Virus record (IMG/VR): IMGVR_UViG_2713896899_000004 | Reading direction: 5' to 3' (one strand) | Source: a virus | Taxonomy: Duplodnaviria; Heunggongvirae; Uroviricota; Caudoviricetes | DNA length: 38,860 nt | Shown: piece after piece, positions 1-38,860 of the stretch | How positions within the stretch are numbered: the first letter of the stretch is position 1 | Layout: the number at the start of each line of letters is the position of its first letter | Translations under genes and position numbers: made by a program | The notes under the pieces: generated by a model | Database searches by the model: none | What the model was told of the DNA's origin: nothing | The model's input: only the letters and a program-made list of their open reading frames with translations

Positions 1-3
1 TAG

Positions 4-76
4 TCTAAAAACTAGTATTAAGACTATCACTTATTTAAGTGATATTGGTTGTCTGGAGATTCAGGGGGCCAGTCTA
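4..76. repeat. Left terminal inverted repeat (73 bp), perfect reverse complement of 38788-38860; contains internal 20-bp palindrome tatcacttatttaagtgata (25-44)
   Basis: Manual reverse-complement of the last 73 nt matches positions 4-76 base for base; match breaks at position 77 / 38787. Confidence 0.9.
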
Positions 77-109
77 GGTGCACAGGTTTGGTCGCCATCA
101 AGACAGGAG

Positions 110-322
110 ATGGTCGATGCGTTGGCCCCTGTTTATTACCTCGATTATTTTACTCCCTCTGGTTCTGGAAGTAGAACATATGATGTTGAGGCGGGATTGG
201 GAATCGACTATTACATAATGGACGTAACCAATGGGAAATACACAAGTCTTACGGTTTCTGGAAATACCATTTCATGGTCTGGAGCTAGTGGTAATTTAAA
301 CATATTGGTTTTTCAAAAATAA
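110..322 (+). CDS. Hypothetical protein, Gly/Ser/Tyr-rich
   Basis: ORF with strong RBS (caggag) 6 nt upstream of ATG, starting 34 nt inside the left TIR; TAATG overlap with next ORF. Confidence 0.5.
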   Translation: MVDALAPVYYLDYFTPSGSGSRTYDVEAGLGIDYYIMDVTNGKYTSLTVSGNTISWSGASGNLNILVFQK

Positions 323-930
323 TGTACGGAAGCAAGATATATCGATCTGACGGGAAGGTCTGGATGTCTCCTTCTTTGTCTCCTATCGTTTTTCAGAGAA
401 AGCAGGTTGTTTCTTTATCCGGCGGGACAGAGTTTAACACCCAAATATCTCCAGATCGTTCACCGATGATTTTTGTTGCCTATTCGAAAGCTGTTTCATT
501 AATAGCCAACAGAATAGTGCGTAACAACCAGGTGATTTACAGTTTCGGAGGTCAGGGTAGCGACTCTAGTGCCACGATATACGTATTTTCGAAAGGTATA
601 GCCAAAAAAGAAACTTGGGGCATGAGTTTTTTCAATGCACAAGGGGAGGAAATCTATAATACGGCAAATATCCCACTTTCATTTACCTTTCTTAATAATA
701 CGGAGTGGAACAGCTCTGGAGGGCATGTTTTTGATTACCCACCAGCGATAATCCCAACATATGCGAATGTGTTCGCTGTTCCAGTACCGGGCGGAGCCAT
801 GACAATGGTTTATGGATATGCGGCATATGGAAATACTGTTAGCTCGATATTCGTAAACCAACTTAATGGCGGCCATAGTTTTAGCGTAAATGGCAGAGTA
901 CCGGTAATAAATAGAAATCTGTATAACTGA
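322..930 (+). CDS. Hypothetical protein, Gly/Ser/Asn/Tyr-rich (beta-rich, fibre-like composition)
   Basis: 202-aa ORF translationally coupled to the upstream ORF; composition only, no motif recognised. Confidence 0.5.
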   Translation: MYGSKIYRSDGKVWMSPSLSPIVFQRKQVVSLSGGTEFNTQISPDRSPMIFVAYSKAVSLIANRIVRNNQVIYSFGGQGSDSSATIYVFSKGIAKKETWGMSFFNAQGEEIYNTANIPLSFTFLNNTEWNSSGGHVFDYPPAIIPTYANVFAVPVPGGAMTMVYGYAAYGNTVSSIFVNQLNGGHSFSVNGRVPVINRNLYN

Positions 931-937
931 TGAGTAA

Positions 938-1171
938 ATGATGAAAAGATTATTTCTAACAATAGCTGTTGTTCTCTCTCTTACTGGCTGCCAGAAATTG
1001 CCGACACCTATATGTTATGGTGAGGCTATCATTGGTGGACAGGAGACAGTCATACCCATATATGCTGTTAAAAAAGTGAACGACTATACCTTATACAAAG
1101 CGGGTAGCATCTATAACTGGCGATGGGTTGGAGTAGGTGCTTTCTCATCAGTCCGTTGCAATGCTGAATGA
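938..1171 (+). CDS. Small lipoprotein (signal peptide plus lipobox LTGC)
   Basis: N-terminus MMKRLFLTIAVVLSLTGC is a signal peptide with lipobox Cys; mature part about 58 aa. Confidence 0.5.
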   Translation: MMKRLFLTIAVVLSLTGCQKLPTPICYGEAIIGGQETVIPIYAVKKVNDYTLYKAGSIYNWRWVGVGAFSSVRCNAE

Positions 1172-1252
1172 TAGGTAAGTACACACCTACAACAAAAGGG
1201 TGAAATGTGATATAAATCCGCCATCCCGATTTGACTTTTCATGGAGGAAAAC

Positions 1253-1576
1253 ATGTCGAACGAGATGGCGGGCGTTACAACAGAGCAAGTTGAGCGTATT
1301 GCCGCGATCGTTGCTCGGGAGGTTGTTGGCAAATTAGGTAAAGAGCTACGTGAAGAAATTGGCCAGGAGGTCAATGATCAGCTGAAAACCTACTTTGGTG
1401 ATATGACCCCGGCGCAACATAGTATTCAACACTCCAATCTGGACAAACTCCTTAACCGGTTAGATTCCATCTCCAGTGGGTTCTTTGGCGGCATTGTTTC
1501 TAAAATAACGTCGTTCATTATTACTGCACTGCTTTTGGGGTTAGCCGCGTATGGCGTAAAAAATGGACTGCAATAA
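1253..1576 (+). CDS. C-terminally membrane-anchored protein upstream of lysis genes (possible holin or lysis regulator)
   Basis: Start placed at second ATG (1253), which has RBS ggagga 5 nt upstream; track ORF begins at 1241. Single C-terminal TM segment SFIITALLLGLAAYGV; overlaps next gene start. Confidence 0.45.
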   Translation: MSNEMAGVTTEQVERIAAIVAREVVGKLGKELREEIGQEVNDQLKTYFGDMTPAQHSIQHSNLDKLLNRLDSISSGFFGGIVSKITSFIITALLLGLAAYGVKNGLQ

Positions 1577-2282
1577 CAGGAGATCAAGGATGAAGACTCC
1601 GAGAGGCATTCGTAATAATAACCCCGGTAATCTTGATAAAGGATCACCGTGGCAAGGTCTGGTTGCGAATCCAGACGAACCGCGCTTTTGCACGTTTAAA
1701 GACCCTGTTTGGGGGATTCGTGCGCTGGCGGTGACTCTAATTACCTACCACGATAAACGTCGCGCAAAAGACGGCTCAAGTATCGATACCATTCGTGAAG
1801 TTATTGAACGCTGGGCACCGCCGAATGAAAACAATACTGACGCCTACATTAATGAGGTGTCTAAGGCCGTTGGTGTAACCGCAGACATGATCATCGATCT
1901 GCATGATTACGACATCCTTCGACCTTTGGTTGAGGCAATCATTCGCCACGAGAATGGCCAGGGTCCGCTAAAAACGCTGAACACCTGGTATGCGGCAGAA
2001 GTTATTGAGGAAGGTCTGCGTCGGGCTGGCGTTGTTAAGCCGGTGAAAACCGTGAAGGCTGTTCCTGTAACTAAAGAAACAGCAGGCGCAACTGTTACAG
2101 CAGGTATTGGTCTGGCGCAGCTGGCCGATGTTATGCCGCAGGTTTCCGCTGCTATGGATAAGGCACAAGGCCATATCTCTAGCGGGGATACAGTACGCAT
2201 CATCTTCGGTATTGCCACTATTGTTGTGGCAGGATTCATTGCCTGGTCACAGGTAAGAAAACACCAGAAAGGGATGGTCTAA
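1563..2282 (+). CDS. Putative endolysin / peptidoglycan hydrolase with C-terminal TM segment
   Basis: Position directly upstream of the Rz/Rz1 pair (1-nt gap) and overlapping the upstream membrane protein; conserved-looking N-terminus RNNNPGNL; C-terminal hydrophobic helix. Function inferred mainly from gene order. Confidence 0.4.
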   Translation: MDCNNRRSRMKTPRGIRNNNPGNLDKGSPWQGLVANPDEPRFCTFKDPVWGIRALAVTLITYHDKRRAKDGSSIDTIREVIERWAPPNENNTDAYINEVSKAVGVTADMIIDLHDYDILRPLVEAIIRHENGQGPLKTLNTWYAAEVIEEGLRRAGVVKPVKTVKAVPVTKETAGATVTAGIGLAQLADVMPQVSAAMDKAQGHISSGDTVRIIFGIATIVVAGFIAWSQVRKHQKGMV

Positions 2283-2283
2283 T

Positions 2284-2535
2284 ATGCTAGGCAGCCTGAT
2301 GACAAAGCTAAAAGTTGCTTTGATTACGCTGGCTGCCGTTCTTTTCGTTCTGGTCGGCGCTTACACGATGGGCGGGAATGCAGCACGACGAGCAATGGAA
2401 GAGAAGGCAAAACAGGAAGACAGAAAACGACTTCAAAGCACAGTGGACGTCAAAAATGAAACACTTGATGAGTTACGGCGCAAGGATGCTTCTTCTGTTC
2501 ATCATGAGTTGCACAATAAGTGGTTGCGTGATTAA
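2284..2535 (+). CDS. Rz-like inner-membrane spanin (i-spanin)
   Basis: N-terminal TM helix (LKVALITLAAVLFVLVGAY) followed by charged coiled-coil-like region; a lipoprotein ORF starts inside it in another frame. Confidence 0.55.
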   Translation: MLGSLMTKLKVALITLAAVLFVLVGAYTMGGNAARRAMEEKAKQEDRKRLQSTVDVKNETLDELRRKDASSVHHELHNKWLRD

Positions 2536-2686
2536 GCCTCAACCCGCTGGTGTGCTTTTCTGCGATGCGGCTACACCGCTATACATCAGTCGTGATGATC
2601 TCATGACCGAAGAGACTGAAAGAGAGATGCTTTTACACAATATGATAGGGGAGCGATTGTGTGGATGGGGCAGAAAAGTGCCATAA
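2456..2686 (+). CDS. Rz1-like outer-membrane lipoprotein spanin (o-spanin), overlapping Rz
   Basis: Frame +1 relative to Rz; lipobox ISGC with a short mature peptide; starts within Rz and extends past its stop. Start codon uncertain (2456, 2468 or 2486). Confidence 0.5.
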   Translation: MKHLMSYGARMLLLFIMSCTISGCVIKPQPAGVLFCDAATPLYISRDDLMTEETEREMLLHNMIGERLCGWGRKVP

Positions 2687-2863
2687 TAAAAGTGGAGTTT
2701 TCTAACATAAAATTTGCATATTATTAGAGCACAAGGTAGATTTGGCACATGGATGTCAAGCAAATCATACCTTGTTTTAATACATCGACGCATACTCGTA
2801 GCCTCTAAACTCTGACAAGAGTCGCCGCTATGACATTAAGTTAATACCGGCTAAGGTGGACAC

Positions 2864-3247
2864 ATGCTGAACGAAAAACGTTCTATACAAACAATTCGCG
2901 ATTGCACGAGTGTTATCGCAACCCATGTGCTGAATAAGCGCAAACTTGAGGTGCGTAAACTTAACAACGATGCGACAGCGCCAAAAGACACTCGCTTCAT
3001 CGTCACTTTCAAAGACGATGTTGAGAATGCTGGTGCCAGTGTAAAACCGTTGGCTGAAGCGATTTTCCTGAACGATCGTGTGCGTTTCATTGTGAAGCCA
3101 GCAAAACAATACCCTGAATTAGCACGGTTTAGTGATCAATTCTCTGAAATTATTGAGAGTGCAATTCGCCGCTTTCTTAATACTCATGGTAGCATTGTCA
3201 GCAATACAACTGCTGATGGTACTGCTCTAAGATGGCACCTACACTAG
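2864..3247 (+). CDS. Hypothetical protein
   Basis: ORF with RBS aaggtgg upstream of ATG. Confidence 0.5.
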   Translation: MLNEKRSIQTIRDCTSVIATHVLNKRKLEVRKLNNDATAPKDTRFIVTFKDDVENAGASVKPLAEAIFLNDRVRFIVKPAKQYPELARFSDQFSEIIESAIRRFLNTHGSIVSNTTADGTALRWHLH

Positions 3248-3984
3248 AACGCACATACTCTAAAAATCTTGATGAGTTTCCTCACCGTGGGGAAACTCGC
3301 GTTTCACGTTTTGGCTACCTCATCAACGAAGCATCGCTTTTCAAAATATCTGAAATAACCATCATCGAGCCTGATGATGATATCTGTCTGTATATCCTGA
3401 TGGAGAAAGTTGGAGCACGAGATCAGGGTGAACTGATGGACTTCATTCTGGACAGAGGCGAAGATGGAATGTCTGATTCAGACATTATTCAAGCTATTCT
3501 GCGTTCCGACATGCTCGATCAGAGCAGAAACACGATAGCAGGCAGAATTGCCTTGCGTGAATACACATTCATCGAGGATGGGGTAGAGATTGACTGCTAT
3601 CAGATTGCAGGTGTTGAAACAGAAAGAGCAATAAGGCAAAGGGGGCTGTGCAACCTCACGTATCGCTTCCTCCTTCATTGGTACGAACATCTTGTCTGTG
3701 ATTACAATCAGACCATCCCTGGCGCAAAAATTTGGGCCGGCCCATTAATGCGAACAGGTGATGTAAGAATTTACAACGCAAAAACTGAGACGTTCGAGGA
3801 TGTGTTAGGCGAGTATGGAATGGGAAAAGAAACCGGCTTTTTGCCGTGGAACAGAGGATTGTTGCTTGATCCAGAATTAAGCTCTTGGTTCCCAAACAAG
3901 GTGCAAGTTAACATTGAGAAATTTATCGTACTTATCATCTCCCGCAAAACAAGAACTCCAGTAGGTTTATACCTAAAAGATTAA
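3232..3984 (+). CDS. Hypothetical protein
   Basis: 250-aa ORF overlapping the upstream stop; followed by a terminator. Confidence 0.5.
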   Translation: MAPTLERTYSKNLDEFPHRGETRVSRFGYLINEASLFKISEITIIEPDDDICLYILMEKVGARDQGELMDFILDRGEDGMSDSDIIQAILRSDMLDQSRNTIAGRIALREYTFIEDGVEIDCYQIAGVETERAIRQRGLCNLTYRFLLHWYEHLVCDYNQTIPGAKIWAGPLMRTGDVRIYNAKTETFEDVLGEYGMGKETGFLPWNRGLLLDPELSSWFPNKVQVNIEKFIVLIISRKTRTPVGLYLKD

Positions 3985-3989
3985 AAATC

Positions 3990-4012
3990 AGGCGACTTTG
4001 GTCGCCTTTTTT
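3990..4012 (+). terminator. Rho-independent terminator
   Basis: Stem aggcgac / gtcgcct with loop tttg, followed by a T run. Confidence 0.6.
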
Positions 4013-4160
4013 GTTAACTGCCATTGATTCTCGCCTAAAAATTCTAAGGCAGCACCTACCATTTAACCTTTACACAGCAGCCGTAGGCATTTAGGCTATA
4101 TCACATATAAGAAAACAAGTTGTTTCAGACGATAATAATAGACGCAAAGGGAACTATCCA

Positions 4161-4829
4161 ATGACCAAGATCTTTGTGGTTGGCGGCACAAAGGGCGGGC
4201 CTGGCAAATCCACCGTTGCCCAGCAAATTGCCGTTTGCCTGAAAGTCAAAAAGAAGAAGAAGGTTTATGTCACCGATATAGATATTCAGCGCACGACAAC
4301 GAGCTGGTGTGAAGACCGTCGACAGAACGAAGATCTTGAGCTGATTCCTTTTGCATACGTACAAGATGACATCATTAAGCACCTAAAATCGCTTCAGGGT
4401 AGAGCTGAGTATGTAGTGGTAGATGCTGGTGGCTTTGACTCCGAAATTCAGCGACAAGCGATGCTGATGGCCGACATTATCATTATCCCGCTGCGTCCTA
4501 AGCGTCGTGATTTGAAATCTCTGCGTGACATCGATCCTATTATCGACAATGTTCGCAATGTAAACGATAAAGTGAAGGTCCGCGCGGTCATGAACCAGTG
4601 CCCGGCTTTGCCATCACAAGTATCTCGCATTCTGGCGGCTAAAGAGATTGTCGAGACGTTTGGCATCGAGTCTGCGCCTGTCAATCTATATAACCGCAAC
4701 GTCTACGATGATGCGGAAGAGGCTGGTCGTTCTATCTTTGAAATGACCGGTAGCGAGCGCGACAAAAAGGCGGAAGCCGAGTTTGAAGAATTTGTAGATT
4801 ATCTGTTGAGTCTGGAGGAAGAAGAATAA
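4161..4829 (+). CDS. parA: ParA/MinD-family partition ATPase (small type)
   Basis: Deviant Walker A GGTKGGPGKST near the N-terminus; 222 aa; translationally coupled (TAATG) to a small downstream ORF. Confidence 0.75.
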   Translation: MTKIFVVGGTKGGPGKSTVAQQIAVCLKVKKKKKVYVTDIDIQRTTTSWCEDRRQNEDLELIPFAYVQDDIIKHLKSLQGRAEYVVVDAGGFDSEIQRQAMLMADIIIIPLRPKRRDLKSLRDIDPIIDNVRNVNDKVKVRAVMNQCPALPSQVSRILAAKEIVETFGIESAPVNLYNRNVYDDAEEAGRSIFEMTGSERDKKAEAEFEEFVDYLLSLEEEE

Positions 4830-5188
4830 TGTCCATGAAAATGGGTGACCTAGCAAAGCGCAAAGAGCCTGATGCACCGGCTAAGAACACAACTCCTTTG
4901 CGCCAACCAGTCAGACCACAGGGACGCCCGACTCGTGGCAAAGAGAAAATTAAAAGCCGCACAATGTCACTGGAAGACGAATACTTCGAACTGCTGGAGA
5001 TGATGAAGTTCATCCCTCGTTTCGAGAAGTTCACTCGTTCTGACGTGATTCGCGCAGCCATTTTCCATCTGGCAGAGAAGTCACCGCAGGAAATCGAGGA
5101 CATCGTGAAACTGAACGAGGCGATCACAGCTGCCGATGTCACGATGCGTACCGATGAAATTAAACGCGAGTTAATGAAGAAAGGTTGA
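4829..5188 (+). CDS. Putative partition adaptor / centromere-binding protein (ParG/ParB-like partner)
   Basis: 119-aa basic N-terminus, coupled to parA; role inferred from operon position only. Confidence 0.4.
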   Translation: MSMKMGDLAKRKEPDAPAKNTTPLRQPVRPQGRPTRGKEKIKSRTMSLEDEYFELLEMMKFIPRFEKFTRSDVIRAAIFHLAEKSPQEIEDIVKLNEAITAADVTMRTDEIKRELMKKG

Positions 5189-5191
5189 AAT

Positions 5192-5212
5192 AAGGGAGGG
5201 TTCTCCCTTTTG
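5192..5212 (+). terminator. Rho-independent terminator after the par operon
   Basis: Stem agggag / ctccct with loop ggtt, followed by TTTT. Confidence 0.5.
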
Positions 5213-5221
5213 GGATATTAC

Positions 5222-5962
5222 ATGAATAAAAAATTTATATCGGTTGTGGTAGCAATACTGCTAGCTATAATTGCACTGCTGTTAATTTTTGTTTTTTATT
5301 TCCTTGATGCAACTATAGCTTCTTCATTAAAGTGGGCTGTCGGTATTGTAACGGCGTCTGTTATTTCACTTACTATAAAATCAATCTCCCAAATAGCTAA
5401 ATTACAAAATTTTTTATTAAATAATCCAATTGGCTTGTTTCTCAAGAGAAATTATGAAGAAGCCGAAGAGTTTAATCGAAAAATAGCTATGGTGGTGGCT
5501 AAAGTTACTCTGAGATTTCTGATAGTGATCGGTTATCTCACTGAGGGTACAAACAATAATGAAAAAGAGAAACAGAGTGCTAAGTCTAGACAAAAGACAG
5601 TCGTGGACTTGTATCTTCTTAACGAAAAGAAAAACCTCTTAAAAGGTAAGCTGGCAGGTTTGTTCATGGTTGTTATTTCTCTGGCTTATATAACATATTC
5701 AGACTCTTCAATATGGTTTATAGCCCCGGGGGTTATTGTTTTCTTTGTGAACTCAATGAAAGAAGAGGTTTTAACTTACAGAGTTAGAAAAGGTTTTTTT
5801 GGACGAAATGTAGATGAGGCTTTGCAATTAATTAAATTTATTCATGAAAATATCGATGATATAAATAATGATGGCAATGGTGGATCAAGAAGAATTTTAA
5901 ACAACAAAGAACAAGAAGTAAAAGAGTTTGTTATGGGGTGGAACGGTGAACAAAGTGCCTGA
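5222..5962 (+). CDS. AT-rich multi-pass membrane protein (accessory cargo)
   Basis: Start set at first ATG (5222) because the track's TTG start lies in the terminator hairpin. Four to five hydrophobic helices; visibly AT-rich codon usage compared with neighbours. Confidence 0.5.
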   Translation: MNKKFISVVVAILLAIIALLLIFVFYFLDATIASSLKWAVGIVTASVISLTIKSISQIAKLQNFLLNNPIGLFLKRNYEEAEEFNRKIAMVVAKVTLRFLIVIGYLTEGTNNNEKEKQSAKSRQKTVVDLYLLNEKKNLLKGKLAGLFMVVISLAYITYSDSSIWFIAPGVIVFFVNSMKEEVLTYRVRKGFFGRNVDEALQLIKFIHENIDDINNDGNGGSRRILNNKEQEVKEFVMGWNGEQSA

Positions 5963-6365
5963 ATTAGATGAAATTACTAAAAAATTGAACAAGGCACTTG
6001 ATGTTGTCTTGCTGAAATATCCTCAGCGCACTTCATTTGGCGTCCTTGTTGGTTTTATACTGGTAGTTTTAATTCACACCTTTCGCTTTGCTTTGACAGC
6101 TTATGGTGTATTTGTGGATTGGATGCACTATTTGTTTTGTGAAGTTGTAGGGGTCTTGGTTATGAATGCAAAGTCTATGTATGAGGCATTCAACGGCACA
6201 GCACTGGACGAACGTCTGGGCACTCTTATGAATGTAATTGATGCACGTAAAGATTTATCTAAGGCTCAAAGAGATTTGTTAATCTACGAAATCTTGAAAA
6301 ATGAAATTGATTCTTTATCCGCCAATCAAGTTGAACAAGTCGGTAAAAAAATAACTGACAAGTAA
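5928..6365 (+). CDS. AT-rich membrane protein, overlaps upstream gene
   Basis: Two hydrophobic helices; start codon uncertain (TTG 5928 or GTG 5946); followed by a large palindrome. Confidence 0.4.
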   Translation: MLWGGTVNKVPELDEITKKLNKALDVVLLKYPQRTSFGVLVGFILVVLIHTFRFALTAYGVFVDWMHYLFCEVVGVLVMNAKSMYEAFNGTALDERLGTLMNVIDARKDLSKAQRDLLIYEILKNEIDSLSANQVEQVGKKITDK

Positions 6366-6370
6366 TTCAA

Positions 6371-6429
6371 GAACCTGCTTCTGTATATAAATACTAAGTT
6401 ACTTATTATTATTTATACGGAAGCAGGTC
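6371..6429. repeat. Large imperfect palindrome (about 59 bp) containing an ATAAGT-type dyad
   Basis: ctgcttc...gtataaata arms mirrored around ctaagttacttatt; possible terminator or operator. Confidence 0.5.
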
Positions 6430-6545
6430 TTTTCTCTGCTGACTTCCCAGATACATTCCCTTCCGTTTCTACTTCCAAAAACTGCCACCAATCGCTATCA
6501 TCCGCTCATCGCGATAAGTAACTAACTACCTACCAGGTGAGCCAC

Positions 6546-7286
6546 ATGAGCCAAATCTTTTTCGATACCATCGACAACGACCAGTACGACTTCATGACAG
6601 AGTGGAATACCGCTGTTATGGACAAGTGGGTCGCTGAAAACATTGGTTTGTCGCGTTGCAAAGACGAGGCTGAACTCTTCGAGACAAAGTGGTTTGATTA
6701 CCGCGACATGCATCCTCTGATGGCCACCTGTCTTTTTACGGAGGCATACAAACGTCAGTACTCAAATATCATGCTGACGCACGGTCGCGAACACTTTGAA
6801 ACAGCTCCGTTCACCACCGGGTTAAAACGTCTGCCTTATCAGGAGTTGTCGACTGCCAATAAAACGTCGCTATGGAAAGCACGCCAGTTTGCTGACCGCT
6901 ATTGCTGCTCATACGACTACTTTATTTCCACCGTTCTTTCCGCAGCAGCACGACGTTTGTGGGACAAGTTGCCGCGCCCACAACATTTGTGGCAGCCAGA
7001 GTTGATTGAGATATTCGAAGAGAAATTAGCCAGACGCGCAACAACCCGTCTGGATGACTCTCTGGTTAGCTTTAAGCATATGGGAGACATGCAGTTCAAC
7101 CCGATTCAGGAAAGCTATTTTGAGTGGATTCTGGAGCGTTTACGCACCATCCCCCGCAGCAAGCGCATACGCGCAATTTTCTCCGCTATCTGGCTAATGG
7201 AAATCGTTCCAGAGCGCCTTATTTCCGCCCACTTTCCAGAAGAACTGGAAGAAGCACGGCGGTTTATTGATCCCCTATCTAATTAA
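6546..7286 (+). CDS. Hypothetical protein (first gene of the replication block)
   Basis: ATG at 6546 with RBS aggtga 6 nt upstream; 246 aa. Confidence 0.5.
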   Translation: MSQIFFDTIDNDQYDFMTEWNTAVMDKWVAENIGLSRCKDEAELFETKWFDYRDMHPLMATCLFTEAYKRQYSNIMLTHGREHFETAPFTTGLKRLPYQELSTANKTSLWKARQFADRYCCSYDYFISTVLSAAARRLWDKLPRPQHLWQPELIEIFEEKLARRATTRLDDSLVSFKHMGDMQFNPIQESYFEWILERLRTIPRSKRIRAIFSAIWLMEIVPERLISAHFPEELEEARRFIDPLSN

Positions 7287-7329
7287 CTAATACTAGAAAA
7301 CAATTTGTTTAAAAAACAAAGGAAAGCAC

Positions 7330-8670
7330 ATGACAGAACTTTGCCATACAGGACGCGGGCTGTCCGAAGAGTTTGATGAAGATTTCCAGAACAGACTGAC
7401 GGCATATTTTTGTCGTGATCACGAGTTTCTTACTCGTGCGGGAGATCTGGTTGTGCCTAGCCAATTTGCCAATGCGGCCAATGCCATATTGGTTAATATG
7501 GTTTCGGGCTATTACCGTATGTACAAGAGCGCGCCCTCTTCATCTGCAATTCTGGATATGCTTAAGCGTGCGAAACGCGATAAGACTATCCGTGAGGAAC
7601 TATTCGCCGATGTTGTTGCTGCGTTTAAGCGCATCCTTGCAGAAAAATTGTCCGATACCTCGTACATGGTTGACCAAGTATCAACCTTCGCAAAAAGCGT
7701 AGCGTTTGATGATGCTCTGATTAAGGCTGCTGAACTGAAAGAGAAGGGCGACTTTCAGGGGGCGATGGCAATCATGGCCAAGGTTCAGCAGATTGGATCG
7801 AACGAAGCGACCGGAATCTACGACTACTACACCTCCGCAAGTGAGCGATTGAAAGCGCGTGAATATGAGGCTTCAGAGGAGTATGTACCAAATAGTATTA
7901 CAACTGGACTCCCTCTGCTCGATAGGTTGCTGTACCAAAAAGGCTGGGCGAAGCGTGAAATGGTGCTCTTCATGGGGTTCGCTAAATCCGGTAAATCGAC
8001 CGCAATGGGTGAGTTTTCCATAAACGCAACGCTTGCTGGTTACAATGTTCTGTATCTCTCGCTGGAGGTTCACACCAACATTTTGTCCGACCGTTTTGAT
8101 GCAAGATTGTCGGAGACGGAAATGTCCAAGCTGGTGGAACGGCGCGATGAAGTTCATCGTAAGTTGGCAGAGTTGGGAGCCACTAAGGGGATTGGTAGTT
8201 TGTGGGTTGTTGAGCGTCCGTCAGGAAGTATGTCACCGGCAGATCTGGACCGTATGCTTAACAGTATGAAAGCCAATGGCATGGTGCCTGACATGGTTGT
8301 TGTCGACTACGCAGATTTGATGCGTGCCAGTTATGACCTTCGTGATGATCGCGCCAACATTCGTAGTATCTACACCGATTTACGTGCTCTTTATGACAAA
8401 CATAACGTTGCTGGGATCACGGCATCGCAGACAAACCGTGAAGGTGGCGCGTCAGAAGTTGCCACAATGATGCACGCTGCCGACAACATCGAAAAAGTAC
8501 GTATTGCTGACCTGGTAATAACGATCAACAAAACCGAAGAAGAAGAAGCGAAAGGAGAGGCTCGTCTCTACTTTGCTGGTTCACGTAACCAGCAGGGAGG
8601 GATCAGCATTCGCGTTAAACAAAACCTCGAACAAATGCGCTTCATTGAGCGAATCTTAGACGTTACCTAA
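7330..8670 (+). CDS. DnaB-like replicative helicase
   Basis: Walker A GFAKSGKST, Walker B VVVDYADLM, and ITASQTNREGG / RLYFAGSRNQQGG matching the DnaB C-terminal RecA-fold pattern. Confidence 0.65.
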   Translation: MTELCHTGRGLSEEFDEDFQNRLTAYFCRDHEFLTRAGDLVVPSQFANAANAILVNMVSGYYRMYKSAPSSSAILDMLKRAKRDKTIREELFADVVAAFKRILAEKLSDTSYMVDQVSTFAKSVAFDDALIKAAELKEKGDFQGAMAIMAKVQQIGSNEATGIYDYYTSASERLKAREYEASEEYVPNSITTGLPLLDRLLYQKGWAKREMVLFMGFAKSGKSTAMGEFSINATLAGYNVLYLSLEVHTNILSDRFDARLSETEMSKLVERRDEVHRKLAELGATKGIGSLWVVERPSGSMSPADLDRMLNSMKANGMVPDMVVVDYADLMRASYDLRDDRANIRSIYTDLRALYDKHNVAGITASQTNREGGASEVATMMHAADNIEKVRIADLVITINKTEEEEAKGEARLYFAGSRNQQGGISIRVKQNLEQMRFIERILDVT

Positions 8671-8751
8671 AAAATAAGCGTGGAGAACACCTCCACGCTT
8701 GATTCATTGGTGAAACAACTTTTCTTTTGCCAAACCACAAAAGAAAAACAC

Positions 8752-9933
8752 ATGAGCCTTTATGTTATATCAACATTTAGGTTGGTCACAATATTGCCTG
8801 TTAAAAGTGGAATTATCGTGAGCGAGCTGAAAGAGCTAATTGCCGAATTAGATTTTGAACAATGGTTGGATACTGAAGGTATCGTTTATCGACGTGGAGG
8901 TGTGAGTGCTCGCGGTCGTGAAGTGAATATCAAGGAGTGTCCGGTATGCGGCAGCTCCAACTGGAAGGTATATTTCAATCTGACCAGTGGTGTCGGCAAA
9001 TGCTTTGCTGGTGATCATCCCGAAGAGATTCAGTTCAATAAGCTGGTCTTCCTCAAGCACTACAGCGGCAAATCACGACGACAGTTCGAGGAATATGTGC
9101 AGAACGCCCTTCTTTCCCAGGGGTGGGCACCAAAGAAAGAAGAGATAGTGCTTGCAAGCACAGTCGAGTTAGAGGGACCACTTGCACTCCCTCGTCATTA
9201 CGAACTTCCTATAGATGGCCGTCTTCCAGACTATCTGGTTGAACGAAACATATCGCCTGAAATGGCAAAGTATTTTGACCTACGATACTGCGTCGAAGGT
9301 AAGCACGCATATGTAGATCCGTATACAGATCAGGTTAAAGGACAGATATTCGATATGCGAATACTGATACCGGTTTACGATCTGGATGGGGTAATGAAGA
9401 CATTTCAGGGACGAGACATTACCGGTACAGCAGAACGCCGCTACCTCTTTCCTATGCAGCTTCCAGCTTCAGGTAAGTTTCTCTACAACGGCCATAATGC
9501 GGTCGGCAAACAGACTGTAGTTGTCTGTGAGGGGGCGTTCGATGTTATGGGGGTTAAACGAGCTATTTTTGATGAAGAAACATTACGTGATTACGTGGAA
9601 CCAATAGGAACGTTCGGGATGCATCTATCTGGCAACACCACTCAGGATGCAGAAGATCAGTTGGGCGCGTTCCTGACGCTCAAGGCGCGTGGATTACGTA
9701 ATGTGATCATGATGTGGGATAGTGAAAAGCAAGCTATACGAAACACTATGGCCGCAGCCAGGCGACTGACCAGTATCGGTCTTAATGTCAAAGTTGCGTG
9801 TTTGGGTGAGGAAGGACTCGACCCAGGCGGTGCAACGCCAGAACAAATTATCAAAGCCTATTATCGGGCAAAACCGTATACCAAACAGTTGGAGTTGCAA
9901 AGCAAGGTTTTGGGCATTAAGGCTCTATCGTAA
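8752..9933 (+). CDS. DNA primase (zinc-ribbon plus TOPRIM)
   Basis: CPVCGSSNWKV...C..GDH zinc-ribbon; TOPRIM-like VVVCEGAFD and MMWDSEK. Start uncertain (8680 in track, 8752 after aaaacacATG, or GTG 8818). Confidence 0.55.
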   Translation: MSLYVISTFRLVTILPVKSGIIVSELKELIAELDFEQWLDTEGIVYRRGGVSARGREVNIKECPVCGSSNWKVYFNLTSGVGKCFAGDHPEEIQFNKLVFLKHYSGKSRRQFEEYVQNALLSQGWAPKKEEIVLASTVELEGPLALPRHYELPIDGRLPDYLVERNISPEMAKYFDLRYCVEGKHAYVDPYTDQVKGQIFDMRILIPVYDLDGVMKTFQGRDITGTAERRYLFPMQLPASGKFLYNGHNAVGKQTVVVCEGAFDVMGVKRAIFDEETLRDYVEPIGTFGMHLSGNTTQDAEDQLGAFLTLKARGLRNVIMMWDSEKQAIRNTMAAARRLTSIGLNVKVACLGEEGLDPGGATPEQIIKAYYRAKPYTKQLELQSKVLGIKALS

Positions 9934-10008
9934 CAAACGCCGTTAAAATAAGTAGATGATTACTTATCTTTCTGTAAGAATACTTTCATCTGTTAGCTAG
10001 GAGTTGGT

Positions 10009-10785
10009 ATGAAAGACGAAATTCAGAAATTAGCCTGCGACATCATTGATAAAACTGGTTTAGAAATCAGCGAGAGCAATCGACTAGACATCATTGAAAA
10101 AGCCGTAAAAACAGCAATGGATCATATCGCCACTCGTTTGGTTGAGATCCCGCTACCAGGGCTACCTTATCTGAAAGTTGAGTTACACGTATGGGGTGAA
10201 CCTTCTTGTGCACGGCGTTCTGCATTAGTTGTTTTTATTAGCAAAGAAAACCCGATCAGTCTTAAAGTGCAGGTTGGAGCATGGCTTGATGGCAGAGTGA
10301 TCTACACAAATACCGTTTTTTGTCTTTCAAACGACGAAACTATTGAAGCAGCCATTCAAGAAGCAGTTCTAGCAATGCGCAGCAGCGGTTTGATGAAGAA
10401 TAACTACGAAGAGTACTTGCGTTCGATAAGTGGTGAAAAGACATTATCTCTGAAAGCAGATTTCGTTACCCCGAAAAATCTGTTGGAAGTTTTGATTAAT
10501 AAAGGGGCTAATAGTGCCGTAAATGTAATCAGAGAGAGTGAATACGCGTCTCTTTGGGACATGTGCAAAAGCCAGTTGGATCTGGTGCATATCGTTATTG
10601 ATGCGGGGAAGGCATGTGATGGCGTAATGGCGGAATTTGCTGGGAAGATGGTCAGGATTGCTAACGAATTACCGATGATAGAGCAAGAGGCTAAATCATA
10701 CGCCACCAATCATGTCACAGAGCTTCTTGTCCCCTATCGCTTAGAAAGCAATCAGCGCAAGATGGTTAGCTGGGGAAGTTGGTAA
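10009..10785 (+). CDS. Hypothetical protein
   Basis: RBS aggag upstream of ATG; 258 aa. Confidence 0.5.
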   Translation: MKDEIQKLACDIIDKTGLEISESNRLDIIEKAVKTAMDHIATRLVEIPLPGLPYLKVELHVWGEPSCARRSALVVFISKENPISLKVQVGAWLDGRVIYTNTVFCLSNDETIEAAIQEAVLAMRSSGLMKNNYEEYLRSISGEKTLSLKADFVTPKNLLEVLINKGANSAVNVIRESEYASLWDMCKSQLDLVHIVIDAGKACDGVMAEFAGKMVRIANELPMIEQEAKSYATNHVTELLVPYRLESNQRKMVSWGSW

Positions 10786-10841
10786 TCTCTCCGCGCGTCG
10801 TTTTTTTACGCAAACAATGATAGGTAAGTACAAGATTATTT

Positions 10842-11324
10842 GTGGCGGTGGTTGTGAAAGCTGATTTGTCAAAAATCCCTTCTATTTCAGGAAATAATGG
10901 TTATTCACTTCGTTGTGAGGAAGTAAAGATAAACGGTGAGTCGGCATACTGCAGCTACTCCGTTTGCCAGCACACCATTCTTGCCTTCAAAGAAAACCGT
11001 CTTCCTCGAACTTCATTCCAGTCGTGCGCAACCGCTATCAAAGCAGGCAAATGCAAGGCGTTAAAAATGATGGTTGAAGAGATTCGTAAAGGAGAATCTC
11101 TGTATTTCGAAGATATGACCGCGCTCATTAAGGAGGTTGAAGAACGGAATAAACAAGCCAGAACTATAAAACGAAAACGTGACAGTGTAACGATTAGTAG
11201 CATGGTTAAGAAGAGCGCCACATCACAAACAGCGATCACTGACGTGTATGCGGCGTTGCTTGAAGAAACAACAAAAGAAACACATGAGCAAATCGATCAA
11301 CATATGGAGGCAAAACAACAATGA
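10842..11324 (+). CDS. Hypothetical protein (Cys-containing N-terminus, coiled-coil C-terminus)
   Basis: ORF ends in an ATGA overlap with the ligase start; start codon uncertain (GTG). Confidence 0.4.
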   Translation: MAVVVKADLSKIPSISGNNGYSLRCEEVKINGESAYCSYSVCQHTILAFKENRLPRTSFQSCATAIKAGKCKALKMMVEEIRKGESLYFEDMTALIKEVEERNKQARTIKRKRDSVTISSMVKKSATSQTAITDVYAALLEETTKETHEQIDQHMEAKQQ

Positions 11325-12643
11325 AAAAGTTGATCGCACTTAAGCATAAGCTGGACGAAATGAAAGCTATGGGAACCAATGCAAAAAAAGAGGCATTGGC
11401 CAACATGGATGACTTTGAACAAAGCATGGTTTCATTGATGCTCAACCCTTTCATCCGTTTTGGGGTAAAGAAATACAAAGTGGCAGAGCCGCTTAGTGAG
11501 TCCGTCCCAAGTGACGAAAAAGCCATTGATGTACTGAATAAGCTGGCCTCTCGCGAGCTGACGGGGAACGCAGCAATAGCAGCTGTTGAGTCTATCGTGG
11601 CGTCAATGTGCGCCGATGGGCAGGACGTGTTCCGTCGTTTCCTCTTAAAAGACCCGAAAGCAGGTGTTGGGATTAGCCTATGCAACAAGGTTTTTGAAAA
11701 TCCCATTCCGAAATTCGAGGTGCAGCTGGCGTCACCGTATAAAGAAAAAGGCGACAAATACCCCTTCAAGCCAAATCCTAAAGCCAAATGGCCGATGATT
11801 GGCAGCCTTAAGCTCGATGGTTTGCGAGTAATTTGTGAGGTTATTGTTGACGAGGAAGAGGTTAACTTCCTTTCTCGTACTGGTAATCCAATCACGTCTC
11901 TCGATCACCTAAAGCCAGCAATGCTCGAATTAGGCAAACTCTCAGGCCACAAACACATCTTCTTCGATGGTGAAGGAACAGCCGGTTCATTTAACCAGTC
12001 CGTATCTGCATTGCGCAAAAAGAACGTGCAGGCAATTGGCGCTATTTATCATGTTTTCGACTTCTTCCTACCGGAATGGCGGGCACAGGCTAAATCCAAA
12101 GAGTATGCAAAGACAGGTATGAAGCTGAAAGAGCGCCTGGCTATGCTCGTGGCGTTGTTCAAAAACGATCGCAGTGAAGGCTACGCACAAGACATTCACC
12201 TGCATCCGTTCTACATCATCCATAGCCACGAAGACTTCATCGAACGCTTCATGAAACGCCTGGACGATAACGAAGAAGGGGAGATGGGCAAAGATCCGAA
12301 CTCTGTTTACGAGTTTAAACGTACCCGCAGCTGGTGGAAGTTAAAAGACGAAGATTCAGAAGATGGTGAAATTATCGACTTTGAGCCGGGCGACCCGGAC
12401 TCTGGTTTTGCCAACACACTTGGAAAAATTGTTATTCGTCTTGAAAACGGCGTCATCGTTCGTGCGAGCGGCATTAAGCATAAATATCTGGACGAGATCT
12501 GGAACAACAAAGAGAAGTACCGTGGTCGTATTGTCGAGGTTCATTGTCACGAGAAAACACCGGACGGCAGCTTACGCCACCCACGACTGAAATGGCCGCG
12601 TTGCTTACGCGATACAGAAGATCGAATCGGAGATAAAGAATGA
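11321..12643 (+). CDS. ATP-dependent DNA ligase
   Basis: Adenylation motif I KxDG present as SLKLDGLRV; 440 aa. Confidence 0.7.
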   Translation: MKKLIALKHKLDEMKAMGTNAKKEALANMDDFEQSMVSLMLNPFIRFGVKKYKVAEPLSESVPSDEKAIDVLNKLASRELTGNAAIAAVESIVASMCADGQDVFRRFLLKDPKAGVGISLCNKVFENPIPKFEVQLASPYKEKGDKYPFKPNPKAKWPMIGSLKLDGLRVICEVIVDEEEVNFLSRTGNPITSLDHLKPAMLELGKLSGHKHIFFDGEGTAGSFNQSVSALRKKNVQAIGAIYHVFDFFLPEWRAQAKSKEYAKTGMKLKERLAMLVALFKNDRSEGYAQDIHLHPFYIIHSHEDFIERFMKRLDDNEEGEMGKDPNSVYEFKRTRSWWKLKDEDSEDGEIIDFEPGDPDSGFANTLGKIVIRLENGVIVRASGIKHKYLDEIWNNKEKYRGRIVEVHCHEKTPDGSLRHPRLKWPRCLRDTEDRIGDKE

Positions 12644-12819
12644 TGCTCGGCTGGATGATTGCATTTTTAGCGGTTGGTTTTTTAATCGGTATTGTGGTGA
12701 TGTCCAGTTGCATCAATGACTACATTAAAAGCGGTGTTATAGAACGACGCGGTCGTATTTATCGCATTGTAGAAATAACCCACACAGTGAAGGAGATTAA
12801 GGATGATCGTATTAAGTAA
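12640..12819 (+). CDS. Small single-pass membrane protein (59 aa), not in the ORF track
   Basis: ATGA overlap with ligase stop; TM helix then GRIYRIVEITHTVKE tail; paralogous to ORF 13015-13167. Confidence 0.4.
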   Translation: MMLGWMIAFLAVGFLIGIVVMSSCINDYIKSGVIERRGRIYRIVEITHTVKEIKDDRIK

Positions 12820-13018
12820 GCGGGAGAAGGAAACGCTTCATGAAATCAGTAAGTGGCCGGAGTTCCCTGAGTACTGGAAGCCTAAAACGCGGGCTAAGTT
12901 AGAGCGTTTAGGGTTGGTTGCAAACGTTTCTGAAACGAAGTGTTCGGCCAACTACCAGTTAACTGATAAAGGGAAAGTATTGCTACAGCAATTAGTAGAA
13001 TCAGGAGTGTTAAAATGA
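12803..13018 (+). CDS. Hypothetical protein
   Basis: RBS aaggag upstream of ATG; 71 aa. Confidence 0.5.
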   Translation: MIVLSKREKETLHEISKWPEFPEYWKPKTRAKLERLGLVANVSETKCSANYQLTDKGKVLLQQLVESGVLK

Positions 13019-13167
13019 TTCCATACATCTCATTAGCTTTTATGGGTGGCTTCCTTATCGGCTTCGGCATCTGTCGTGATTTAATTAAGCAGGAACTTAA
13101 AACCAAAACACTGTGCATCGGAAAGCGTGTGTATCGGGTAGTTCATGAAACAAAGGTGAAAAAATGA
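13015..13167 (+). CDS. Small single-pass membrane protein (50 aa), paralogue of 12640-12819
   Basis: ATGA overlaps on both sides; TM helix then KRVYRVVHETKVKK tail. Confidence 0.4.
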   Translation: MIPYISLAFMGGFLIGFGICRDLIKQELKTKTLCIGKRVYRVVHETKVKK

Positions 13168-13454
13168 GCAATTTAACTTCTTGGGAATGGTGGTTGGCCA
13201 CCTATTTCTTAGCGGCCGGAGTCGCATTCGCCTTTTACGTAGGTCAGTTAGTCGTAAAACTGTTGCTGATTAAATTTGCTAGTCATAAACGTATCGATGA
13301 TGGTCTGTGGCGTCTTGGCACCCTGGTGGAAACTCGCTACGGGCAACTTAAGGAGAACGAAACCATTACTATCCAAGCGAAACGATTCACTGCCACCATC
13401 ACAAGAACACCTAGTCGTAGAGTGGCCTTGATCAAAAAAGGCACAACCGAATAA
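13164..13454 (+). CDS. Small membrane protein
   Basis: N-terminal TM helix (WWLATYFLAAGVAFAFYVGQLVV); translationally coupled to upstream ORF. Confidence 0.5.
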   Translation: MSNLTSWEWWLATYFLAAGVAFAFYVGQLVVKLLLIKFASHKRIDDGLWRLGTLVETRYGQLKENETITIQAKRFTATITRTPSRRVALIKKGTTE

Positions 13455-13460
13455 AACACA

Positions 13461-13486
13461 ATGATAAGTATTTACTTACTTATCAT
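13461..13486. promoter_or_regulatory. Perfect dyad atgataagta-N6-tacttatcat (operator- or promoter-like)
   Basis: 10-bp arms are exact reverse complements; member of a dispersed ATAAGTA/TACTTAT family. Confidence 0.5.
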
Positions 13487-14246
13487 TTACGTATAAGATG
13501 ACTTTGTTTTCGTTGAGACGCGACTGTTTGAACTTAAATACAAGTGCAAACGAAGAAGTCTATCTGGCAGTAGCCTAATAAGCCAAACACCAGCGAGGTC
13601 AGTTTCCAGCCTCGTTACCGAAATGGGACACACTGAGCGAGTGTGATTGCAGAACGCAGGATAGGGCATAGACAGCCAAACCACTATGCCCTATTCGATG
13701 AAGTAACAGAATGGGCGGTTGGTATATTTTCAACTCCATATGACTCCCGGATTCTTAGCCACTGACCGCCCATCCTGTTACGTCATTTTGTTCAATTATG
13801 TCGTTTATACTGGGTTAAAAAGCGGCGACGTAGCCCGGCTGGTATGGTTAGCCAGCACACAACGTTGAGGCCATTACATTTTTATCAATTCTAAGGTTCT
13901 ATTCACAGAGATACCGGCGAGCGTTGATATGTAACATGTTGGGCAAACATTCAATCGGAGTAGTGGCCTCAACGTTGTGAAGACAGGATAGTTGTTGTAG
14001 GTTTAACCACTGTTGCCATTGGTGCCTGTTTTCACAACAAATGATTCCATACATCACATTGTATAAATTACAAAGTAGGTGCTGTCCTCAGAAACATCAT
14101 CTACTTAAAGAATTTGCCTTCTACTATTGAGCGAAGTCGAAAGCGTCTGGCACTAACGAAAAGTGCAAGTAGCGGTGCGTTTCCTGGCAGAAACTAAACC
14201 GTCGCGATTGGCACTGTTGAGTAATAAATACTGGCAGTGCCGAATT

Positions 14247-14321
14247 GATGGTGTAGCTCAGCGGTAGAGCAGTTGGCTGTTAACCAACTGGTCGGTGGTT
14301 CGAATCCACCCACCATCGCCA
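14247..14321 (+). tRNA. tRNA-Asn (anticodon GTT)
   Basis: Hand-folded cloverleaf: 7-bp acceptor gatggtg/caccatc, anticodon loop ctGTTaa, T-loop ttcgaat, 3' CCA encoded; differs from the E. coli tRNA-Asn sequence. Confidence 0.8.
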
Positions 14322-14323
14322 AT

Positions 14324-14399
14324 GCCGGTTTAGCTCAGTTGGTAGAGCGCCTGCCTTGTAAGCAGGATGTCAGCGGTTCGAGTCCGTTAACCGGCACCA
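14324..14399 (+). tRNA. tRNA-Thr (anticodon TGT)
   Basis: Acceptor gccggtt/aaccggc, D-arm gctcagttggtagagc, anticodon loop ctTGTaa, T-loop ttcgagt, CCA encoded. Confidence 0.8.
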
Positions 14400-14623
14400 A
14401 TACAACGATAAGATCATTACGGTTAATCGTCGTTCATGTGCACAATGACTGGTCGAAAGGTAGTGATCTTACCGTTGTGGTGGATTCGCAGACTGATGCG
14501 ATAGCTTTCTTGGATGTTAGGGAAATGCGGCCGCAAATCTTCCCTTTCGCGAGCGGTGATCGTCCGTAGTCCTAATTGGCTGCACCGTATGCCGGAGATT
14601 CAGTACCGGCCACCACAACGGCC

Positions 14624-14710
14624 GGAGAGTAGGGAGCATGGTGCTCAAGCGGTCTTGAAAACCGCCCCATTGCGCAAGCGATGATGGTTCGATTCCATTA
14701 CTCTCCGCCA
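14624..14710 (+). tRNA. tRNA-Ser (anticodon TGA), class II with long variable arm
   Basis: Acceptor ggagagt/actctcc, anticodon stem-loop gcggt-ctTGAaa-accgc, long variable arm, T-loop ttcgatt, CCA encoded; D-arm slightly irregular. Confidence 0.65.
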
Positions 14711-14712
14711 GA

Positions 14713-14790
14713 CACAGCGTTGAGCGGTTTGGCCTTTTAATCACCCAGATTAAGACTCCGCTAACATAAACCAGACCGCTCAACGCTGTG
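14713..14790. repeat. Long hairpin (about 20-bp stem, 38-nt loop) immediately 3' of tRNA-Ser
   Basis: cacagcgttgagcggt (14713-14728) is the exact reverse complement of 14775-14790. Confidence 0.6.
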
Positions 14791-14864
14791 ATTGACAATT
14801 ACGGCAGACGTTCTTAACCATAGCTTGCTAACATCCTAGCAACACTTTTTTCAGCGCAAAATTC

Positions 14865-14887
14865 AAAGGGGCTTCGGCCCCTTTTTT
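14865..14887. terminator. Bidirectional rho-independent terminator
   Basis: aaaggggc-ttcg-gcccc-tttttt; closes the tRNA island on the plus strand and the minus-strand ORF 14903-16165. Confidence 0.65.
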
Positions 14888-14902
14888 GTTGAACAGTGCA
14901 AT

Positions 14903-16165
14903 TTACTTTACATAGTCGCCCAGTTTTAATATTTCGCGCTTATATTCTTTAACCATGTCACAGGATTCAATGTAAATTCGATGTAAAAGACTGCCGTTAT
15001 CTTTATTTTCATTTATCTTAATTAGTGCTAATTTATATTCATAGTCATCAAATGCCACAATTAAATGGTGGCCTGGGATTATATCTTCGTCACTCTTAAA
15101 GTATATATCTTCAAGTATGTAATCTAGTTGATTAGATTTTCTTTTCTCGATGTAATCTTCAGCCATAGCTATTACATCATTCCTGTCATTTAACCTGTTT
15201 TTTTCGGAAGGCACATCTTCGTAATGTTGCACGATTGAACAACCAATAAGGCGTGGGATGTAAACGTCAAAATGAGTAACTCTATCATTCGCGGTTTTAA
15301 GTAGTTCCTCAAAGTAGTTTCTTACATGTAAAGGCAACTTCTCAAAGTAATCATTAATTATAGGAGAACAAGGAGTTTTATAATTCATAAGAACCGACGG
15401 TACGAGCTTTGGGTGTCGAAACATCCAGTCCCTTTTAACGTCCGATGGAACATAATAACTTTTAATGATATTATCAAAATAATTTATCATTCGAGATTTG
15501 AATATTTTGTTGAATCTAAGGTTTATGAATGTATCCAGATAAGGCATATTTGAATAAGCATCATCAAAAAATATTTCATCATTGAAAAAATCATATTTAT
15601 TCAATAAACAACACAGTTTTTCCGAATTAATATGTTCACAATAATCGATTTTTAATCCAAAGATAGCAATGATCAACTTCATCTGAGGTGGGATTTTAAA
15701 AATTAATTGTGACACATACGCTCTTTTTTCCTTGAGACATTCCCCATCAATATAAAATGAACCATCCACATACTCAAATATATTAATAATATGCTTCACA
15801 TACTGTATTACCTCATGCTGTCTTACCAATGGGTAATATAGTCTATGTAACTCATCGCTGTTTAAATTAATTTTGTGTTTATCGATAATTTGTTTTGCAA
15901 GAAGACATAACTCATCATGTTGATTTAATAAGGAATCAAACCATTGTTTAAATGCACTCTTTCGCATTTCGAACAATGATTCAGTTGTTAATTGAAGGGC
16001 TGAAAAAGCTGCTTTTGCACTTTTTCTCGCTTCGTAGGCATTCCATGCTGTTGCTATAAAAGCAAATGCTGTAGCCAATGTTCCAACAGTTTGACCATTT
16101 AAAACAACCCAATCCCAAAAAATGACGGTGAGCAGTAGTATAATAATGAAAATTAAAAAAGGCAT
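14903..16165 (-). CDS. AT-rich membrane-anchored protein of unknown function (candidate defence / abortive-infection cargo)
   Basis: 420-aa ORF on the opposite strand from almost all other genes; N-terminal hydrophobic helices then a large Asn/Lys/Tyr/Phe/Ile-rich soluble domain; strongly AT-rich; own terminator. Confidence 0.55.
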   Translation of the reverse strand: MPFLIFIIILLLTVIFWDWVVLNGQTVGTLATAFAFIATAWNAYEARKSAKAAFSALQLTTESLFEMRKSAFKQWFDSLLNQHDELCLLAKQIIDKHKINLNSDELHRLYYPLVRQHEVIQYVKHIINIFEYVDGSFYIDGECLKEKRAYVSQLIFKIPPQMKLIIAIFGLKIDYCEHINSEKLCCLLNKYDFFNDEIFFDDAYSNMPYLDTFINLRFNKIFKSRMINYFDNIIKSYYVPSDVKRDWMFRHPKLVPSVLMNYKTPCSPIINDYFEKLPLHVRNYFEELLKTANDRVTHFDVYIPRLIGCSIVQHYEDVPSEKNRLNDRNDVIAMAEDYIEKRKSNQLDYILEDIYFKSDEDIIPGHHLIVAFDDYEYKLALIKINENKDNGSLLHRIYIESCDMVKEYKREILKLGDYVK

Positions 16166-16339
16166 GTATGTATTTCACTCTACTAACTATAAAATATTAG
16201 GGTAATGTTAACCAAACAATGCCTTAATTAATAGATTGATCGAGGCTTTAATAGCTTTATAATGCAGACTGCAATGATAAGTATGCACATACCTATCTTC
16301 TTTGTAAGTAAAGTTGCATATCAATTCTATGAGGTAACA

Positions 16340-16585
16340 ATGACGATCACTATCTACGGACGAGATAACTGCTCATACTGCAAACGTGCGGTCGAGCTGG
16401 CGAAGCAACTAAAGGGACATGGCTACGGTGATTATGAGTACATCGACATCACCACTGCCGGTATCGACAAGGAAAAACTTAGTGAAATTGTTGGTAAACC
16501 GGTAGAGACTATCCCCCAGGTACTGATCGATGGCCAACCGATTGGCGGATACACAGAACTGGCTGCATACGTCAGCACCCTCTGA
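16340..16585 (+). CDS. Glutaredoxin / NrdH-like redoxin
   Basis: CSYC active-site motif near the N-terminus (TIYGRDNCSYCKRA); 81 aa; start set at ATG 16340 with RBS gagg; followed by a terminator. Confidence 0.6.
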   Translation: MTITIYGRDNCSYCKRAVELAKQLKGHGYGDYEYIDITTAGIDKEKLSEIVGKPVETIPQVLIDGQPIGGYTELAAYVSTL

Positions 16586-16588
16586 TTT

Positions 16589-16614
16589 AAACGGCTCACA
16601 GGAGCCGTTTTTTA
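16589..16614 (+). terminator. Rho-independent terminator
   Basis: acggctc-acag-gagccgt followed by TTTTTT. Confidence 0.65.
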
Positions 16615-16665
16615 TTCCCACCAAACTCACTCCTGTTTCCCTTAAAATTCAAAAAACAACGTCTA

Positions 16666-16698
16666 AATGATTCCATACCTACTATGTATGGAATCATT
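16666..16698. repeat. Perfect palindrome aatgattccatac-ctactat-gtatggaatcatt upstream of integrase (candidate att or integrase-binding site)
   Basis: 13-bp arms are exact reverse complements; the core aaatgattccatac also occurs at 13012-13028 and 14037-14053. Confidence 0.5.
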
Positions 16699-16796
16699 AC
16701 TGAAAATGAGTTACTTTTACTCTTGATCCTATAAGAATCTATGCCTAATATACTGTTTACTTATACAGTGAATCGGCGTAACTCGGTGATTGTCAT

Positions 16797-17900
16797 ATGA
16801 AAAATAGCTTTGACAGAGCGCGCGCTGCGGAGAACACCTCAAAAGAGGCGATTGAGTATCTCGAAAGAGCATCTCAAATGCAGGCCGTTATGATCTCGCA
16901 GGTTAGCAATGACATGAGATTCTCGGACGCTTTCATGTTATTCACTCGCTTATCTCTGCTGATAACCAGACGTCGGCCAGAGATCGCTGTTCATTGTATT
17001 TTGATACATGTTTTGCCGCACATTGCCGATGTAAAAGTAAGTGACATTAATAGGTTCATGGTGAACCAGCTGGTCAACCCACTAATACTGGATGGCAAAA
17101 TTGTTATGGGCCGCCGCGTTTTCTCTCTGATGAAGCAGTTCCTTAGCTGGTGCGCCTTCCAGGGGATGATAGACGTGTCACCGTTAAACGATATGTCACT
17201 AAACAAAGTTGCCGGTGGCGCAAAGCCCACACCTCGCGAGCGGAAGCTGACCGACGCAGAGGTATGGGTGTTCTGGAATATATGGGACTACTTCAATGTG
17301 TGCGCTGGTACAAAATGGGCGGCCAGGCTGTGTCTTGTATCAGCAAGACGACCTGACGAAGTACTGCGGGCTAAAAAAAGTGAGTTCAATCTTAAGCGTG
17401 GAGTTTGGAATCAAGGCAAGAGAAACAAGTCAGCACGTGAGCATTCGCTGCCTTTAAGCACATTAATGCGCACATGCATTGAAGAGTTGTTCGAATACGG
17501 TAAAGACAGCCAGTGGCTCGTGCCTTCGAATAAAAAAATCGGGAAAGACCTTCCTATGTCTAAAGTGGCAATAGCCCAGGCATTACGTCGTATTCTGGAA
17601 CGACCAGAACTGATGGAGCTTGAGCCATTTACACCCCGAGATTTGCGCCGTACTGCGCGTAGTTACTTCCCAGCATTAGGCATAAGCCAGGAGGTATCAC
17701 GCAAAATCATGAACCACAGTCTTGAGGGGATAGATCGGGTATACGATCGACACGATTATATGGATGAGATGCGAGACGCCTTAGAAAGTTTCTCGACGTA
17801 CATCGCATCAATCGTAGAGCAACCGGATTTAGACGAAATTGACCACAAATTCAAGGGAGATCGTCTATCGACAGAGCTTATTCGTGTAAATTTTTCATAG
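16797..17900 (+). CDS. Tyrosine recombinase / integrase (P4-like C-terminal catalytic region)
   Basis: C-terminal FTPRDLRRTARS ... NHSLEG ... VYDRHDYMDEMR matches the Arg/His/Tyr catalytic pattern of P4-type integrases; N-terminus atypical. Confidence 0.65.
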   Translation: MKNSFDRARAAENTSKEAIEYLERASQMQAVMISQVSNDMRFSDAFMLFTRLSLLITRRRPEIAVHCILIHVLPHIADVKVSDINRFMVNQLVNPLILDGKIVMGRRVFSLMKQFLSWCAFQGMIDVSPLNDMSLNKVAGGAKPTPRERKLTDAEVWVFWNIWDYFNVCAGTKWAARLCLVSARRPDEVLRAKKSEFNLKRGVWNQGKRNKSAREHSLPLSTLMRTCIEELFEYGKDSQWLVPSNKKIGKDLPMSKVAIAQALRRILERPELMELEPFTPRDLRRTARSYFPALGISQEVSRKIMNHSLEGIDRVYDRHDYMDEMRDALESFSTYIASIVEQPDLDEIDHKFKGDRLSTELIRVNFS

Positions 17901-18281
17901 AGACTTTATGGCCTCAACAACCTTTTGTGATGCGCCTTTCTCTTTACCGAATCGCTCGTTATATGCAGCAAGAACCTGTTTTTCGTCCTCGTTAAGAGGA
18001 GCGGTGCCTTCTTTGTATAAAAATGCTGCGAGTTCAGGTTGGCGTTCTTCCAGCACCATCATCATAAGACGACTTGGCTCAATACCCAGCGCCAGCGCCA
18101 ACGGACGAACCTTATCGATAGGCAAAGGAATTTTGCCACTTTTAATTAAAGAAAGGTTGTTGGCATTTTTATAACCAATAAGTCTGGCTATTTGGGCCTG
18201 ACTCATAGGTGAGGATTCAATCAGCCCTGCGATAAAAGCAGCATAGCGACTTTCTATAAATTCAATCTTGTTGTCAGACAT
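17895..18281 (-). CDS. HTH (XRE/Cro-CI type) transcriptional regulator, candidate repressor
   Basis: N-terminal MSQAQIARLIGYKNANNLSLIKSG helix-turn-helix; divergent from downstream plus-strand genes; no protease domain (128 aa). Confidence 0.6.
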   Translation of the reverse strand: MSDNKIEFIESRYAAFIAGLIESSPMSQAQIARLIGYKNANNLSLIKSGKIPLPIDKVRPLALALGIEPSRLMMMVLEERQPELAAFLYKEGTAPLNEDEKQVLAAYNERFGKEKGASQKVVEAIKSL

Positions 18282-18532
18282 TGTTACAACCTTTGCGCGT
18301 TTAATTCTCTATGGTAAGTGCTTACCGATATTACATCAAAGGTTAGGGTTGTAAAGCTATTATCATTTTTTTCGGCAGGCACTTGTAAGACCGAGCAAAG
18401 GTCCATGCATGGAGAAAAACTAGCCCAAAATAGGTAAGAAAATTAACTTGCATCTGATATAGATGTATTCAGTATTGATACAAATTTTAGTAGTATTCCT
18501 TACCATAGTATAAGTTAGAATGGATTGATTGA
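18282..18532. promoter_or_regulatory. Divergent control region between repressor and plus-strand operon, with GGTAAG/CTTACC dyads
   Basis: 251-bp intergenic region containing palindrome ggtaag-tg-cttacc (18314-18327) and further ggtaag / ataagtta half-sites. Confidence 0.45.
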
Positions 18533-18745
18533 ATGAAAACCACTATTTCCAGCCTAATCGCTCTTGAGATCGGACACGTACAGAAATTAGCTGATGAGTG
18601 TGTAGCTGACATCCTCACCGATCTACCGAATGAGCAGATTCAGGTTGGTGTGAATGACACAACTGGCTTTATATTCGAACTTAACAACAAACGCTTCACG
18701 CTTCTCAATACCGGCTCCGGGTCTTTAGCCGTCAGAATCTGTTAA
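18533..18745 (+). CDS. Hypothetical small protein (possible Cro-like partner by position)
   Basis: 70-aa ORF divergent from the HTH regulator; weak RBS. Confidence 0.35.
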   Translation: MKTTISSLIALEIGHVQKLADECVADILTDLPNEQIQVGVNDTTGFIFELNNKRFTLLNTGSGSLAVRIC

Positions 18746-18843
18746 CCCCTCTTCTCCCTGCGCGAATGGCTTAGTTCCCTGTTCGCGCAGTGCTACATTA
18801 AACACACTAGTAAATAATTTGTTTTCATAACAAAGGATTAGCC

Positions 18844-20952
18844 ATGTCTAAAAAACGTTCCATCAAAGAGGTTCAGGACTTCCGTGACAGTGTAAAACGA
18901 GTAGTCGCTCTCCTTTCAGGTAAAAACATCCCTGTTGCAGAACGAGGGGACGACGCTTATGTACGCTATAACGATGATGGAGAGCCAATTCTCGTAAACA
19001 TCCCATCAATCCCGGATAACGCAACACCGGCATTGATGAATGCTGTGCGCGGATTTCTCGATCATGAGGTTGCTCACATTTTGTTTACCGATATTCGTGT
19101 GTCCAACAAAATGAGAGAAAAAGGACGCGTTCCTTCCTGGTCGCTATGGAATGCCTTAGAAGACGTGTTCATCGAGCGAAAAATGGGGCAGGTCTTTAAC
19201 GGAACAAGACGTAATCTGATGGCAACTCAGCGCCTTATAATCGAAAAAGTCTTTAAACCAAAGGCTTCAGAGGCTATTGCTTATTGTGGCAAAGATCAGC
19301 GCGCGCTTTTTCTAAACTTCTTTCTCTGTCCGGTTGTAAGAGCCTGGGATGGCCAAGCACCGTTCGTAGATTTCATGGATGAATATTGGCCTGTCATTGA
19401 GAAACCAATTTCATTATTAAAAGAACATGGTATCGATGTGGCCGTGCGTAACATGTCTTGCACCGAGGATTGTGTAAAGGTGGCTGCGACCATAGCTAAG
19501 CTCCTCAAAGACACTGAAAGTGAAAGCAAAGGTAAGGAGTCAGCTCCGGGAAAAACTTCTGATCCTTCAGACGCTGACCAGACGGATGCCTCTGGAGAAA
19601 ACAATGAAGACAACGAAGATCATGAGACACCCTCAGAGATAGATAATCACAAATCTATCAAATCAGAATCACATAGTAAGCACAAGCATGATAATAACGA
19701 CAGTGATGATTCAGATAATTCTGAATCATCAGAAACAATATTCGATGATACAGAAAATGATAAAGAGGTATCAGATTCTGATGCTTCTGATAACGCGGCG
19801 TCAGAATCATTAACCGCTGACCACGAAAAAAGAAAAACGACAGAAGACGGCTCTTCAGATATTCCAACTCCGTCAAAAATGAGTCTGGAAGAGGCTTTAG
19901 AGGAGCTGGATAGCATAGAAGATGAAGTCGGAGGCATGACAGAAGATGCTCTATCCGAAACGATTAAAAGCGAGTTAACAGAAAGCTCGAAAAGCGAATA
20001 CAGGCCATACAATCGCTCATACGACTTCATCGGCTCGATTGATCAGGCAGAAGCCCATATCAAACGGCTTATTAAAACATTCTCCGATATTGATTTAGGA
20101 GGATATCCAATCAGCCGCTATCGCATCGTTCCTGAAGGCAACCAGCTCTTCGACAAATATATTGAAAAGCATCTTTCGTCAGGTGTTTCGTCGACGCTAG
20201 CAAAAGACCTGGAACGTGCAATAGCAAGCAGAAACAGAGTTCAGTTTATACCGGGCCAGCGTCGGGGGCGCATTCATGGCTCTAGTATCTACAGATTAGC
20301 AATGAATGATGATCGCGTGTTTCGTAAAAAAGAGGAATCTAAAGCCGTTAACGCCTGTGTTCAACAAGTGATTGATTTATCGGGTTCAATGAGTGGCGAA
20401 ACGATAAAACTAGCTCTTGCAAGTGCATATACCATCGCCGATGCTCTTGATCGAATAAATGTTCCCAACATTATCACCGGCTTCACTACATTTGGCAGTC
20501 ATCTGGCAGCGATAGAACTTAAGGCTATCAAGTATGAGTTCTCTCGCTTTGAATCTTTAATGCTACCTATCATCAAAAATTGGAATGAAAAAGCAAATTC
20601 TCGCGAAGTTCGCTCACGTATGGGGTGCGTAGGCTACACATTCCCACTTCTTAATAACGTGGATGGTGAAAGCATAGCCAGCCTTGCATCGTTATTTTCC
20701 GGTCGCATGGAGGACAGGAAGATCATGCTTGTTCTGAGCGATGGCGAGCCGCTGGCTGTTGGGAGAGGTTTTGACGCTCATTTGCGTTCGGTTGCGAAGC
20801 AAATTGAAACGCAGACTGACATTGATTTGATGGCAATTGGCATAATGACTGACGCACCGGAGAGATTTTACTCAAATCATGCCCTGGTAACGAGCGTTGA
20901 TAGTCTTGGTTCATCTGTAGTTACTGAACTATCTCGTATCATTTTGAAGTGA
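18844..20952 (+). CDS. von Willebrand factor A (vWA) domain protein with acidic Ser/Asp-rich linker (CobT-like)
   Basis: MIDAS motif DLSGSMSGE and downstream VLSDGEP; long acidic low-complexity segment in the middle; RBS aaaggatt upstream. Confidence 0.6.
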   Translation: MSKKRSIKEVQDFRDSVKRVVALLSGKNIPVAERGDDAYVRYNDDGEPILVNIPSIPDNATPALMNAVRGFLDHEVAHILFTDIRVSNKMREKGRVPSWSLWNALEDVFIERKMGQVFNGTRRNLMATQRLIIEKVFKPKASEAIAYCGKDQRALFLNFFLCPVVRAWDGQAPFVDFMDEYWPVIEKPISLLKEHGIDVAVRNMSCTEDCVKVAATIAKLLKDTESESKGKESAPGKTSDPSDADQTDASGENNEDNEDHETPSEIDNHKSIKSESHSKHKHDNNDSDDSDNSESSETIFDDTENDKEVSDSDASDNAASESLTADHEKRKTTEDGSSDIPTPSKMSLEEALEELDSIEDEVGGMTEDALSETIKSELTESSKSEYRPYNRSYDFIGSIDQAEAHIKRLIKTFSDIDLGGYPISRYRIVPEGNQLFDKYIEKHLSSGVSSTLAKDLERAIASRNRVQFIPGQRRGRIHGSSIYRLAMNDDRVFRKKEESKAVNACVQQVIDLSGSMSGETIKLALASAYTIADALDRINVPNIITGFTTFGSHLAAIELKAIKYEFSRFESLMLPIIKNWNEKANSREVRSRMGCVGYTFPLLNNVDGESIASLASLFSGRMEDRKIMLVLSDGEPLAVGRGFDAHLRSVAKQIETQTDIDLMAIGIMTDAPERFYSNHALVTSVDSLGSSVVTELSRIILK

Positions 20953-20967
20953 ATAAAACAGCCTTAA

Positions 20968-20986
20968 CGATAAGTAACTACTTATG
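20968..20986. promoter_or_regulatory. Dyad gataagta-ac-tacttat upstream of the AAA+ ATPase gene
   Basis: 7-bp arms ataagta / tacttat are exact reverse complements. Confidence 0.45.
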
Positions 20987-21047
20987 ATGGTTAATGATAT
21001 ATTTATATAAGAAGTTGAACGCTCATTAGAGAACAAAGGAAAAACGC

Positions 21048-22283
21048 ATGACTACTACTGCACTGCAAAATGAAAAAAATCCTTCTGATTACCTTGTTTG
21101 CAAGTGGTGCGGAAAATCATTTCACTATTTTAAGTCCCATGTAGCCTATGGTAATTGCGAGGGCATTCCTGAGTCGGTAAAAGATGCCGATCCTGACACC
21201 GTACTGAAAATGTACACAACGCAGTTTCCAGATGAACCAACGCTATCGAAAAAGGCACTTGATGCAATTCAAGCTAAACGTGCCGAGCAAAAAAGCGAAA
21301 TGGCCAAATCTTCTGGTGTGACCAGTAGCCCAGGCTACATAGGCACAGTTGAGTACAAGACAGATCTGGTCGCAGCTCACGAACTGCTAGACGTAACGGT
21401 GGAAGAACTCGGAACAAAACGTGGGACGCCGCTCATGGTTAGCGTCAACGTCAATACGCCGTTTCCAGAGTTCGTTCCTGAAGTGAAGAAGGGCTACGTA
21501 TATGGCGACTTCGAACTGATCAAAGACATTTTCATGATGCTTGAACTTGGCATACCAGGCTATTTGTGGGGACATGCAGGAACAGGCAAATCGTCATTGC
21601 CTACACAGCTATGTGCTTTGCTCAATCGTCCGTTGATCCGTGCCCAACATACAGCATCAATGGAAGAAGCTCATGTTACGGGTCAAATTCTGGCGCGTGA
21701 TGGCTCTACGTATTTCGAGCCAGGCTTGCTTGCGCTCGCAATGAAGCATGGCTGGGTTTACCTCGCGGATGAATACGACTTTGCGTTTCCACAAATTCTT
21801 GGCGTGTATCAGCCAGTGCTGGAAGGTGAAGCGTTGGTCATCAAAGAGGCGACACCAGAATGGCGTCGCATTACTCCGCATAAACGGTTTGCTTTTATTG
21901 GCACTGGCAACACGAACGGATCTGGTGATGAAACCGGCTTGTACCAGGGTACAAACATCCAGAACGCCGCGAACTTTTCGCGTTTTGGCATCGTTTCGAA
22001 TGTGAAATACATGAGCAAAGAGGCAGAGATCAACATGTTGATAAATGCCGGCATTGTGGATGAGTACGCTGAAAAGATGGTTAAGTTTGCCGGTATCGTT
22101 CGCGATGGTTACGAAGAACACAATATCAGCCAACCGATTGGGCCTCGTGAGCTTTTGTTGTCGGCCAAGATTGGAATGATGCGAGGCGACTTTGTGACAG
22201 GTATTGAGCGTTCTTTCATTAACAAACTCCCTTCAGCTTCTGCGCAAGCGGCACGTGAAGTTGTTCAAAAAATATTTGGTTAA
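21048..22283 (+). CDS. AAA+ ATPase (MoxR/CobS-like) with N-terminal Cys/His zinc-finger-like motif
   Basis: Walker A GHAGTGKSS, Walker B VYLADEYDFA; N-terminal CKWCGKSFHYFKSH...C; paired with the upstream vWA protein. Confidence 0.6.
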   Translation: MTTTALQNEKNPSDYLVCKWCGKSFHYFKSHVAYGNCEGIPESVKDADPDTVLKMYTTQFPDEPTLSKKALDAIQAKRAEQKSEMAKSSGVTSSPGYIGTVEYKTDLVAAHELLDVTVEELGTKRGTPLMVSVNVNTPFPEFVPEVKKGYVYGDFELIKDIFMMLELGIPGYLWGHAGTGKSSLPTQLCALLNRPLIRAQHTASMEEAHVTGQILARDGSTYFEPGLLALAMKHGWVYLADEYDFAFPQILGVYQPVLEGEALVIKEATPEWRRITPHKRFAFIGTGNTNGSGDETGLYQGTNIQNAANFSRFGIVSNVKYMSKEAEINMLINAGIVDEYAEKMVKFAGIVRDGYEEHNISQPIGPRELLLSAKIGMMRGDFVTGIERSFINKLPSASAQAAREVVQKIFG

Positions 22284-22463
22284 TCGTGCGTAAAGGATGT
22301 TTCGGCTCTCTTATCGCTGCTTCTGAAACTGGTAAGGCTTGTCTGGTGTGCCCAGACAAGCCCGATTGTCACCAATCAGCAAAAGAAGTTGCGATTTCGA
22401 TGCACGGGAAGTTCGTAGGCTTCCCAAATGACAAAATCAAAAAAACCAGAAAGGTAAAAACAC

Positions 22464-25400
22464 ATGAAGGCACTGATGGTTCGAACTGACTTCTCACTTG
22501 GGGAGTCGGCTCTAAAAGCAGAAAACGCGGTGAAGATTGCCAGAGAAGCTGGCTACACCGCTGTAATTTCAGCAGATAGCATGAATATTGCGAGTGTTAT
22601 TCCACTACAACGTGCCGCTGGTGACGACATGGCGGTTATTTGTGGTGTGAAACTAAACATCGTTGATGATCCCACATACGAGCACCGGGCTAAACTTGCT
22701 AAAGAATCTAAGGGATGTATGGAATCATTAGAGCGAGGACGTAACTACTCGTTTACCGCTCTAATTAAAAATGAGCAAGGATATCGCGACATCTGCGAAC
22801 TAATGACGGTGGCCAACACACGAGAACAGTTCTACTTTGTACCGCGTCTCTCGCTCGAACAGTTGGTTTCTACATATGCCAAAGGCAACATCATCCTGCT
22901 CACTTCCGACATCGGTAGCGTGTTCCAACGCAACGATTTTGCAAAAATCATAAGCACACTGATTACAGCGGGTGGAAAAGACAACTTCTATAGTGTGGTT
23001 TATCCGCACCCTACCCCATTCTACGACCAGATTAACGTCCGGGCGATGAAAGTCGCCAGCGCACTGAAAATAGAGCCAGTAGCGTTCTATCCCGCTTATT
23101 ACGAATCGATCGACGATGCAGACATTAAAGACATTGCGCACATGGTTACGAACAACATCAAAATCGACCAGCCGCATCGTCTGCGTATCCCCCACCAGCG
23201 AGATAACGCCGTCAATGGTCGCCGCCATCTCCTTGAGGCGCTGAAAGCCTTCTCCGTTCGCATGGATGTGCCGGTAACAGCTGCAATGGCCTCAACAACG
23301 CAGGATACCATTATCGATGCCTGCACATGGCGCTGGCATGAATTGCCACCAGCACTGCCAAAGATGGCAGACGACGAGCCTGCAACGCTGATGAAACTGG
23401 CCGTTGCTGGGCTGCGTAAACGTCTTACCACAAAAGAGTTTGGCTACACACCACCGGCTTCTGAGAACAGGATTTATGTTGAACGGCTTAAGTACGAAAT
23501 GGACACGCTGACTCGCCTGGGATTTTGTGGTTACTTCCTGATGGTACGCGATCTGATGAATCACAGCCGTGAAACTGGCATTCCTGTCGGGCCTGGTCGT
23601 GGTTCCTCTGCCGGTTCTCTGGTGGCGTGGTGCATAGGCATAACCAACGTCGACCCAATCCGTCACGGTCTTCTGTTTGAGCGTTTCATCAACCCTGAGC
23701 GTCTCGACTTGCCGGATGCGGACTTGGACTTCAGCCAGGCACGTCGCCATGAGGTGATCGAGTATCTGAATGAACGCTACGGCGAAGATTACGTTGCAGG
23801 CATTCCGAACTTCACCTACCTGGGCGCAGCCTCTGCACTACGTGACACCGCTCGTATTTATGGTGTGGAGTCCGCAGATATGGCGGTATCAAAAGAACTG
23901 AAGAACGTCGAGGATGATAGCCTTCCATTGGAAGAACTGCGCGAACAACTGGCAAGTCTCGACAAATACGCAACAAAATATCCTGATGCATTCAATGCAG
24001 CCTGCAAGTTACAAAGCCTTATGCGTGGCTTTGGTAGACATGCGGCAGGGATGATCGTAGCAGGTGTTCCTCTGACAGAACGCACACCGGTTGAGCGCCG
24101 TGGTGACGCGCGTTGTATCGCATTTGACAAGCGTTACTGCGAGGCTATGGGCCTAATTAAGCTGGACGTGCTTGGCCTGGCAACTCTCGATTTGCTCGAT
24201 AGTGCAAAACGCTACATAAAAGAGAACACAGGTGAAGATATCAATCTTGATGCCATTTCTCTTGAGGATCGCAAGGTGCTGGATGGTTTTGCTGCTGGGT
24301 ACACTCAAGGTGTTTTCCAGCTTGAATCAGGCCCAATGCGCAAGCTGCTTAAAGATTTAGGTGGTGGAATTGAGCCAATGAGCTTTAAAACGGTTGTTGC
24401 TACGACTGCGCTCTTCCGGCCGGGGCCAATTCAGTCAGGCATGTTGGATGATTATGTTTCTGTCGCCAAAGGCTTTATGACGCCGGAATCATTACACCCC
24501 GTTCTTGATGAACTTACCGCAGAAACAAATGGCGTGATTCTCTATCAGGAACAGACGATGAACGCGACTCGATTGCTTGCTGGCTTCACAATGGCTGAAG
24601 CTGACGGTGTTCGTAAAGCGATCGGCAAAAAAGACATGGAAAAAATGAAGAGCATGGGCGAGAAGTTCATCGTTCAGGCTCAAGCTGGCTGGATAGACGT
24701 TGAGCTGGAAGATGGCACTACACAGCGCATTCACCGTGCGGAACATTTTAAATGCGAAGACGGAACTCTGAAAACTGTCGAAGAGGCACTTGAGTACGGC
24801 GCAAAACTACCTATAAACGCAGTACGCGTTACAGCGTCACATCCAGGGCTATCAGAGATGAAAGCGAAGGAGATCTGGACCGCATTCGAAAAGAATGGTG
24901 CCTACCAGTTCAACAAATCACACTCTGTTGCTTACTCCTTAATCAGTTATCAATCTATGTGGTTGAAAACTCATTATCCCGCAGAGTTTTTCGCTGCTGC
25001 TCTCACTATTCTTGGCGAAGATAAACACCAGGGGCTGGTTAAAGATGCGCTGACCTATGGTATTCGCGTATTGCCACCAGACGTTAACGTGTCATCTAAC
25101 CGAATCGAGATCCGCACGCTTGAAGATGGCAGCCAGGTGCTGTATGCGCCCTTCTCTGCTGTGAAAGGTTGTTCTGAGAATGGCTGCCAGGCCATCATGA
25201 GAGCGCGAGAAAAAGTTGGCGGCAAATTCGAGTCACTGGCGCAATTCGAAGAAGCTGTCGAGAAACGTGCCTGTAATAGTCGAGTGTGCGAATCACTGCA
25301 AAAAGTAGGGGCGTTTGCATCCATCGAGCCAGGTAGTCTGCCAGCAACTGATCCAGAGCGTCTCCGCGACCAAGCTGAATTGATGGGAAACCTTGTCATA

Positions 25401-25982
25401 GACGCAGTTAAAGCCTCACGTCCGTTTGAGATGAACCCCAAACGTTCGGCTGAGATTAACGTGCTCATGACACGGATGGCGGCTGAAATGGGATTAGGTG
25501 ATGAACTAATCCGCCCTAGCATTGGCATTAAGCCGAAAATCATGATCATTCTGGACAATGCAAACGGCAATGATGCTCGAACCGGTTACTTTATGGAGAA
25601 CGGATACGACGATTTTAAGGCCAAGCTGTTGACGGCTGGGGATTTGCGCATGGGCGATCTCTATGTCACAGGCGTTTGCAAAAAGGTGAAAGACAAAGAA
25701 AAGGACTACACCAAAGACGAGATCGGCCAGTTCACCGACTTTATGCGTGAAGAGATCAATCTGGTGCGCCCGACCTATGTGCTGACGTGTGGCAGCCGGG
25801 CAACGGCATTGTTTAACAACAAAAACAAGCCATCCGATTTGGTCGGCAGGAAGGAGTACCTTCCAGACCTTGACGTTACTGTCTTTTACGGGTTTAACCC
25901 CAACATTCTTTACTTCAGACCTGAAGAGGGAGAACGACTAGAAGCGATATTAGCCGACGTAGCAGAAACCATTAAGACGTGA
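22464..25982 (+). CDS. dnaE: DNA polymerase III alpha subunit (family C, DnaE type)
   Basis: 1172 aa; GPGRGSSAGSLVAWCIGITNVDPI ... FERFINPERLDLPDADLDF matches the DnaE palm/catalytic region; PHP-like N-terminus. Confidence 0.8.
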   Translation: MKALMVRTDFSLGESALKAENAVKIAREAGYTAVISADSMNIASVIPLQRAAGDDMAVICGVKLNIVDDPTYEHRAKLAKESKGCMESLERGRNYSFTALIKNEQGYRDICELMTVANTREQFYFVPRLSLEQLVSTYAKGNIILLTSDIGSVFQRNDFAKIISTLITAGGKDNFYSVVYPHPTPFYDQINVRAMKVASALKIEPVAFYPAYYESIDDADIKDIAHMVTNNIKIDQPHRLRIPHQRDNAVNGRRHLLEALKAFSVRMDVPVTAAMASTTQDTIIDACTWRWHELPPALPKMADDEPATLMKLAVAGLRKRLTTKEFGYTPPASENRIYVERLKYEMDTLTRLGFCGYFLMVRDLMNHSRETGIPVGPGRGSSAGSLVAWCIGITNVDPIRHGLLFERFINPERLDLPDADLDFSQARRHEVIEYLNERYGEDYVAGIPNFTYLGAASALRDTARIYGVESADMAVSKELKNVEDDSLPLEELREQLASLDKYATKYPDAFNAACKLQSLMRGFGRHAAGMIVAGVPLTERTPVERRGDARCIAFDKRYCEAMGLIKLDVLGLATLDLLDSAKRYIKENTGEDINLDAISLEDRKVLDGFAAGYTQGVFQLESGPMRKLLKDLGGGIEPMSFKTVVATTALFRPGPIQSGMLDDYVSVAKGFMTPESLHPVLDELTAETNGVILYQEQTMNATRLLAGFTMAEADGVRKAIGKKDMEKMKSMGEKFIVQAQAGWIDVELEDGTTQRIHRAEHFKCEDGTLKTVEEALEYGAKLPINAVRVTASHPGLSEMKAKEIWTAFEKNGAYQFNKSHSVAYSLISYQSMWLKTHYPAEFFAAALTILGEDKHQGLVKDALTYGIRVLPPDVNVSSNRIEIRTLEDGSQVLYAPFSAVKGCSENGCQAIMRAREKVGGKFESLAQFEEAVEKRACNSRVCESLQKVGAFASIEPGSLPATDPERLRDQAELMGNLVIDAVKASRPFEMNPKRSAEINVLMTRMAAEMGLGDELIRPSIGIKPKIMIILDNANGNDARTGYFMENGYDDFKAKLLTAGDLRMGDLYVTGVCKKVKDKEKDYTKDEIGQFTDFMREEINLVRPTYVLTCGSRATALFNNKNKPSDLVGRKEYLPDLDVTVFYGFNPNILYFRPEEGERLEAILADVAETIKT

Positions 25983-25988
25983 TCCCAT

Positions 25989-26014
25989 AAACATGGCCTC
26001 TATGGCCATGTTTT
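25989..26014 (+). terminator. Rho-independent terminator after dnaE
   Basis: Perfect 10-bp stem aaacatggcc / ggccatgttt with loop tctat, followed by TTTT. Confidence 0.6.
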
Positions 26015-26107
26015 CCCTTATCCCCTCATATCCCCTATCCTCGAACTCCTTGCCTTATCATCACAATGATATAATCAATATAAAATGATAAGTAAAAAGG
26101 AAAGCAC

Positions 26108-26539
26108 ATGATCACCGATATTTACGAGAAAATAATGTCTGATCTCGAGTTTGACCGAGACAATCTGGAGGAAGTCTGGCGTAGACAACCCCGCCTTTTA
26201 ATGGAGTATGGCTCAAAACTCGCTCATGCAGAAAGAAGTGTCGCAGAGGCAAAACTTAACCTTGAAGCTGTTGAAGCAAAGCTATACGACACAGAGCGTA
26301 AGAACTTGAGTATGAACGGCATTAAGTTCAACGAGTCTGTACTGGACGCTAAGGTTAAAACAAACCCACAGTATCTGTCTAAACGGCAGAAGTTGGATGA
26401 AGCACGGCACATCGCAGACATATACAAACATGCTGTCGCCGCCTTTTCGCATCGCCGAGACATGATCGTTCAGGCGTCGAAGATGGCCATCGTTGAGTTA
26501 GATCGATTAGGCTCTGAACGCTTTATTACTCCCCGTTGA
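26108..26539 (+). CDS. Hypothetical coiled-coil protein (possible UvsY-like recombination mediator)
   Basis: 143 aa; loose pattern resemblance to T4 UvsY and position beside SSB and recombinase genes; weak. Confidence 0.35.
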   Translation: MITDIYEKIMSDLEFDRDNLEEVWRRQPRLLMEYGSKLAHAERSVAEAKLNLEAVEAKLYDTERKNLSMNGIKFNESVLDAKVKTNPQYLSKRQKLDEARHIADIYKHAVAAFSHRRDMIVQASKMAIVELDRLGSERFITPR

Positions 26540-26544
26540 TTTTT

Positions 26545-26575
26545 GATAGATAATAAGTAAGTACTGATCTATCAT
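26545..26575. promoter_or_regulatory. Dyad tgatagat-aataagtaagtactg-atctatca upstream of the SSB gene
   Basis: 8-bp outer arms are exact reverse complements; inner ataagtaagtact core. Confidence 0.45.
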
Positions 26576-26656
26576 TTAACAGCTCGAAAGAGCCACGAAT
26601 GAACGAAAGCCCAACGCGCATAGCGCCATCGGCCAAATCACAACAAGGAGAAACAC

Positions 26657-27679
26657 ATGTCTAAGACATTACTTGATTTGCTTAACAAAACTCGTGAAGA
26701 CATTGCCGCCAAACGTGGCAAAAACACTGATTTGACCCGCTTAAAAGACGGCATCAACTATATCCGCATCTTCCCTAATAAAGACGACCCGAATGGTAAG
26801 TTCTTCCAGACTTTTGGTATGCACTACATTAAGTATCAGAACGAGGAAGGTAAAGAAGCAACCAATGCTTATATTTGTGAGCAACATACTCACGGTCGCG
26901 CTTGTCAGCTATGCGAAATGGTGATGGAAGGTCGCGCTCGTCACAAGGGTAACAAAGCAATGGAAGAGCGCATCGGTCAAATGCGTGCAACCCCTCGCTA
27001 CCTGGTAAACGGCATTCTTTCAACTCGTGAGGATTTCTCCGATGCAGAGAAATGTCAGTTAATCGAACTGCCTTCCACTGTGTTCGATGATATCTGCAAA
27101 GCAATCACCGAAGACATCGCTGACGATATCGGCAATCCATTAAGCAAAGAGGAAGGTTACGCATTTCAAATTAAGCGCACAGGCTCTGGTCGCGATACAG
27201 AATATGACGTTTCACCAAAACGTAAAGTCTTCAAAGGTGATATCGAAGATAAATTCTGGAACAACCAACATGACCTGATTGCTTATGTGAATCAGGCCGA
27301 TGAAACTCGCCTTCTTGCGACAGTTCGCACTATGGGTCGTCTGATTGGCATCGCTGCACCAACTGCCACTGCATCGGCACCAGCAATTTCCTCAACAGCG
27401 AAAACATCGGCCTCTGCACTGCCTGGATTTGGCTCGATCACTGGTCATACGGAAGGAGCGACGGCTGTAGCAACCGCCCACACTCCAGCTTCTGAACCAA
27501 CCAGTCTGGTTGATGAAGAAGTCCTGCGAGCAATGGAATCTGAATTTAAATCAGAAACAAGTTCTGCTGCCGCATCAGCCAAAGAGTCTGAAGCAGACGC
27601 AACGACATCTGTAGCAGCCGCATCTGCGGCGGAAGATGAAGGTATTGATGACCTGCTGAAAGAACTGGAGTCTCTGTAA
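26657..27679 (+). CDS. Putative ssDNA-binding protein (gp32-like) with Ala/Ser/Thr-rich linker and acidic C-terminal tail
   Basis: Cys/His cluster (CEQHTHGRACQLC), flexible low-complexity linker and acidic tail EDEGIDDLLKELESL typical of SSB C-termini. Confidence 0.45.
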   Translation: MSKTLLDLLNKTREDIAAKRGKNTDLTRLKDGINYIRIFPNKDDPNGKFFQTFGMHYIKYQNEEGKEATNAYICEQHTHGRACQLCEMVMEGRARHKGNKAMEERIGQMRATPRYLVNGILSTREDFSDAEKCQLIELPSTVFDDICKAITEDIADDIGNPLSKEEGYAFQIKRTGSGRDTEYDVSPKRKVFKGDIEDKFWNNQHDLIAYVNQADETRLLATVRTMGRLIGIAAPTATASAPAISSTAKTSASALPGFGSITGHTEGATAVATAHTPASEPTSLVDEEVLRAMESEFKSETSSAAASAKESEADATTSVAAASAAEDEGIDDLLKELESL

Positions 27680-27688
27680 TCCCATTAC

Positions 27689-28684
27689 GTGACCAGTAAG
27701 GCGTCTACGGACGCCTTACTTTTTGGAAGGAATGTACCGGTGAATTATCTCTTCGTAGATGGCAATAGCCTGGGTTATTACCACCAACAATCTGACAAAT
27801 TGCACAACGGCGAAATGGAAGTACAGGCTGCTTTCGGCTTTGTTAAGAACGTCCGTCGTTATGCCTCCATCCTCCATGCCCGACCTATGATTCTTTGGGA
27901 TGGATTTAGTGACAAGCGTCGCGACTTTTACCCGGACTACAAAGCAAATCGCGACGACGATCCTGATATGAAAAAGATGAAGGAAGGCTTTGCTGTCCAG
28001 AAGCCATACATCCTCAAAATGATGACCGCGCTTGGTGTTAACCAAATCATTGCAAAAGATGCAGAAGCGGATGATCTGGCCGGGCTGCTGGTATCCCGCA
28101 TGGCACCGCAGCCAACCGTTGAACACATCTATCTGTTAACAGGCGATAGCGACTGGCTTCAGTTAGTTCGCGAAAACGTAAGCTGGGTAAGCCTGCGTGA
28201 AGACGCCAAAAACAAGCAGGTTAATTTTGAGCAATTTGCGGAGCTGACAGGATTCGCCACGCCTCGCGCATTTTTGGAAGCAAAAGCATTACAAGGCGAT
28301 AACTCGGACAACATTAGCGGTGTTGGTGGCATTGGTGCTGGCGGCGCGAAAGAGCTGCTGCATGAATGGGGAAGTGTCGCAACGATGGTACGCGGCATCA
28401 ACGACGGCTCAATCGTGGTTAATAAAGGGCGTCATAAGACCGCCTTCAACAAACTAGCGAAGAATGCCTTCAACGAGAAAACAGGCTGTCGAATGCTCGA
28501 AGCGTTCAAGAGAAACATCACGCTAATGAACCTGATTGAGACGAAGTTTCCGCCTACCGAAATCGAAACAATCAAAGGCAATCGTGACGTGAAAGCATTC
28601 GAGCAACTGTGCTATGAGCTGAATTTCCGTTCGTTCCTTGAAGACCTTGAAGTGTTTGTTCTTCCATTCGAAAGGTATTGCTAA
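27689..28684 (+). CDS. 5'-3' exonuclease / flap endonuclease (FEN family)
   Basis: LFVDGNSLGYY near the N-terminus, GDSDWLQL and a helix-hairpin-helix segment LQGDNSDNISGVGGIGAGGAKELL; start may be GTG 27740. Confidence 0.7.
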   Translation: MTSKASTDALLFGRNVPVNYLFVDGNSLGYYHQQSDKLHNGEMEVQAAFGFVKNVRRYASILHARPMILWDGFSDKRRDFYPDYKANRDDDPDMKKMKEGFAVQKPYILKMMTALGVNQIIAKDAEADDLAGLLVSRMAPQPTVEHIYLLTGDSDWLQLVRENVSWVSLREDAKNKQVNFEQFAELTGFATPRAFLEAKALQGDNSDNISGVGGIGAGGAKELLHEWGSVATMVRGINDGSIVVNKGRHKTAFNKLAKNAFNEKTGCRMLEAFKRNITLMNLIETKFPPTEIETIKGNRDVKAFEQLCYELNFRSFLEDLEVFVLPFERYC

Positions 28685-28950
28685 TGCTTAAATCGATTAT
28701 TAATGGCGCTACCACCACCCCTACCCAACTGGCAAAAGAGATTGTCTTTTATCACGGTGAGTACGCTGTCATCGCACTGCCGTCAATTCTAGGCGCTGCC
28801 GGAATGAGAGCGACAGATCGCGAGTTTGGATTAGTCAGCGAGCAGGTCGTAAAAATCCTCGCTCGTGTATCCAAACACCTTAACCACGATGCGATTGTAT
28901 TCGACGAATCCGCCGCTTTAAAACGAATCAACAAAACAAAAGGAGCCTGA
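28678..28950 (+). CDS. Hypothetical protein
   Basis: 90-aa ORF filling the gap between exonuclease and recombinase genes. Confidence 0.4.
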   Translation: MLMLKSIINGATTTPTQLAKEIVFYHGEYAVIALPSILGAAGMRATDREFGLVSEQVVKILARVSKHLNHDAIVFDESAALKRINKTKGA

Positions 28951-28952
28951 TC

Positions 28953-30026
28953 ATGGCAAAAGGAAAATCCGCACTGGCACTTGCTCTGAAAAAGAAAATC
29001 GGTAGCAACGACGAAATTCAGAAAGTAACCCATTGGATTGACACAGGCTTTCCTCCGTTAAACAAAGCTATTTCAGGTCGTTACGATGGCGGTTTCCCAT
29101 GTGGTCGTATCGTAGAAGTATTCGGGCCGCCAAGCGCGGGGAAAACCTTTTTGGCAACAGCAGCAATGATCTCCGCTCAGAAACAAGATGGTCTGGCGGT
29201 ATTCCTCGATCATGAGAACAGTTTTGACGTTGGCCTGGCGGTAGCCAATGGCCTGAATGCAGATGAGGATGACGGCCAGTGGGTATACAAGCAGCCTGAT
29301 ACCTTCGAAGACTCTGTAGAGTTGATCGGCACAATACTTAAATTGGTACGTGATGAAGAGCTTATCCCTGAATCAGCACCTATCTGTATCGTGGCTGACT
29401 CACTTGCGTCTATGGTTCCGAACTCCAAAGCCGAGAAGTTCGAAAAGATGGCTGAAGGCACTGCCAAAGACAAAGATCAGCTAAACATGAACGACAATAC
29501 GGCGCTTGCTCGTGCGACGAGCGCGAACTTCCCCACTCTGTCTTTGTGGGCACGCAAATATAACGCCTGCATCATCTTCTTGAATCAGGTTCGCACAAAA
29601 ATCGGTGTAATGTTTGGCGACCCTACGACGTCACCAGGCGGCGATTCACCGAAGTTTTACGCTTCTGTGCGCATCCGTCTCGGTGCATCGGTGATGAAGG
29701 ATGGTAAAGAGAAGATCGGTCAGGACGTAGGCGCAGAGTGCATCAAAAACAAAGTTGCACCACCGTATGGCAAATGCACCTGGAAATTCTACTTCGATCC
29801 TACTCGTGGCCTCGACGTTATCGAATCGCTCGTCGAGTACATGCTGGATGAAGGATACCTGCCAAAGAACGCCAGCGGGCGCGTAGAAATTGGTGACAAG
29901 AAATACACCAAATCACAGATCGTCGAGATGTATCGGGAGAAGCCACTAGCTGAAATCATTGCGGCTTTACAGGCAATCGACGACCGGAGATCAAAAGACA
30001 ATCCCACCGAGTCAGTAGAAGAGTAA
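28953..30026 (+). CDS. RecA/UvsX-family recombinase
   Basis: Walker A GPPSAGKTFLA; FLNQVRTKIGVMFGDPTTSPGGDSPKFYASVRIRLG closely parallels the RecA loop L2 region; RBS aaaggag. Confidence 0.75.
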   Translation: MAKGKSALALALKKKIGSNDEIQKVTHWIDTGFPPLNKAISGRYDGGFPCGRIVEVFGPPSAGKTFLATAAMISAQKQDGLAVFLDHENSFDVGLAVANGLNADEDDGQWVYKQPDTFEDSVELIGTILKLVRDEELIPESAPICIVADSLASMVPNSKAEKFEKMAEGTAKDKDQLNMNDNTALARATSANFPTLSLWARKYNACIIFLNQVRTKIGVMFGDPTTSPGGDSPKFYASVRIRLGASVMKDGKEKIGQDVGAECIKNKVAPPYGKCTWKFYFDPTRGLDVIESLVEYMLDEGYLPKNASGRVEIGDKKYTKSQIVEMYREKPLAEIIAALQAIDDRRSKDNPTESVEE

Positions 30027-30031
30027 ACACA

Positions 30032-30056
30032 AGGCGTCCACAGGACGCCTTTTTTA
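30032..30056 (+). terminator. Rho-independent terminator
   Basis: aggcgtcc-aca-ggacgcct followed by TTTTTT. Confidence 0.7.
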
Positions 30057-30070
30057 TCTCTTGAAAATAT

Positions 30071-30090
30071 ATAAGTACTTACTTATCATT
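30071..30090. promoter_or_regulatory. Dyad ataagta-ct-tacttatcatt, about 30 nt upstream of ORF 30119
   Basis: Shares the 14-mer tacttacttatcat with 13473-13486; TTGAAA lies just upstream. Confidence 0.5.
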
Positions 30091-30118
30091 TTCGCATAAC
30101 AACCACATAGGAAAACAC

Positions 30119-30319
30119 ATGATCAAAATCTATCTATTGGCAGTAGCCACAGGCCTTTCAGTGGCTCTCATCTACGGATTACTGGTTCCGTCGCTGATTT
30201 CTGCAAAGAGTGATTTGGCCGTCATGCTTGGAGTTCTCGTTGGTTTTGGTACTCCTGTAATCGGTCTTATTGCTGGTCGTAAGTTTATTAACTCATTAAT
30301 CAAAGCAAAGGGGAAATAA
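30119..30319 (+). CDS. Small two-helix membrane protein, upstream partner of the SPFH protein
   Basis: 66 aa, two hydrophobic helices; conserved aaaacacATG start context. Confidence 0.5.
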   Translation: MIKIYLLAVATGLSVALIYGLLVPSLISAKSDLAVMLGVLVGFGTPVIGLIAGRKFINSLIKAKGK

Positions 30320-30322
30320 GTA

Positions 30323-31153
30323 ATGAAGAAAGGTTTACTTGCAGTTGCTCTGGCGGCTATTTGCACAATGGGTCTTAGTGGCTGTGATCGCGTAGAGCCT
30401 GGATACGTTGGCATCAAAGTAAACAAATTAGGTGAAGACAAAGGGATTGGTGAAGTGGTTGGCGTTGGTCGCCAATGGACAGGTCTTAACACCGAACTTT
30501 ACGTATTCCCGACCTTCAAACAAATGAAGACCTACGACGAGCCGTTCACATTCCAGATGAGTGACGGTACTGCTATTGGTCACAAAATTGGCGTTGCGTA
30601 TCTGGTTAATCGTGACAAGGTAACGACGGTGTTCCAGACCTATCGCAAAGGCGTAGACGATATCACCGAATCAGATCTGCGTCAGAAAATTGCCGACTCT
30701 CTAAACCGTTTGGCCAGCCGTATGACCACTGACTCATTTATCGACGGTGGTAAGGCACAATTGCTGGACAACGCACTGAAAGATATTCAGAAAGAGATGT
30801 CTCCGGTTGGTATTGAGGTACTGAGCCTGTCATGGGTTGGAAAGCCTGATTACCCAAAAACCGTCATTGAATCTATCAACGCCAAAGTAACGGCTAACCA
30901 GCGTACTCTGCAACGTCAGCAGGAAGTTGAACAACGTAAAGCTGAGGCGAATATGCTACGTGAACAGGCTAATGGTGAAGCTGATGCTATCCGTGCTCGT
31001 GCGCAAGCAGAAGCAGACGCCATTCGTCTGCGCGGTGAAGCTCTGCGTCAAAACCCGAACGTTATGGAGCTGGAAGCCATCAATAAATGGAATGGCCAGT
31101 TACCGCAGTACATGACTCAAGGGGCTAACACTCCTTTCATTACAGTGAAATAA
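30323..31153 (+). CDS. SPFH / band-7 (prohibitin-like) domain lipoprotein
   Basis: Lipoprotein signal MKKGLLAVALAAICTMGLSGC; C-terminal Ala/Glu/Gln/Arg-rich coiled coil typical of SPFH proteins. Confidence 0.6.
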   Translation: MKKGLLAVALAAICTMGLSGCDRVEPGYVGIKVNKLGEDKGIGEVVGVGRQWTGLNTELYVFPTFKQMKTYDEPFTFQMSDGTAIGHKIGVAYLVNRDKVTTVFQTYRKGVDDITESDLRQKIADSLNRLASRMTTDSFIDGGKAQLLDNALKDIQKEMSPVGIEVLSLSWVGKPDYPKTVIESINAKVTANQRTLQRQQEVEQRKAEANMLREQANGEADAIRARAQAEADAIRLRGEALRQNPNVMELEAINKWNGQLPQYMTQGANTPFITVK

Positions 31154-31171
31154 CTCTCTTTGAGAAGATCA

Positions 31172-31195
31172 GGCGTCCAGTTGGACGCCGTTTTA
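31172..31195 (+). terminator. Rho-independent terminator
   Basis: ggcgtcca-gt-tggacgcc followed by TTTT; stem nearly identical to terminator 30032-30056. Confidence 0.65.
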
Positions 31196-31248
31196 TTCTC
31201 GTTATTATCACACACAAGAAAACAATTTGTTAAAAGGTTAAGTTAATT

Positions 31249-32073
31249 ATGCCCAACCACATTACAAACGAAATCCGAGTCATAGGTGGTACAAATAAAC
31301 AACGCTTAGATTTCATACGTGCCATAACTAACAAAAAAGGTCTAATTGACTTTAATACCATTTGCAGACGTCCGAAAAGTATAGAAATGGAAGAAAACAA
31401 TCATATCAGGCGCATGGCCTCTGCAATGGCGGGCGAAACAGTTTACGACTACATGTTCGGTGAATTAAAGACTCCAGAGCAGGTCGAATTAGCTATGCGT
31501 GAATCAGGAATGACACGCAAGGAAATTCGCAAAATCAAAGAGCAGGCTCTTATGCGGCTTGAGAATTATCGTCGCTATGGCTATTACTCGTGGTTTGACT
31601 GGTCGCGAGCTAATTGGGGAACAAAATGGAATGCCTACAACATCGAAATGCCCGTAAAACGTATCCCTACACGTATTAAGTACGGCCATAATTTCCGCCA
31701 TACACACGTTCGAGCATATGCAAAACGAATCTATAAAAAACGTCTTGCAAGACATGCCGCAACTGGTGGTGAGTTGGTGATTCGCTTTGAAACAGCCTGG
31801 TCTATGCCAAAACCAATTTATCAAGCGATGGCTAGAAAGTTCCCGCACCTTGAGTTTGTAATACGTTATGCAGACGAAGACTTCGGCAATAACTGCGGAT
31901 TCATTTTACTTCGCAACGGCAAATGGGAATATGACTACATTGCACCGGCGAATAACGAACAATCGTCAGAAGAAAAAATCAAATGGCGCAAGTTCGCCTT
32001 TGAGTTATGTTGTCCGGGTATTACTCCACAAGAATACGGTCTAAATGAAGAATACGAATACGCCGGATATTAA
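31249..32073 (+). CDS. Hypothetical protein
   Basis: 274-aa ORF, basic, Trp/Tyr-rich; no motif recognised. Confidence 0.5.
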   Translation: MPNHITNEIRVIGGTNKQRLDFIRAITNKKGLIDFNTICRRPKSIEMEENNHIRRMASAMAGETVYDYMFGELKTPEQVELAMRESGMTRKEIRKIKEQALMRLENYRRYGYYSWFDWSRANWGTKWNAYNIEMPVKRIPTRIKYGHNFRHTHVRAYAKRIYKKRLARHAATGGELVIRFETAWSMPKPIYQAMARKFPHLEFVIRYADEDFGNNCGFILLRNGKWEYDYIAPANNEQSSEEKIKWRKFAFELCCPGITPQEYGLNEEYEYAGY

Positions 32074-32106
32074 AGAATTGTCATTTGGCTTTACGCACGA
32101 AGCATA

Positions 32107-32859
32107 GTGGTTAAGAAGATGAAAAGAAAAATTGAAGAACCAAAAACGACACTTAATAAACATGGGGAAAAAATTCAAACACACCCAGCGTTCGGTCTTG
32201 TGAAAACAAGCCGTGTTAACACGACTGGCATTCGCCTATTTGATTCAGAACTGGAACATAGAGACTATATTGAAATAGGCGTTTACGAGGCTGAACTGTC
32301 CTTAGACAATGAACGAACCCGGCCACAAAGGAGTAGCAATAGACGGCCTTTAGTTGAAATTAGACTTAGCCAGGCACAATGGGCTGCTATGGTTAGCAGT
32401 TTTGGCGTGGGCGAAGGTGTGCCATGTACTATTTCATATAAAACCATTGGCGACTCAATTAGAGTTCATGATATTGCCGAGCAAAAAAGTATTCGGCAAA
32501 AATTCAACGATCAAATAAAGGCAGCTACGAATAGTGAGATTGATCGACTTAATCAGCAAGTTTCAGAGCTAGGTGAGCTTGTGAAAAAAGGAAGAGCTGG
32601 AAAACGTGACCTTGAAGAACTATATAGAAAACTTGCATCTGCTGTAGCTAACCTTCCTGAAAATCTGTGCTTTGCTACCGAATTAATGCAGGAGCAAATG
32701 GATGAAATTGTCTCATCTGGAAAGGCGGAGATTGAGGCGTATGTTGCAGGCACTGTTATGCGTAAAGGGTTAGCAGCATTAGGCACAGAATCATGCATTA
32801 ACGATGATCCTACTGTCTCTATCACCAAAATGGAAAGCGGTAAAGAATTACTGCCATAA
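32107..32859 (+). CDS. Hypothetical protein
   Basis: 250-aa ORF; start uncertain (GTG 32107 or ATG 32119). Confidence 0.45.
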   Translation: MVKKMKRKIEEPKTTLNKHGEKIQTHPAFGLVKTSRVNTTGIRLFDSELEHRDYIEIGVYEAELSLDNERTRPQRSSNRRPLVEIRLSQAQWAAMVSSFGVGEGVPCTISYKTIGDSIRVHDIAEQKSIRQKFNDQIKAATNSEIDRLNQQVSELGELVKKGRAGKRDLEELYRKLASAVANLPENLCFATELMQEQMDEIVSSGKAEIEAYVAGTVMRKGLAALGTESCINDDPTVSITKMESGKELLP

Positions 32860-32879
32860 ATGTATCTGAGGTACTGACA

Positions 32880-33269
32880 ATGCTTTTAATTCAACCTGGG
32901 TTCGGTTTAAAGATAAAAAAAGGACATATGTTCGGTTTCAAAGAATCGAAACGAAAAATTCTGTCCATTAGATTGCCGTTTATCACCATTCATTGGTTAA
33001 ACAGAGAGTCAACCGATTATTGGTATAAATGTGCTCTGGCCGCATTTAACGACCCTGACTGGTTTATAGAAAACCACCATGCTGTTCGTCAGGCAAAGAG
33101 AAAAGCTAATACGACATACATGAAGGCGTATCGGAAGGCATGGAAAGAACACCGCGATCGATACCAAAAAGACATGGAGAAACTTGAATTGGAAAATATG
33201 GATCTAAGAAGGAAGCTCGGTGAAGCACGGCGAGATATTGAAGCATATAAACGTCTTGTATCGGAGTGA
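32880..33269 (+). CDS. Hypothetical protein with basic coiled-coil C-terminus
   Basis: RBS gagg upstream of ATG; 129 aa. Confidence 0.45.
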   Translation: MLLIQPGFGLKIKKGHMFGFKESKRKILSIRLPFITIHWLNRESTDYWYKCALAAFNDPDWFIENHHAVRQAKRKANTTYMKAYRKAWKEHRDRYQKDMEKLELENMDLRRKLGEARRDIEAYKRLVSE

Positions 33270-33332
33270 ATATATCTTTGCTTTATTTTTTTCAAAGGTG
33301 ATTATTTTCCTATTTATAAGGAGAAGTAAAAC

Positions 33333-33758
33333 ATGGCAGCAATTAAGAAACTCTACGATGCCGCAAACGCGGCTCTGGATGTTATTGATGATGAAGTATC
33401 AAAAGGCTTTCCTGAACCTGATTGGGCGCATCAGCTACGAAACGCTATCGCCGAAATGAATCCACCAAATCCGACAACCGACGAGACAGACTGGCAGCGA
33501 TTTATCCGTATGTACGCTCAGGAAATAGGTCCAACGCCAACGGCAGAGCAAGCAATGCTGCTGAAATACTTCAAAGAGGCGGGAGAGGATTTACCAATTG
33601 ATGACTCAGCATATTGGTTCCACTGCGCATGGCGTAAGTATGACGTGATATTCACACAAGGCATGGGGAGCAAAGATATGGTTGTGTGGCATCTACTCCA
33701 TATAGACACAGCCGTTGACAGAGTTATTGAACAGTTTTTCCCTAAACAAGAAGATTGA
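33333..33758 (+). CDS. Hypothetical protein
   Basis: RBS aaggag upstream of ATG; 141 aa. Confidence 0.5.
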   Translation: MAAIKKLYDAANAALDVIDDEVSKGFPEPDWAHQLRNAIAEMNPPNPTTDETDWQRFIRMYAQEIGPTPTAEQAMLLKYFKEAGEDLPIDDSAYWFHCAWRKYDVIFTQGMGSKDMVVWHLLHIDTAVDRVIEQFFPKQED

Positions 33759-33813
33759 TCGCCTATTCATAACTAACAAAATAAGTAAACACTAACCACA
33801 AAAGGAAAAACAC

Positions 33814-34089
33814 ATGAGAGTTTTAGTTCGAATCGTTACCAGCACTGTCTATGACGTGTTTCCGCTTTTTATGGTCAAAGCCGATGGTCTTAACGACGAA
33901 GAAACTGACGCACTGATCCAGCGTATTCTCGTTGAATATACAGGTCATGACGCTGATTCAGTGATGGTTGATGATGATGGTGTTTGTTGGCATAACGGCA
34001 ACTGTTGGTACGTAGAAGAGACTCAACAAATCAGTGATGAAGATGCCGCACATCTTGAGCGTATTTTAAGCATCAGCACTTTTGAGTGA
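33814..34089 (+). CDS. Hypothetical acidic protein
   Basis: Conserved aaaggaaaaacacATG start context; 91 aa. Confidence 0.5.
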   Translation: MRVLVRIVTSTVYDVFPLFMVKADGLNDEETDALIQRILVEYTGHDADSVMVDDDGVCWHNGNCWYVEETQQISDEDAAHLERILSISTFE

Positions 34090-34128
34090 GTTTACAGTAA
34101 AATTTATATAAGTTAGTATCTACCTATC

Positions 34129-34308
34129 ATGAAGATTTTTATTGAATACTTGTTACTCATCGTGTCAATAGCTTTTGTCATCGACTGCATTTTCACTGGT
34201 GTCATTCGTAAAGTCTTTTCCCCGGTGAACGACGTAGTCATAAACGCTTTGGCTATCGTGCTCGTATTTAATTCAGCATTTGATGTAATCAAAGAGGTGG
34301 CAGCATGA
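34129..34308 (+). CDS. Small membrane protein (59 aa), not in the ORF track
   Basis: ATG at 34129, hydrophobic helix (LLLIVSIAFVIDCIF), ATGA overlap with the next gene. Confidence 0.35.
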   Translation: MKIFIEYLLLIVSIAFVIDCIFTGVIRKVFSPVNDVVINALAIVLVFNSAFDVIKEVAA

Positions 34309-34640
34309 AGGCCATCCCATTCGCGCTGTTGTTCCTTTCTTCGATCGTTGTGGCCGACACCACTGTTTATCAGTGTGAAATGTCTGTAGCCGACGTTAAG
34401 AATGGCGCTCTTACCGACGTCATAAAAGCACCATATGGAGCGATGGTCGTAGACAGCGGCGACCAGTTCTATGTTGTGCGTGACGATCGAGTGTTGTCAT
34501 CCCCATATCTCACAAACCGTAATGGCAAATTAACCGGCGTCGGAGAAGACCACTTCGTATACAACAAATACAAGGGCTTCTATGGCGTTCACGCTTCTCA
34601 GCAAAGCTACCTTTTCGATGACTGCAAGGAGGTTGGATAA
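34305..34640 (+). CDS. Secreted / periplasmic protein (cleavable signal peptide)
   Basis: N-terminus MKAIPFALLFLSSIVVA followed by DTT; 111 aa. Confidence 0.5.
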   Translation: MKAIPFALLFLSSIVVADTTVYQCEMSVADVKNGALTDVIKAPYGAMVVDSGDQFYVVRDDRVLSSPYLTNRNGKLTGVGEDHFVYNKYKGFYGVHASQQSYLFDDCKEVG

Positions 34641-34852
34641 TGGCATTAACACTGGCAGGTCTGGAAATCGAGAAAACAAGCGGATACTGGCGTGCTAAGG
34701 GTTTCAAGCAGCCTGGCGTTCTTGAGCGTCTGGAACGTGAAGATGGGTATATCGTCCACCAGCGGCGTGAATGGCGTATGTACGATCCAGAAACAGGAAA
34801 ACTGACTACAAAAGCCGGAACACTTTGGGGTCTGTTGAAGAAAATACACTAA
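34640..34852 (+). CDS. Hypothetical protein
   Basis: 70-aa ORF translationally coupled to the upstream gene. Confidence 0.45.
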   Translation: MALTLAGLEIEKTSGYWRAKGFKQPGVLERLEREDGYIVHQRREWRMYDPETGKLTTKAGTLWGLLKKIH

Positions 34853-34898
34853 ATGCAAACTGACTGCGGCTCGTTCCGCAGTCATATTTCATAGTCGT

Positions 34899-35432
34899 CA
34901 CCGCTGACAGCATACACAATCAACTGCCGCTGATAGCATATCGAGAGTCTATCTCACCGCTCACAGCATACTTTACTCGATTTTTTACCGCTGACAGCAT
35001 ACTTAAGACATTGCATGAATAATGTGTACCGGTATGGGTATAACCAGAACAAAATTACCGCTGGCAGCATACGAAGGTCTGACATATGCCATTAATTACC
35101 GCTGATAGCATATCCAAACAAAAATTCCTCAATAAAACACCGCAGACAGCATACGTTCTATCAGGGAGCAGCAGGCAATAAATGCCTTTCACTACAAGCA
35201 ATCAGCGCAATAGCAATAGAATGTTAGTGAGCGCAAACCTATATGGAATGCACTCTTCGAGGTTAGTAACCACTGGGGAGGTATGACAGAGCATTGAGTG
35301 GTGATAGATGATTTACCGCTCACAGCATACGTTCATCTCACTAGACCGCTGGTAGCATATCTTTAACCGTTCACAGCATACTTTTCAGAAAAATAGCCGC
35401 TGATAGCATACATTTCACCGCTGACAGCATAT
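34899..35432. repeat. Iteron array, about 12 copies of a 17-bp repeat (consensus yACCGCTGACAGCATAC), downstream of rep (copy-control, incA-like)
   Basis: Copies read at 34899, 34924, 34955, 34986, 35056, 35097, 35138, 35314, 35344, 35365, 35395 and 35416, in both orientations with irregular spacing. Confidence 0.8.
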
Positions 35433-36526
35433 CAAAGCAGTTTGAGACTATTGGAAAGGATCTCAATCATCTTGATATTTTCAGGCGTCAAATTCTGCGA
35501 AAGTTCAGTTATCTTGTTGATAATGTTCTGTTTAGCATCAATTTCCCCGGCTTTCTCATCTGGTTTTTTGGGTTCGATGTCTTCAGGTTTTGGCGGTGCG
35601 ACTTTAAGTTTTGGATTGCGGCTATGAATCTGGATATAGATCGACCGCCCTCGCTTAATCTCGCTGTATTCGAGATAGCCCAAATCTTGGAGAGCTTTTA
35701 AGCCGTTACGTATAGTCTGATTCTGCGAGCTTACATTCCTGCTACTCAAATTGAGTCGCGCACGCAATCGAGCAAGCGATACCGGCGCAGGCTTGGTTGG
35801 AAGACTTTCGATGAAGGTGTACAGAGCCTGTGCTGTTTCTTTGCGTGGTAGCTTATTGATAACCTTTAACTGCAAAAGAACCTTATGGTCAAAGCGATAT
35901 AGTTCGGCCAGCTTCGGTTCTGCATAGAACACCACCGTATCTTTCTGCTCGTTGTAGTCCACGCTATTGATGAGGTGCACCATCAGAAGCGAGATCTTGT
36001 TAGAGCCGTCGACGTTCTTTTCTTCATACGTTCTCTGGAAAGACAGAGTTGTACGCATGATCTTCAAAAGACTGTTTGTAAGCCGGTCGCGGAGTGTTTT
36101 GCGGATCTGTGACGATGGATAGCCACAAAACTTCGCAAATTTCGTGATGCTTAACTCGACACGACCGTTAGGTTCGCCGTATTCTGCCAGCGAACGCACA
36201 ACGCCCACCCACGTTTTGAAATCATGATCCATGTCGAGACGAGGACCGGTTATCTTGATATCGGAATAGCCTTCAGAACGGGCTACTTCGAGCTGAACAA
36301 GCTCCTTTGAAGCATCGATCTCATTTGGCTTGTTACGCTTGCTGTATTTTGTCCCCTTGAGCGTGGGCACGAACAACCCCAGCCGCATCAACGCAATTGG
36401 TTGGACTGTATTGTTGCTATTAGGGACAAGTTCCCCTGTGTACAATTCAAGGGAACCTTCTTCAAAGTTGTCGAGATTATCTTCTACTTCTTTGTTATTT
36501 TTACCTTTTTTATTTTTTGTGGACAT
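35432..36526 (-). CDS. Iteron-binding replication initiator (Rep, plasmid RepA-like)
   Basis: Gene sits between two iteron arrays. Start set at internal ATG (36526) with RBS aaagg, because the track's 40-aa N-terminal extension reads through iterons. Basic protein, Arg/Leu-rich C-terminus. Confidence 0.6.
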   Translation of the reverse strand: MSTKNKKGKNNKEVEDNLDNFEEGSLELYTGELVPNSNNTVQPIALMRLGLFVPTLKGTKYSKRNKPNEIDASKELVQLEVARSEGYSDIKITGPRLDMDHDFKTWVGVVRSLAEYGEPNGRVELSITKFAKFCGYPSSQIRKTLRDRLTNSLLKIMRTTLSFQRTYEEKNVDGSNKISLLMVHLINSVDYNEQKDTVVFYAEPKLAELYRFDHKVLLQLKVINKLPRKETAQALYTFIESLPTKPAPVSLARLRARLNLSSRNVSSQNQTIRNGLKALQDLGYLEYSEIKRGRSIYIQIHSRNPKLKVAPPKPEDIEPKKPDEKAGEIDAKQNIINKITELSQNLTPENIKMIEILSNSLKLL

Positions 36527-36545
36527 GTGGACACCTTTGTCATTC

Positions 36546-36648
36546 AACCGCTGACAGCATACTTGATTTGCCGCTGGCAGCATACCAAAAACAGTTGGCA
36601 GCATACGGCGAACCGTTGACAGACTATCAATTACCGCTGGCAGCATAC
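36546..36648. repeat. Iteron array, 4-5 copies of the same 17-bp repeat, upstream of rep (origin iterons)
   Basis: Copies at 36546, 36569, 36592 (degenerate), 36611 (degenerate) and 36632. Confidence 0.75.
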
Positions 36649-36688
36649 ATGAACATGGCTTCAGACCAGTCGTGGCGCGGCTTACAGC

Positions 36689-36770
36689 GATCGGGGATCT
36701 TATTTGATCTATACAAGGATCTATCTATGGATCTCTTTATTAGGATCTATCCTGTGGATATGTGAATAAT
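36689..36770. promoter_or_regulatory. Origin-associated GATC cluster (six GATC in about 60 bp, five GGATCT-type heptamers) plus DnaA-box-like tgtggatat
   Basis: GATC at 36689, 36696, 36706, 36718, 36729 and 36744; tgtggatat (36754-36762) matches the DnaA box complement TGTGGATAA at 8 of 9 positions. Confidence 0.6.
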
Positions 36771-36847
36771 TAAAACAGGCATTTACTACCTTCGGCGCAC
36801 CTGGTGGGTTATCGTTGCCTCGGCTAACAATCACAGAAAAATGACAT

Positions 36848-37492
36848 ATGGATCTAAAACGCACGCGCTGGGTTCGTCGTCTTGAAGACGGCTCCTACAC
36901 TATCGAATCAAATTCCAACCTGAATAAGCAGAAGTTGCTTTGTGACATCTGCGGTATAGCGGCGAAGTGCCCGATCTACGAAACCAGAATTAAACTTGAT
37001 AAGGCTGGTGTGAATTTTCATTTAAACAGTTGCATCAGGTACGTTCCATTGCTCGCATTTCGTAAACCGATCATCGGATTGGATGCCCCCTACTTCAACA
37101 CACTCCGTTCAGGTGTGACGTGGCGAGATCGTTTATCACCAGACAAGCTGATTTGCCTTGTATCCGCAGACACAGGGAAAATCATCCGTTTTGGGAAAGT
37201 AGACAAGGTTTACTCAGGTCCAGTAGACGAAATGTTGCGGAAACACAGCCGGTTTAATCATCTCTGTATGGGTGGTGAGAAAATCGAAAAGGTGGAAGAA
37301 GTGATCCGTAAATCCTACGGACACTTCCTGACCAAAGATAGCCTGCTCACCGCAATCTACATCAGACATGTAAAACGTGAGTTCGACCTCGAATACCACA
37401 GTGAAGAAGAGCTTAACCTTGTTGACCCACGTCCAAAAGCTGGCGTCATAAGCATAAACGCAGCGCGTAAAAAGCCCACTGACGCGCTGTAA
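36848..37492 (+). CDS. Hypothetical protein
   Basis: 214-aa ORF; no motif recognised. Confidence 0.5.
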   Translation: MDLKRTRWVRRLEDGSYTIESNSNLNKQKLLCDICGIAAKCPIYETRIKLDKAGVNFHLNSCIRYVPLLAFRKPIIGLDAPYFNTLRSGVTWRDRLSPDKLICLVSADTGKIIRFGKVDKVYSGPVDEMLRKHSRFNHLCMGGEKIEKVEEVIRKSYGHFLTKDSLLTAIYIRHVKREFDLEYHSEEELNLVDPRPKAGVISINAARKKPTDAL

Positions 37493-37746
37493 CCCTCCAG
37501 ATCGCATATTGGCGTAGATAAAATCTACGCCTCCTCAAAATAGCTCTCATAGCGTTCTACAGTGATCCTGTCTTATTTTTAGTCATACAGACAAGCAAAA
37601 TTGCGCCACAATATATAGGTATATACTTACTTATAAATTTTGTATATTAAGACGCTCGTTTCATTTCTAACATACCGTTATGCATAGTTGTTTACCTTCT
37701 CATTGCTCTTAAAATTTGTATCAAAATAACCACAAAGGAAAAACAC

Positions 37747-38790
37747 ATGACTTTGCCATACGGCGTCATTTCTGACTGCCACTACCACAAATGGGATGCG
37801 TTCTCCACGACGAACGCTGAGGGGCTTAACTCCAGACTTGAAATACAGTTGGAAGCAACGAAAGAAGCAGCCATCGCCATGAAGAAGGCCGGTTGTAAGT
37901 ACATGTTGGTTGCCGGTGATACATTTCACGTCCGAGGAACTGTGTCCCCTTCTGTTTTGCATTACGTAACTGAAACGTACAAGTGGATTATCAACGAGCT
38001 TGATCTGACAGTAGTAATGCTGGCCGGTAATCACGATCTTGAAACCAACGATTCAGTATATAGCGCCAACGCAGCAGCATCGCTGAGTTCTATCGGCGTG
38101 GTAATCGTATGTGGCAAGCGCCCACACTCAATAAAAATTGGTGATGTGACTGTCCACCTGATTAGCTGGCGTAACAATCATGCGGAGCTTATCAGCGATC
38201 TGAAAGCATTACGTAAGAGCGTAGAAGGTGATAATCATGACGTTGTTATCCATACATCCATTAACAAAGCCATTCCAACAATGCCTGACGTCGGTATCGA
38301 TGCGCAGGAGTTAAAGGATATCGGCTTTCGTCTCGTGCTTAGTGGGCATTACCACAACCACAAAGAGGTCATTCCTGGAGTTATCAGTGTCGGTGCGCTG
38401 ACCCATCAAAATTGGGGAGATGTTGGATCTCTGGCTGGTTACATGATCGTAAACCCGGACGGCAGTTTCAGTCACTACGAAACCAGTGCGCCTAAATTCA
38501 TTAACCTGGAAGATTATGTTGCCGATGACCAAATTCGCGGCAACTACGTGCGTTTCCGCGCCGTAATTGAGAACGATGAAGAAGGCATTAAGTACCAGAA
38601 TATCCTCAAAACAATGGGCGCAAAAGGTGTCGTGTGCAACTTCATCCGTAAGTCATCAATGATGGAAGGGACAGCAAGCACAACGGAAACCAGCAAAATC
38701 GATAGCTTGGGAGAGTCGGTATCTGCTTATTGCAAGATTGTCCACGATACTGACGGCGGATTTGATCTGAGCAAGTTGGATATTTTGTAG
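37747..38790 (+). CDS. Calcineurin-like metallophosphoesterase (SbcD/Mre11-like nuclease family)
   Basis: Phosphoesterase motifs in order: DCHYH, AGDTFH, AGNHD, SGHYHNH; conserved aaaggaaaaacacATG start; stop codon lies inside the right TIR. Confidence 0.6.
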   Translation: MTLPYGVISDCHYHKWDAFSTTNAEGLNSRLEIQLEATKEAAIAMKKAGCKYMLVAGDTFHVRGTVSPSVLHYVTETYKWIINELDLTVVMLAGNHDLETNDSVYSANAAASLSSIGVVIVCGKRPHSIKIGDVTVHLISWRNNHAELISDLKALRKSVEGDNHDVVIHTSINKAIPTMPDVGIDAQELKDIGFRLVLSGHYHNHKEVIPGVISVGALTHQNWGDVGSLAGYMIVNPDGSFSHYETSAPKFINLEDYVADDQIRGNYVRFRAVIENDEEGIKYQNILKTMGAKGVVCNFIRKSSMMEGTASTTETSKIDSLGESVSAYCKIVHDTDGGFDLSKLDIL

Positions 38791-38860
38791 ACTGGCCCCC
38801 TGAATCTCCAGACAACCAATATCACTTAAATAAGTGATAGTCTTAATACTAGTTTTTAGA
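38788..38860. repeat. Right terminal inverted repeat (73 bp), partner of 4-76
   Basis: Same comparison; the stop codon of the last CDS (38788-38790) lies inside the repeat. Confidence 0.9.

Follow-up and report, generated by a model that had tools for sequence, protein, structure and literature searches.

A divergent AbiC/AbiP-like gene, probably for abortive infection, in an exchangeable cargo slot of an SSU5-type phage-plasmid

AbiC (Prf), carried on the Lactococcus lactis plasmid pTN20, is encoded by a single AT-rich gene. The protein begins with two hydrophobic helices, and no enzymatic fold can be recognised in the all-helical domain behind them. AbiC was first reported in the early 1990s (Durmaz et al. 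1992, cited by a 2026 review) and lowers the production of the major capsid protein. AbiP, also from L. lactis, is a membrane-anchored single-gene system that affects replication and transcription, and its toxicity depends on a trigger, the phage major tail protein (PMC12184496). The 2026 review groups AbiP with AbiC as ‘AbiC/P’, and predicted structures gave no function for either protein. Membership of the family is no guarantee of a phenotype, since an AbiC-like lactococcal protein, 38% identical to AbiC, did not protect against the phages tried (PMC11381338). AbiC is not listed in a defence-finder survey of SSU5-type elements.

The gene analysed here is likewise single, plasmid-borne and AT-rich, although its carrier is an enterobacterial phage-plasmid of the SSU5 type rather than a lactococcal plasmid, and the host phylum differs. 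It lies in a window of 38,860 nucleotides (the whole stretch of DNA that was analysed) as a minus-strand ORF of 420 aa (14903..16165) starting with ATG, as a sequence-only reading had already placed it. That reading had also called the ORF strikingly AT-rich and one of only three minus-strand genes, and both descriptions hold. Its GC content is 0.318, while the remainder of the window has 0.451 (z = −3.8); no other 1263-nt stretch of the window is lower, and its GC3 is 0.287. The count of three is correct for ORFs of at least 100 aa that are not nested in longer plus-strand ORFs. The other two, both on the minus strand, are an HTH regulator or putative repressor (17895-18281), so annotated in related records and without a Pfam match in our search, and a Rep3-type initiator (35432-36646).

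The ORF and the 162 nt upstream of it form a replaceable cargo cassette of 1.44 kb (14889..16327), placed between the terminator of a tRNA operon and grxA. Backbone homology ends at 14888 and restarts at 16328 in blastn comparisons with four related records (L003, L015, L001 and L007), and the same cassette is defined by alignment with phage Cyrano, where the ORF is absent and unrelated genes occupy the slot. The left backbone landmark is a set of genes for tRNA-Asn(GTT), tRNA-Thr(TGT) and tRNA-Ser(TGA) (14247..14710, plus strand; ARAGORN and Rfam), and in syntenic loci these tRNAs are again found some 200 nt downstream of the homolog. Rfam matches over 13400-16900 were to tRNAs alone, the 224-nt tRNA spacer belonging to no family. 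To the right are a GrxA-type glutaredoxin gene (16340..16585, plus strand; PF00462, E 8.6e-11) and a tyrosine integrase/recombinase gene (16797..17900, plus strand; PF00589). The location between a tRNA island and an integrase is as first described, with the glutaredoxin gene separating the ORF from the integrase.

In the E. coli plasmid relatives, the integrase, ligase and repressor are 99–100% identical to those of the window and the glutaredoxin 98–99%, whereas the allele of the ORF is just 87%, 55% or 32% identical; the integrase is 100% identical in L002, L003 and L015. This is mirrored in the synonymous divergence, which is 1.68 for the allele and 0.05–0.18 for the flanks. All alleles are AT-rich (GC 0.32–0.38). 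In other SSU5-type elements the slot is taken by highly divergent alleles of the family or by unrelated genes, and homologs were found in 134 plasmids as against 650 with the backbone ligase, or about a fifth. Judged from these comparisons, the cassette is sharply bounded, and near-identical backbones trade alleles there that diverged long ago. No direct or inverted repeats were found at the cassette ends, so homologous recombination in the conserved flanks is favoured and site-specific insertion of the cassette was dropped. The cassette holds a single ORF and no partner gene, consistent with a single-gene system. A neighbouring slot in the relatives carries genes for the YafO toxin or colicin-E1 immunity.

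The ORF had also been credited with a terminator of its own, which is not borne out. The GC-rich hairpin with a T-run at 14865..14884 sits 18 nt beyond the stop codon; it scores as a plus-strand terminator and is kept in Cyrano, which lacks the ORF, and in an F-plasmid fragment (L007), and thus belongs to the backbone as terminator of the tRNA operon, outside the cargo. It may also stop the converging transcript of the ORF, acting bidirectionally at best. At the other end of the gene, the cassette includes an AT-rich intergenic region between divergent genes (16166..16327), which contains a sigma-70-like promoter directed towards grxA (TTGATC-16-TATAAT, 16236-16263, plus strand). No consensus promoter for the ORF was found on the minus strand between 16166 and 16340.

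Direct searches agree with the initial impression that the protein has no recognisable motif. The query matched nothing in NCBIfam or Pfam (even at E ≤ 1, and including PF16872, putAbiC, which has a gathering threshold of 22 bits), and neither the AbiC nor the AbiP models of PADLOC, again even at E ≤ 1. A tblastn search of 50,697 phage records gave no match, a PDB sequence search gave noise only (E ≥ 0.13), and the single PHROGs match was to phrog_18168, a family of unknown function. This impression is, however, superseded by remote homology to putAbiC. A profile built from homologs retrieved 66 cluster representatives among 1.84 billion, and 52 full-length members were aligned as the family. 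PF16872 was matched at E ≤ 0.01 by 38 of the 52; P0007 scored 18.0 bits, under the threshold, P0008 22.0 bits, exactly at it, and five members (P0024, P0028, P0030, P0033 and P0036) passed it at 33–45 bits. Membership of putAbiC is thus transitive only, because the query has no match while its relatives do. The similarly named Abi_C / AbiJ HEPN RNases (PF14355) are an unrelated family and were rejected: the query has no Pfam match of any kind, none of the five Pfam families that the 52 members match is Abi_C or HEPN, and the papers on SadR and Taranis ‘Abi_C’, whose subject is the unrelated AbiJ/HEPN domain, were set aside.

The family also touches the AbiC and AbiP models themselves. Seven members matched PADLOC AbiC (best E 1.3e-6; range 1e-6 to 1e-3), each partially, over model positions of about 106–238 only, and four matched the AbiP model over the same core. 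By comparison, a true AbiC, the p275A protein WP_081144410 (L012:7554-8570), which was located through the literature, matched the AbiC model over positions 1–306 with an E of 4.3e-133; the query has no such full-length match to AbiC sensu stricto (PADLOC PDLC02343). Aligning the 52-sequence family with a 17-sequence lactococcal AbiC alignment in hhalign gave a weak match over 61 columns (E 1.2e-4, probability 55%), pairing query residues 117–177 with AbiC residues 190–250 and with an invariant Tyr aligned. The six-sequence close subfamily showed no core match to the AbiC alignment, a tblastn search of plasmids with the putAbiC-positive P0033 recovered nothing from Lactococcus, and a literature search on ‘putAbiC’ found nothing. 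Closer to home, Proteobacterial PF16872 proteins were recovered by the family profile at E 1e-10 to 1e-25, and one from Pantoea agglomerans (WP_161569778; tblastn E 2e-7, 23.6% identity over query residues 17–331) carries the NCBI name ‘putative phage abortive infection protein’. On this profile-level similarity, we regard the ORF protein as related, though very distantly, to AbiC and AbiP, the abortive-infection proteins of Lactococcus.

The homologous core comprises residues 111–200 (15566..15835, minus strand), which the PF16872 matches of the homologs and the hhalign result relate to the Pfam putAbiC domain. The conserved features of this domain are an aromatic Tyr, an LR motif, an IxxN motif and FFEH. 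Three aromatic residues, Y122, F193 and F194, are kept in the query and invariant across the family. The polar consensus residues R155, N160, D161, N169, E195 and H196 of putAbiC are I, P, Q, F, N and D in the query. Similar replacements run through the SSU5-slot clade, with I or S in place of R155 and F, L or Y in place of N169. These two residues belong to the consensus of the wider family and do not vary among the lactococcal AbiC proteins, where they are R228 and N242 (corresponding to I155 and F169 of the query). In contrast, the Proteobacterial PF16872 proteins, which clear the Pfam threshold, retain R155, N160/D161, N169 and E195/H196; the SSU5-slot clade neither clears it nor retains them.

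The sequence-only reading had proposed a pair of N-terminal hydrophobic helices followed by a large soluble domain. An AlphaFold model from the 52-sequence alignment (pLDDT 87.1, pTM 0.75), used in place of one from six sequences (pLDDT 60.6), which was set aside, shows helices at residues 2–22 and 24–96 and then a mostly helical domain with three short strands. A search for a structural relative of the model among solved and viral structures found none. The first helix is strongly hydrophobic (predicted TM1; residues 2–22, codons at 16100..16162, minus strand), with Kyte–Doolittle values of 1.85–2.83 in 19-residue windows. The second is only moderately so: residues 27–44, rich in Ala and Thr, have a value of about 1.15 (summed by hand) and no 19-residue window above 1.6, so of the proposed pair the first member stands firmly and the second is a putative TM2. 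This Ala/Thr/Ser-rich segment and the basic juxtamembrane motif ATAWNAYEARKSAKAA that follows it span residues 27–56 (15998..16087, minus strand). With AbiC as a template, a two-helix hairpin at the N-terminus is plausible, and because the juxtamembrane motif is basic, the positive-inside rule predicts an N-in/C-in hairpin with the helical domain of ∼360 residues in the cytoplasm. Hydropathy and the model thus give the layout of the AbiC/AbiP group, in which N-terminal helices precede a helical domain without a known fold, as the 2026 review sets out for both proteins.

Conservation along the protein is very uneven. The second helix and juxtamembrane segment (residues 27–56) are 70–73% identical between alleles that are 32–38% identical overall; they have the highest information content of the 52-sequence alignment (2.42 bits) and are visible as an invariant block among the homologs. 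Identity between alleles is 41–44% in the core and falls to 15–31% (1.08–1.10 bits) in the most variable part, the helical C-terminal half with its small three-strand element (residues 201–420; 14906..15565, minus strand). Distant family members align to about residues 1–300 only. The C-terminal half is a candidate specificity or sensor region.

Compared with AbiC, then, the query has the same arrangement of helix pair and helical domain, but the likeness in sequence is limited to about 60 residues at the profile level, and at 420 aa rather than 338 the query has an additional variable C-terminal half. AbiP, with one transmembrane helix and a much shorter sequence (model of 223 positions), shares membrane anchoring and the single-gene format with the query and is, through its trigger-dependent toxicity, the best mechanistic template at hand. 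The Proteobacterial PF16872 proteins (about 400–470 aa) are of the same length class and layout. As for the slot, it resembles the defence hotspots of temperate phages and satellites, such as those of P2 and P4, in its fixed place on the backbone, its sharp boundaries and the exchange of AT-rich accessory genes, unrelated or very divergent, between elements that are otherwise nearly identical. Those hotspots hold a broad mix of systems, whereas the slot here is on a phage-plasmid and, in about a fifth of SSU5-type elements, holds divergent alleles of one family.

Two independent lines of evidence, the putAbiC homology and the behaviour of the slot, therefore support the original guess of defence or abortive-infection cargo. 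Being a distant AbiC/AbiP relative whose cargo slot is swappable, the gene most likely acts against phages, and the product is probably a single-gene abortive-infection or exclusion protein of a divergent AbiC/AbiP kind. Narrowed to abortive infection by a single-gene accessory protein of a divergent enterobacterial AbiC/AbiP (putAbiC) clade, the assignment is one that we consider reasonably likely. Beyond membrane anchoring, the mechanism is inference. As long as the element persists in plasmid form, the protein would reside in the inner membrane. Its hypervariable C-terminal half would recognise a product of a superinfecting phage, and recognition would switch on the conserved N-terminal module. 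This module might disturb the membrane through an oligomerised small-residue face of helix 2 or, alternatively, act on phage RNA, as has been suggested for AbiP, whose binding to RNA and ssDNA has been assayed. The aborted infection would protect clonal hosts and their phage-plasmid.

A bolder version of this scheme, which we put forward only tentatively, is that the clade is a functionally distinct, modular immune sensor of the membrane, in which the near-invariant Ala/Thr/Ser face of helix 2 and the basic ATAWNAYEARKSAKAA collar form an oligomeric membrane-disrupting effector and the C-terminal half is an exchangeable receptor. The small residues of this face are A35, A38, T39, A43, A46, S49 and A50, and the basic residues of the collar are R47, K48 and K51. 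The C-terminal half would then bind differing phage structural proteins, and phage-plasmids would swap whole alleles to retarget immunity. As the polar signature residues of putAbiC are lost, the clade would in that case work unlike lactococcal AbiC/AbiP.

A superinfection-exclusion protein, or another non-abortive membrane protein serving the phage-plasmid, would stop rival phages and plasmids at the inner membrane, at DNA entry or another early stage, and leave the host alive. The predicted membrane anchor, the orientation opposite to the lytic genes and the position next to a predicted repressor and the integrase are consistent with such a role. The membrane and juxtamembrane segment, being the most conserved, might engage some conserved component of the host membrane, and allele diversity at one slot fits any arms-race function. 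However, the sole homology signal is to AbiC and AbiP, both of which reportedly act once the phage DNA has entered, and a predicted cytoplasmic domain of ∼360 residues exceeds what an entry block needs. We consider this explanation doubtful.

Improbable, in our judgement, is a role in plasmid competition or addiction, with a membrane toxin or bacteriocin-related protein keeping the element stable or damaging cells that lack it. Distant family members do adjoin colicin and microcin genes (L011), others lie among toxin–antitoxin and IS elements on F-type plasmids, and the YafO and colicin-E1 immunity genes of the adjacent slot would fit this setting. The 1.44-kb cassette nevertheless encodes no antitoxin or immunity ORF, a signal peptide and a lysis gene are absent, and the family link is to Abi proteins rather than bacteriocins. 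Moreover, with a homolog in only about a fifth of SSU5-type plasmids, the gene is not required for maintenance.

That the ORF has no function, as a chance long frame in foreign, AT-rich DNA or the remains of a decaying gene, might be argued from its low GC, the lack of a consensus promoter and of any direct annotation, homologs being labelled ‘hypothetical protein’ everywhere. AT-rich DNA is full of stop codons, however, so an open frame of 420 codons is not expected by chance. Full-length homologs were found at 32–96% identity, retained intact even at 32–55%, the identical protein is present on at least 20 contigs, and the dN/dS is 0.32 against L002 and 0.19 against L003, with synonymous sites saturated. 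Together with the confident structure model obtained from the family alignment, this effectively refutes the non-functional explanation, which we rate as highly improbable; the ORF is a real, conserved gene under purifying selection. Finally, kinship with the Septu PtuB nuclease, suggested by a PADLOC PtuB1 match of the query (E 5.2e-4, 17.7 bits, residues 30–128), is barely credible and was rejected, because the query alone among the 52 family members gives this match, which covers hydrophobic and stalk helices and no catalytic domain, Pfam shows no HNH or nuclease domain in the query, and no PtuA-like ATPase gene adjoins the ORF.

If the abortive-infection assignment is right, a divergent clade in E. 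coli would bring the AbiC problem into the most tractable phage–host system. Alleles of 98%, 87%, 55% and 32% identity occur naturally on backbones that are nearly identical, which amounts to a ready-made set of swap experiments, suited to mapping specificity to the C-terminal half and effector function to helix 2 and the core. The allele block has been captured by F-type conjugative plasmids too, which shows cargo traffic between phage-plasmids and plasmids. Since such genes are labelled ‘hypothetical protein’ and miss the Pfam and PADLOC thresholds, they are probably undercounted when the defence genes of clinically relevant SSU5-type phage-plasmids are inventoried.

The 420-codon ORF (14903–16165, minus strand, ATG start) had no match in Pfam or NCBIfam and gave only noise against PDB sequences, while PHROGs holds a single, near-identical family with no function assigned there (phrog_18168). 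Seven homologs, none of them named, came from a word-indexed search. A six-sequence profile, run exhaustively over 1.84 billion cluster representatives, recovered 66 proteins (E≤1e-3), and the family is therefore small. At E≤0.01, 38 of the 52 full-length members, searched singly, match PF16872 (putAbiC, ‘putative phage abortive infection protein’). The sequence-only reading had recognised no motif, which holds for direct searches but not for the family found by the profile. P0008, the nearest outside representative, scores exactly the PF16872 gathering threshold (22.0 bits) and remoter members score 33–45 bits; the PADLOC AbiC and AbiP models are matched by seven and four members, respectively, in the central region each time. 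A Pantoea plasmid homolog carrying the same descriptive name at NCBI aligns directly with query residues 17–331 (23.6% identity; tblastn E 2e-7). Through such relatives, the query protein is a member of the putAbiC superfamily. One weak PADLOC match of the query, to PtuB1, was common to no other family member and was rejected. On a metagenomic contig (L011:2895–6175), a distant putAbiC-positive member, P0033, has a colicin gene (ColA_N/Colicin) and one of a microcin family as direct neighbours.

The relationship to experimentally characterised AbiC was assessed using the protein of lactococcal plasmid p275A, located via the literature (L012:7554–8570), which fits the PADLOC AbiC model over its full length (E 4.3e-133). 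Profile–profile comparison of the 52-sequence family with an alignment of 17 p275A AbiC homologs gave a probability of 55% (E 1.2e-4) over 61 columns, pairing AbiC residues 190–250 with query residues 117–177, whilst the close six-sequence subfamily gave no match to the AbiC profile on the core. Both results point to a remote relation, limited to the Pfam core and supported mainly via intermediates. In the SSU5-slot clade, to which the query belongs, polar residues that are invariant in lactococcal AbiC and consensus in the wider family are replaced (R155 by I/S, N169 by F/L/Y and H196 by D/N), which accounts for the lack of a Pfam match for the query; Y122, F193/F194 and an LLxQH motif at 79–83 are retained. 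With these substitutions, the clade may work differently from lactococcal AbiC and AbiP.

An AlphaFold2 model based on the 52-sequence alignment was confident (pLDDT 87.1, pTM 0.75), with two short N-terminal helices, a very long helix (residues 24–96) and then a largely helical domain that includes a small element of three strands. Foldseek gave no match below E 0.2 against PDB and viral models. A hydrophobic anchor lies at the N-terminus, although of the pair of hydrophobic helices described previously only the first (residues 2–22) is strongly hydrophobic; residues 27–44 are Ala/Thr-rich and only moderately so. Because basic residues (R47, K48 and K51) follow helix 2 and the two helices are joined by a short, acidic loop, an N-in/C-in hairpin is predicted, which would leave the large domain cytoplasmic. 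Conservation along the protein is modular. Among alleles only 32–38% identical overall, helix 2 and its juxtamembrane collar (ATAWNAYEARKSAKAA) are 70–73% identical, the putAbiC core 41–44% and the C-terminal half 15–31%. Membrane anchors are usually poorly conserved, yet helix 2 is the best-conserved segment, and along it small residues recur every 3–4 positions (A35, A38/T39, A43, A46, S49/A50, A53), a spacing typical of tight helix–helix packing. From this we propose that the N-terminal module may act as an effector or oligomerisation element, with the variable C-terminal half supplying specificity.

The gene was said to be strikingly AT-rich, and it is indeed the lowest-GC 1263-nt stretch of the window (z = −3.8), with a GC content of 0.318 against 0.451 in the remainder and a GC3 of 0.287. 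A second AT-rich stretch (5501–6500, GC 0.34–0.37) spans ORFs 5210–5962 and 5928–6365, neither with a Pfam match, and may be another cargo position. As described, the ORF lies between a plus-strand tRNA island (tRNA-Asn, -Thr and -Ser, 14247–14710) and a tyrosine integrase (16797–17900), with a glutaredoxin gene (16340–16585) intervening before the latter. It is likewise one of three minus-strand genes, the only others not nested in longer plus-strand ORFs being an ORF at 17895–18281 (in related records a putative repressor or HTH regulator; no Pfam match in the window) and a Rep3-type initiator (35432–36646). The terminator ascribed to the ORF is another matter: the hairpin at 14865–14884 scores on the plus strand and is kept in a relative lacking the ORF, and it is therefore the backbone terminator of the tRNA operon and no part of the cargo gene. 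The converging ORF transcript may end there as well.

Backbone homology ends directly past this terminator, at 14888, and restarts at 16328, 12 nt upstream of the glutaredoxin start codon. The same breakpoints were seen in four independent comparisons, and no repeats mark the cassette ends. The related phage Cyrano has unrelated genes at this position. In three E. coli/E. albertii plasmids the integrase (100%), ligase (99–100%), repressor (100%) and glutaredoxin (98–99%) are near-identical to those of the window, but the slot allele is 87%, 55% or 32% identical to the ORF. Synonymous divergence is 1.68 for the 55% allele, compared with 0.05–0.18 in the flanks, dN/dS is 0.19–0.32, and the GC content of all alleles is 0.32–0.38. 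Homologs of 35–38% identity occupy the same position and orientation in Klebsiella and Enterobacter elements. The ORF is exchangeable accessory cargo, and its alleles are anciently diverged, functional and exchanged by recombination, rather than decaying rapidly in place. A second variable slot adjoins the first, between grxA and the integrase (16586–16648). It is empty in the window, holds a YafO-family toxin and a 202-aa gene in contigs with an identical ORF (L017–L019), and a 555-nt hypothetical gene in Cyrano; around grxA, Klebsiella and Enterobacter relatives carry combinations of colicin-E1 immunity, YafO, phoH and Gp49-family genes.

The window is an SSU5-type phage-plasmid: DNA around the ORF shares 95–97% identity with the Escherichia phages Cyrano and CMS-2020a, Salmonella phage SSU5 being more distant, and a DNA ligase and a CobT-like protein are encoded alongside the initiator. 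At least 20 contigs encode the identical protein; eight are 50–200 kb long, at least two of these being ∼110 kb. By tblastn, 134 PLSDB plasmids carry homologs (mostly non-mobilizable, about 105–115 kb, from Escherichia, Klebsiella, Enterobacter, Salmonella, Citrobacter and Pantoea), or about 134 of 650 plasmids with an SSU5-type ligase, and none was found in 50,697 deposited phage genomes, SSU5-like elements included (E≤1e-5). The gene therefore appears to be present in the plasmid collection and not in the phage collection searched. Seven E. albertii plasmids (L002; H51–H57) share the ligase–tRNA–cargo–grxA–integrase–CobT segment, with a cargo allele 87% identical to the ORF; at about 62–64 kb they are roughly half the normal size for such an element, and may thus be deleted, non-inducible derivatives.

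The tRNA module (14243–14733) shares ∼94% identity with the tRNA cluster found in P7 and D6, two P1-like phage-plasmids, indicating DNA exchange between the P1/D6 and SSU5 groups. Its content varies, L002 and L003 (two of the three plasmids with near-identical flanks) adding tRNA-Tyr and Klebsiella/Enterobacter loci lacking tRNA-Thr or -Ser. Rfam scores tRNA-Ser(TGA) (14623–14707) as tRNA-Sec at threshold (47.1 versus 47 bits); ARAGORN calls tRNA-Ser and the anticodon is TGA, not TCA; we attribute the Rfam match to the long variable arm and treat it as spurious. A 224-nt spacer (14400–14623) separates tRNA-Thr from tRNA-Ser. Cyrano lacks it and has only 8 nt between the two genes, whereas CMS-2020a carries it at 99.6% identity, P7 and D6 at 97.5% over 162 nt, and several Klebsiella phages (about 46–50 kb) at ∼75% similarity. 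It matches no Rfam family, and as RNA it folds a little better than its shuffled versions (z = −2.3); a degenerate tRNA, a small RNA and a mobile insert are all candidates. E. coli F-type plasmids (L007:7985–9787; also L008 and L009), whose leading region encodes PsiA, PsiB, SSB and Hok, carry the 31%-identical allele P0008, directly followed by a 472-nt stretch with 99.2% identity to 14417–14888 (tRNA-Ser, spacer and terminator). Copies of IS1, IS91 and IS110 and toxin–antitoxin genes surround the block, evidently a phage-plasmid fragment captured, with its cargo slot, by conjugative plasmids.

By analogy, the closest functional templates would be AbiC, which reduces major capsid protein production, and AbiP, a membrane-anchored protein that binds RNA preferentially over ssDNA and is toxic upon expression of the phage major tail protein (PMC12184496). 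A defence or abortive-infection role is the reading we favour, with some reserve. That the membrane-anchored product is instead a non-abortive exclusion protein seems unlikely, and a role in competition or addiction is less likely again. The ORF is a real gene under selection, and a spurious reading frame is effectively excluded.

To a specialist, an Abi-family gene at such a location is unsurprising: the clade, divergent and unannotated, belongs to a known, mechanistically unsolved Abi family and lies where such genes are expected. In a survey that applied current defence finders to SSU5-type elements, AbiC is not among the systems listed, so these tools seem to miss the clade. The practical value lies in an E. 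coli entry into the AbiC/AbiP problem, with a natural allele series on isogenic backbones.

Follow-up and report, generated by a model that had tools for sequence, protein, structure and literature searches.

The stretch of DNA analysed here (38,860 nucleotides; hereafter the window) belongs to an SSU5-like phage-plasmid. It is 97.7% identical to Escherichia phage Cyrano and 99.9% identical to an E. coli plasmid of 110 kb. The window contains two plus-strand genes, each with an ATG start and separated by 95 nucleotides with no terminator predicted in the gap, which encode a CobT-like protein of 702 residues and a CobS-like ATPase of 411 residues. The features of the locus are as follows.

17895-18281, minus strand: HTH repressor-like regulator, divergent from the operon of the pair (Pfam HTH_19/HTH_37, weak; PHROG 8 'transcriptional regulator', 7e-12)
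18282-18532, no strand: divergent intergenic region, a putative promoter/operator by inference
18533-18745, plus strand: 70-residue ORF that opens the plus-strand block (PHROG 2627 at 6e-41)
18844-20952, plus strand: viral-type CobT, 702 residues, with zincin-like N-domain, acidic disordered linker, shaft and VWA/MIDAS
18844-19533, plus strand: CobT N-domain, residues 1-230, predicted M48-like zincin fold
19063-19077, plus strand: HExxH motif of CobT, H74-E75-V-A-H78
19540-19854, plus strand: core of the acidic Ser/Asp/Glu-rich disordered linker of CobT, residues 233-337 (composition; pLDDT <50; dN/dS 0.38)
20239-20349, plus strand: shaft-equivalent segment of CobT, residues 466-502, aligned to Brucella Q373-R413
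20317-20946, plus strand: VWA domain of CobT, residues 492-701, with the MIDAS DxSxS at 20374-20388
21048-22283, plus strand: viral-type CobS AAA+ ATPase, 411 residues (AAA_5, PHROG 249 and Brucella CobS matches)
21099-21140, plus strand: zinc-finger-like motif C18-x2-C21-x4-H26-x4-H31 in the N-terminal extension of CobS
22286-22489, plus strand: 67-residue Cys-rich ORF overlapping the start of dnaE by 26 nucleotides (PHROG 6337 at 3e-45; N-terminal part of PHROG 3616)
22464-25982, plus strand: DnaE-type polymerase with a C-terminal family-4 UDG-like domain, in the same-strand block downstream of the pair

A sequence-only reading of this DNA had placed the pair between a repressor and dnaE, which is what the gene map gives, with the HTH gene upstream and the polymerase gene downstream. 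The pair shares a same-strand block with replication genes and comes just after the divergent region that the repressor presumably controls, which is flanked by a perfect 10-nucleotide inverted repeat (CTATGGTAAG at 18309-18318 and CTTACCATAG at 18499-18508). The slot of the divergent regulator is occupied by a RepC gene in RHEph10; among the longer metagenomic relatives, L175 has RepC there and L176 an HTH gene. An ORF of 57-76 residues with weak mutual sequence similarity also lies directly upstream of CobT in loci L171-L176, L158 and L159. Between the pair and the polymerase, the 67-residue ORF shares the motif GC[FY]G...C..C...C with proteins of 165-180 residues that nickie and L172 encode in this place. 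Only one plus-strand terminator-like site, a weak one inside cobS (21546-21559), was found in 18745-25982. Since the promoter and terminator scan of the locus gave nothing exceeding shuffled expectation, the operon structure is read from the order of the genes alone.

The CobS ORF matches AAA_5 (1.7e-15) and PHROG 249 (3e-106), and Brucella CobS (9ujv) matches its residues 142-411 at 4e-26. It carries Walker A (G175-S182, with G175/G178/G180/K181), Walker B (D241/E242), sensor-1 (N288), the arginine finger (R312) and sensor-2 (R367). These catalytic residues are invariant in viral and cellular proteins, in an alignment that includes Brucellaceae and Methylorubrum, and map onto the Brucella residues described in bioRxiv 10.64898/2026.07.21.739949. 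The AAA+ part has a dN/dS of 0.03. Judged by its sequence, CobS should be a catalytically competent MoxR-class AAA+ ATPase, expected to form a hexameric ring. The Cys/His motif of its N-terminal extension, which has no Pfam match, is kept in all 80 of 80 related viral-contig loci and conserved only partly among distant relatives: it is shared with nickie, has altered spacing (C-x4-C) in BUCTxx99, is degenerate in RHEph10 and is absent from cyanophage, ICP2-like and cellular CobS. Only some members of the DnaE-bearing ~110-kb siphophage group have this C2H2-like finger.

The CobT ORF matches PHROG 1576 from end to end (5e-299), Pfam CobT_C (VWA) over residues 492-701 (3e-82) and Pfam CobT over residues 9-294 (1e-27). 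Its MIDAS consists of the DxSxS residues D511/S513/S515 together with N605 and D633, which align with D422/S424/S426/N518/D546 of Brucella CobT (bioRxiv 10.64898/2026.07.21.739949), so that all five are kept. The closest folds to the VWA domain are the ring-docking MIDAS domains of Rea1/MDN1 and NorD. Residues 225-390 contain 51 Asp/Glu and 43 Ser/Thr among 166, and the AlphaFold model is disordered over 233-337. In Brucella, the shaft segment of CobT inserts into the CobS ring (bioRxiv 10.64898/2026.07.21.739949). In the equivalent segment here G471, G475, position 482 and F493 are nearly invariant; position 482 is Leu in 63 of 65 sequences and Ile in the window protein. Sequence and model together predict that CobT has the full anatomy of an adaptor, with an N-domain for docking on the small subdomain of CobS, a disordered acidic linker, a shaft that enters the ring pore and a VWA/MIDAS domain that grips the partner.

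Both gene products are thus as the sequence-only reading had described them, namely a MIDAS-type vWA protein of 702 residues with a long acidic Ser/Asp linker and an AAA+ ATPase of 411 residues with an N-terminal Cys/His motif. The profile searches back the motifs, and ORF, MIDAS residues and linker composition agree. The further proposal that they form a vWA plus MoxR/CobS-class pair of the remodelling type also stands, as an AAA_5/CbbQ-type ATPase and a VWA protein whose MIDAS is complete are encoded by adjoining genes, and all residues for ATP hydrolysis and the MIDAS are intact. To our knowledge, the combination of a VWA protein with a MoxR/CobS AAA+ protein acts as motor plus adaptor in every characterised case.

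The N-domain of CobT sets the viral protein apart from its cellular counterpart. Of the 150 best representatives, 148 carry its HExxH motif (a fragment without that region accounts for one exception), as do 76 of 76 viral-contig loci; the motif is invariant or almost so in alignments A1 and A4. Where the window protein reads HEVAH, the cellular CobT of Brucellaceae and Methylorubrum reads SMALR (DSMALR); these cellular N-termini were recovered from contigs, both assemblies being frameshifted, and the top 120 protein-database matches were truncated gene calls. In the model of the N-domain (pLDDT 92) the motif falls in the helix spanning residues 62-81, and the best fold matches are M48/M56 zincins. 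The likeness is at the level of the fold, with no match to peptidase families in Pfam or PDB by single-sequence or profile comparison. A dN/dS of 0.11 indicates that the domain is under purifying selection. From motif and model, the N-domain is predicted to be an M48-like HExxH zincin, a feature that the sequence-only reading did not mention, just as it did not place the pair in the viral cobST cluster. The motif is gone in two DnaE-linked phage lineages (DSEISK in nickie, DREVST in BUCTxx99), so the conserved core function cannot depend on proteolysis. Two further residues, E106 and E111, are invariant; they are also retained in proteins that have lost HExxH, cellular CobT included, and are therefore not specific evidence for a zinc site.

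At 30-40% identity, phages that infect Pseudomonas, Rhizobium and Stenotrophomonas have the same gene order, DnaB-DnaG-ligase-CobT-CobS-DnaE, as do three of the metagenomic contigs, all of them longer ones; on two shorter contigs just the CobT-CobS portion is seen. The fusion of DnaE with a family-4 UDG-like domain recurs in RHEph10 and L172. Two scans for related loci yielded almost only SSU5-type relatives; the diverse loci came from tblastn against GenBank phages and from contigs of 50% representatives. The synteny of SSU5, nickie and RHEph10 is inherited and is therefore not independent evidence. The pair also lies in the replication clusters of two unrelated lineages, the T4-like cyanophage P-SSM7 and the ICP2-like podovirus Saratov-12. 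The replication module thus includes the pair in three phage lineages, whose polymerases are of the C, B and A families, and the architecture of an HExxH-VWA protein plus a CobS-like protein is found in P-SSM7, Saratov-12 and CRP-810 as well. The position beside replication genes, to which the sequence-only reading had drawn attention, is thus not accidental.

A role tied to DnaE itself does not hold up. Phage records with DnaE-like polymerases number 1185, against 33 with the CobT N-domain. CobS-bearing phages are mostly cyanophages, of which the one inspected (P-SSM7) has a replisome of the T4 type and a locus without DnaE, and the ICP2-like pair lies in a family-A polymerase replication cluster, again with no DnaE in the inspected locus. 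As a general rule, a DnaE-specific accessory factor is rejected. Gene position reflects shared timing, not shared function.

The Acidianus two-tailed virus carries a MoxR/VWA pair named p618/p892. By analogy with the pair of that virus, Iyer 2021 (PMC7824862) proposed for group 2.2 jumbo phages a chaperone and protease for virion assembly, in which the MoxR-vWA pair would aid head or tail assembly and trim structural proteins. The architecture here is the same, a metallopeptidase-VWA fusion with an adjacent AAA+ protein. However, in all contexts examined (SSU5 type, nickie, RHEph10, BUCTxx99, P-SSM7 and Saratov-12) the pair lies among early or replication genes, apart from the structural block. 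On the record of the 110-kb element the structural block occupies ~37-62 kb and the pair 14-18 kb, so that they form separate blocks ~20-48 kb apart. We give this proposal little credence for the window pair.

The pair might instead load or repair a metal cofactor, as NorQD (Fe into NorB), CoxDE and CobSTN do. The VWA fold is closest to NorD, the ATPase matches NorQ/CbbQ, and most characterised relatives mature metal centres according to the literature. The element also encodes NrdAB and a PHP-bearing DnaE; the di-iron site of NrdB and the metal-binding PHP domain of the phage DnaE would be candidate sites. We nevertheless consider such a role unlikely, as no one metalloenzyme partner is common to all lineages, the cyanophage and ICP2-like loci inspected lack DnaE, the pair is missing from most DnaE phages, and the retention of HExxH is left unexplained.

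A further explanation, which is also the usual annotation, is a cobaltochelatase role, in which a viral CobST hijacks a host CobN/ChlH-type subunit and raises cobalamin, for instance for B12-dependent ribonucleotide reduction. This cobalamin boost has been put forward in Liu 2021 (PMC8651126) and, for cyanophage cobS, in PMC2984593. The homology to CobS and CobT is clear, shaft and MIDAS included. The AAA+ catalytic set is present, and CobT has the expected order of N-domain, acidic linker, shaft and VWA/MIDAS. In hosts that bear CobN (Rhizobium, Pseudomonas, haloarchaea and some cyanobacteria) the explanation is still plausible. For the present element it is highly improbable. CobS reaches 87.2 bits against an equivalog cut-off of 558.55 (TIGR01650), and CobT 67.5 bits against 759.05 (TIGR01651). 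The CobS_N domain, which cellular CobS has, was not detected, and HExxH is retained under purifying selection, whereas genuine CobT is without it. The window holds no other ORF of CobN size, and no CobN or cob/cbi gene is annotated on the 99.9%-identical 110-kb plasmid in the PLSDB gene table, which is incomplete. The reductase of the element itself, NrdAB, is of class Ia and B12-independent. Salmonella makes B12 by an anaerobic, CobN-independent route. E. coli has no de novo corrin pathway (PMC6249242 and general knowledge), and B12 synthesis there requires ~30 heterologous genes, cobN, cobS and cobT among them (PMC6249242). A genuine cobaltochelatase was rejected for this element on the sub-equivalog scores, the lack of a CobN or corrin gene, a host without the pathway and the class Ia reductase. 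The pair almost certainly does not make vitamin B12 in this host.

Taken together, we conclude with moderate confidence that CobS and CobT form a motor-adaptor remodeller that acts in the replication phase, is possibly proteolytic, is not specific to DnaE and is not a cobaltochelatase in this host. In this mechanism, ATP hydrolysis in the CobS ring would be transmitted through the shaft and would remodel a client held by the VWA/MIDAS and the N-domain. The client may in addition be cleaved by the N-domain of CobT, because the viral protein keeps the HExxH that has been lost from genuine CobT. The position of the two genes suggests that the pair most likely acts on a host or phage protein during genome replication.

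A bolder version, which we regard as rather unlikely, is a split AAA+ protease/remodeller of new design. Here, the zincin would sit on the VWA adaptor, the MIDAS would capture a specific host or phage protein of the replication phase, and the CobS ring would unfold or reposition it for cleavage via the shaft. Cellular CobST would then be a derivative whose peptidase is dead and whose client is now CobN.

Were the target a host nucleoid, replisome or defence factor, captured by the adaptor and inactivated by motor and zincin early in infection or induction, the pair would serve host takeover or anti-defence, as the sequence-only reading had also considered. In line with this, the same-strand block by the repressor-controlled region opens with the 70-residue leader ORF and then the pair, whose HExxH is intact and which is spread over very different hosts (enterobacteria, cyanobacteria, vibrios and haloarchaea). 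Against it, HExxH is lost in some lineages, no result here points to a host target, and there is no match among known defence or anti-defence models. PADLOC returned only a meaningless 16-bit DrmE match on the low-complexity linker, and a known defence or anti-defence system was rejected accordingly. We consider takeover or anti-defence improbable. Replisome assembly, which the sequence-only reading put beside them, is likewise a guess.

If the pair is a remodeller and not a B12 maker, for which the enterobacterial hosts provide the evidence, the consequences reach beyond this element. Viromics routinely counts viral cobS and cobT as B12 "auxiliary metabolic genes". Together with its partner, cobS is a core gene of marine T4-like cyanophages, and both genes are also carried by pelagiphages, vibriophages, haloarchaeal viruses and SSU5-type phage-plasmids, a clinically widespread type (pHCM2, pMT1 and relatives). 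Many ecological inferences from viral cobS/cobT counts would then be wrong, and a widespread phage function would still await discovery. As the usual B12 explanation is excluded in the E. coli phage-plasmid, this element offers a tractable system in which to look for the client.

The closest cellular system, CobS/CobT of Brucella melitensis (PDB 9ujv, 9uka; bioRxiv 10.64898/2026.07.21.739949), is alike in the AAA+ catalytic residues, the domain order of CobT and the five MIDAS residues. The interface between the CobS small subdomain and CobT_N is kept in part: R69/D73 of CobT and E404/Q407/K408 of CobS, partly conserved, are the counterparts of R76/D80 and E308/Q311/R312 in Brucella. In contrast, the viral CobS is without the C-terminal alpha10 helix and tail that form part of this interface in Brucella, and has a 140-residue N-terminal extension with the C2H2-like motif in place of CobS_N. 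Identity to cellular proteins is just ~26-28% for CobS and 17% for the CobT N-domain. Whereas cellular cobS and cobT adjoin BolA and a DnaJ-domain gene, the window pair adjoins replication genes.

Among MoxR-class systems, the adaptors of NorQ-NorD (PDB 9qh6, 9qh8, 9qhd), CbbQ-CbbO and RavA-ViaA have neither a zincin N-domain nor a comparable acidic linker, and they serve defined cellular enzymes as clients (NorB, Rubisco). Midasin/Rea1 is alike in fold and mechanism class only, being a single giant eukaryotic polypeptide of ribosome biogenesis. Among viruses, the kind of system is already known. The window pair has the architecture of the phage MoxR/vWA-metallopeptidase pair that Iyer 2021 (PMC7824862) independently read as a MoxR-vWA chaperone/co-chaperone with a fused metallopeptidase; that pair was assigned to virion assembly in group 2.2 jumbo phages, whereas the window and two other lineages carry theirs in the replication module. 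It likewise corresponds to the viral cobST clusters on record, in which tailed viruses carry a CobT-like gene next to a CobS-like one (Liu 2021, PMC8651126; ICP2 ORF41/42, PMC3037004; cyanophage cobS with its 'peptidase'; PHROGs 1576, 249 and 459), although the published idea of a cobalamin boost via host CobN is at odds with an E. coli phage-plasmid. The pair is a member of this already-described viral cobST cluster (Liu 2021, Iyer 2021, PHROGs 1576 and 249).

The two genes are both encoded on the plus strand with an intergenic gap of 95 nt. Both ORFs are present where the sequence-only reading had put them, and its placement of the pair between the repressor and dnaE is borne out by the local gene order, which runs integrase, HTH repressor (minus strand), 70-aa ORF, 702-aa protein, 411-aa protein, 67-aa Cys-rich ORF, DnaE, UvsY-like protein and gp32-like SSB. 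The features considered here are as follows.

14903-16165, minus strand: 420-aa ORF
17895-18281, minus strand: HTH repressor, upstream of the pair
18309-18318 and 18499-18508: perfect 10-nt inverted repeat (CTATGGTAAG / CTTACCATAG)
18758-18790: GC-rich hairpin (CUGCGCGAA...UUCGCGCAG) without a U-tract
18844-20952, plus strand: CobT-like 702-aa ORF
21048-22283, plus strand: CobS-like 411-aa ORF
22286-22489: 67-aa Cys-rich ORF (C5, C19, C22, C28), overlapping the dnaE start by 26 nt
22464-25982: DnaE

The identity of a 4-kb region to phage and plasmid records shows that the window derives from an SSU5-like phage-plasmid. This region is 99.9% identical to E. coli plasmid NZ_CP048306, 97.7% to Escherichia phage Cyrano and 74%, across the aligning 59%, to Salmonella phage SSU5. 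It is matched by 456 plasmid records from Escherichia, Enterobacter, Yersinia, Salmonella and other genera. The 420-aa ORF, labelled hypothetical in a near-identical plasmid, lies in a stretch with a GC content of 0.31 (15001-16000) versus ~0.45 around it, and is probably a recently gained accessory gene. The inverted repeat flanks the divergent stretch separating the repressor from the 70-aa ORF, and its two arms might be operators. The hairpin (fold z-score -2.3) sits directly 3' of the 70-aa ORF and 5' of cobT, where roles in attenuation, processing or RNA stabilisation are conceivable. In Cyrano, a hicAB toxin-antitoxin insertion (20320-21168 of OV696614) separates dnaE from the UvsY-like gene; the window has a 125-nt gap there (25983-26107).

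Profile searches uphold the pairing of a vWA protein with an AAA+ ATPase. The 702-aa protein matches Pfam CobT_C (VWA; 3e-82), Pfam CobT (N-domain; 1e-27) and, end to end, PHROG 1576 (5e-299), and the 411-aa protein matches AAA_5 (1.7e-15) and PHROG 249 ("porphyrin biosynthesis"; 3e-106). By sequence, the nearest solved structures are Brucella CobS (9ujv, 4e-26) and CobT (9uka, 7e-17), followed for the ATPase by Midasin, CbbQ and NorQ. Genuine CobS forms a hexameric ring, and CobT is an adaptor with an M48C-peptidase-like N-domain, a ~90-residue disordered linker, a shaft reaching into the pore of the ring and a VWA/MIDAS domain; the catalytic subunit CobN is bound between both CobT domains (2026 preprint, 10.64898/2026.07.21.739949).

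The window proteins carry every mechanical element of genuine CobST. Walker A and B, sensor-1 N288, arginine finger R312 and sensor-2 R367 of CobS show no variation among the six viral and two cellular CobS aligned. The CobT MIDAS residues D511/S513/S515/N605/D633 align with Brucella D422/S424/S426/N518/D546, and disorder is predicted over aa 233-337 of the acidic linker. In the shaft-equivalent segment (aa 466-502), G471, G475 and F493 are nearly invariant across 65 sequences; at position 482, 63 of these have Leu and the window CobT has Ile. The interface between the two proteins is partly kept, with CobT R69/D73 corresponding to Brucella R76/D80 and CobS E404/Q407/K408 to E308/Q311/R312. 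However, viral CobS has no counterpart of the C-terminal helix which provides the rest of the CobS-CobT interface in Brucella. Against close relatives, dN/dS is 0.03 for the CobS AAA+ core, 0.08 for the CobT shaft plus VWA, 0.11 for the CobT N-domain, 0.12 for the CobS N-terminal extension and 0.38 for the CobT linker. The earlier proposal that the pair acts as a chaperone or remodelling machine is backed by homology and structure, and this strong homology suggests that the complex would be built from a CobS ring and a CobT shaft.

A role as cobaltochelatase in this host is argued against by profile scores, missing genes, an undetected domain, the host pathway and the class of ribonucleotide reductase. 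Both proteins fall far short of the NCBIfam cobaltochelatase equivalog cut-offs (CobS 87 vs 558 bits; CobT 67.5 vs 759 bits). No CobN, cob or cbi genes are found among the annotated genes of the 99.9%-identical 110-kb plasmid, as given in the incomplete PLSDB table, and no further ORF in the window is large enough to encode CobN. The CobS_N domain of cellular CobS was not detected in the window CobS by Pfam search. E. coli is unable to build the corrin ring; engineering this ability took ~30 heterologous genes, cobN, cobS and cobT among them (PMC6249242). The element encodes a class Ia ribonucleotide reductase, NrdAB, so the usual argument, that B12 is needed for a class II enzyme, has no bearing here. 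The standard cobalamin annotation is therefore very unlikely to be correct here. In GenBank, Cyrano CYRAN_47 and CYRAN_48 are named 'dimethylbenzimidazole phosphoribosyltransferase' and 'cobalamin synthetase'; these names belong to the unrelated CobT and CobS of Salmonella nomenclature, which makes them an annotation error by name collision.

The CobT N-domain contains a zincin motif, H74-E75-V-A-H78. HExxH is present in 148 of the best 150 among 1141 N-domain-matching representative clusters (50% identity), the two others being one fragment and one real loss, and in all 76 related viral-contig loci. In the 65-sequence alignment D73, H74, E106, E111, G120 and N124 are invariant, while E75, H78 and D107 have one exception each. 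For comparison, two cellular CobT N-termini were rebuilt from Brucellaceae (L166) and Methylorubrum (L167) contigs, where database CobT products are all truncated because cobT is frameshifted in both assemblies. In contrast to the viral proteins, these read SMALR at the HExxH site, with all three catalytic positions gone; hhalign agrees on this register, with a probability of just 36%. The cellular cobS-cobT genes (L166 2024-6380; L167 1832-6329) adjoin BolA and a DnaJ-domain gene, not cobN. HExxH is also lost in two DnaE-linked phage lineages (Pseudomonas phage nickie, DSEISK; Stenotrophomonas phage BUCTxx99, DREVST). E106 and E111 remain in HExxH-less proteins, cellular CobT included. Proteolysis, if any, is therefore not the part that the system cannot do without. 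A borderline match (E 0.007) of the N-domain profile to the anti-CRISPR AcrIIA26 (9zq6_B) covers aa 94-140 (about 19123-19263) and spans the conserved segment N-x-x-E-D-x-F-I-E; chance is the probable explanation.

The Cys/His motif of CobS, C18-x2-C21-x4-H26-x4-H31, has no match in a Pfam search. It is present in 80 of 80 close relatives and shared with nickie, has altered spacing in BUCTxx99 and is degenerate in Rhizobium phage RHEph10. In the alignment it is absent from cyanophage, ICP2-like, CRP-810 and cellular CobS.

The gene neighbourhood recurs at just 30-40% identity, as far as contig extent permits: DnaB, DnaG, ligase, (divergent HTH or RepC), a ~60-70-aa ORF, CobT, CobS, (sigma70_r2-like or Cys-rich protein) and DnaE fused to a UDG-like domain. 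This order is found in nickie, RHEph10, BUCTxx99 and three longer metagenomic contigs (L172, L175, L176); in two shorter ones (L171, L173/L174) the CobT-CobS part alone is visible. The window and the longest contigs continue after DnaE-UDG with gp32, exonuclease and RecA. The C-terminal family-4 uracil-DNA-glycosylase-like domain occupies aa 1053-1168 of the window DnaE (TIGR00758, 2.8e-7); the fusion is also annotated in RHEph10 and found in L172 (PF03167), and in L176 an HNH/NUMOD endonuclease gene separates the catalytic part of the polymerase from its HHH_6/UDG part. The 67-aa ORF shares a GC[FY]G...C..C...C motif with the 165-180-aa PHROG 3616 proteins that nickie and L172 encode at this site, and looks like a shortened form of these. 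In other lineages, its slot is taken by a ~215-aa sigma70 region-2-like protein.

Being inherited within one large clade of SSU5/nickie/RHEph10 type, this synteny amounts to a single observation. Independent ones come from two lineages unrelated to that clade. In the T4-like cyanophage P-SSM7, a "peptidase" and cobS sit between gp46 and gp45/gp44/gp62; in the peptidase, HEVGH is found together with an acidic linker and the MIDAS motif DWSGS, and its N-domain is homologous to that of the window CobT (hhalign 95.5%). In Saratov-12, an ICP2-like podovirus, the genes after CobT and CobS encode primase, DnaB helicase and a family-A polymerase. In three lineages whose replicases belong to families C, B and A, the pair is therefore kept in the replication module and not in the structural block. 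The replication link drawn in the sequence-only reading stands on this co-location. It does not extend to a DnaE-specific function: a polymerase-specific role is countered by phage records, with 1185 for DnaE-like polymerase versus 33 for the CobT N-domain (CobS has 519, mostly from cyanophages).

Most likely, the pair works by shaft-driven remodelling of a client. The CobS6 ring would drive remodelling via the CobT shaft, with the VWA/MIDAS and zincin domains gripping the client; putative client cleavage may accompany this process. Gene order suggests that it would take place in the replication phase.

The literature searched contained no experimental test of function for this very widespread viral pair. 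CobT and CobS were noted together in ICP2 in 2011 (PMC3037004), and among cyanophages cobS counts as a core gene (PMC3037559). That a cobST cluster is widespread in viruses was reported by Liu et al. (2021), who suggested that host CobN is hijacked by it (PMC8651126). A phage MoxR-vWA pair bearing an N-terminal metallopeptidase was reported by Iyer et al. (2021), who suggested that it takes part in virion assembly (PMC7824862). The pair thus belongs to an already described kind of system.

Follow-up and report, generated by a model that had tools for sequence, protein, structure and literature searches.

A DnaE-type family-C DNA polymerase, encoded in the 38,860-nucleotide stretch of viral DNA analysed here (hereafter the window), was found to carry a uracil-DNA glycosylase (UDG)-like domain where other DnaE proteins have their OB fold and C-terminal tau-binding domain (CTD). 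We consider it somewhat probable that this polymerase is the catalytic subunit of a phage-plasmid's own replisome, one that would use the host's beta clamp, its own epsilon and a tail that is not a glycosylase.

Results

Domain organisation of the polymerase

The polymerase gene and its parts lie at the following positions in the window.

22464–25982 (+), dnaE-type family-C DNA polymerase ORF, 1172 aa, ATG start
22464–23363 (+), PHP domain with a degenerate metal site
23388–24176 (+), palm/NTPase core with the catalytic Asp residues
24183–24683 (+), fingers domain
24687–24839 (+), 51-aa fingers insertion, aa 742–792 (GWIDVELEDG...INAVRVTAS)
25059–25328 (+), (HhH)2/beta-binding-domain region, aligned to Taq 789–946
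25359–25397 (+), conserved linker motif RLRDQAELMGNLV (aa 966–978; QAELM at 970–974), a candidate beta-clamp-binding motif
25419–25979 (+), family-4-UDG-like domain (aa ~986–1172) with degenerate catalytic motifs, replacing the OB fold and tau-binding CTD

The gene shares ~97% DNA identity with the one annotated in PhiR41_1 and Cyrano as 'DNA polymerase III alpha subunit', and is already known as the replicative DNA polymerase of SSU5-type phage-plasmids. Pfam matches, all of which exceeded gathering cutoffs, were obtained for the PHP domain (PF02811, aa 6–176, 6e-13), DNA_pol3_alpha (PF07733, aa 309–571, 9e-74), the fingers (PF17657, aa 574–740, 3e-44) and HHH_6 (PF14579, aa 866–955, 8e-17). 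The nearest solved relatives were the DnaE proteins of Taq, M. tuberculosis and E. coli (E = 1e-109 to 1e-122). The ORF scored 633 bits with the DnaE superfamily model TIGR00594 (cutoff 434) and 680 bits with the DnaE1/Pol III alpha equivalog model NF004226, which is below that model's cutoff of 1002. Catalytic acidic motifs were retained as PDADLDFS (aa 417–424; D418, D420) and IKLDVLGL (aa 565–572; D568), which align to DIDTDFS and KMDFLGL of Taq; the E. coli counterparts are D401, D403 and D555. These sequence comparisons show that the ORF encodes a family-C polymerase of the DnaE type whose catalytic residues for polymerisation are intact, and the family assignment made in the initial annotation holds on the strength of the four Pfam domains (PHP, palm, fingers and (HhH)2), the superfamily score and the Asp triad. 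The enzyme shares its PHP, palm, thumb, fingers and (HhH)2 domains and the catalytic triad with E. coli and Taq DnaE1, but differs from them in lacking the OB fold and tau-binding CTD and in having the UDG-like tail and the 51-aa fingers insertion. Neither the tail nor the insertion had been noticed in the initial annotation.

The PHP domain had been described as lacking His-x-His metal ligands, and alignment to Taq and M. tuberculosis DnaE bore this out: aa 7–15 read RTDFSLGES where Taq has HLHQHTQFS (pattern H-x-H-x-H-T-x-F-S). The remaining alignable ligand positions were substituted too (H-x-H to M/R; TDH to ADS; GxE to GVK; the later His, Cys, Asp and His to S, D, P and Y), the sole conservative change being Asp to Glu (E14), and the nine metal-binding residues of PHP-proofreading DnaE of the Taq and M. 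tuberculosis type were not retained as a set. Identical substitutions in nickie, RHEph10, BUCTxx99 and B1VFA indicate that the loss is clade-wide. The DnaE1 proteins of alpha-, beta- and gamma-proteobacteria, which rely on epsilon, typically have an inactive PHP metal site as well (PMC3919608), and in this respect the window polymerase resembles E. coli DnaE1.

A UDG-like tail with degenerate catalytic motifs

Homology to DnaE ended at about aa 953. Past this residue neither an OB fold nor a tau-binding CTD was found and the tail folds as a UDG, so the earlier description 'full-length DnaE' is inexact. The tail is predicted to have the UDG alpha/beta fold, as its AF2 model (pLDDT 90.5) matched family-4 UDGs of S. 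tokodaii (4zbx), T. maritima (1l9g) and T. thermophilus (1ui0) in Foldseek searches (E = 1e-11 to 1e-10, TM ~0.7–0.8), with 4zbx at the top (E = 1.1e-11, TM 0.70/0.79), and the top four phmmer matches in the PDB were family-4 UDGs. Profile scores were below cutoff for both the family-4 model TIGR00758 (E = 1.4e-8, 34.6 bits, cutoff 125.3) and Pfam UDG (15 bits, cutoff 24.3).

The tail has in common with family-4 UDG and UdgX the Y-x-T of strand beta2, the K of 'KCRPP' and the P of motif B. In contrast, motif A (GE[AG]PG) has become xDxPx in homologues and LDNAN in the window, and the motif-B His is replaced by N or S (none of 63 homologues has His; the window reads FNPN). A Lys-rich loop, with invariant K1073 and K1076, takes the place of the 'CRPPxNR' loop, and the window tail, with no His and two Cys, lacks the four Cys ligands of the 4Fe-4S cluster. 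Thus, besides being fused to a polymerase, the tail differs from these enzymes in several lost residues: the catalytic His, the Phe that stacks on uracil, the Asn that recognises it and the cysteines of the Fe-S cluster.

The same losses, together with a TIGR00758 score so far under its cutoff, make it unlikely that the tail is an active DNA glycosylase that acts on uracil or another, modified base and couples base excision to the fork, as UNG2 does at eukaryotic forks. Such an enzyme would nonetheless account for the confidently predicted UDG-superfamily fold, for the label 'uracil-DNA glycosylase' that NCBI gives to fragments, and for the presence of thymidylate synthase, DHFR, RNR and MazG/dUTPase genes in the same gene module. 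In addition, the Asp at the motif-A position is invariant (63/63) and N/S-P is conserved at motif B, resembling the sites of MUG/TDG-type enzymes, which lack the His; some glycosylase activity is therefore conceivable.

The polymerase-UDG architecture has already been described: Timinskas et al. (NAR 2014, PMC3919608) reported 'DnaEX', a variant that ends in a UDG domain, from pHCM2-type plasmids of Salmonella enterica and Yersinia pestis. Like DnaEX and SSU5 gp052, the window polymerase has the order PHP-Pol3-(HhH)2, with an archaeal-type UDG domain (PF03167) replacing the OB fold and CTD. Nothing essential differs between them; the window carries the E. coli allele, its tail shares 95% identity with the SSU5 tail, and the SSU5 ORF is of equal length (3519 nt). 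That study gives the architecture only; its coverage does not extend to the decay of the UDG motifs, to the linker motif, to the phage clade at large or to the split alleles. UDG-like domains also occur on other viral polymerases, at the N-terminus of the family-A enzymes of SPO1 and T5 and in vaccinia virus, where D4 (a UDG) and A20 form the processivity factor of E9 (PMC3201878). In each case there is a physical link between a UDG-superfamily domain and a replicative polymerase, in a virus without its own sliding clamp, but the polymerase studied here belongs to family C rather than A or B, and its domain is C-terminal, at the place of the OB fold and CTD. Moreover, D4 keeps glycosylase activity, whereas the window tail has lost the canonical residues.

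The polymerase belongs to the replication module of a phage-plasmid

Window positions 1170–14888 and 16329–38789 were collinear with 26656–64372 of the phage-plasmid Cyrano (108,379 bp), and the window was also collinear with PhiR41_1, CMS-2020a and SSU5. DNA identity was ~96–97% to the Escherichia phages PhiR41_1, CMS-2020a and Cyrano and 79–81% to SSU5. This collinearity, along with RepA, iterons and ParA alongside phage genes, identifies the window, by sequence, as a ~38-kb slice (about one third) of a ~108-kb SSU5-like phage-plasmid. The polymerase had been called unusual cargo for a 39-kb element. Neither part of that statement survives, since the window is part of a larger genome and the polymerase is a core gene of a phage-plasmid equipped with a helicase, primase, SSB, ligase and flap exonuclease of its own. 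The relevant features are as follows.

7330–8670 (+), DnaB-like replicative helicase (PF03796; Cyrano annotation)
8680–9933 (+), DnaG-like primase (Toprim; domain match and Cyrano annotation)
11321–12643 (+), ATP-dependent DNA ligase (PF01068)
18844–20952 (+), CobT-like VWA protein, conserved upstream neighbour (PF11775, 3e-82)
21048–22283 (+), CobS-like MoxR-type AAA+ ATPase (AAA_5), conserved upstream neighbour (PF07728, 1.7e-15; phrog_249)
22286–22489 (+), 67-aa ORF overlapping the dnaE start (phrog_6337; conserved in SSU5-likes)
26108–26539, weakly UvsY-like ORF (phrog_231, 1e-4)
26657–27679 (+), T4 gp32-like single-strand DNA-binding protein (PF08804, 6e-65)
27689–28684 (+), 5'-3' (flap) exonuclease (PF02739, PF01367)
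28953–30026 (+), RecA-like recombinase (PF00154)
34900–35435 and 36547–36651, iterons either side of the RepA gene (at least 12 copies of ACCGCTGACAGCATAC)
35432–36646 (−), RepA (Rep3) plasmid initiator (PF01051)

This replication and recombination module was syntenic from enterobacterial SSU5-likes to ~110-kb phages of Pseudomonas, Rhizobium and Stenotrophomonas, and synteny of the CobT-like gene extended to nickie, RHEph10 and the relatives L010–L013. The CobS-like MoxR-type ATPase is not a clamp loader; it also occurs in 494 phage records, most of them from PolB-using cyanophages.

The position of the gene within a helicase-primase-SSB-ligase module, kept across distant lytic and temperate phages, argues against its being cargo in the form of a translesion, error-prone (DnaE2-like) enzyme instead of a replicase, a reading we regard as extremely improbable. 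The 'error-prone DNA polymerase' model NF004225 did match, at 400 bits, and the element encodes a UmuD/LexA-like S24 peptidase, but both are weak pointers: DnaE1-type models scored higher (680 bits), and imuA and imuB genes were absent.

Proofreading and sliding-clamp functions

No dnaQ homologue was found inside the window by Pfam and PHROGs searches of its ~37 ORFs. Beyond it, a 185-aa RNase_T/DEDDh protein with intact DEDDh motifs, annotated 'Pol III epsilon', is encoded in PhiR41_1 and Cyrano by a gene that sits ~11 kb past the window's right end.

PhiR41_1 11107–11664; Cyrano CYRAN_77, epsilon-like exonuclease (Pfam RNase_T, 2.5e-21)

This gene co-occurs with the polymerase clade-wide (PhiR41_1, CMS-2020a, Klebsiella SSU5-likes, Rhizobium phages and nickie/ZY21). 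The proofreading subunit reported as missing is thus a window-edge artefact, because the window covers about a third of the genome and the gene falls outside it. Compared with E. coli epsilon, the 185-aa protein lacks the C-terminal alpha-binding segment that contacts the PHP domain. In this it differs from the partner of E. coli DnaE1, and its association with the phage DnaE is therefore only putative.

Genes for a clamp (dnaN) or clamp loader (dnaX, holA, holB) were not found among the ~37 window ORFs with Pfam and PHROGs, nor did the hypothetical proteins of Cyrano give a clamp or clamp-loader match with either resource. Similarly, tblastn with E. coli DnaN and DnaX returned nothing below E = 0.9 across 365 kb (the window, complete Cyrano and the loci of nine relatives). 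The reported absence of such genes therefore holds for the window and for its complete relative, with the possibility that a divergent clamp is hidden among the many hypothetical proteins.

The linker of ~30 residues between the (HhH)2 region and the tail contains a motif, Q-x-E-L-[ML]-P-G, that was conserved both in 63 and in 99 homologues; among the 99 representatives, Q was present in 91, L/F/Y in 87, M/L/I/V in 94 and P in 85 at the respective positions. In the AF2 model the motif falls in a low-pLDDT, flexible segment just past the HhH domain. E. coli alpha carries its clamp-binding motif, 920-QADMF-924, at the same position (PMC3201878), and both are Q-initiated and hydrophobic. The strong conservation of Q-x-E-L-[ML] in a flexible linker right after the HhH domain makes it plausible, from this analysis, that the polymerase uses the host beta clamp through this motif. 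On the other hand, the motif is followed by P-G-L and predicted to be partly helical, and so could be an interdomain or protein-docking element instead of a clamp-binding peptide.

The latter possibility would suit a clamp-independent replicase, in which the UDG-like tail is a processivity device that encircles or grips DNA, in front of the active site or behind it, and the linker motif is a hinge or docking element. Neither a clamp nor a loader gene was found, phage family-C polymerases mostly come without clamp genes, and the idea of UDG as a processivity factor has been published (PMC3201878); it was put forward for the N-terminal UDG-like domains of the SPO1 and T5 family-A polymerases and is established for vaccinia D4/A20. 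The tail is well folded and conserved clade-wide despite the loss of its catalytic residues, and the two invariant lysines of the Lys-rich loop fit the same picture. However, the clamp-like motif is ~90% conserved where DnaE proteins have theirs, host clamps are freely available, and the tail is not basic overall. Its charge is roughly neutral (27 K+R and 30 D+E), so that DNA binding receives no special support. We regard clamp independence as possible but doubtful.

The initial annotation had presumed that the polymerase recruits host accessory subunits. For the beta clamp this is plausible, but epsilon is element-encoded and the domain that would bind tau is missing. A stand-alone alpha that replaces host DnaE in the Pol III holoenzyme, borrowing epsilon, tau/clamp loader and beta, is thus very improbable. 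It would agree with the lack of accessory genes in the window and with a PHP domain that has decayed like that of the epsilon-binding E. coli alpha. But without the OB fold and CTD the polymerase could not slot straight into the holoenzyme of the host; an epsilon-like protein, a helicase, a primase and an SSB are all encoded by the element, and the NF004226 score is below the equivalog cutoff.

The fingers insertion marks a site of gene splitting

The 51-aa insertion was absent from alignments of Taq DnaE, nickie, RHEph10, BUCTxx99 and B1VFA. In many relatives the polymerase gene is interrupted within its fingers-coding part, where a gene for an HNH homing endonuclease separates two ORFs. The split lies at the equivalent of aa 776–788 in L010, L011, L012, L013 and L015; in L010, the N-piece aligns to aa 1–776 and the C-piece to aa 788–1170. 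Comparison of the junctions showed that the insertion corresponds to two segments joined, the extension that ends the N-piece and the leader that opens the C-piece, and thus to a homing-endonuclease site without the endonuclease gene; sequence flanking the endonuclease was co-transferred in split relatives. P0124 was the sole representative cluster that was full-length with the spacing of the insertion. The window polymerase is a single uninterrupted ORF and so is not itself a gene in pieces; its allele is a rare uninterrupted form at a site that HNH endonucleases split in relatives, and the insertion is probably the leftover of a split-gene cassette.

Phage genes in pieces include nrdA of Aeromonas phage Aeh1, split by mobE, and the split gp43 polymerases of some T4-like phages. 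The relatives' dnaE resembles these in forming two ORFs around a free-standing endonuclease gene, whereas the window allele is uninterrupted. Cyanobacterial dnaE is a split-intein gene, and the split site here is ~25 aa upstream of that intein site. A split intein was rejected, as the extension and leader (~50 aa) could not accommodate a Hint fold and lack splicing residues.

Discussion

In the replisome that we favour, the polymerase would be proofread in trans by the element's epsilon-like protein, as with proteobacterial DnaE1, its own PHP domain being inactive. For processivity the polymerase would rely on the beta clamp of the host, which the host's own loader would place on DNA and which the polymerase would capture with R-x-x-x-Q-x-E-L-[ML]-P-G. 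The tail would be no uracil glycosylase but a DNA-binding or protein-binding module and, since it occupies the OB/CTD position, the polymerase would not be tethered to host tau. This replisome may serve mainly lytic-cycle replication, the plasmid state being initiated at the RepA/iteron origin. For Cyrano lysogens, the transcriptome table of genes whose expression exceeds the prophage background does not include the polymerase (PMC9928086), which lends weak support to a lytic role.

More tentatively, the probably dead UDG fold could be a new accessory module, conferring intrinsic processivity or acting as a template 'read-ahead' sensor, and the ~50 aa of the split cassette could be a self-association module, with the window allele a re-fusion. 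If so, the sensor would sit where the OB domain meets the single-stranded template, the UDG fold and a host-clamp-binding linker would make a replicase independent of the tau-containing clamp loader at the fork, and the ~50-aa extension and leader would let the polymerase work as two polypeptides.

As originally flagged, the gene matters little, since it is a core gene already known and annotated in a group of phage-plasmids that has been studied well, and the case illustrates that absence calls from a 39-kb slice of a genome are unsafe. SSU5-like phage-plasmids are frequent in clinical Enterobacteriaceae and bear resistance genes. What interest remains is mechanistic, and lies in the combination of a DnaE without tau-binding and OB domains, a probably dead UDG fold and a truncated epsilon with the lack of both clamp and loader. 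One-piece and two-piece family-C polymerases both occur naturally in the clade and could show how a split in the fingers domain is tolerated.

A family-C polymerase carried by an SSU5-type phage-plasmid

The initial annotation placed a DnaE-like polymerase gene at 22464-25982 on the plus strand, and this ORF is real, with an ATG start, 1172 codons and a purine-rich AAAGG ~10 nt upstream. Pfam matches divided its product as follows.

aa 6-176, PHP domain (6e-13)
aa 309-571, Pol III alpha NTPase/palm domain (9e-74)
aa 574-740, fingers domain (3e-44)
aa 866-955, HHH_6 domain (8e-17)

The nearest solved structures were the DnaE proteins of Taq, M. tuberculosis and E. coli (E = 1e-109 to 1e-122), the match to PolC being far weaker (1e-11). 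The NCBIfam superfamily model TIGR00594 was passed (633 bits vs. a cutoff of 434), whereas none of the NCBIfam equivalog models for cellular DnaE was (best NF004226, 680 vs. 1002). The catalytic acidic residues are kept, namely D418 and D420 in PDADLDFS and D568 in IKLDVLGL; thus domains, structure matches, TIGR00594 and catalytic Asp residues all bear out the assignment to DnaE (family C). A DnaE2-type mutasome polymerase was rejected, as imuA and imuB are absent and the model scores lower.

The gene does not belong to a 39-kb element, as had been supposed. Window positions 16329-38789 align with 39825-64372 of Escherichia phage Cyrano (OV696614), and Cyrano 26656-39448 corresponds to window 1170-14888 at 96.6%; over the former part PhiR41_1 and CMS-2020a show ~96-97% identity and SSU5 ~79%. 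The genomes of these four relatives measure 103-109 kb, and the window is therefore a ~38-kb slice of an SSU5-type phage-plasmid. Cyrano is a functional phage-plasmid, maintained at ~5.5 copies per cell, induced by ciprofloxacin and forming siphovirus virions (PMC9928086). The dnaE orthologue is named 'DNA polymerase III alpha subunit' in all annotated relatives.

A replication and recombination module in the window comprises a DnaB-like helicase, a DnaG-like primase, an ATP-dependent ligase, a gp32-like SSB, a 5'-3' flap exonuclease, RecA and a weakly UvsY-like protein; plasmid functions are represented by ParA and a Rep3-type RepA. Features referred to here are listed below.

14247-14710, tRNA genes Asn-GTT, Thr-TGT and Ser-TGA
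14903-16165, minus strand, 420-aa ORF (phrog_18168; no Pfam match)
21048-22283, CobS/MoxR-type AAA_5 ATPase (Pfam), directly upstream of dnaE
35432-36646, minus strand, repA (Rep3-type)

At least 12 copies of an iteron (ACCGCTGACAGCATAC, ~16-19 bp) lie on both sides of repA, at 34900-35435 and 36547-36651, some of them spaced by 21 bp; with repA they make up a predicted origin of the classic iteron-controlled plasmid kind. The same three tRNA genes are annotated in Cyrano, and directly after them the window carries a stretch of low GC (~36-39%; 14889-16329), home to the 420-aa ORF, that is missing from Cyrano at the equivalent position and looks like a variable cargo insertion. RecA has 357 aa in the window (28953-30026) vs. 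780 aa annotated in Cyrano (L002:5065-7404), which suggests that Cyrano recA carries an intein or other insertion and that there is mobile-element traffic in the replication module. The left part of the window was also matched by 16 'Campylobacter' phage records; MG065686.1 ('Campylobacter phage A18a', H128) contains sequence 100% identical to E. coli dnaN, and these records probably include E. coli-derived sequence.

The C-terminal domain has a UDG-like fold with a degenerate active site

Homology to solved DnaE structures stops at ~aa 953 and a fold resembling uracil-DNA glycosylase (UDG) lies beyond, so that the polymerase is not the full-length DnaE it was first taken for. When the last 220 residues were searched against PDB sequences, only family-4 UDGs were returned (all of the top four; E = 0.06-0.24), and the family-4 NCBIfam model TIGR00758 gave 1.4e-8, but with 34.6 bits vs. 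a cutoff of 125. AlphaFold2 run on the single sequence of aa 913-1172 reached a pLDDT of just 35; a 63-sequence alignment was used for this reason and yielded a tail model with pLDDT 90.5 and pTM 0.83. With this model Foldseek retrieved the family-4 UDG 4zbx (E = 1.1e-11, TM 0.70/0.79) as well as 1l9g, 1ui0 and 1vk2; UdgX was among the best matches and TDG and MUG came next (~1e-6).

Motif A, GE[AG]PG in family-4 enzymes, is x-D-x-[PA]-x in the clade (LDNAN in the window), with the Asp in 63 of 63 homologues, and conservation is also lost at the Phe of 'PFVG'. A Lys-rich loop (KKVKDKEKD) stands in place of the 'KCRPPxNR' loop, which holds an Fe-S cysteine and the uracil-recognising Asn. None of the 63 homologues has the motif-B His (Asn in 36, Ser in 21), and the window tail contains no His at all and two Cys. 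Judged from the alignment, the catalytic hallmarks of family-4 UDGs are lost, and an active glycosylase is improbable.

The UDG-tailed DnaE architecture was already described by Timinskas et al. 2014 (PMC3919608), and the GenBank note for RHEph10 gp048 reads 'uracil-DNA glycosylase-like'. By tblastn the tail was found in 32 phage records, mostly inside 'Pol III alpha' ORFs of 103-122-kb genomes (one Klebsiella record has 84 kb), from SSU5-likes, Pseudomonas phages nickie/hairong, Stenotrophomonas phages BUCTxx99/ANB28 and Rhizobium phages RHEph10/RHph/B1VFA. The exceptions were a stand-alone UDG on a fecal contig and Xanthomonas phage JGB6. The JGB6 match (L006:12001-12576), in an ORF called 'AAA family ATPase' within a heavily fragmented annotation, was left out; in this record dnaE and many of its neighbours are split up into numerous short ORFs, pointing to sequence rich in frameshifts. 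A word-indexed search with the tail alone gave six near-identical fragments only, and a five-sequence profile was needed to reach further. An exhaustive profile search of 1.84 billion representatives returned 118 clusters at E <= 1e-30, below which scores drop into ordinary UDGs. Gene order is conserved as DnaB, primase, ligase, CobT, CobS, small ORFs, DnaE::UDG, SSB, flap exonuclease and RecA, then SbcCD.

A proofreading-type exonuclease lies beyond the window, and clamp and loader genes are absent

None of the window ORFs matched a sliding clamp, clamp-loader subunit or DnaQ-type exonuclease in Pfam or PHROGs. The reported lack of a dnaQ-like gene thus stands inside the window but not for the element, which encodes an epsilon-like exonuclease past the window edge; the apparent lack of a proofreading subunit is an artefact of where the window ends. 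This 185-aa RNase_T/DEDDh protein (Pfam 2.5e-21), annotated 'Pol III epsilon', is CYRAN_77 in Cyrano (L002:25756-26313) and is encoded at L014:11107-11664 in PhiR41_1, ~11 kb past the point matching the window end. Orthologues occur in CMS-2020a (98%), Klebsiella SSU5-likes (81%), Rhizobium phages (40-44%) and Pseudomonas phages nickie and ZY21 (39-40%), and the gene and the UDG-tailed polymerase type co-occur in the same genomes. All DEDDh motifs are kept, and the sequence stops at the end of the catalytic domain, unlike E. coli epsilon, whose C-terminal linker, clamp motif and alpha-binding peptide it lacks.

Epsilon docks on the PHP domain in E. coli (PMC3919608). The loss of His-x-His ligands from this domain, remarked on initially, was upheld by alignment, as Taq H-L-H-Q-H-T-Q-F-S corresponds to A-L-M-V-R-T-D-F-S here. 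At the other alignable positions TDH is replaced by ADS and GYE by GVK, and the later ligands His, Cys, Asp and His by Ser, Asp, Pro and Tyr; the sole conservative change is Asp to Glu at E14. These substitutions are shared by nickie, RHEph10, BUCTxx99 and B1VFA, making PHP degeneration a feature of the clade. Such loss is not unusual: none of the alpha-, beta- and gamma-proteobacterial DnaE1 proteins retains all nine ligands (PMC3919608).

The absence of clamp and clamp-loader genes holds both within the window and in complete Cyrano by annotation, Pfam and tblastn. Neither is listed in the Cyrano annotation, ten larger Cyrano hypothetical proteins gave no clamp or loader Pfam match, and Pfam linked none of ten small conserved dnaE-flanking ORFs of five distant relatives to a clamp, a loader, theta, chi or psi. 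Searches by tblastn with E. coli DnaN and DnaX (the DnaN query being validated by a 100% match) found nothing below E = 0.9 in 365 kb comprising the window, complete Cyrano, 32 kb of PhiR41_1 and nine relatives' loci. This fits the general phage pattern of Kazlauskas and Venclovas, who found a beta homologue in one of 28 phage genomes with family-C polymerases, that of Bacillus phage 0305phi8-36 (PMC3201878); clamp absence is the norm for such phages.

The AAA_5 ATPase is paired with a CobT-like VWA protein (18844-22283 together). Because this pair adjoins dnaE upstream in every clade member examined (e.g. L003:13277-16678 and L004:12008-15850), it was considered as a hidden clamp loader and rejected: the ATPase is of the AAA_5/MoxR type, not the clamp-loader type, and occurs in 494 phage records, mostly cyanomyoviruses with a family-B polymerase. 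No cobN was present in any locus examined. A 67-aa ORF (22286-22489) overlaps the dnaE start by 26 nt, is kept in SSU5 (SSU5_051) and matches the N-terminal portion of phrog_3616, a PHROG of 222 aa. In other clade members the place directly upstream of dnaE is taken by ORFs of ~126-200 aa without known domains.

A candidate clamp-binding motif in the linker before the UDG fold

A segment of ~30 residues with low pLDDT separates the HhH domain from the UDG fold and contains RLRDQAELMGNLV (aa 966-978). In a profile alignment of 99 diverse representatives, the motif positions held Arg in 95, Gln in 91, Glu/Asp in 69, Leu/Phe/Tyr in 87, Met/Leu/Ile/Val in 94 and Pro in 85, and the motif is conserved in phages infecting Enterobacteria, Pseudomonas, Rhizobium and Stenotrophomonas alike. 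The pentapeptide clamp-binding consensus is QL[SD]LF, with which Q-x-E-L-[ML] agrees. The candidate stands at a place equivalent to that in E. coli alpha, where QADMF directly follows the HhH domain (920-QADMF-924, cited in PMC3201878). A short, highly conserved motif in a disordered tether is what would be expected for a peptide that binds the host beta clamp in its conserved pocket.

In the main rival model the enzyme would work without a clamp, the UDG fold itself being the processivity device. By analogy with vaccinia D4/A20, the research group behind Timinskas et al. has noted that UDG-like domains may serve the family-A polymerases of SPO1 and T5 as intrinsic processivity factors (PMC3201878). 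Set beside the conserved linker motif, we regard this rival as rather unlikely.

Split and re-fused dnaE alleles

Residues 742-792 are 51 more than are found in Taq DnaE, nickie, RHEph10, BUCTxx99 and B1VFA. Most database relatives of the tail are HHH_6 + UDG proteins of 380-400 aa that start with M-K-[IV] exactly at this insertion, and their contigs carry dnaE as two ORFs with a homing-endonuclease gene in between.

Split dnaE loci of relatives (N-piece; intervening ORF; C-piece)
L010, SSU5-like: 787 aa; 231-aa NUMOD4/HNH, 5284-5979; 389 aa
L011, distant relative: 786 aa; 257-aa HNH_3, 6241-7014; 383 aa
L012, distant relative: 812 aa; 256 aa, HNH-like by eye, 6244-7014; 385 aa
L013, distant relative: further broken; 232-aa NUMOD4, 6306-7004; 393 aa
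L015, nickie-like: further broken by an intein; 166-aa ORF, 5504-6004; 398 aa

One dnaE site is thus occupied by at least three unrelated endonuclease families (NUMOD4+HNH_3, HNH_3 and a third HNH-like type). The L010 N-piece matches window aa 1-776 (86%) and its C-piece aa 788-1170 (93%), so the window 'insertion' corresponds to the C-terminal extension of an N-piece (pattern G-[WYF]-[VI]-x-[VL]-x-L-x-D-G-x4-[VI]-H...) fused to the leader of a C-piece. The flanks of L015 are 92% identical to nickie, whereas the ~130 residues before the split, with a window-like extension, are just 63% identical; the extension is therefore transferred horizontally along with the split site. Of the representatives, at least 29 are full-length without the extension (YQEQ-to-FNKSH spacing 70-71) and at least 28 are C-pieces; the window's own cluster, P0124, is the only full-length one with it (spacing 126). 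An alternative is that the endonucleases target a pre-existing insertion in dnaE. The simplest reading of these alleles is that the window/SSU5 form would have arisen secondarily, when a split gene lost its endonuclease and the two pieces were re-fused in frame.

An intein at this position was rejected, the insertion being only ~50 aa long, without Cys/Ser/Thr-...-HN splicing residues and present in a translated single ORF. Genuine inteins with nested HNH occur elsewhere in dnaE of some relatives (L013:2596-6246 and L015:1998-5504), that of L015 at the fingers motif VFQFES/G with the signature C...HN/S (junctions marked by slashes), and in both loci gene calling breaks the polymerase gene up into 4-5 ORFs. 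The 391-aa representative P0011 corresponds to the window from aa ~940 on; in it an endonuclease ORF of the NUMOD4/HNH_3 kind is in frame with the UDG-like tail, which indicates a second homing site at ~aa 940, the HhH/tail boundary, in some SSU5-like elements. We found no earlier description of split dnaE in the literature with the terms used here, which does not prove its absence.

Proposed role in replication

We somewhat favour a model in which the polymerase would act as the catalytic core in a replisome encoded by the phage itself (with a helicase, primase, SSB, ligase and flap exonuclease) and serving chiefly lytic replication, plasmid-mode replication being started by RepA and the iterons. 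Proofreading would be provided in trans by the epsilon-like protein, and the host loader would place the host beta clamp, to be captured by the linker motif. The probably dead UDG fold may stand in for the OB/CTD region as a DNA-contact or protein-contact module, and the enzyme would therefore not be coupled to host tau. Overall, the initial observation is partly confirmed and its interpretation partly supported.

Neither the polymerase gene nor its unusual architecture is new, given the annotated genomes and Timinskas 2014. Several further points, of which we found no description in the literature, add incremental detail on a known gene: the linker motif, the degenerate UDG site, how broad the clade is, and the dnaE alleles that are split or re-fused.

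Follow-up and report, generated by a model that had tools for sequence, protein, structure and literature searches.

Results

The window, the whole 38,860-nt stretch of DNA that was analyzed, is an SSU5-type E. coli phage-plasmid, and the region described here is 100% identical to the E. coli plasmid NZ_CP048306.1. The original prediction placed five consecutive ORFs here, and all were found on the + strand: 26108-26539 (143 aa), 26657-27679 (340 aa), 27689-28684 (331 aa), 28678-28950 (90 aa) and 28953-30026 (357 aa). These are real genes and not chance ORFs, since each has conserved homologues and the order and strand of the four large ones are kept; among the related IMG/VR contigs with enough flank, this was the case in 71/73. 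The longer order of DnaE, UvsY-like, gp32, FEN, RecA and SbcD was likewise seen in 71 of the 73 SSU5-group loci; Pseudomonas phage nickie and two contigs from distant relatives, L088 and L089, have it too.

Directly 5' of the block, as always in its relatives, is the gene for a DnaE-type DNA polymerase III alpha subunit (22464-25982, + strand, 1172 aa; Pfam DNA_pol3_alpha, 8.9e-74, with finger, HHH_6 and PHP domains). Given this position, "replication-recombination block" is the better name for the locus. The DnaE protein matches phrog_405 and phrog_13175, and a distinct module of ~145 aa at its C-terminus is weakly UDG-like (Pfam UDG 0.026, below threshold). A gene for a SbcD/Mre11-like nuclease, the analogue of T4 gp47, lies 7.7 kb downstream (37747-38790, + strand; Pfam Metallophos, 7.5e-10). 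It is syntenic in L088, L089 and nickie, and in distant relatives it is found about 2 kb downstream of recA. The element also has its own Rep3-type initiator at 35432-36646.

The first gene of the block (26108-26539, + strand) encodes an all-helical 143-aa protein that is a candidate UvsY-fold recombination mediator; its physical interactions and mediator activity are predicted by analogy with T4. The protein had no Pfam match, and a sequence search of the PDB gave no significant match to UvsY. Structure prediction, which had been proposed as a check on an assignment then considered weak, returned the UvsY fold. The AF2 model (pLDDT 90.9, four helices) matched T4 UvsY in all of the top 19 Foldseek hits against the PDB, over its full length, with TMq of 0.74-0.80, TMt up to 0.93 and rmsd of 1.2-3.1 A, while the first fold other than UvsY reached a TM of only 0.32. 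The Foldseek E-values were only about 2e-3, and the structural alignments showed 13-17% of residues to be identical to those of T4 UvsY. Long helical hairpins can converge, which counts against the assignment. Profile searches pointed in the same direction: the protein matched the UvsY-like family phrog_231 at 1e-4, and hhalign comparison with T4-like UvsY gave 53% probability for the close family and 89% for the broad family (E 2e-6, collinear over 107 columns). Pfam UvsY was touched, below threshold, by 9/51 members of the 143-aa family and was the only Pfam family matched by more than one of them. The protein's own PHROGs family, phrog_2058, bears the label "unknown function", as do related long forms. 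A near-invariant arginine of the family, R64, aligns with K58 in the KARL motif of T4 UvsY, which binds ssDNA (PMC2673438); the second basic KARL residue of T4, R60, is not conserved. In distant phages as well, the UvsY-like gene is always found between the polymerase and the SSB/RecA genes.

A gp32-family single-stranded-DNA-binding protein (SSB) of 340 aa is encoded next (26657-27679, + strand). This assignment had also been called weak, and it is now firm: the match to Pfam PF08804 (6.3e-65) spans the whole profile, positions 1-208 of 208, and phrog_1192 was matched at 7e-111. A linker rich in Ala, Ser and Thr joins the OB/Zn core (residues 30-230) to a C-terminal tip that is acidic (IDDLLKELESL). 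The zinc ligands are conserved, with C74, C83 and C86 aligning with T4 C77, C87 and C90, and the acidic tip aligns with DLDDLLNDL of T4 gp32. In T4, the C-terminal A-domain of gp32 is the contact site for UvsX and UvsY (PMC3016280), and the gp32 C-terminus engages the Dda helicase (PMC11551737).

The third gene encodes a flap endonuclease/5'-3' exonuclease (FEN), as had been predicted (Pfam 5_3_exonuc_N, 9.6e-25; 5_3_exonuc, 6.8e-12). Its best PDB match was the T5 5'-exonuclease, 1exn (1.2e-14), and the catalytic acidic motifs VDG, EADD, GDSDW and GDNSDN align with those of the T5 enzyme. T4 RNase H was not among the PDB matches of FEN. By these matches, the enzyme is of the T5-D15/Pol I-like type and not T4 RNase H-like. 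The SSB and FEN are replisome parts as much as recombination parts; both could serve replication alone, which counts against the recombination-based reading.

While the four functional genes stood as predicted, two ORF boundaries did not. The 331-aa FEN ORF from 27689 is a mechanical maximum, and a conserved hairpin and T-run fall within its first 17 codons. Since, in addition, GTG 27740 has a ribosome-binding site (GGAAGGA) ahead of it and the corresponding codon opens the gene (945 nt) in the Cyrano and SSU5 records, the true start is most likely GTG 27740, giving 314 aa (27740-28684, + strand). Homologues of the 90-aa ORF all begin at its third codon in the alignment; the gene is therefore 28684-28950 (+ strand, 88 aa), and it is referred to here as orf88. 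The FEN stop codon and the orf88 ATG share 1 nt (TAATG), and orf88 is translationally coupled to FEN. The product is a conserved small helical protein (phrog_2207; AF2 pLDDT 86.8) whose model had no fold match in the PDB or BFVD. All 73 of the SSU5-group loci have the gene, which L088, L089 and nickie lack, and it is confined to the SSU5 group.

The last gene (28953-30026, + strand) encodes a 357-aa recombinase, an intein-free allele matching Pfam RecA PF00154 at 1.7e-42. Of the predicted "RecA/UvsX-like" identity, the RecA half held and the UvsX half did not. The protein scored 110-124 bits against bacterial RecA compared to 40-43 bits against phage UvsX-type recombinases, and PDB E-values were 1e-31 to 7e-35 for bacterial RecA and 3e-10 and 3e-9 for the UvsX type. 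These scores place it in the RecA clade, far nearer to bacterial RecA than to T4 UvsX. It is not an orthologue of cellular RecA, however, because its 153 bits against TIGR02012 fall under the equivalog cut-off of 325. The Walker A motif GPPSAGKT and an L2-like motif, QVRTKIGVMFGDPTTSPGG, are conserved.

The FEN, orf88 and recA genes are coupled, and the unit is bracketed by terminators. A terminator-like hairpin after dnaE (25989-26013, + strand; -15.7 kcal/mol, z -4.6), with a 10-bp stem, AAACATGGCC/GGCCATGTTT, and a weak T tail, signals that a transcription unit belonging to the module itself begins here. In the window, a gap of 125 nt is all that separates dnaE from the UvsY-like gene. The 117-nt gap that follows the UvsY-like gene is the leader of the gp32-like gene (26540-26656, + strand), in which a weak sigma-70-like site at 26547-26575 is accompanied by the inverted repeat GATAGAT/ATCTATC and, for ribosome binding, by AAGGAG; the fold of this leader is only modestly above shuffles (z -2.05). 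The 60-nt gap between gp32 and FEN holds an intrinsic terminator or attenuator hairpin with a T-run (27695-27724, + strand), and the 51 nt from 27685 to 27735 fold at -20.4 kcal/mol (z -3.95). This hairpin is at the same position in contigs L001, L002, L143 and L092, and in the diverged L089 and L088 the position is kept with different stem sequences. Only 2 nt separate orf88 from recA, and an intrinsic terminator ends the module (30031-30057, + strand; -15.6 kcal/mol, z -6.1). Its GC-rich 9-bp stem, followed by TTTTTT, is nearly identical to that of the 27698-27717 hairpin.

Discussion

We consider it probable that this is the replication-recombination block of a temperate phage-plasmid that uses T4-like RecA loading for recombination-dependent replication and repair. 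Most likely, the mediator loads RecA onto gp32-coated ssDNA during the lytic cycle. The block is transcribed rightwards from its place directly 3' of the element's polymerase gene. After induction, the gp32-like SSB would cover ssDNA at forks and at resected ends, the resection probably being the work of the element's own SbcCD-like nuclease. By binding the SSB-ssDNA complex, the UvsY-like protein would loosen it and nucleate a presynaptic filament of the RecA-like recombinase. Strand invasion would then yield D-loops that serve as primers for the phage replisome (DnaE polymerase, helicase and primase), by which concatemers would be made for packaging and broken forks repaired, and the flap nuclease would take off RNA primers and 5' flaps. 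One observation suggests lytic-phase timing: the Cyrano orthologues, CYRAN_52-55, are near background in lysogens, at 7-11 normalised units vs 294 for HicA. To our knowledge, UvsY works only with UvsX, and a UvsY-RecA partnership is without precedent, which counts against RecA loading.

Another possible explanation, which we regard as unlikely, is that the genes are a replisome accessory set in which SSB and FEN serve lagging-strand synthesis while RecA and the 143-aa protein provide only occasional repair and mosaicism, with no obligatory recombination-dependent replication. The position behind dnaE fits this, as does a FEN of the class that processes Okazaki fragments, and origin-driven replication is available through the Rep3-type initiator together with the helicase, primase and ligase annotated in Cyrano. 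However, the lineage keeps a linked, full homologous-recombination toolkit (SbcCD, RuvC, UvsW, mediator and RecA), RecA-like genes persist throughout the SSU5 supercommunity (PMC7969092), and the same combination drives recombination-dependent replication in T4 (PMC3016280). This gene content suggests recombination-dependent replication here too.

It is quite improbable that the 143-aa protein is a helical hairpin with some other role (structural, regulatory or as a coiled-coil adaptor) that resembles UvsY by convergence. Its lack of Pfam and PDB sequence matches, the modest Foldseek E-values and identities and the "unknown function" PHROGs labels would agree with convergence, but the structural match is exclusive to UvsY, the collinear profile-profile alignment is independent of it, the sub-threshold Pfam UvsY matches recur, and the gene's place is invariable. 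Most improbable of all is that the phage-plasmid RecA acts mainly as a co-protease or sensor (cleaving an S24/LexA-like repressor or modulating host SOS) and not in strand exchange: genotoxic stress does induce Cyrano (PMC9928086), which carries a LexA-like S24 peptidase (CYRAN_98), but in lysogens its module is expressed at background level, which would leave sensing to host RecA, the linkage to mediator, SSB and nucleases suggests DNA transactions, and the phage-plasmid RecA retains intact ATPase and L2 DNA-binding motifs.

The preferred reading, RecA loading by a UvsY-type mediator, can be set against known systems. The gene set itself is already known, since the near-identical Cyrano, in public databases, carries these gene names. 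Escherichia phage Cyrano (OV696614; CYRAN_52-55) and Salmonella phage SSU5 (gp056-060) are the same type of element with the same genes and order, at ~95% (94.7% across the 96% of the query that aligned) and about 80% nucleotide identity, respectively. Cyrano's block is annotated [quoted passage not shown], and the record further names SbcD, SbcC, RuvC, UvsW helicase, replicative helicase, primase and ligase; in most RefSeq plasmid records the UvsY-like and gp32-like genes are still "hypothetical". Unlike the window, Cyrano RecA has a 422-aa LAGLIDADG intein in its P-loop, and both phages have extra opposite-strand genes between dnaE and the UvsY-like gene, which in Cyrano include a hicAB toxin-antitoxin pair. 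Pseudomonas phage nickie (Nickievirus, NC_042091) shares the order cobT, cobS, dnaE, UvsY-like, SSB, exonuclease and RecA, then SbcD, SbcC and RuvC. It differs in lacking the 88-aa gene, in having no plasmid replicon between recA and sbcD within the stretch examined, and in its UvsY-like protein, a 426-aa "hypothetical protein" with a long acidic low-complexity N-terminal extension before the UvsY-like domain (residues 276-420).

In the bacterial RecA-SSB-RecFOR system, a RecA-clade recombinase must likewise be loaded by a mediator onto SSB-coated ssDNA, and the ATPase core and L2 loop of E. coli RecA are very similar to those of the window protein. Here, in contrast, the SSB is of the gp32 type and not a homotetrameric OB SSB, and the mediator has the UvsY fold and is neither RecO nor RecR. 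The functional roles of the T4 system (UvsX-UvsY-gp32, gp46/47, UvsW and gp49) are represented: a Zn-containing gp32-family SSB whose acidic tip is of the DLDDLL type, a ~16-kDa protein with the UvsY fold, a RecA-superfamily recombinase, a flap nuclease and a Mre11-like SbcD in the window, with Rad50-like SbcC, a UvsW-like helicase and a junction resolvase annotated in Cyrano. T4 UvsY is a hexamer or heptamer. The differences from T4 are a recombinase of the RecA clade and not UvsX, a mediator beyond the reach of Pfam UvsY, a T5-D15/Pol I-like nuclease, a polymerase of the DnaE type and not family B, and a host element that is a temperate siphovirus doubling as a plasmid. The recombination genes of T4 are scattered, whereas here they form one clustered block.

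The recombination block and its relatives

All five plus-strand ORFs of the original prediction were present as described. They comprise a 143-aa UvsY-like gene (26108-26539), a 340-aa gp32-like single-strand DNA binding protein (SSB) gene (26657-27679), a flap endonuclease (FEN) gene, a small ORF (orf88) and a 357-aa RecA gene (28953-30026), immediately downstream of the gene for a 1172-aa DnaE-type polymerase (dnaE, 22464-25982). Minus-strand ORFs in the region are no longer than 136 aa, lie wholly inside plus-strand genes and were treated as non-coding.

The window element is an SSU5-type phage-plasmid. Across 26000-30100 it shares 100% identity with E. coli plasmid NZ_CP048306.1, and this region has matches in 776 PLSDB plasmids, with Klebsiella, Escherichia, Enterobacter, Yersinia and Salmonella as hosts. 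The Escherichia phages CMS-2020a, PhiR41_1 and Cyrano are about 95-96% identical to the window in this region and Salmonella phage SSU5 is 80% identical. Four genes (UvsY-like, gp32-like, FEN and recA) were found in the same order and on the same strand in 71 of the 73 SSU5-group IMG/VR contigs with enough flank. The UvsY-like gene adjoins genes for a gp32-type SSB and a RecA-type recombinase in the window, in 71/73 related loci, in distant contigs and in Pseudomonas phage nickie (NC_042091). The order CobT/CobS-like, DnaE, UvsY-like, gp32-like, FEN, RecA and then SbcD is kept in two distant viral contigs, L088 and L089, where the UvsY-like protein is matched only at ~1e-14. The nickie block has the same gene order, running from CobT/CobS-like and DnaE to RecA and SbcD.

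Several features of the surrounding sequence were also recorded. A CobT-like (VWA) and CobS/MoxR-like (AAA_5) pair at 18844-22283 lies upstream of dnaE invariably, including in nickie and the distant contigs. The C-terminal ~145 aa of DnaE (25542-25982, residues ~1027-1171) form a separate PHROG, 13175, with a weak, sub-threshold match to the UDG superfamily (E 0.026). In the window, just 125 nt (25983-26107) separate dnaE from the UvsY-like gene; among 65 related loci, 49 have a distance of 0.5-2.75 kb. Cyrano and SSU5 carry extra opposite-strand genes there (hicAB in Cyrano), and the gap looks like a hot-spot for cargo insertion. Three tRNA genes are clustered at 14247-14707; the third (14623-14707) scores as tRNA-Sec right at the threshold set by Rfam (47.1 vs 47), and the third clustered tRNA of Cyrano is annotated as tRNA-Ser. 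At 31249-32073, 3' of an SPFH/stomatin-like gene, lies the gene for a 274-aa protein that has an Api92-like DUF1281_C domain; other small genes occupy this position in Cyrano and SSU5.

The 143-aa protein as a distant UvsY-fold homologue

The mediator had been the weakest assignment of the original prediction, and structure prediction, where the lack of a mediator fold was to count as its refutation, returned the UvsY mediator fold. The AF2 model, built from a 19-sequence alignment, has a pLDDT of 90.9 and four helices (residues 2-13, 20-69, 76-84 and 87-139). When it was compared with the PDB using Foldseek, the top 19 matches were all T4 UvsY (TMq 0.74-0.80, TMt up to 0.93, rmsd 1.2-3.1 Å), and the best match other than UvsY had a TM of 0.32. 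The predicted protomer is small (about 16 kDa) and all-helical with a long helical hairpin, as expected of a UvsY.

The UvsY reference used was Pfam PF11056, with the T4 UvsY structures PDB 4ZWQ-4ZWT. The 143-aa protein had no match to PF11056 at the curated threshold and none to any other Pfam or NCBIfam family. Searches of PDB sequences, by phmmer with the single sequence and by a 19-sequence profile, gave only noise. The sole direct sequence link to UvsY was phrog_231, "UvsY-like recombination mediator" (1e-4), found alongside a strong match to phrog_2058, which is labelled "unknown function". A profile search of 1.84 billion representatives recovered 3450 relatives, each a cluster at 50% identity. 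Profile-profile comparison agreed with the fold: with hhalign, a broad family of 51 members aligned to T4-like UvsY with 89% probability (E 2e-6, 107 collinear columns), and the close family alone reached 53%. Weak matches to PF11056 came from 9 of these 51 proteins, with no score demonstrated to attain the gathering threshold, and no other Pfam family was matched by more than one of them. In T4 UvsY, residues K58 and R60 of the "KARL" motif are needed for ssDNA binding (PMC2673438). The hhalign alignment pairs K58 with R64, which is at least 90% conserved in the family, and R60 with the non-conserved N66. Because the PF11056 match is lacking and the sequence links are sub-threshold or indirect, we conclude from the profiles and the predicted model that the 143-aa protein is a distant UvsY-fold homologue, placed outside PF11056 by that family's own threshold.

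Many relatives are long forms of 200-450 aa in which the UvsY-like domain is C-terminal. Their N-terminal extension is acidic and Pro/Ala/Glu-rich and contains a recurring motif, D-[DE]-L-[ED]-A-[LM]-L, similar to the C-terminal tip of gp32 (DLDDLL). Examples are nickie gp100 (L167:7010-8290), a protein of the distant contig L088 (7932-9272) and the family proteins P0141, P0107 and P0110. Nickie gp100, encoded 3' of dnaE, has 426 aa and is annotated as a "hypothetical protein"; the UvsY-like profile matches residues 276-420 of it at 9e-49. The long-form PHROGs 1069, 4969 and 9245 are labelled "unknown function". For the distant member P0125, the search for related loci found no viral loci. Vibrio phage 2.058.O (MG592662, 101 kb; locus L007), which lies outside the T4-like taxa, has a UvsY gene carrying PF11056 in its own record, grouped with genes for an OB-fold protein, a 5'-3' exonuclease and a helicase in one block; it is another non-T4 context for UvsY.

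The gp32-family SSB and the RecA-clade recombinase

The SSB had likewise been a weak call, and it was borne out by a full-length match of the 340-aa protein to Pfam gp32 PF08804 (6.3e-65; 219.5 bits, cut-off 26.8; positions 1-208 of the 208 in the profile) and by a match to phrog_1192, "single strand DNA binding protein" (7e-111). Despite the strong Pfam match, phmmer found nothing in the PDB at E ≤ 0.01. The protein and its relatives were aligned with T4 gp32, using a T4 sequence identical to PDB 8gme. Residues C74, C83 and C86 are invariant and align to the T4 zinc ligands C77, C87 and C90, and the conserved H56 falls one alignment column off H64, the remaining T4 zinc-site residue. The C-terminus consists of an Ala/Ser/Thr-rich linker (about residues 231-325) followed by an acidic tip, EGIDDLLKELESL, of which IDDLLKELESL aligns to T4 DLDDLLNDL. 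Family-model match, structural zinc site and acidic C-terminal domain, taken as marks of the gp32 family, were all found. By analogy only, the tip may be a protein-interaction domain: in T4, the C-terminal A-domain of gp32 is the binding site of UvsX, UvsY and other partners (PMC3016280), and the C-terminus engages the Dda helicase (PMC11551737). A structured autoregulatory leader like that of T4 gene 32 was considered for the gp32-like gene and rejected, as the fold reached only z -2.05 and the region had no Rfam match.

The 357-aa protein had been read as RecA/UvsX-like; the RecA part of that reading stood and the UvsX part did not. It matches Pfam RecA PF00154 at 1.7e-42 (146 bits, cut-off 27). 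It scores 110-124 bits against bacterial RecA chains but only 40-43 bits against the UvsX-type chains 9gbg and 7z3m, and an identity as UvsX was rejected because it is far closer to bacterial RecA. GPPSAGKT (Walker A), IVADS (Walker B) and QVRTKIGVMFGDPTTSPGG align to E. coli RecA, with the Walker A and L2 motifs intact, and the elements of a RecA-type ATPase core (Walker A/B and the L1/L2 DNA-binding loops) were found. Against the TIGR02012 equivalog the protein scored 153.2 bits, under the cut-off of 325.3. Judged by sequence, it is a diverged phage RecA, of the RecA clade and no cellular orthologue.

The recA allele of the window lacks an intein. Walker A of the Cyrano protein is interrupted by a 422-aa intein, which includes a LAGLIDADG homing endonuclease (GPPSAGK|C...|T; locus L001, 8831-11170), and the corresponding insertion point in the window is 29144|29145, between codons K64 and T65. 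The RecA span exceeds 1.5 kb in 19/71 related IMG/VR loci, consistent with intein insertion as in Cyrano.

FEN, orf88 and the hairpins

The 331-aa ORF is a predicted flap endonuclease/5'-3' exonuclease of the T5 D15/Pol I N-terminal domain class. Both of its Pfam domains score above threshold, in keeping with the original FEN call: PF02739 (N-terminal nuclease) at 87.6 bits against 34.3 and PF01367 (H3TH) at 46.2 against 40. Its best solved relative is T5 exonuclease, and the acidic motifs VDG, WDG, EADD, GDSDW and GDNSDN, which bear on metal binding, align to those of T5 with HMMER. The first 17 codons of this mechanically delimited ORF contain a strong hairpin and T-run (27695-27724), and a GGAAGGA ribosome-binding site lies upstream of GTG 27740. 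The start was therefore placed at GTG 27740, and the FEN gene is most likely 27740-28684 (314 aa). The SSU5 and Cyrano records annotate the equivalent start. The hairpin is kept in position among relatives, and its stem sequences differ in the most distant ones.

The predicted 90-aa ORF exists, but its gene start is ATG 28684, giving 88 aa (orf88, 28684-28950). The ATG overlaps the FEN stop by one base and the gene ends 2 nt 5' of recA; orf88, lying between the two, is translationally coupled to both. Its product is helical (AF2 pLDDT 86.8) and had no Pfam or NCBIfam family and no PADLOC match, and fold comparison with the PDB and BFVD found nothing. The gene is present in 73/73 SSU5-group contigs and absent from more distant relatives. 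To call the product a RecX-, DinI- or PsiB-like regulator of RecA would be pure speculation.

Terminator-like hairpins lie 3' of dnaE (25989-26013) and 3' of recA (30031-30057). From 5' to 3', the order is terminator, UvsY-like gene, 117-nt leader, gp32 gene, putative attenuator hairpin, coupled FEN-orf88-recA and terminator. The hairpins at 27698-27717 and 30031-30051, which end the gp32 and recA transcription units, are near-identical (AAGGCGTC-loop-GACGCCTT); the window contains exactly two copies of this pattern, where the expected number is 0. Inspection of the intergenic regions by eye found no LexA box; the CTG...CAG spacing was wrong.

Discussion

T4-like presynapsis is the best-supported reading of the module. 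The gp32-type SSB would coat ssDNA and the UvsY-fold protein would load the RecA-type recombinase. The resulting D-loops may then serve as primers for DnaE-dependent replication and for repair in the lytic phase, with FEN processing primers and flaps. The Cyrano record also annotates SbcC, RuvC, UvsW helicase, a replicative helicase, primase and ligase. Together with the block, these genes suggest that the lineage has every function on which recombination-dependent replication relies in T4 (PMC3016280). The main rival, which we consider unlikely, takes gp32 and FEN simply as parts of the replisome and leaves RecA and the mediator only occasional repair. The lytic timing proposed for T4-like presynapsis has only indirect support; in Cyrano lysogen transcriptomes, the four orthologues stand at ~7-11 normalised units, compared with 141-294 for the neighbouring hicAB (PMC9928086, supplementary table). 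A reading of the module as a defence system was rejected, since PADLOC returned nothing but one marginal P-loop match for RecA.

The original finding is real, was correctly read and is already known. The Cyrano record OV696614, re-annotated for PMC9928086, names "UvsY recombination mediator", "SSB T4 gp32-like", "Exonuclease" and "RecA", and RecA-like genes have been reported as persistent genes of the SSU5 supercommunity (PMC7969092). Among the literature retrieved, no discussion of UvsY in SSU5-type elements was found. Our analysis adds structural confirmation, from a predicted model, of the UvsY assignment, corrected gene starts, a conserved putative attenuator and the finding that the UvsY-like family has a large membership, most of it unannotated. 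The gain in practice is improved annotation; most RefSeq records still label the 143-aa and 340-aa genes "hypothetical". SSU5-type phage-plasmids abound in Enterobacteriaceae and are able to spread resistance genes, and having their own RecA, mediator and SSB helps to explain their mosaicism and their replication after induction.

A broader proposal, which we put forward tentatively and with some doubt, is that the UvsY fold is not a speciality of the T4 family. It might serve as mediator in a very large and for the most part unannotated family whose partner, in siphoviruses and phage-plasmids of ~100 kb that encode DnaE, is a RecA-clade recombinase and not UvsX, and the acidic repeats of the long forms might indicate a mediator acting as a mimic or competitor of the SSB tail. 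The module represents no new kind of machinery, though specialists in recombination would find a UvsY-fold mediator that works with a RecA-clade enzyme useful for comparison.

Follow-up and report, generated by a model that had tools for sequence, protein, structure and literature searches.

The gene at 33814 raises the question of why its start codon is preceded by a short sequence that recurs, nearly unchanged, at the starts of many other genes in the same DNA. The window (the whole 38,860-nt stretch that was analyzed) is part of an SSU5-like Escherichia coli phage-plasmid and shares 97% identity with phage PhiR41_1. A sequence-only reading had listed a near-identical 15-nt context at nine gene starts, and all nine coordinates were matched exactly. 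When up to 3 mismatches were allowed, AAGGAAAAACACATG occurred 9 times, always on the plus strand, versus 2.0 expected copies; dinucleotide shuffles gave 2.0 ± 1.3 copies, and 9 copies were reached in 0 of 100 shuffles. Each copy terminated on the ATG of an open reading frame (ORF) (Table 1). These ORFs encode proteins of 66 to 1,172 aa, and PHROG or Pfam matches were obtained for 8 of the 9 proteins tested. AAACACATG was present seven times on the plus strand and never on the minus strand, versus about 0.19 per strand calculated from base composition, and 7 of the 25 plus-strand AAACAC hexamers were followed by ATG (P = 2e-7). The partial versions previously noticed at 1253 (ggaggaaaacATG) and 2864 (aaggtggacacATG) were present as well, with more partial copies at 6546, 18844, 33333, and the minus-strand repA start 36526 (gacaaaggtgtccacATG).

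Table 1. Copies of the initiation motif in the window and the genes that they precede
Sequence	Match	Position	Strand	Gene and remarks
AAAGGAAAGCACATG	copy	7318..7332	+	start of DnaB-like helicase gene 7330-8670
AAAGAAAAACACATG	copy	8740..8754	+	start of DNA primase gene 8752-9933; Shine-Dalgarno degenerate (AAGA)
AAGGAAAAACGCATG	copy	21036..21050	+	start of CobS-like AAA_5 ATPase gene 21048-22283
AGGTAAAAACACATG	copy	22452..22466	+	start of DNA polymerase III alpha gene 22464-25982
AAAGGAAAGCACATG	copy	26096..26110	+	start of gene 26108-26539, phrog_2058
AAGGAGAAACACATG	copy	26645..26659	+	start of T4 gp32-like single-strand DNA-binding protein gene 26657-27679
ATAGGAAAACACATG	copy	30107..30121	+	start of 66-aa membrane protein gene 30119-30319
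AAGGAAAAACACATG	exact	33802..33816	+	start of gene 33814-34089, phrog_2209; originally reported site
AAGGAAAAACACATG	exact	37735..37749	+	start of SbcD-like nuclease gene 37747-38790
gacAAAGGtgtcCACATG	partial	36524..36541	-	replication protein gene, start 36526; agrees with PhiR41_1 annotation
ccAGGtgagcCACATG	partial	6534..6548	+	gene 6546-7286, phrog_2500
tAAGGtggaCACATG	partial	2852..2866	+	gene 2864-3247
atGGAGGAAAACATG	partial	1241..1255	+	gene start 1253

The motif leader spans about 20 nt, with few bases other than A and C. Its short Shine-Dalgarno core, (A)AGGA or GGA, lies at about -11 to -9 and is followed by a run of 3 to 5 A and then by (A/G)CAC, which is flush with the AUG; position +4 is usually A. 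G was found at -9 in 8 of the 9 copies, with (A)AGGA at -12 to -8, and the copy at 8752 has AAGA only. The outcome of aligning the regions upstream of the gene starts depended on the genes included. Over all 47 starts in the window, the spacer signal was weak (0.05 to 0.25 bits at -6 to -1), and conservation of the spacer was limited to a subset of 9 to 11 genes, in which positions -12, -6, -5, -3, and -1 were invariant. The Shine-Dalgarno/anti-Shine-Dalgarno duplex, calculated with CACCUCCUUA, was weaker at motif sites (mean, -4.9 kcal/mol) than at the other genes (-6.0 to -6.5 kcal/mol), and GGAG or GAGG was found in 1 of 15 motif sites versus 52 of 118 others. Motif sites were also predicted to be less structured, with a minimum free energy of -9.0 versus -14.1 kcal/mol (P = 7e-5) and a predicted unpaired probability of 0.63 versus 0.48. 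Their -15 to -1 region is 62% A and 4% T. The layout corresponds to that of an S1-type enhancer, with GGA-AAAA-ACA-C spanning 11 nt predicted to be single stranded.

The claim that the conservation exceeds a generic Shine-Dalgarno held up against the host. Among 118 annotated starts of E. coli K-12, including those of ribosomal-protein operons, none had a match within 3 mismatches or CAC at -3 to -1, whereas the motif preceded 9 of the 47 window genes and 15 of the 133 PhiR41_1 genes (P = 1e-6 for E. coli versus phage early-region genes). A generic host-type ribosome-binding site was thus ruled out.

The motif was restricted to one class of genes. In PhiR41_1, 15 of the 85 genes of the replication and nucleotide-metabolism (early) regions carried it, versus none of the 48 structural, ea-like, and minus-block genes, and 15 of the 16 motif copies lay at annotated starts. 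It was found in 14 of 54 genes preceded by a gap of at least 40 nt and in 1 of 32 closely coupled genes, the single carrier among the latter depending on a doubtful small ORF; of the gap-preceded genes outside the early regions, 0 of 19 had it. In SSU5, CAC-ATG was present at 12 of 95 nonstructural starts versus 0 of 29 structural and lysis starts. The carriers include genes for the helicase, primase, Pol III alpha, gp32-like single-strand-binding protein, SbcD-like nuclease, CobS-like ATPase, and RNR beta. The earlier suggestion of a coregulated set is plausible, with indirect support only: the carriers belong to one functional class and come first after an intergenic gap, and the structural genes of both relatives lack the motif. 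The searches described below found no regulator.

The alternative suggestion of a recently expanded gene family was not supported. All-against-all blastp of the nine motif-gene proteins gave no hit below an E value of 0.47, and the nine genes had differing Pfam and PHROG assignments. Pairwise DNA identity between them was 0.27 to 0.28 at +4 to +60, and similarity was confined to -20 to -1. Because the proteins are unrelated, sharing of the motif does not stem from gene-family expansion. Among orthologues of the CobS-like gene, the Pol III alpha gene, and the genes at 30119 and 33814, GGAAA(A/G)CACATG was kept while the region from -40 to -16 diverged, with conservation of 0.89 to 1.00 at -6 to -1 versus 0.58 to 0.87 upstream. 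For the gene at 30119, positions -6 to -1 were invariant across 20 distinct orthologous contexts, and orthologues of the gene at 33814, down to those with 42 to 52% amino acid identity, had AA(A/G)CACATG. The motif of the gene at 26108 was found in close relatives only, and for the gene at 18844, it was found in orthologues of other lineages and not here. Between the Shine-Dalgarno and CAC, the spacing shifted by 1 to 2 nt among orthologues, yet CAC was always flush with the ATG, which favors a role in the initiation step over one at the DNA level.

With slightly better than even confidence, we consider the motif to be a lineage-specific, structure-free extended initiation region on stand-alone first cistrons among the genes for replication and nucleotide metabolism in SSU5-like phage-plasmids. 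This reading builds on what was observed: the sequence of the sites and its register, the restriction to one gene class, the conservation, the low predicted structure, and the weak Shine-Dalgarno. It would add involvement of S1, high efficiency, and coordinated output of the sites. A leader unable to fold would keep the initiation site always accessible, and the 30S subunit would dock via weak Shine-Dalgarno pairing of 3 to 5 bp at near-optimal spacing. The 10- to 12-nt string of GGA, A-run, and ACA would fit the single-stranded elements reportedly recognized by ribosomal protein S1. The outcome would be efficient initiation that is independent of the neighboring sequence and about equally fast for all replisome components. 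As reported previously, the highest translation in E. coli was obtained with A-rich spacers (PMC7264876), and the elements recognized by S1 comprise GGA, A-rich tracts, and ACA inside a 10- to 12-nt S1 footprint (PMC1702504). The motif resembles such A-rich spacers and S1-dependent enhancers in its A-run before the AUG, its lack of structure, and its GGA and ACA (PMC7264876, PMC1702504). However, S1-dependent enhancers are degenerate, whereas the motif has an invariant C at -3 and -1 and is confined to a single class of genes in a single phage lineage. Several observations speak against the structure-free initiation region. Cytidines in the spacer were reported to be unfavorable (PMC7264876), the two invariant C residues are not explained by general efficiency, and an alphabet of A and C only leaves CAC as one of eight possible triplets. 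In addition, neither highly expressed host genes nor the phage's own abundant structural genes use the motif, a strange pattern for what would simply be the best initiation site available.

A similar site is found in phage T4. The site of gene 1 (dNMP kinase), tttGAGGAGAAACACATGaaa, contains the same GGAGAAACAC-ATG string as positions 26645 to 26659 of the window, being identical from GGAG to ATG, and is 2 positions off the motif consensus. This initiation site uses GAGGAGAAACACATG, has the same GGAGAAACACATG as the motif sites, and serves a gene for nucleotide metabolism in an E. coli phage; the context is therefore used in E. coli by another phage. Gene 1 is one example in T4, whereas the motif here recurs 9 times in the window and 15 times in the 108-kb relative, and most of these copies have GGAA where T4 gene 1 has GGAG. 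The gene 1 RNA has been studied experimentally; its C residues at positions 8 and 10 make it resistant to cleavage by RegB/S1 (PMC1702504). The targets of RegB/S1, GGAGRAYARAA, are likewise 11-nt, single-stranded, A-rich elements that begin with GGA; they lie at the initiation sites of early mRNAs, a single temporal class, and document that a coliphage can have a class-specific sequence at its initiation sites (PMC1702504). G is required at position 4 (GGAG and, rarely, GGAU), and the heptamer that follows is A-rich and free of C (PMC1702504). Canonical sites are GGAGAAUAAAA. In the motif, position 4 is A and positions 8 and 10 are C, and it does not qualify as a cleavage site; by analogy, it might, if anything, be a resistant version of one.

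The invariant C residues at -3 and -1, which general efficiency leaves unaccounted for, might be explained by a translational operator, in which a phage or host RNA-binding protein reads the unstructured GGAAAAACAC-AUG (RNA GGAAAAACACAUG) and jointly represses or activates the replisome mRNAs. We regard this as unlikely, albeit with an appreciable chance. The strict AUG register would suit a site overlapping the start codon, and the carriers form a replisome and nucleotide-metabolism class, like the regulon of T4 RegA, a translational repressor acting on the initiation sites of replication genes. The likeness to that regulon is one of layout only, i.e., one short start-codon element common to many replication-gene mRNAs; RegA targets (the contexts of genes 44, 45, and rpbA) are AU-rich and without CAC, whereas the motif is A/C-rich. 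The obvious candidate factor would be the gp32-like single-strand-binding protein encoded at 26657 (PF08804, E = 6.3e-65; phrog_1192, E = 7e-111), as its own gene bears the motif. In T4, gp32 represses its own unstructured leader through an autogenous operator that is specific to gene 32, AU-rich, and equipped with a pseudoknot. The gp32-like gene of the window shares with that system the type of protein. Its leader, in which a predicted conserved, interrupted 5' hairpin (-48 to -24) would precede the unstructured motif, is loosely similar, but the unstructured element here is common to many genes and the predicted hairpin is simple, with minimal covariation. The RNAalifold consensus hairpin at 26609 to 26633 has 7 pairs, of which one is compensatory, that single event coming from a single lineage, and the next 24 nt are unstructured. 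Moreover, binding of the gp32 type is not sequence specific and therefore leaves CAC unexplained. Lineages with 79 to 100% Pol III identity displayed no concerted change of consensus, as a coevolving protein-site pair might; such a switch was sought in 80 related loci and none was seen, a result that is uninformative rather than negative. The small RNA or protein that the sequence-only reading proposed to look for did not emerge either. T4 RegA gave no tblastn hit at an E value of ≤1 in the window, PhiR41_1, or SSU5 and a best phmmer E value of 1.1 against six-frame ORFs of the window and PhiR41_1, and for RegB, neither tblastn (same three sequences) nor phmmer (six-frame ORFs of the window and PhiR41_1) gave a hit at an E value of ≤1. 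An antisense small RNA was rejected, as AGGAAAAACAC had 0 minus-strand matches at ≤1 mismatch in the entire 108-kb PhiR41_1 genome, and an Rfam scan of the window returned tRNAs only. A somewhat longer shot is that GGAAA(A/G)CAC-AUG is the operator of a posttranscriptional regulon that makes production of the entire replisome (helicase, primase, Pol III alpha, single-strand-binding protein, SbcD, and RNR) depend on one RNA-binding factor, most plausibly the phage gp32-like protein when free of single-stranded DNA or an unrecognized RegA-like repressor. A temperate phage-plasmid unrelated to T4 would then have translational feedback of the T4 type, which could help to keep lytic replication genes low during lysogeny in the plasmid state.

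The copies may instead be pieces of a single ancestral regulatory cassette, passed on by descent or exchange, or short "linker" homologies where modules meet, with no function for their exact sequence. A longer string, AACCACAAAGGAAAAACACATG, is indeed common to the sites at 37747, 33814, 30119, and 8752, and mosaic junctions do fall at ribosome-binding sites: a three-gene insertion at 31249 to 33269 relative to PhiR41_1 retains the upstream palindrome and the Shine-Dalgarno. The limited distribution of the motif at 26108 also fits. Nevertheless, we consider this improbable, since pairwise similarity is at background beyond -20 and past +4, the motif persists next to intergenic sequence that has diverged completely, it reappears at the gene at 18844 in other lineages, and its restriction to a single functional class holds in two genomes with 79% identity, all of which points to selection on the motif sequence itself. 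The motif might conceivably be a signature of nuclease evasion, early sites avoiding GGAG and placing C at positions 8 and 10 after GGA. The enzyme to be evaded would be a GGA/GGAG-specific, S1-stimulated mRNA endonuclease of the T4 RegB type, either that of a competing phage or an unknown enzyme of phage or host origin. The scarcity of GGAG and GAGG at motif sites agrees with this, as does the finding that T4 GGAA sites are poorly cut and the gene 1 RNA is almost resistant (PMC1702504). However, no RegB homologue was found in the window, PhiR41_1, or SSU5, a resident phage-plasmid has no evident gain under T4 superinfection, and the basis is a single analogy, which makes the idea very unlikely. 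Action at the DNA level appears more doubtful still; the motif would then be part of a promoter, or a site for a transcription factor, that happens to adjoin start codons. Other repeats, AAACAAnTTGTTT and ATAAGTA...TACTTAT, occupy the same intergenic regions, and sigma-70-like promoter matches are depleted, yet the motif is always flush with the ATG and on the coding strand, includes the Shine-Dalgarno, is not palindromic, and lies downstream of promoter-like sites. Sigma-70 promoters themselves were rejected as an explanation: promoter-like matches were fewer than in shuffles, and a convincing upstream match was found for only two motif genes (26657 and 30119), transcription start sites being predictions from consensus matches. 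The least credible reading is chance, or an ordinary Shine-Dalgarno combined with the A-rich composition of the phage. In its favor, the logo of the whole window is poor in spacer information, and many unrelated viral contigs contain the exact 14-mer, although among the matches listed from IMG/VR these were single copies, close to chance for a database of such size and thus uninformative. The shuffles, the host genes, the absence of the motif from the phage's own late genes, and P values of 1e-6 to 2e-7 have already refuted this reading.

Two further candidates did not fit. MazF, which would process transcripts at ACA to leaderless mRNAs, was rejected: ACA was not depleted in motif genes (observed/expected ratio of 1.04 versus 0.92), so that cleavage would destroy the coding regions too. 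CsrA-binding leaders have at least two GGA, typically in hairpin loops, with one overlapping the Shine-Dalgarno, and a consensus of RUACARGGAUGU. Here, inspection by eye of -25 to -1 showed a single GGA in seven of the nine leaders and none at 8752 and 22464; the motif leaders are predicted to be unstructured, and ACA lies 2 to 3 nt from GGA in most copies rather than 1 nt.

On present evidence, the finding is a solid but unsurprising, lineage-specific flavor of a known type of initiation site, and a dedicated translational regulator is possible. If the conserved C residues are read by a specific factor, this would be a replisome translational regulon outside the T4 family. The motif provides a simple sequence marker for the replication/early gene class of widespread enterobacterial phage-plasmids (SSU5, pHCM2, and Cyrano-like), and phage-plasmids of the SSU5 type bear resistance and toxin genes. 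Our literature search found no description of the regulatory sequences of these phage-plasmids, and among the listed papers that mention SSU5 or phage-plasmids, none used the term "Shine-Dalgarno"; the LF82/Cyrano paper gives the genes expressed above background in lysogeny and contains no motif analysis. As a compact and naturally reused initiation site, the motif could also be an expression part.

The surroundings of individual copies differ. A palindrome, AAACAATTTGTTT, lies 20 nt upstream of the helicase copy, the Pol III alpha copy lies within the 3' end of a small ORF (22286 to 22489), and the copy at 30107 to 30121 is preceded by a terminator-like sequence (30031 to 30051) and a promoter-like sequence (30061 to 30089). 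The motif also aids the choice of start codons. The longest ORF of the primase begins with GTG at 8680, and the motif supports the start at 8752, which the length of the annotated PhiR41_1 primase fits; an unannotated copy of the motif was likewise found upstream of the SSU5 primase gene.

The 38.9-kb window comes from an SSU5-like E. coli phage-plasmid. Sequence identity of its right half is 97% with Escherichia phage PhiR41_1 (PV340561), 95% with phage Cyrano (pLF82), and 79% with Salmonella phage SSU5. Nearly all genes are on the + strand. The gene content includes lysis and partition genes, a three-tRNA cluster, and a replication-recombination module. The third tRNA was called Ser by ARAGORN and a marginal tRNA-Sec by Rfam (47.1 versus a gathering score of 47).

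When the window was searched with AAGGAAAAACACATG, allowing up to 3 mismatches, 9 matches were obtained, compared with 2.0 ± 1.3 in shuffled sequences; none of 100 shuffles reached 9, and chance was excluded. All nine copies lie on the + strand with the terminal ATG opening an ORF, exactly where a sequence-only reading had placed near-identical start contexts. The partial versions it had reported at 1253 and 2864 are both present, and further partial copies were found at 6546, 18844, 33333, and the minus-strand repA start at 36526. Seven copies of the 9-mer AAACACATG are present, all of them on the + strand, against about 0.19 per strand calculated from base composition, and ATG comes next in 7 of 25 + strand copies of AAACAC (p=2e-7). 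The sole AAACACATG away from a called gene start (11278-11286) lies within the 3' end of ORF 10842-11324 and starts a 19-codon ORF overlapping the start of a 440-aa gene at 11321; it may be a mini-ORF with an upstream or coupling role, or may have arisen by chance.

Numbering from the start codon, with -1 directly before ATG, all nine full copies share A(-12), A(-6), A(-5), C(-3), and C(-1), and each of G(-9), A(-7), A(-2), and A(+4) occurs in eight. Mean pairwise identity was 0.79 at -12..-1, 0.42 at -20..-13, and 0.24-0.30 elsewhere; the weak upstream similarity takes the form of an A/C-rich stretch (AACCACAAAGG...), gone by -21 and past +4. The spacer is conserved in the nine-copy subset but carries almost no information across all 47 window starts, and the motif is a property of a gene subset.

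Motif-bearing genes, palindromic elements, and tRNA cluster
Feature	Position	Strand	Genome	Remark
DnaB-like helicase	start 7330	+	window
Primase	start 8752	+	window
CobS-like AAA_5 ATPase	start 21048	+	window
Pol III alpha	start 22464	+	window
Gene without assigned function	start 26108	+	window
T4 gp32-like single-strand-binding protein	start 26657	+	window	PF08804, E=6e-65
Small membrane protein	start 30119	+	window
Gene without assigned function	start 33814	+	window
SbcD-like nuclease	start 37747	+	window
TAAGTA-N(2-6)-TACTTA palindrome	9949-9966, 13465-13482, 20971-20984, 30072-30085		window
ATAAGTA half-site	e.g., 6400, 6514, 26088, 26553, 33781, 37628		window
AAACAA-N-TTGTTT palindrome	4113-4125, 7298-7310, 18812-18824, 31220-31232		window
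AAACAA-N-TTGTTT palindrome	5682, 15899, 16628, 30177, 30228, 32939, 33845, 34609, 45701, 73104, 76038, 102328		PhiR41_1
tRNA cluster	14247-14710		window	Asn-GTT, Thr-TGT, Ser-TGA

As an initiation consensus, the motif is real, under selection, and specific to one gene class. The host comparison set was 118 annotated genes in two 50-kb stretches of E. coli K-12; one stretch includes the S10, spc, alpha, and str ribosomal-protein operons and tufA. No start in this set was within 3 mismatches of the motif and none had CAC at -3..-1, the commonest such triplet in PhiR41_1 (15/133 genes). In the complete PhiR41_1 genome, the 15-mer matched 16 times, always on the + strand and in 15 cases at annotated starts. 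Motif genes made up 15 of 85 in the replication and nucleotide-metabolism regions (Fisher p=0.001 versus the rest), including RNR beta, and 0 of 48 in the structural-tail module, lambda-like ea block, and minus-strand block. Within the early regions, the motif was found at 14 of 54 genes preceded by a gap of 40 nt or more, versus 1 of 32 tightly coupled genes, the lone exception tracing to a doubtful small ORF; outside these regions, none of 19 gap-preceded genes carried it. Similarly, CAC-ATG was present at 12 of 95 annotated non-structural starts of SSU5 (helicase, CobS-like, Pol III, SbcD, and RNR small subunit genes among them) versus 0 of 29 structural and lysis starts. Thus, the sequence-only interpretation is supported in part: its view that the context exceeds a generic Shine-Dalgarno was upheld, and the carriers are supported as one functional class; its suggestion of a recently expanded gene family was rejected, since the encoded proteins are mutually unrelated.

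A small Cys-containing ORF (22286-22489; 67 aa, GTG start) runs 26 nt into the Pol III alpha gene, and its 3' end therefore holds the Pol III alpha motif copy. The ORF is annotated in SSU5 (SSU5_051), lacks annotation in PhiR41_1, and includes a perfect 9-bp inverted repeat, CTTGTCTGG-tgtgc-CCAGACAAG (hairpin at about 22338-22360). In SSU5 (NC_018843), the primase is annotated to start at 35905, 68 nt downstream of the motif copy AAAGAAAAACACATG at 35837 and in a different frame, whereas the homologous ATG is the primase start in the window and PhiR41_1; the discrepancy reflects either mis-annotation of the SSU5 start or a frameshift or sequencing difference.

Orthologue start contexts were examined across 80 related loci, retrieved around Pol III alpha at 79-100% amino acid identity. 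GGAAA(A/G)CAC-ATG was kept at the CobS-like, Pol III, 30119, and 33814 genes despite diverged -40..-16 sequences, with conservation of 0.89-1.00 at -6..-1 versus 0.58-0.87 upstream, and ...AA(A/G)CACATG was retained in 33814 orthologues with protein identity of just 42-52%. The distance from GGA to CAC shifts by 1-2 nt, with CAC flush with ATG throughout. TAC is tolerated in several lineages at the single-strand-binding protein gene, and the gene at 26108 has the motif in close relatives only. The gene at 18844 lacks the full motif in the window, and other lineages show ...GGAAAGCACATG or GGAAAAACACATG; non-motif genes retained their own, differing contexts. Taken together, these contexts, for which inheritance alone is insufficient, indicate that this specific sequence is selected for at the level of initiation.

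Motif sites are also predicted to be much less structured, with a folding energy for -40..+40 of -9.0 versus -14.1 kcal/mol (p=7e-5) and an unpaired probability for -15..+6 of 0.63 versus 0.48 (p=3e-4). At -15..-1, they are 62% A and 4% T, with G nearly limited to the Shine-Dalgarno. Shine-Dalgarno pairing is weaker (-4.9 versus -6.0 to -6.5 kcal/mol for other genes), and GGAG/GAGG is avoided (1/15 versus 52/118 others; p=0.005). Therefore, this is a distinct type of site: a short Shine-Dalgarno, an A-run, ACA, and no structure.

The best-supported model is that the motif would act as an intrinsically efficient, structure-free ribosome loading site, probably working like a Shine-Dalgarno plus an A-rich (S1-type) enhancer. 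In E. coli libraries, translation was highest with A-rich spacers (PMC7264876), and ribosomal protein S1 is reported to recognise GGA, A-rich tracts, and ACA within a 10-12-nt footprint (PMC1702504); GGA-AAAA-ACA-C is an 11-nt string of exactly this type. The T4 gene 1 (dNMP kinase) initiation site is GAGGAGAAACACATG, so the context is in use in E. coli by another phage. However, cytidines were unfavourable in the spacer library (PMC7264876), and the loading-site model explains neither the two invariant C residues nor why highly expressed host genes and late phage genes lack the motif. A less likely alternative is a translational regulator acting in trans, either RegA-like or the gp32-like single-strand-binding protein, which would accommodate these C residues, the class of carrier genes, and the fixed register with AUG. 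In addition, the gp32-like gene leader contains a conserved interrupted hairpin, GCC-caac-GCGC-ata-GCGC-catc-GGC (26609-26633, -48..-24; 7 pairs), followed by the unstructured motif, a layout reminiscent of the T4 gene 32 operator; a GNRA-type hairpin, GCTC-GAAA-GAGC, lies upstream at about 26582-26593. Against such a regulator, covariation in the hairpin is limited to a single compensatory change, CG to UA, seen in one lineage; the 80 loci showed no concerted lineage-wide shift of the consensus; and searches found no RegA or RegB homologue in the window, PhiR41_1, or SSU5 and no antisense partner in PhiR41_1.

GGAG avoidance, together with the T4 gene 1 precedent, might suggest evasion of a RegB-like GGAG-specific nuclease, although no such nuclease is known here. 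Common descent or recombination linkers are weakened as explanations by the motif's conservation between diverged flanks and its gain at other genes, and a DNA-level element is contradicted by strand, register, and Shine-Dalgarno content. A MazF/ACA leaderless scenario was discarded, as motif genes show no depletion of ACA. As for known systems, T4 early genes offer a parallel in their class-specific initiation-site signatures. The motif belongs to neither the RegA nor the RegB system, because both defining proteins are lacking and the sequence departs from the RegB consensus, and its leaders are not CsrA-type. It appears undescribed for SSU5-like phage-plasmids, since none of the surveyed papers mentioning SSU5 or phage-plasmids uses the term "Shine-Dalgarno". 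The motif is useful for annotation and is a lead for post-transcriptional control of replisome genes, though unsurprising in kind.

The intergenic gaps ahead of motif genes span 43-255 nt, and two contain sigma-70-like matches (26547-26575 and 30061-30089). The latter (TTGAAA-17-TATCAT) is preceded by a terminator-like hairpin (30031-30051), holds the palindrome TAAGTACTTACTTA in its spacer, and would yield a predicted leader of ~23 nt, in essence the extended motif. The half-site ATAAGTA, also found in the spacer of 26547-26575, is 4-fold enriched (18 copies versus 4.3 expected) and mostly intergenic, as judged by reading coordinates against gene calls; a TAAGTA-type site within the spacer of a promoter-like site is placed where repressor operators classically lie. 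Several starts, among them those of parA, the helicase gene, and RNR beta, have a second palindrome, AAACAAnTTGTTT, 20-45 nt upstream. In PhiR41_1, every one of its 12 copies is intergenic, though non-coding sequence is just 11% of that genome, and the palindrome looks like a DNA-level operator or phage-specific promoter element; as an RNA hairpin it was rejected, being too AU-rich with too short a loop. These DNA-level elements in the gaps suggest that motif genes may head separately controlled transcription units.

Sigma-70-like matches overall were rarer than in shuffled sequence (15 versus 38.3 ± 6.9 in 1-20000; 20 versus 27.6 ± 5.2 in 20000-38860). The gene at 34129-34308 (59 aa) has no Shine-Dalgarno, and a conserved TTTACA-17-TAGTAT promoter-like site (region 34091-34131) ends 9 nt ahead of its ATG. 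Its whole -40..-1 is highly conserved in relatives with proteins just 47-71% identical, making its mRNA a leaderless or near-leaderless candidate. The RecA-like recombinase gene (28953-30026) encodes 357 aa in the window versus 779 aa in PhiR41_1 (98798-101137), pointing to an intein or some other insertion in the PhiR41_1 copy. Three window genes at 31249-33269 are not in PhiR41_1; the left junction of this insertion has the AAACAATTTGTT palindrome and its Shine-Dalgarno on one side and the start codon on the other, an illustration of mosaic exchange at ribosome-binding sites.

Follow-up and report, generated by a model that had tools for sequence, protein, structure and literature searches.

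Two relatives of the replicon analyzed here have been studied, that of phage P1 and that of the IncF plasmids. The P1 replicon (IncY) is laid out as oriR/incC - repA - incA, with an origin core that runs from DnaA boxes through GATC heptamers and a GC-rich spacer to five iterons. P1 oriR reportedly needs methylated DNA, according to Abeles and Austin in 1987 and Abeles, Brendler and Austin in 1993, and the RepFIB (REPI) replicon is said to be under Dam methylation control as well (Gammie and Crosa, 1991; all cited in PMC2865523). The placement of an initiator gene between iterons and a control array extends to mini-F RepFIA (oriS/incB - repE - incC) and to chromosome II of Vibrio cholerae, with its initiator RctB. 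Our analysis of a 38,860-nucleotide stretch of a Caudoviricetes virus (IMG/VR record IMGVR_UViG_2713896899_000004), referred to in its full length as the window, indicates that it very probably carries the plasmid-prophage replicon of an SSU5-like E. coli phage-plasmid, belonging to the P1 RepA/RepFIB family and operating, by homology, through a P1-like mechanism. A previous reading of the sequence alone had proposed a P1-like arrangement of origin iterons, rep and a separate array, and the features collected in Table 1 bear this out: five iterons at intervals of about 21 bp precede rep and a second array sets in at its stop codon. Since rep lies on the minus strand, a point left implicit in that reading, upstream of rep here means the side of higher coordinates.

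Table 1. Features of the replicon, from the outer origin edge to the outer boundary beyond the downstream array (positions in the window; DnaA box consensus, TTATNCACA).
Feature	Position	Strand	Remarks
Two tandem DnaA boxes, outer origin edge	36753..36769	-	one base in common
DnaA box TTATTCACA	36769-36761	-	fits consensus
DnaA box ATATCCACA	36761-36753	-	8/9 matches to consensus
GATC-heptamer region, 68% AT	36689..36752	-	five AGATC(C/A) heptamers and CGATCG
GC-rich spacer, heptamers to iterons, 58% GC (42% AT)	36649..36688	-	contains GCCGCGCCACGaCTGG
Five origin iterons, 16-bp core GTATGCTGYCAGCGGT, direct repeat	36547..36648	-	spacing 21/21/21/23 bp start-to-start
rep leader	36518..36546	-	Shine-Dalgarno-like AAGGTG and two tandem TGTCCACA overlapping ATG
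rep, iteron-binding initiator, P1 RepA/RepFIB family	35432..36526	-	364 aa; stop codon 35432-35434
Proximal block, five direct iterons	35315..35432	-	spacing 21/30/21/30
Iteron-free spacer, 160 bp (176 bp start-to-start)	35155..35314	.	present in E. coli relatives
Distal block, seven direct iterons	34900..35154	-	spacing 41/41/70/31/30/26
GC-rich hairpin, 9-bp stem, terminator-like on both strands	34861..34884	.	outer replicon boundary

Homology of Rep to a non-initiator family is excluded by its similarity to P1 RepA (BLASTP: 46% identity, E 4e-86, over residues 20-284 of the 286 of P1 RepA; tblastn: E 2e-64), by its match to Pfam Rep3_N (37.5 bits against a gathering cut-off of 22.4, E 3.9e-9) and by a predicted fold of the RepE/RctB kind. 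PF01051 (Rep_3) is present in 120 of the 120 listed Rep homologues, and NCBIfam holds no model for Rep and none for P1 RepA either. Sequence searches of the PDB, with Rep alone and with a seven-sequence profile, returned nothing meaningful and no detectable RepE homology. The best PDB match that Foldseek gave for an alignment-based AF2 model of Rep (pLDDT 71 overall, 80-92 over most of residues 80-210) was to domains 2-3 of RctB (E 1e-7), other top matches being RepE (2z9o, 1rep), pi (2nra) and pPS10 RepA; the Rep-DUE ssDNA complex (8ac8) was matched too, and TM-scores were modest (0.4-0.5 on target). The predicted structure matches the RepE/RctB winged-helix initiator fold, with tandem WH1 and WH2 domains. 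An earlier single-sequence AlphaFold model was discarded for its pLDDT of 39.

Rep is longer than P1 RepA at both its N- and C-termini, and slightly closer to the Rep of RepFIB (about 50% identity). Its C-terminal linker and helical tail are of RepFIB type and absent from P1; the notion that this tail (residues 310-364) is special to phage-plasmids was rejected, as RepFIB-type Reps have it in general and the P1/P7 group alone is without it. The name 'RepFIB' is given to this Rep in typing schemes and by some annotators. Conservation supports the start at 36526, as does Klebsiella sp. L008, where an in-frame stop lies four codons further upstream; we rejected the 404-aa version annotated by PGAP, with its start at 36646, because its reading frame would pass through the iterons.

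Likeness to P1 extends to the nucleotides of the origin core, taking the oriR site annotation and the functions of P1 RepA from the P1 GenBank record. The DnaA boxes, GGATAGATCC, the heptamers, AGATCCCnGATCG and the GC-rich motif GCCGCGCCACG all have nucleotide-level homology to P1 oriR; the boxes align with its annotated DnaA-binding site, the GATC cluster aligns with its five annotated Dam sites (1-5), and the spacer motif of Table 1 has GCCGCGCCACGtCTGG as its P1 counterpart, with GCCGCGCCACG-CTGG common to both. The core thus aligns with P1 oriR base for base, beyond a mere likeness of layout. The near-consensus DnaA box that the sequence-only reading placed beside the upstream array is indeed there, as one of two in tandem and not singly, and these boxes are kept in the Klebsiella, SSU5, Cronobacter JK004, RCS47, Rosenbergiella and RepFIB loci. 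The six GATC sites announced for about 60 bp were all counted, within 59 bp (starts 36689, 36696, 36706, 36718, 36730 and 36744); on the plus strand, four of them read GGATCT, one TGATCT and one CGATCG. In 200 simulations of the window by a first-order Markov model, six GATC per 60 bp were never reached (the simulated maximum, five, occurred once), and the highest density elsewhere in the real window is two per 60 bp.

The heptamer region is presumably both the DNA-unwinding element and a Dam/SeqA target. It is also conceivable, if unlikely, that the heptamers are inherited and kept only for AT-rich unwinding or for sequestration by SeqA, and that the origin fires without methylation, as at E. 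coli oriC. The number of GATC sites per 60 bp does vary among relatives, from four in JK004 to five in P1, RCS47 and RepFIB, and in phage Cyrano a duplicated, rep-proximal core has been retained although most of its GATCs are lost; on the other hand, AGATCCCnGATCG is conserved in five of six aligned replicons, with GTAC replacing the last GATC in JK004, and the two relatives that have been studied, P1 and RepFIB, are both reported to be methylation-controlled. Firing without methylation is also at odds with the presence in this family of elements of an adenine methyltransferase of their own (dam is listed in PMC3999498). As intact relatives encode this phage N6-adenine methyltransferase, about 15 kb from the replicon, a Dam-positive host may be less of a need than the sequence-only reading implied.

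Iterons were searched with the pattern ACCGCTGACAGCATAC at up to three mismatches, which gave 16 matches inside 34900-36648 and one stray match within a tRNA gene, as against 0.19 in shuffled sequence. Allowing four mismatches added a fifth upstream copy, in phase, at 36612-36627. The estimates of about 12 repeats downstream of rep and four or five upstream thus hold, at 12 (34900-35432) and five (36547-36648), and the proposed repeat unit of 17 bp is to be shortened to 16 bp, as information content falls sharply on either side of RTATGCTGYCAGCGGY. The upstream iterons are equivalent to P1 incC, where spacing is 21/21/21/22, and both their number and their spacing recur in a Klebsiella relative; between the window and this element, iteron positions are 89% identical and spacers 60%. 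The iteron sequence itself differs from that of P1 (GATGTGTGCTGGAGGG).

Within the rep leader, TGTCCACA matches the DnaA box at seven of nine positions; the Klebsiella relative carries GTATCCACA here. The pair might, by a weak assignment, be the counterpart of the rep-side DnaA boxes of P1. A standard promoter scan of the rep strand found no promoter for rep; the best sigma-70 candidate, a weak one, is TTGATA-19 nt-TATGCT at 36630-36600, inside iterons 2-3. We searched for an inverted half-iteron operator of the RepE type and found none, and an inverted iteron-like site inside rep (36179-36194, four mismatches) is near chance, with an estimated 0.3 or so expected per 8 kb searched.

Downstream of rep, the first iteron (35432-35417) overlaps the stop codon, exactly as P1 incA begins at the last base of repA. 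P1 incA holds nine iterons, three direct and six inverted, whereas all 12 copies here are direct and set in blocks of five and seven; this array is a variant of P1 incA, and not of its principle. Phage PhiR41_1, which is 98% identical to the window, lacks the three outermost distal iterons and has nine control iterons instead of 12. In the Klebsiella element, the place of the iteron-free spacer between the two blocks is taken by a shorter gap of unrelated sequence (87 bp start-to-start). On the rep-sense strand, the RNA fold of the spacer is somewhat better than that of shuffled sequence (z-score -2.86, as against -1.29 on the opposite strand), and Rfam gave no RNA family over 34800-36900; since the spacer lacks conservation in the Klebsiella element, no RNA is claimed here.

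It seems very improbable that the downstream array, rather than controlling copy number, serves as a second origin or as a partition site of centromere type, or that it is a mere neutral amplification of iterons. Iteron number does differ among relatives (12, 9, 8, 6 and 4), and a cis-acting site near rep is conceivable because the nearest gene for a ParA-like ATPase (4161-4829) lies some 30 kb away: P1 has parAB-parS after its array, whereas here the genes that follow the array are small, of unknown function and encoded on the other strand, with no parA-parB-parS operon adjoining. Nevertheless, the downstream repeats are the 16-bp sequence of the origin iterons and would therefore bind the same protein, the array has neither DnaA boxes nor a GATC cluster, about 120 plasmids retain it whole at 98-99.9% identity, and it moves together with rep in cassette exchange.

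Dam dependence and copy control of this replicon are what we infer from P1 and RepFIB, and homology allows the following sequence of events to be proposed. Monomeric Rep would bind the five phased origin iterons while host DnaA would occupy the paired boxes that mark the outer end of the origin, and the two proteins would jointly open the AT-rich heptamer region between them, where the host replisome would be loaded. Firing would require Dam-methylated heptamers, and after replication the hemimethylated heptamers would be held by SeqA, which would block immediate re-initiation. The twelve downstream iterons would keep copy number low by binding Rep, through titration and through handcuffing with the origin iterons, and Rep on the origin iterons would probably repress its own promoter.

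The same architecture was found in eight other replicons, including those of Klebsiella, Rosenbergiella, SSU5, Cronobacter and classical RepFIB plasmids, and across these relatives the sequence of the iterons co-varies with Rep type while the origin core is kept. Klebsiella SSU5-like phage-plasmids (e.g. phage pJN2-26) share an 85% identical Rep, the iteron consensus, the five-iteron spacing and the direct orientation of all control iterons, which number eight; the GenBank record of the Klebsiella relative labels two iterons attL and attR. The RepFIB replicons of IncF plasmids (e.g. pEC517_1, or REPI of pColV-K30) have a DnaA box and a five-GATC core of the same sequence family, but their repeats are irregular, with another iteron sequence, the gap between core and rep is longer, and they reside on conjugative F-type plasmids. 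SSU5 and pLF82 (phage Cyrano), of type IncFIB(pLF82-PhagePlasmid), follow the overall plan with a Rep 48% identical to the one described here, yet their iterons are of the ATCCACTGTAG type and their downstream copies are in mixed orientation; in phage Cyrano, moreover, the origin core and its five iterons occur as a tandem duplication whose second core is decayed. The second chromosome of V. cholerae differs in having GATC inside its iterons (PMC6090056), and not beside them as in the window.

Unlike that of P1, the present replicon is found on an SSU5-like, siphovirus-type phage-plasmid, and the gene order of the window matches that of SSU5. The window ends are IS2; their assignment to IS100 was rejected. 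Comparison with phage Cyrano reveals flanks that are 94-98.5% identical, including the DnaA/GATC origin core, around a block of iterons, rep and iterons that has no detectable nucleotide similarity to its pLF82-type counterpart. Homology with pLF82-type elements breaks at 36660/36659, in the GC-rich spacer, and resumes at 34869, inside the hairpin. Both arrays and rep are inherited, and exchanged with pLF82-type relatives, as one block. A further step, which we regard as evenly poised between right and wrong, is to see in 34870-36659 an exchangeable specificity cassette whose joints are the terminator hairpin and the conserved origin segment on which host factors act (DnaA boxes, heptamers and GC spacer), the half-decayed duplicated core of Cyrano being the scar of such an exchange.

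The window also encodes a DnaB-like helicase, a primase, Pol III alpha, a gp32-like SSB, a ligase and RecA, and this complement might suggest that the replicon is a relic and that the replisome of the element itself carries out maintenance replication from another origin. We regard this as highly improbable, for rep is intact and conserved, the iterons are more conserved than the spacers between them, the H89-type replicon is the only one typed on p503440_100 and pSTEC409_1, and one replicon of this kind persists in all relatives examined, even where the cassette is of a different type.

Among 5426 complete E. coli genomes the replicon occurs in 120, and all 185 matching places lie on plasmids, with none on a chromosome. 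Over 2001 bp, the window shares 98.3% identity with p47258-4, a plasmid of 110,844 bp from E. coli strain 47258 that has been typed IncFIB(H89-PhagePlasmid) (PMC12838234), and by this near identity the replicon is indirectly assigned to that PlasmidFinder type. The 48% identity to the pLF82 Rep agrees with the same figure given for RepA in the paper on pECOH89 (HG530657), and blaCTX-M-15 has been reported on pECOH89 and similar plasmids, members of this replicon type. The label 'p0111' was rejected as a type for this replicon, since it denotes a P1-like replicon type. By search counts, iterons go unmentioned in a 2026 preprint on repA and the copy number of phage-plasmids (10.64898/2026.08.19.745698), where repA comes up 41 times.

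The replicon is thus real and well formed, but ordinary: its build is that of a P1-like textbook case, its type is already in plasmid-typing databases, and nothing in it adds to the known principles of replication control. What the analysis provides is the exact coordinates of origin, initiator and control array for a replicon present in about 2% of complete E. coli genomes, a defined fragment for mini-replicon cloning, and the correction of common annotation errors (a rep start set through the iterons, iterons labeled as attL/attR, RepA called a 'replication helicase'). It also leads to the prediction that these phage-plasmids would be incompatible within a type and compatible across the H89 and pLF82 types. 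If the cassette interpretation is true, near-identical phage-plasmids could switch incompatibility group, as between H89 and pLF82, with their contacts to DnaA, Dam and SeqA unchanged.

The sequence-only reading had described arrays of a 17-bp repeat on either side of rep, with six clustered GATC sites and one DnaA box beside the upstream array, and this observation is confirmed in every element, two refinements aside. Seventeen copies of the repeat were counted (GTATGCTGYCAGCGGT on the rep strand), 12 downstream and five upstream of rep and all in the same orientation, against an expectation of 0.19 matches in shuffled sequences at up to three mismatches. The repeat itself thus stands, although its unit is of 16 bp, as evidenced by a sharp drop in information content at both of its edges. 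The GATC cluster comprises six sites in 59 bp, five as AGATC(C/A) heptamers and one as CGATCG, and the heptamer region is 68% AT. In 200 Markov simulations of the window, a density of six sites in 60 bp never arose, and elsewhere the window itself holds at most two at this scale. The DnaA box is likewise present, as one of two in tandem (TTATTCACA and ATATCCACA). The gene diverging from this origin keeps its position in the SSU5, Klebsiella and Cyrano elements; it belongs to PHROG 2105 and is an ASCH-domain gene in the Cyrano record, and a Pfam search with it gave no match.

Features of the replicon and of its surroundings in the window
Feature	Coordinates	Detail
Origin core		beyond the upstream iterons: GC-rich spacer, then GATC cluster, then two tandem DnaA boxes
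Origin iterons (n=5)	36648-36547	upstream of rep; spacing 21/21/21/23 bp
Long ORF containing rep	35432-36646	minus strand; the only long ORF in the replicon region
Control iterons, proximal block (n=5)	35432-35315	downstream of rep; first copy overlaps stop codon
Iteron-free spacer (160 bp)	35155-35314	splits the control array
Control iterons, distal block (n=7)	35154-34900	beyond the 160-bp gap
Divergent gene (214 aa)	36848-37492	divergent from the origin
ParA-like ATPase (222 aa), then 119-aa protein	4161-5188	~30 kb from rep
Replication proteins of the element	7330-30026	helicase, primase, ligase, Pol III alpha, SSB, exonuclease, RecA
tRNA cluster	14247-14710	Asn(GTT), Thr(TGT), long-arm Ser(TGA)
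IS2 terminal sequence, inverted copies	1-76; 38788-38860	window ends

The proposed P1-like arrangement is supported by both the order and the sequence of these parts. In the curated P1 GenBank record the order is oriR with a DnaA site, then five Dam sites, the five incC iterons (in which PrepA lies), repA and finally nine incA iterons, an array that starts at the last base of repA. The window replicon follows the same order and shares with P1 the origin sequence ...TTATCCAC(A/T)GGATAGATCC..., the heptamers, and AGATCCCnGATCG and GCCGCGCCACGnCTGG. The same core is found in Klebsiella pJN2-26, SSU5, Cronobacter JK004, RCS47, Klebsiella sp., Rosenbergiella and a classical RepFIB plasmid, a set in which the iteron sequence varies between Rep groups. 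As opposed to the nine P1 control iterons (three direct, six inverted), the 12 copies in the window are all direct and form two blocks, and no par operon lies next to them, whereas in P1 par adjoins incA. The ParA-like ATPase and the ensuing 119-aa protein (PHROG 5111) are a possible partition pair.

Rep is a genuine iteron initiator, its homology pointing to initiators and not to a non-initiator family. It scores above threshold for Pfam Rep3_N, falls in PHROG 775 and aligns with P1 RepA at 46% identity over nearly the whole length of the latter (E 4e-86). Identity is 48% to the SSU5 and Cyrano RepA, 85% to the homologue in Klebsiella SSU5-like elements and ~50% to the classical RepFIB initiators, which are present on more than 5000 PLSDB plasmids. 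The AlphaFold model, built from an alignment of 40 homologues, has a pLDDT of 71 (80-92 for most of residues 80-210), and the PDB entries that it matches best are RctB domains 2-3, mini-F RepE, a Rep-DUE complex, pi and pPS10 RepA. Unlike P1 RepA, Rep ends in a linker and a two-helix tail, the tail being general in RepFIB-type proteins. The label 'replication helicase' given to RepA-type initiators by PHROG 775 and several RefSeq phage records (P1, P7, SSU5) is a misnomer. The conserved start of rep is the ATG at 36526, preceded by AAGGTG and yielding 364 aa; the alignments with Klebsiella, Rosenbergiella and SSU5 homologues begin at this Met, and a Klebsiella sp. element (L008) carries an in-frame stop four codons 5' of it. 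RefSeq/PGAP records of identical plasmids give instead a 404-aa product starting at the equivalent of 36646; the added stretch (36527-36646) would cross all five origin iterons, and this start is probably an annotation error.

The control array, the counterpart of P1 incA, is kept in full at 98-99.9% identity in ~120 plasmids, and its copy number ranges from 12 in three E. coli plasmids to 9 in PhiR41_1, 8 in pJN2-26, 6 in Klebsiella sp. and 4 in Rosenbergiella. Comparison of the E. coli element with that of Klebsiella gives 89% identity at iteron positions and 60% at spacer positions. The 160-bp spacer is present in E. coli relatives, while in the Klebsiella element the gap is shorter (87 bp start-to-start) and unrelated in sequence. 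On the rep-sense strand the 160-bp spacer has an RNA fold z-score of -2.86, and an Rfam search with it returned no match. Two 20-bp segments of pJN2-26 (1378-1397 and 2648-2667), labelled 'phage attachment site attR/attL' in GenBank, are iterons flanking rep.

Comparison with phage Cyrano, of the IncFIB(pLF82-PhagePlasmid) type, points to exchange of part of the replicon. Window and Cyrano are 94% identical over 38400-36660, a stretch taking in the DnaA boxes, the heptamers and the GC spacer, and 98.5% identical over 34869-33600, with no detectable nucleotide similarity between window 34870-36659 and Cyrano 1884-3964. Because similarity is absent between two highly identical flanks, the iterons-rep-iterons block appears to have been exchanged as a unit, in what looks like an exchange of replicon-specificity cassettes. 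Of the two breakpoints, one precedes the first iteron by ~12 bp and the other falls within a boundary hairpin, the DnaA/GATC core remaining with the backbone; in ~69 PLSDB records similarity stops just as sharply, where the flanking 70-aa gene ends. In Cyrano, the origin core and five iterons are tandemly duplicated upstream of repA (1783-2395), and the rep-proximal core copy has lost most GATC sites to GACC or GAAC.

What the window covers is the replication module of an SSU5-like phage-plasmid, with genes for a ParA-like ATPase, DnaB-like helicase, primase, ATP-dependent ligase, three tRNAs, an integrase-family recombinase and CobT/AAA proteins, together with Pol III alpha, a gp32-like SSB, a 5'-3' exonuclease, RecA and an SbcD-like nuclease. 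The third tRNA is tRNA-Sec exactly at threshold in Rfam (47.1 vs 47) and tRNA-Ser in ARAGORN; only Thr and Asn tRNAs are reported for pECOH89 (PMC3999498). Both window ends match DNA preceding the IS2 transposase gene in a comparison record (L010), and the right-hand copy removes the last codons of the SbcD-like metallophosphoesterase (347 aa vs 361 in intact relatives); the window probably represents a contig whose assembly stopped at IS2 copies. Phage PhiR41_1 and more than 100 non-mobilizable plasmids of E. coli, Shigella and E. albertii match the replicon region at 98-99% identity, and most of the plasmids among the matches listed are of ~100-115 kb. Of 5426 complete E. coli genomes, 120 carry the replicon, and of the 185 matching places none is chromosomal. 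The type is already catalogued, since PMC12838234 assigns a matching plasmid of strain 47258 (110,844 bp) to IncFIB(H89-PhagePlasmid), a MOB-suite cluster exists (rep_cluster_488, the only replicon typed in p503440_100 and pSTEC409_1), and the 48% identity of pECOH89 and pLF82 RepA (PMC3999498) agrees with our Rep-Cyrano/SSU5 value. Our literature search found no paper on the origin anatomy of this type. Klebsiella IncpKPHS1 plasmids, with SSU5-phage-like regions, are described with no more than four iterons, these lying downstream of repA, and a RepA without known domain (PMC6735626).

The most likely mechanism is that suggested by analogy with P1 and RepFIB, P1 RepA functions being taken as annotated in the P1 GenBank record. 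Rep monomers would bind the five phased origin iterons and DnaA would occupy the tandem boxes, so that the AT-rich heptamer region between them would open. Firing would need Dam-methylated heptamers, after which SeqA would sequester the hemimethylated origin, a step that draws on P1 and REPI titles in the reference list of PMC2865523. The same Rep would bind the twelve downstream iterons, holding copy number down through titration and through pairing with the origin. A phage N6-adenine methyltransferase is encoded in intact relatives ~15 kb beyond rep, outside the window (e.g. pSTEC409_1 33031-33624), and dam is listed for pECOH89 (PMC3999498); the element may therefore not be reliant on host Dam alone. 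The replicon belongs cleanly to the P1/RepFIB family and is carried by a known phage-plasmid lineage; it is not surprising, and its uses lie in annotation and in the building of mini-replicons.
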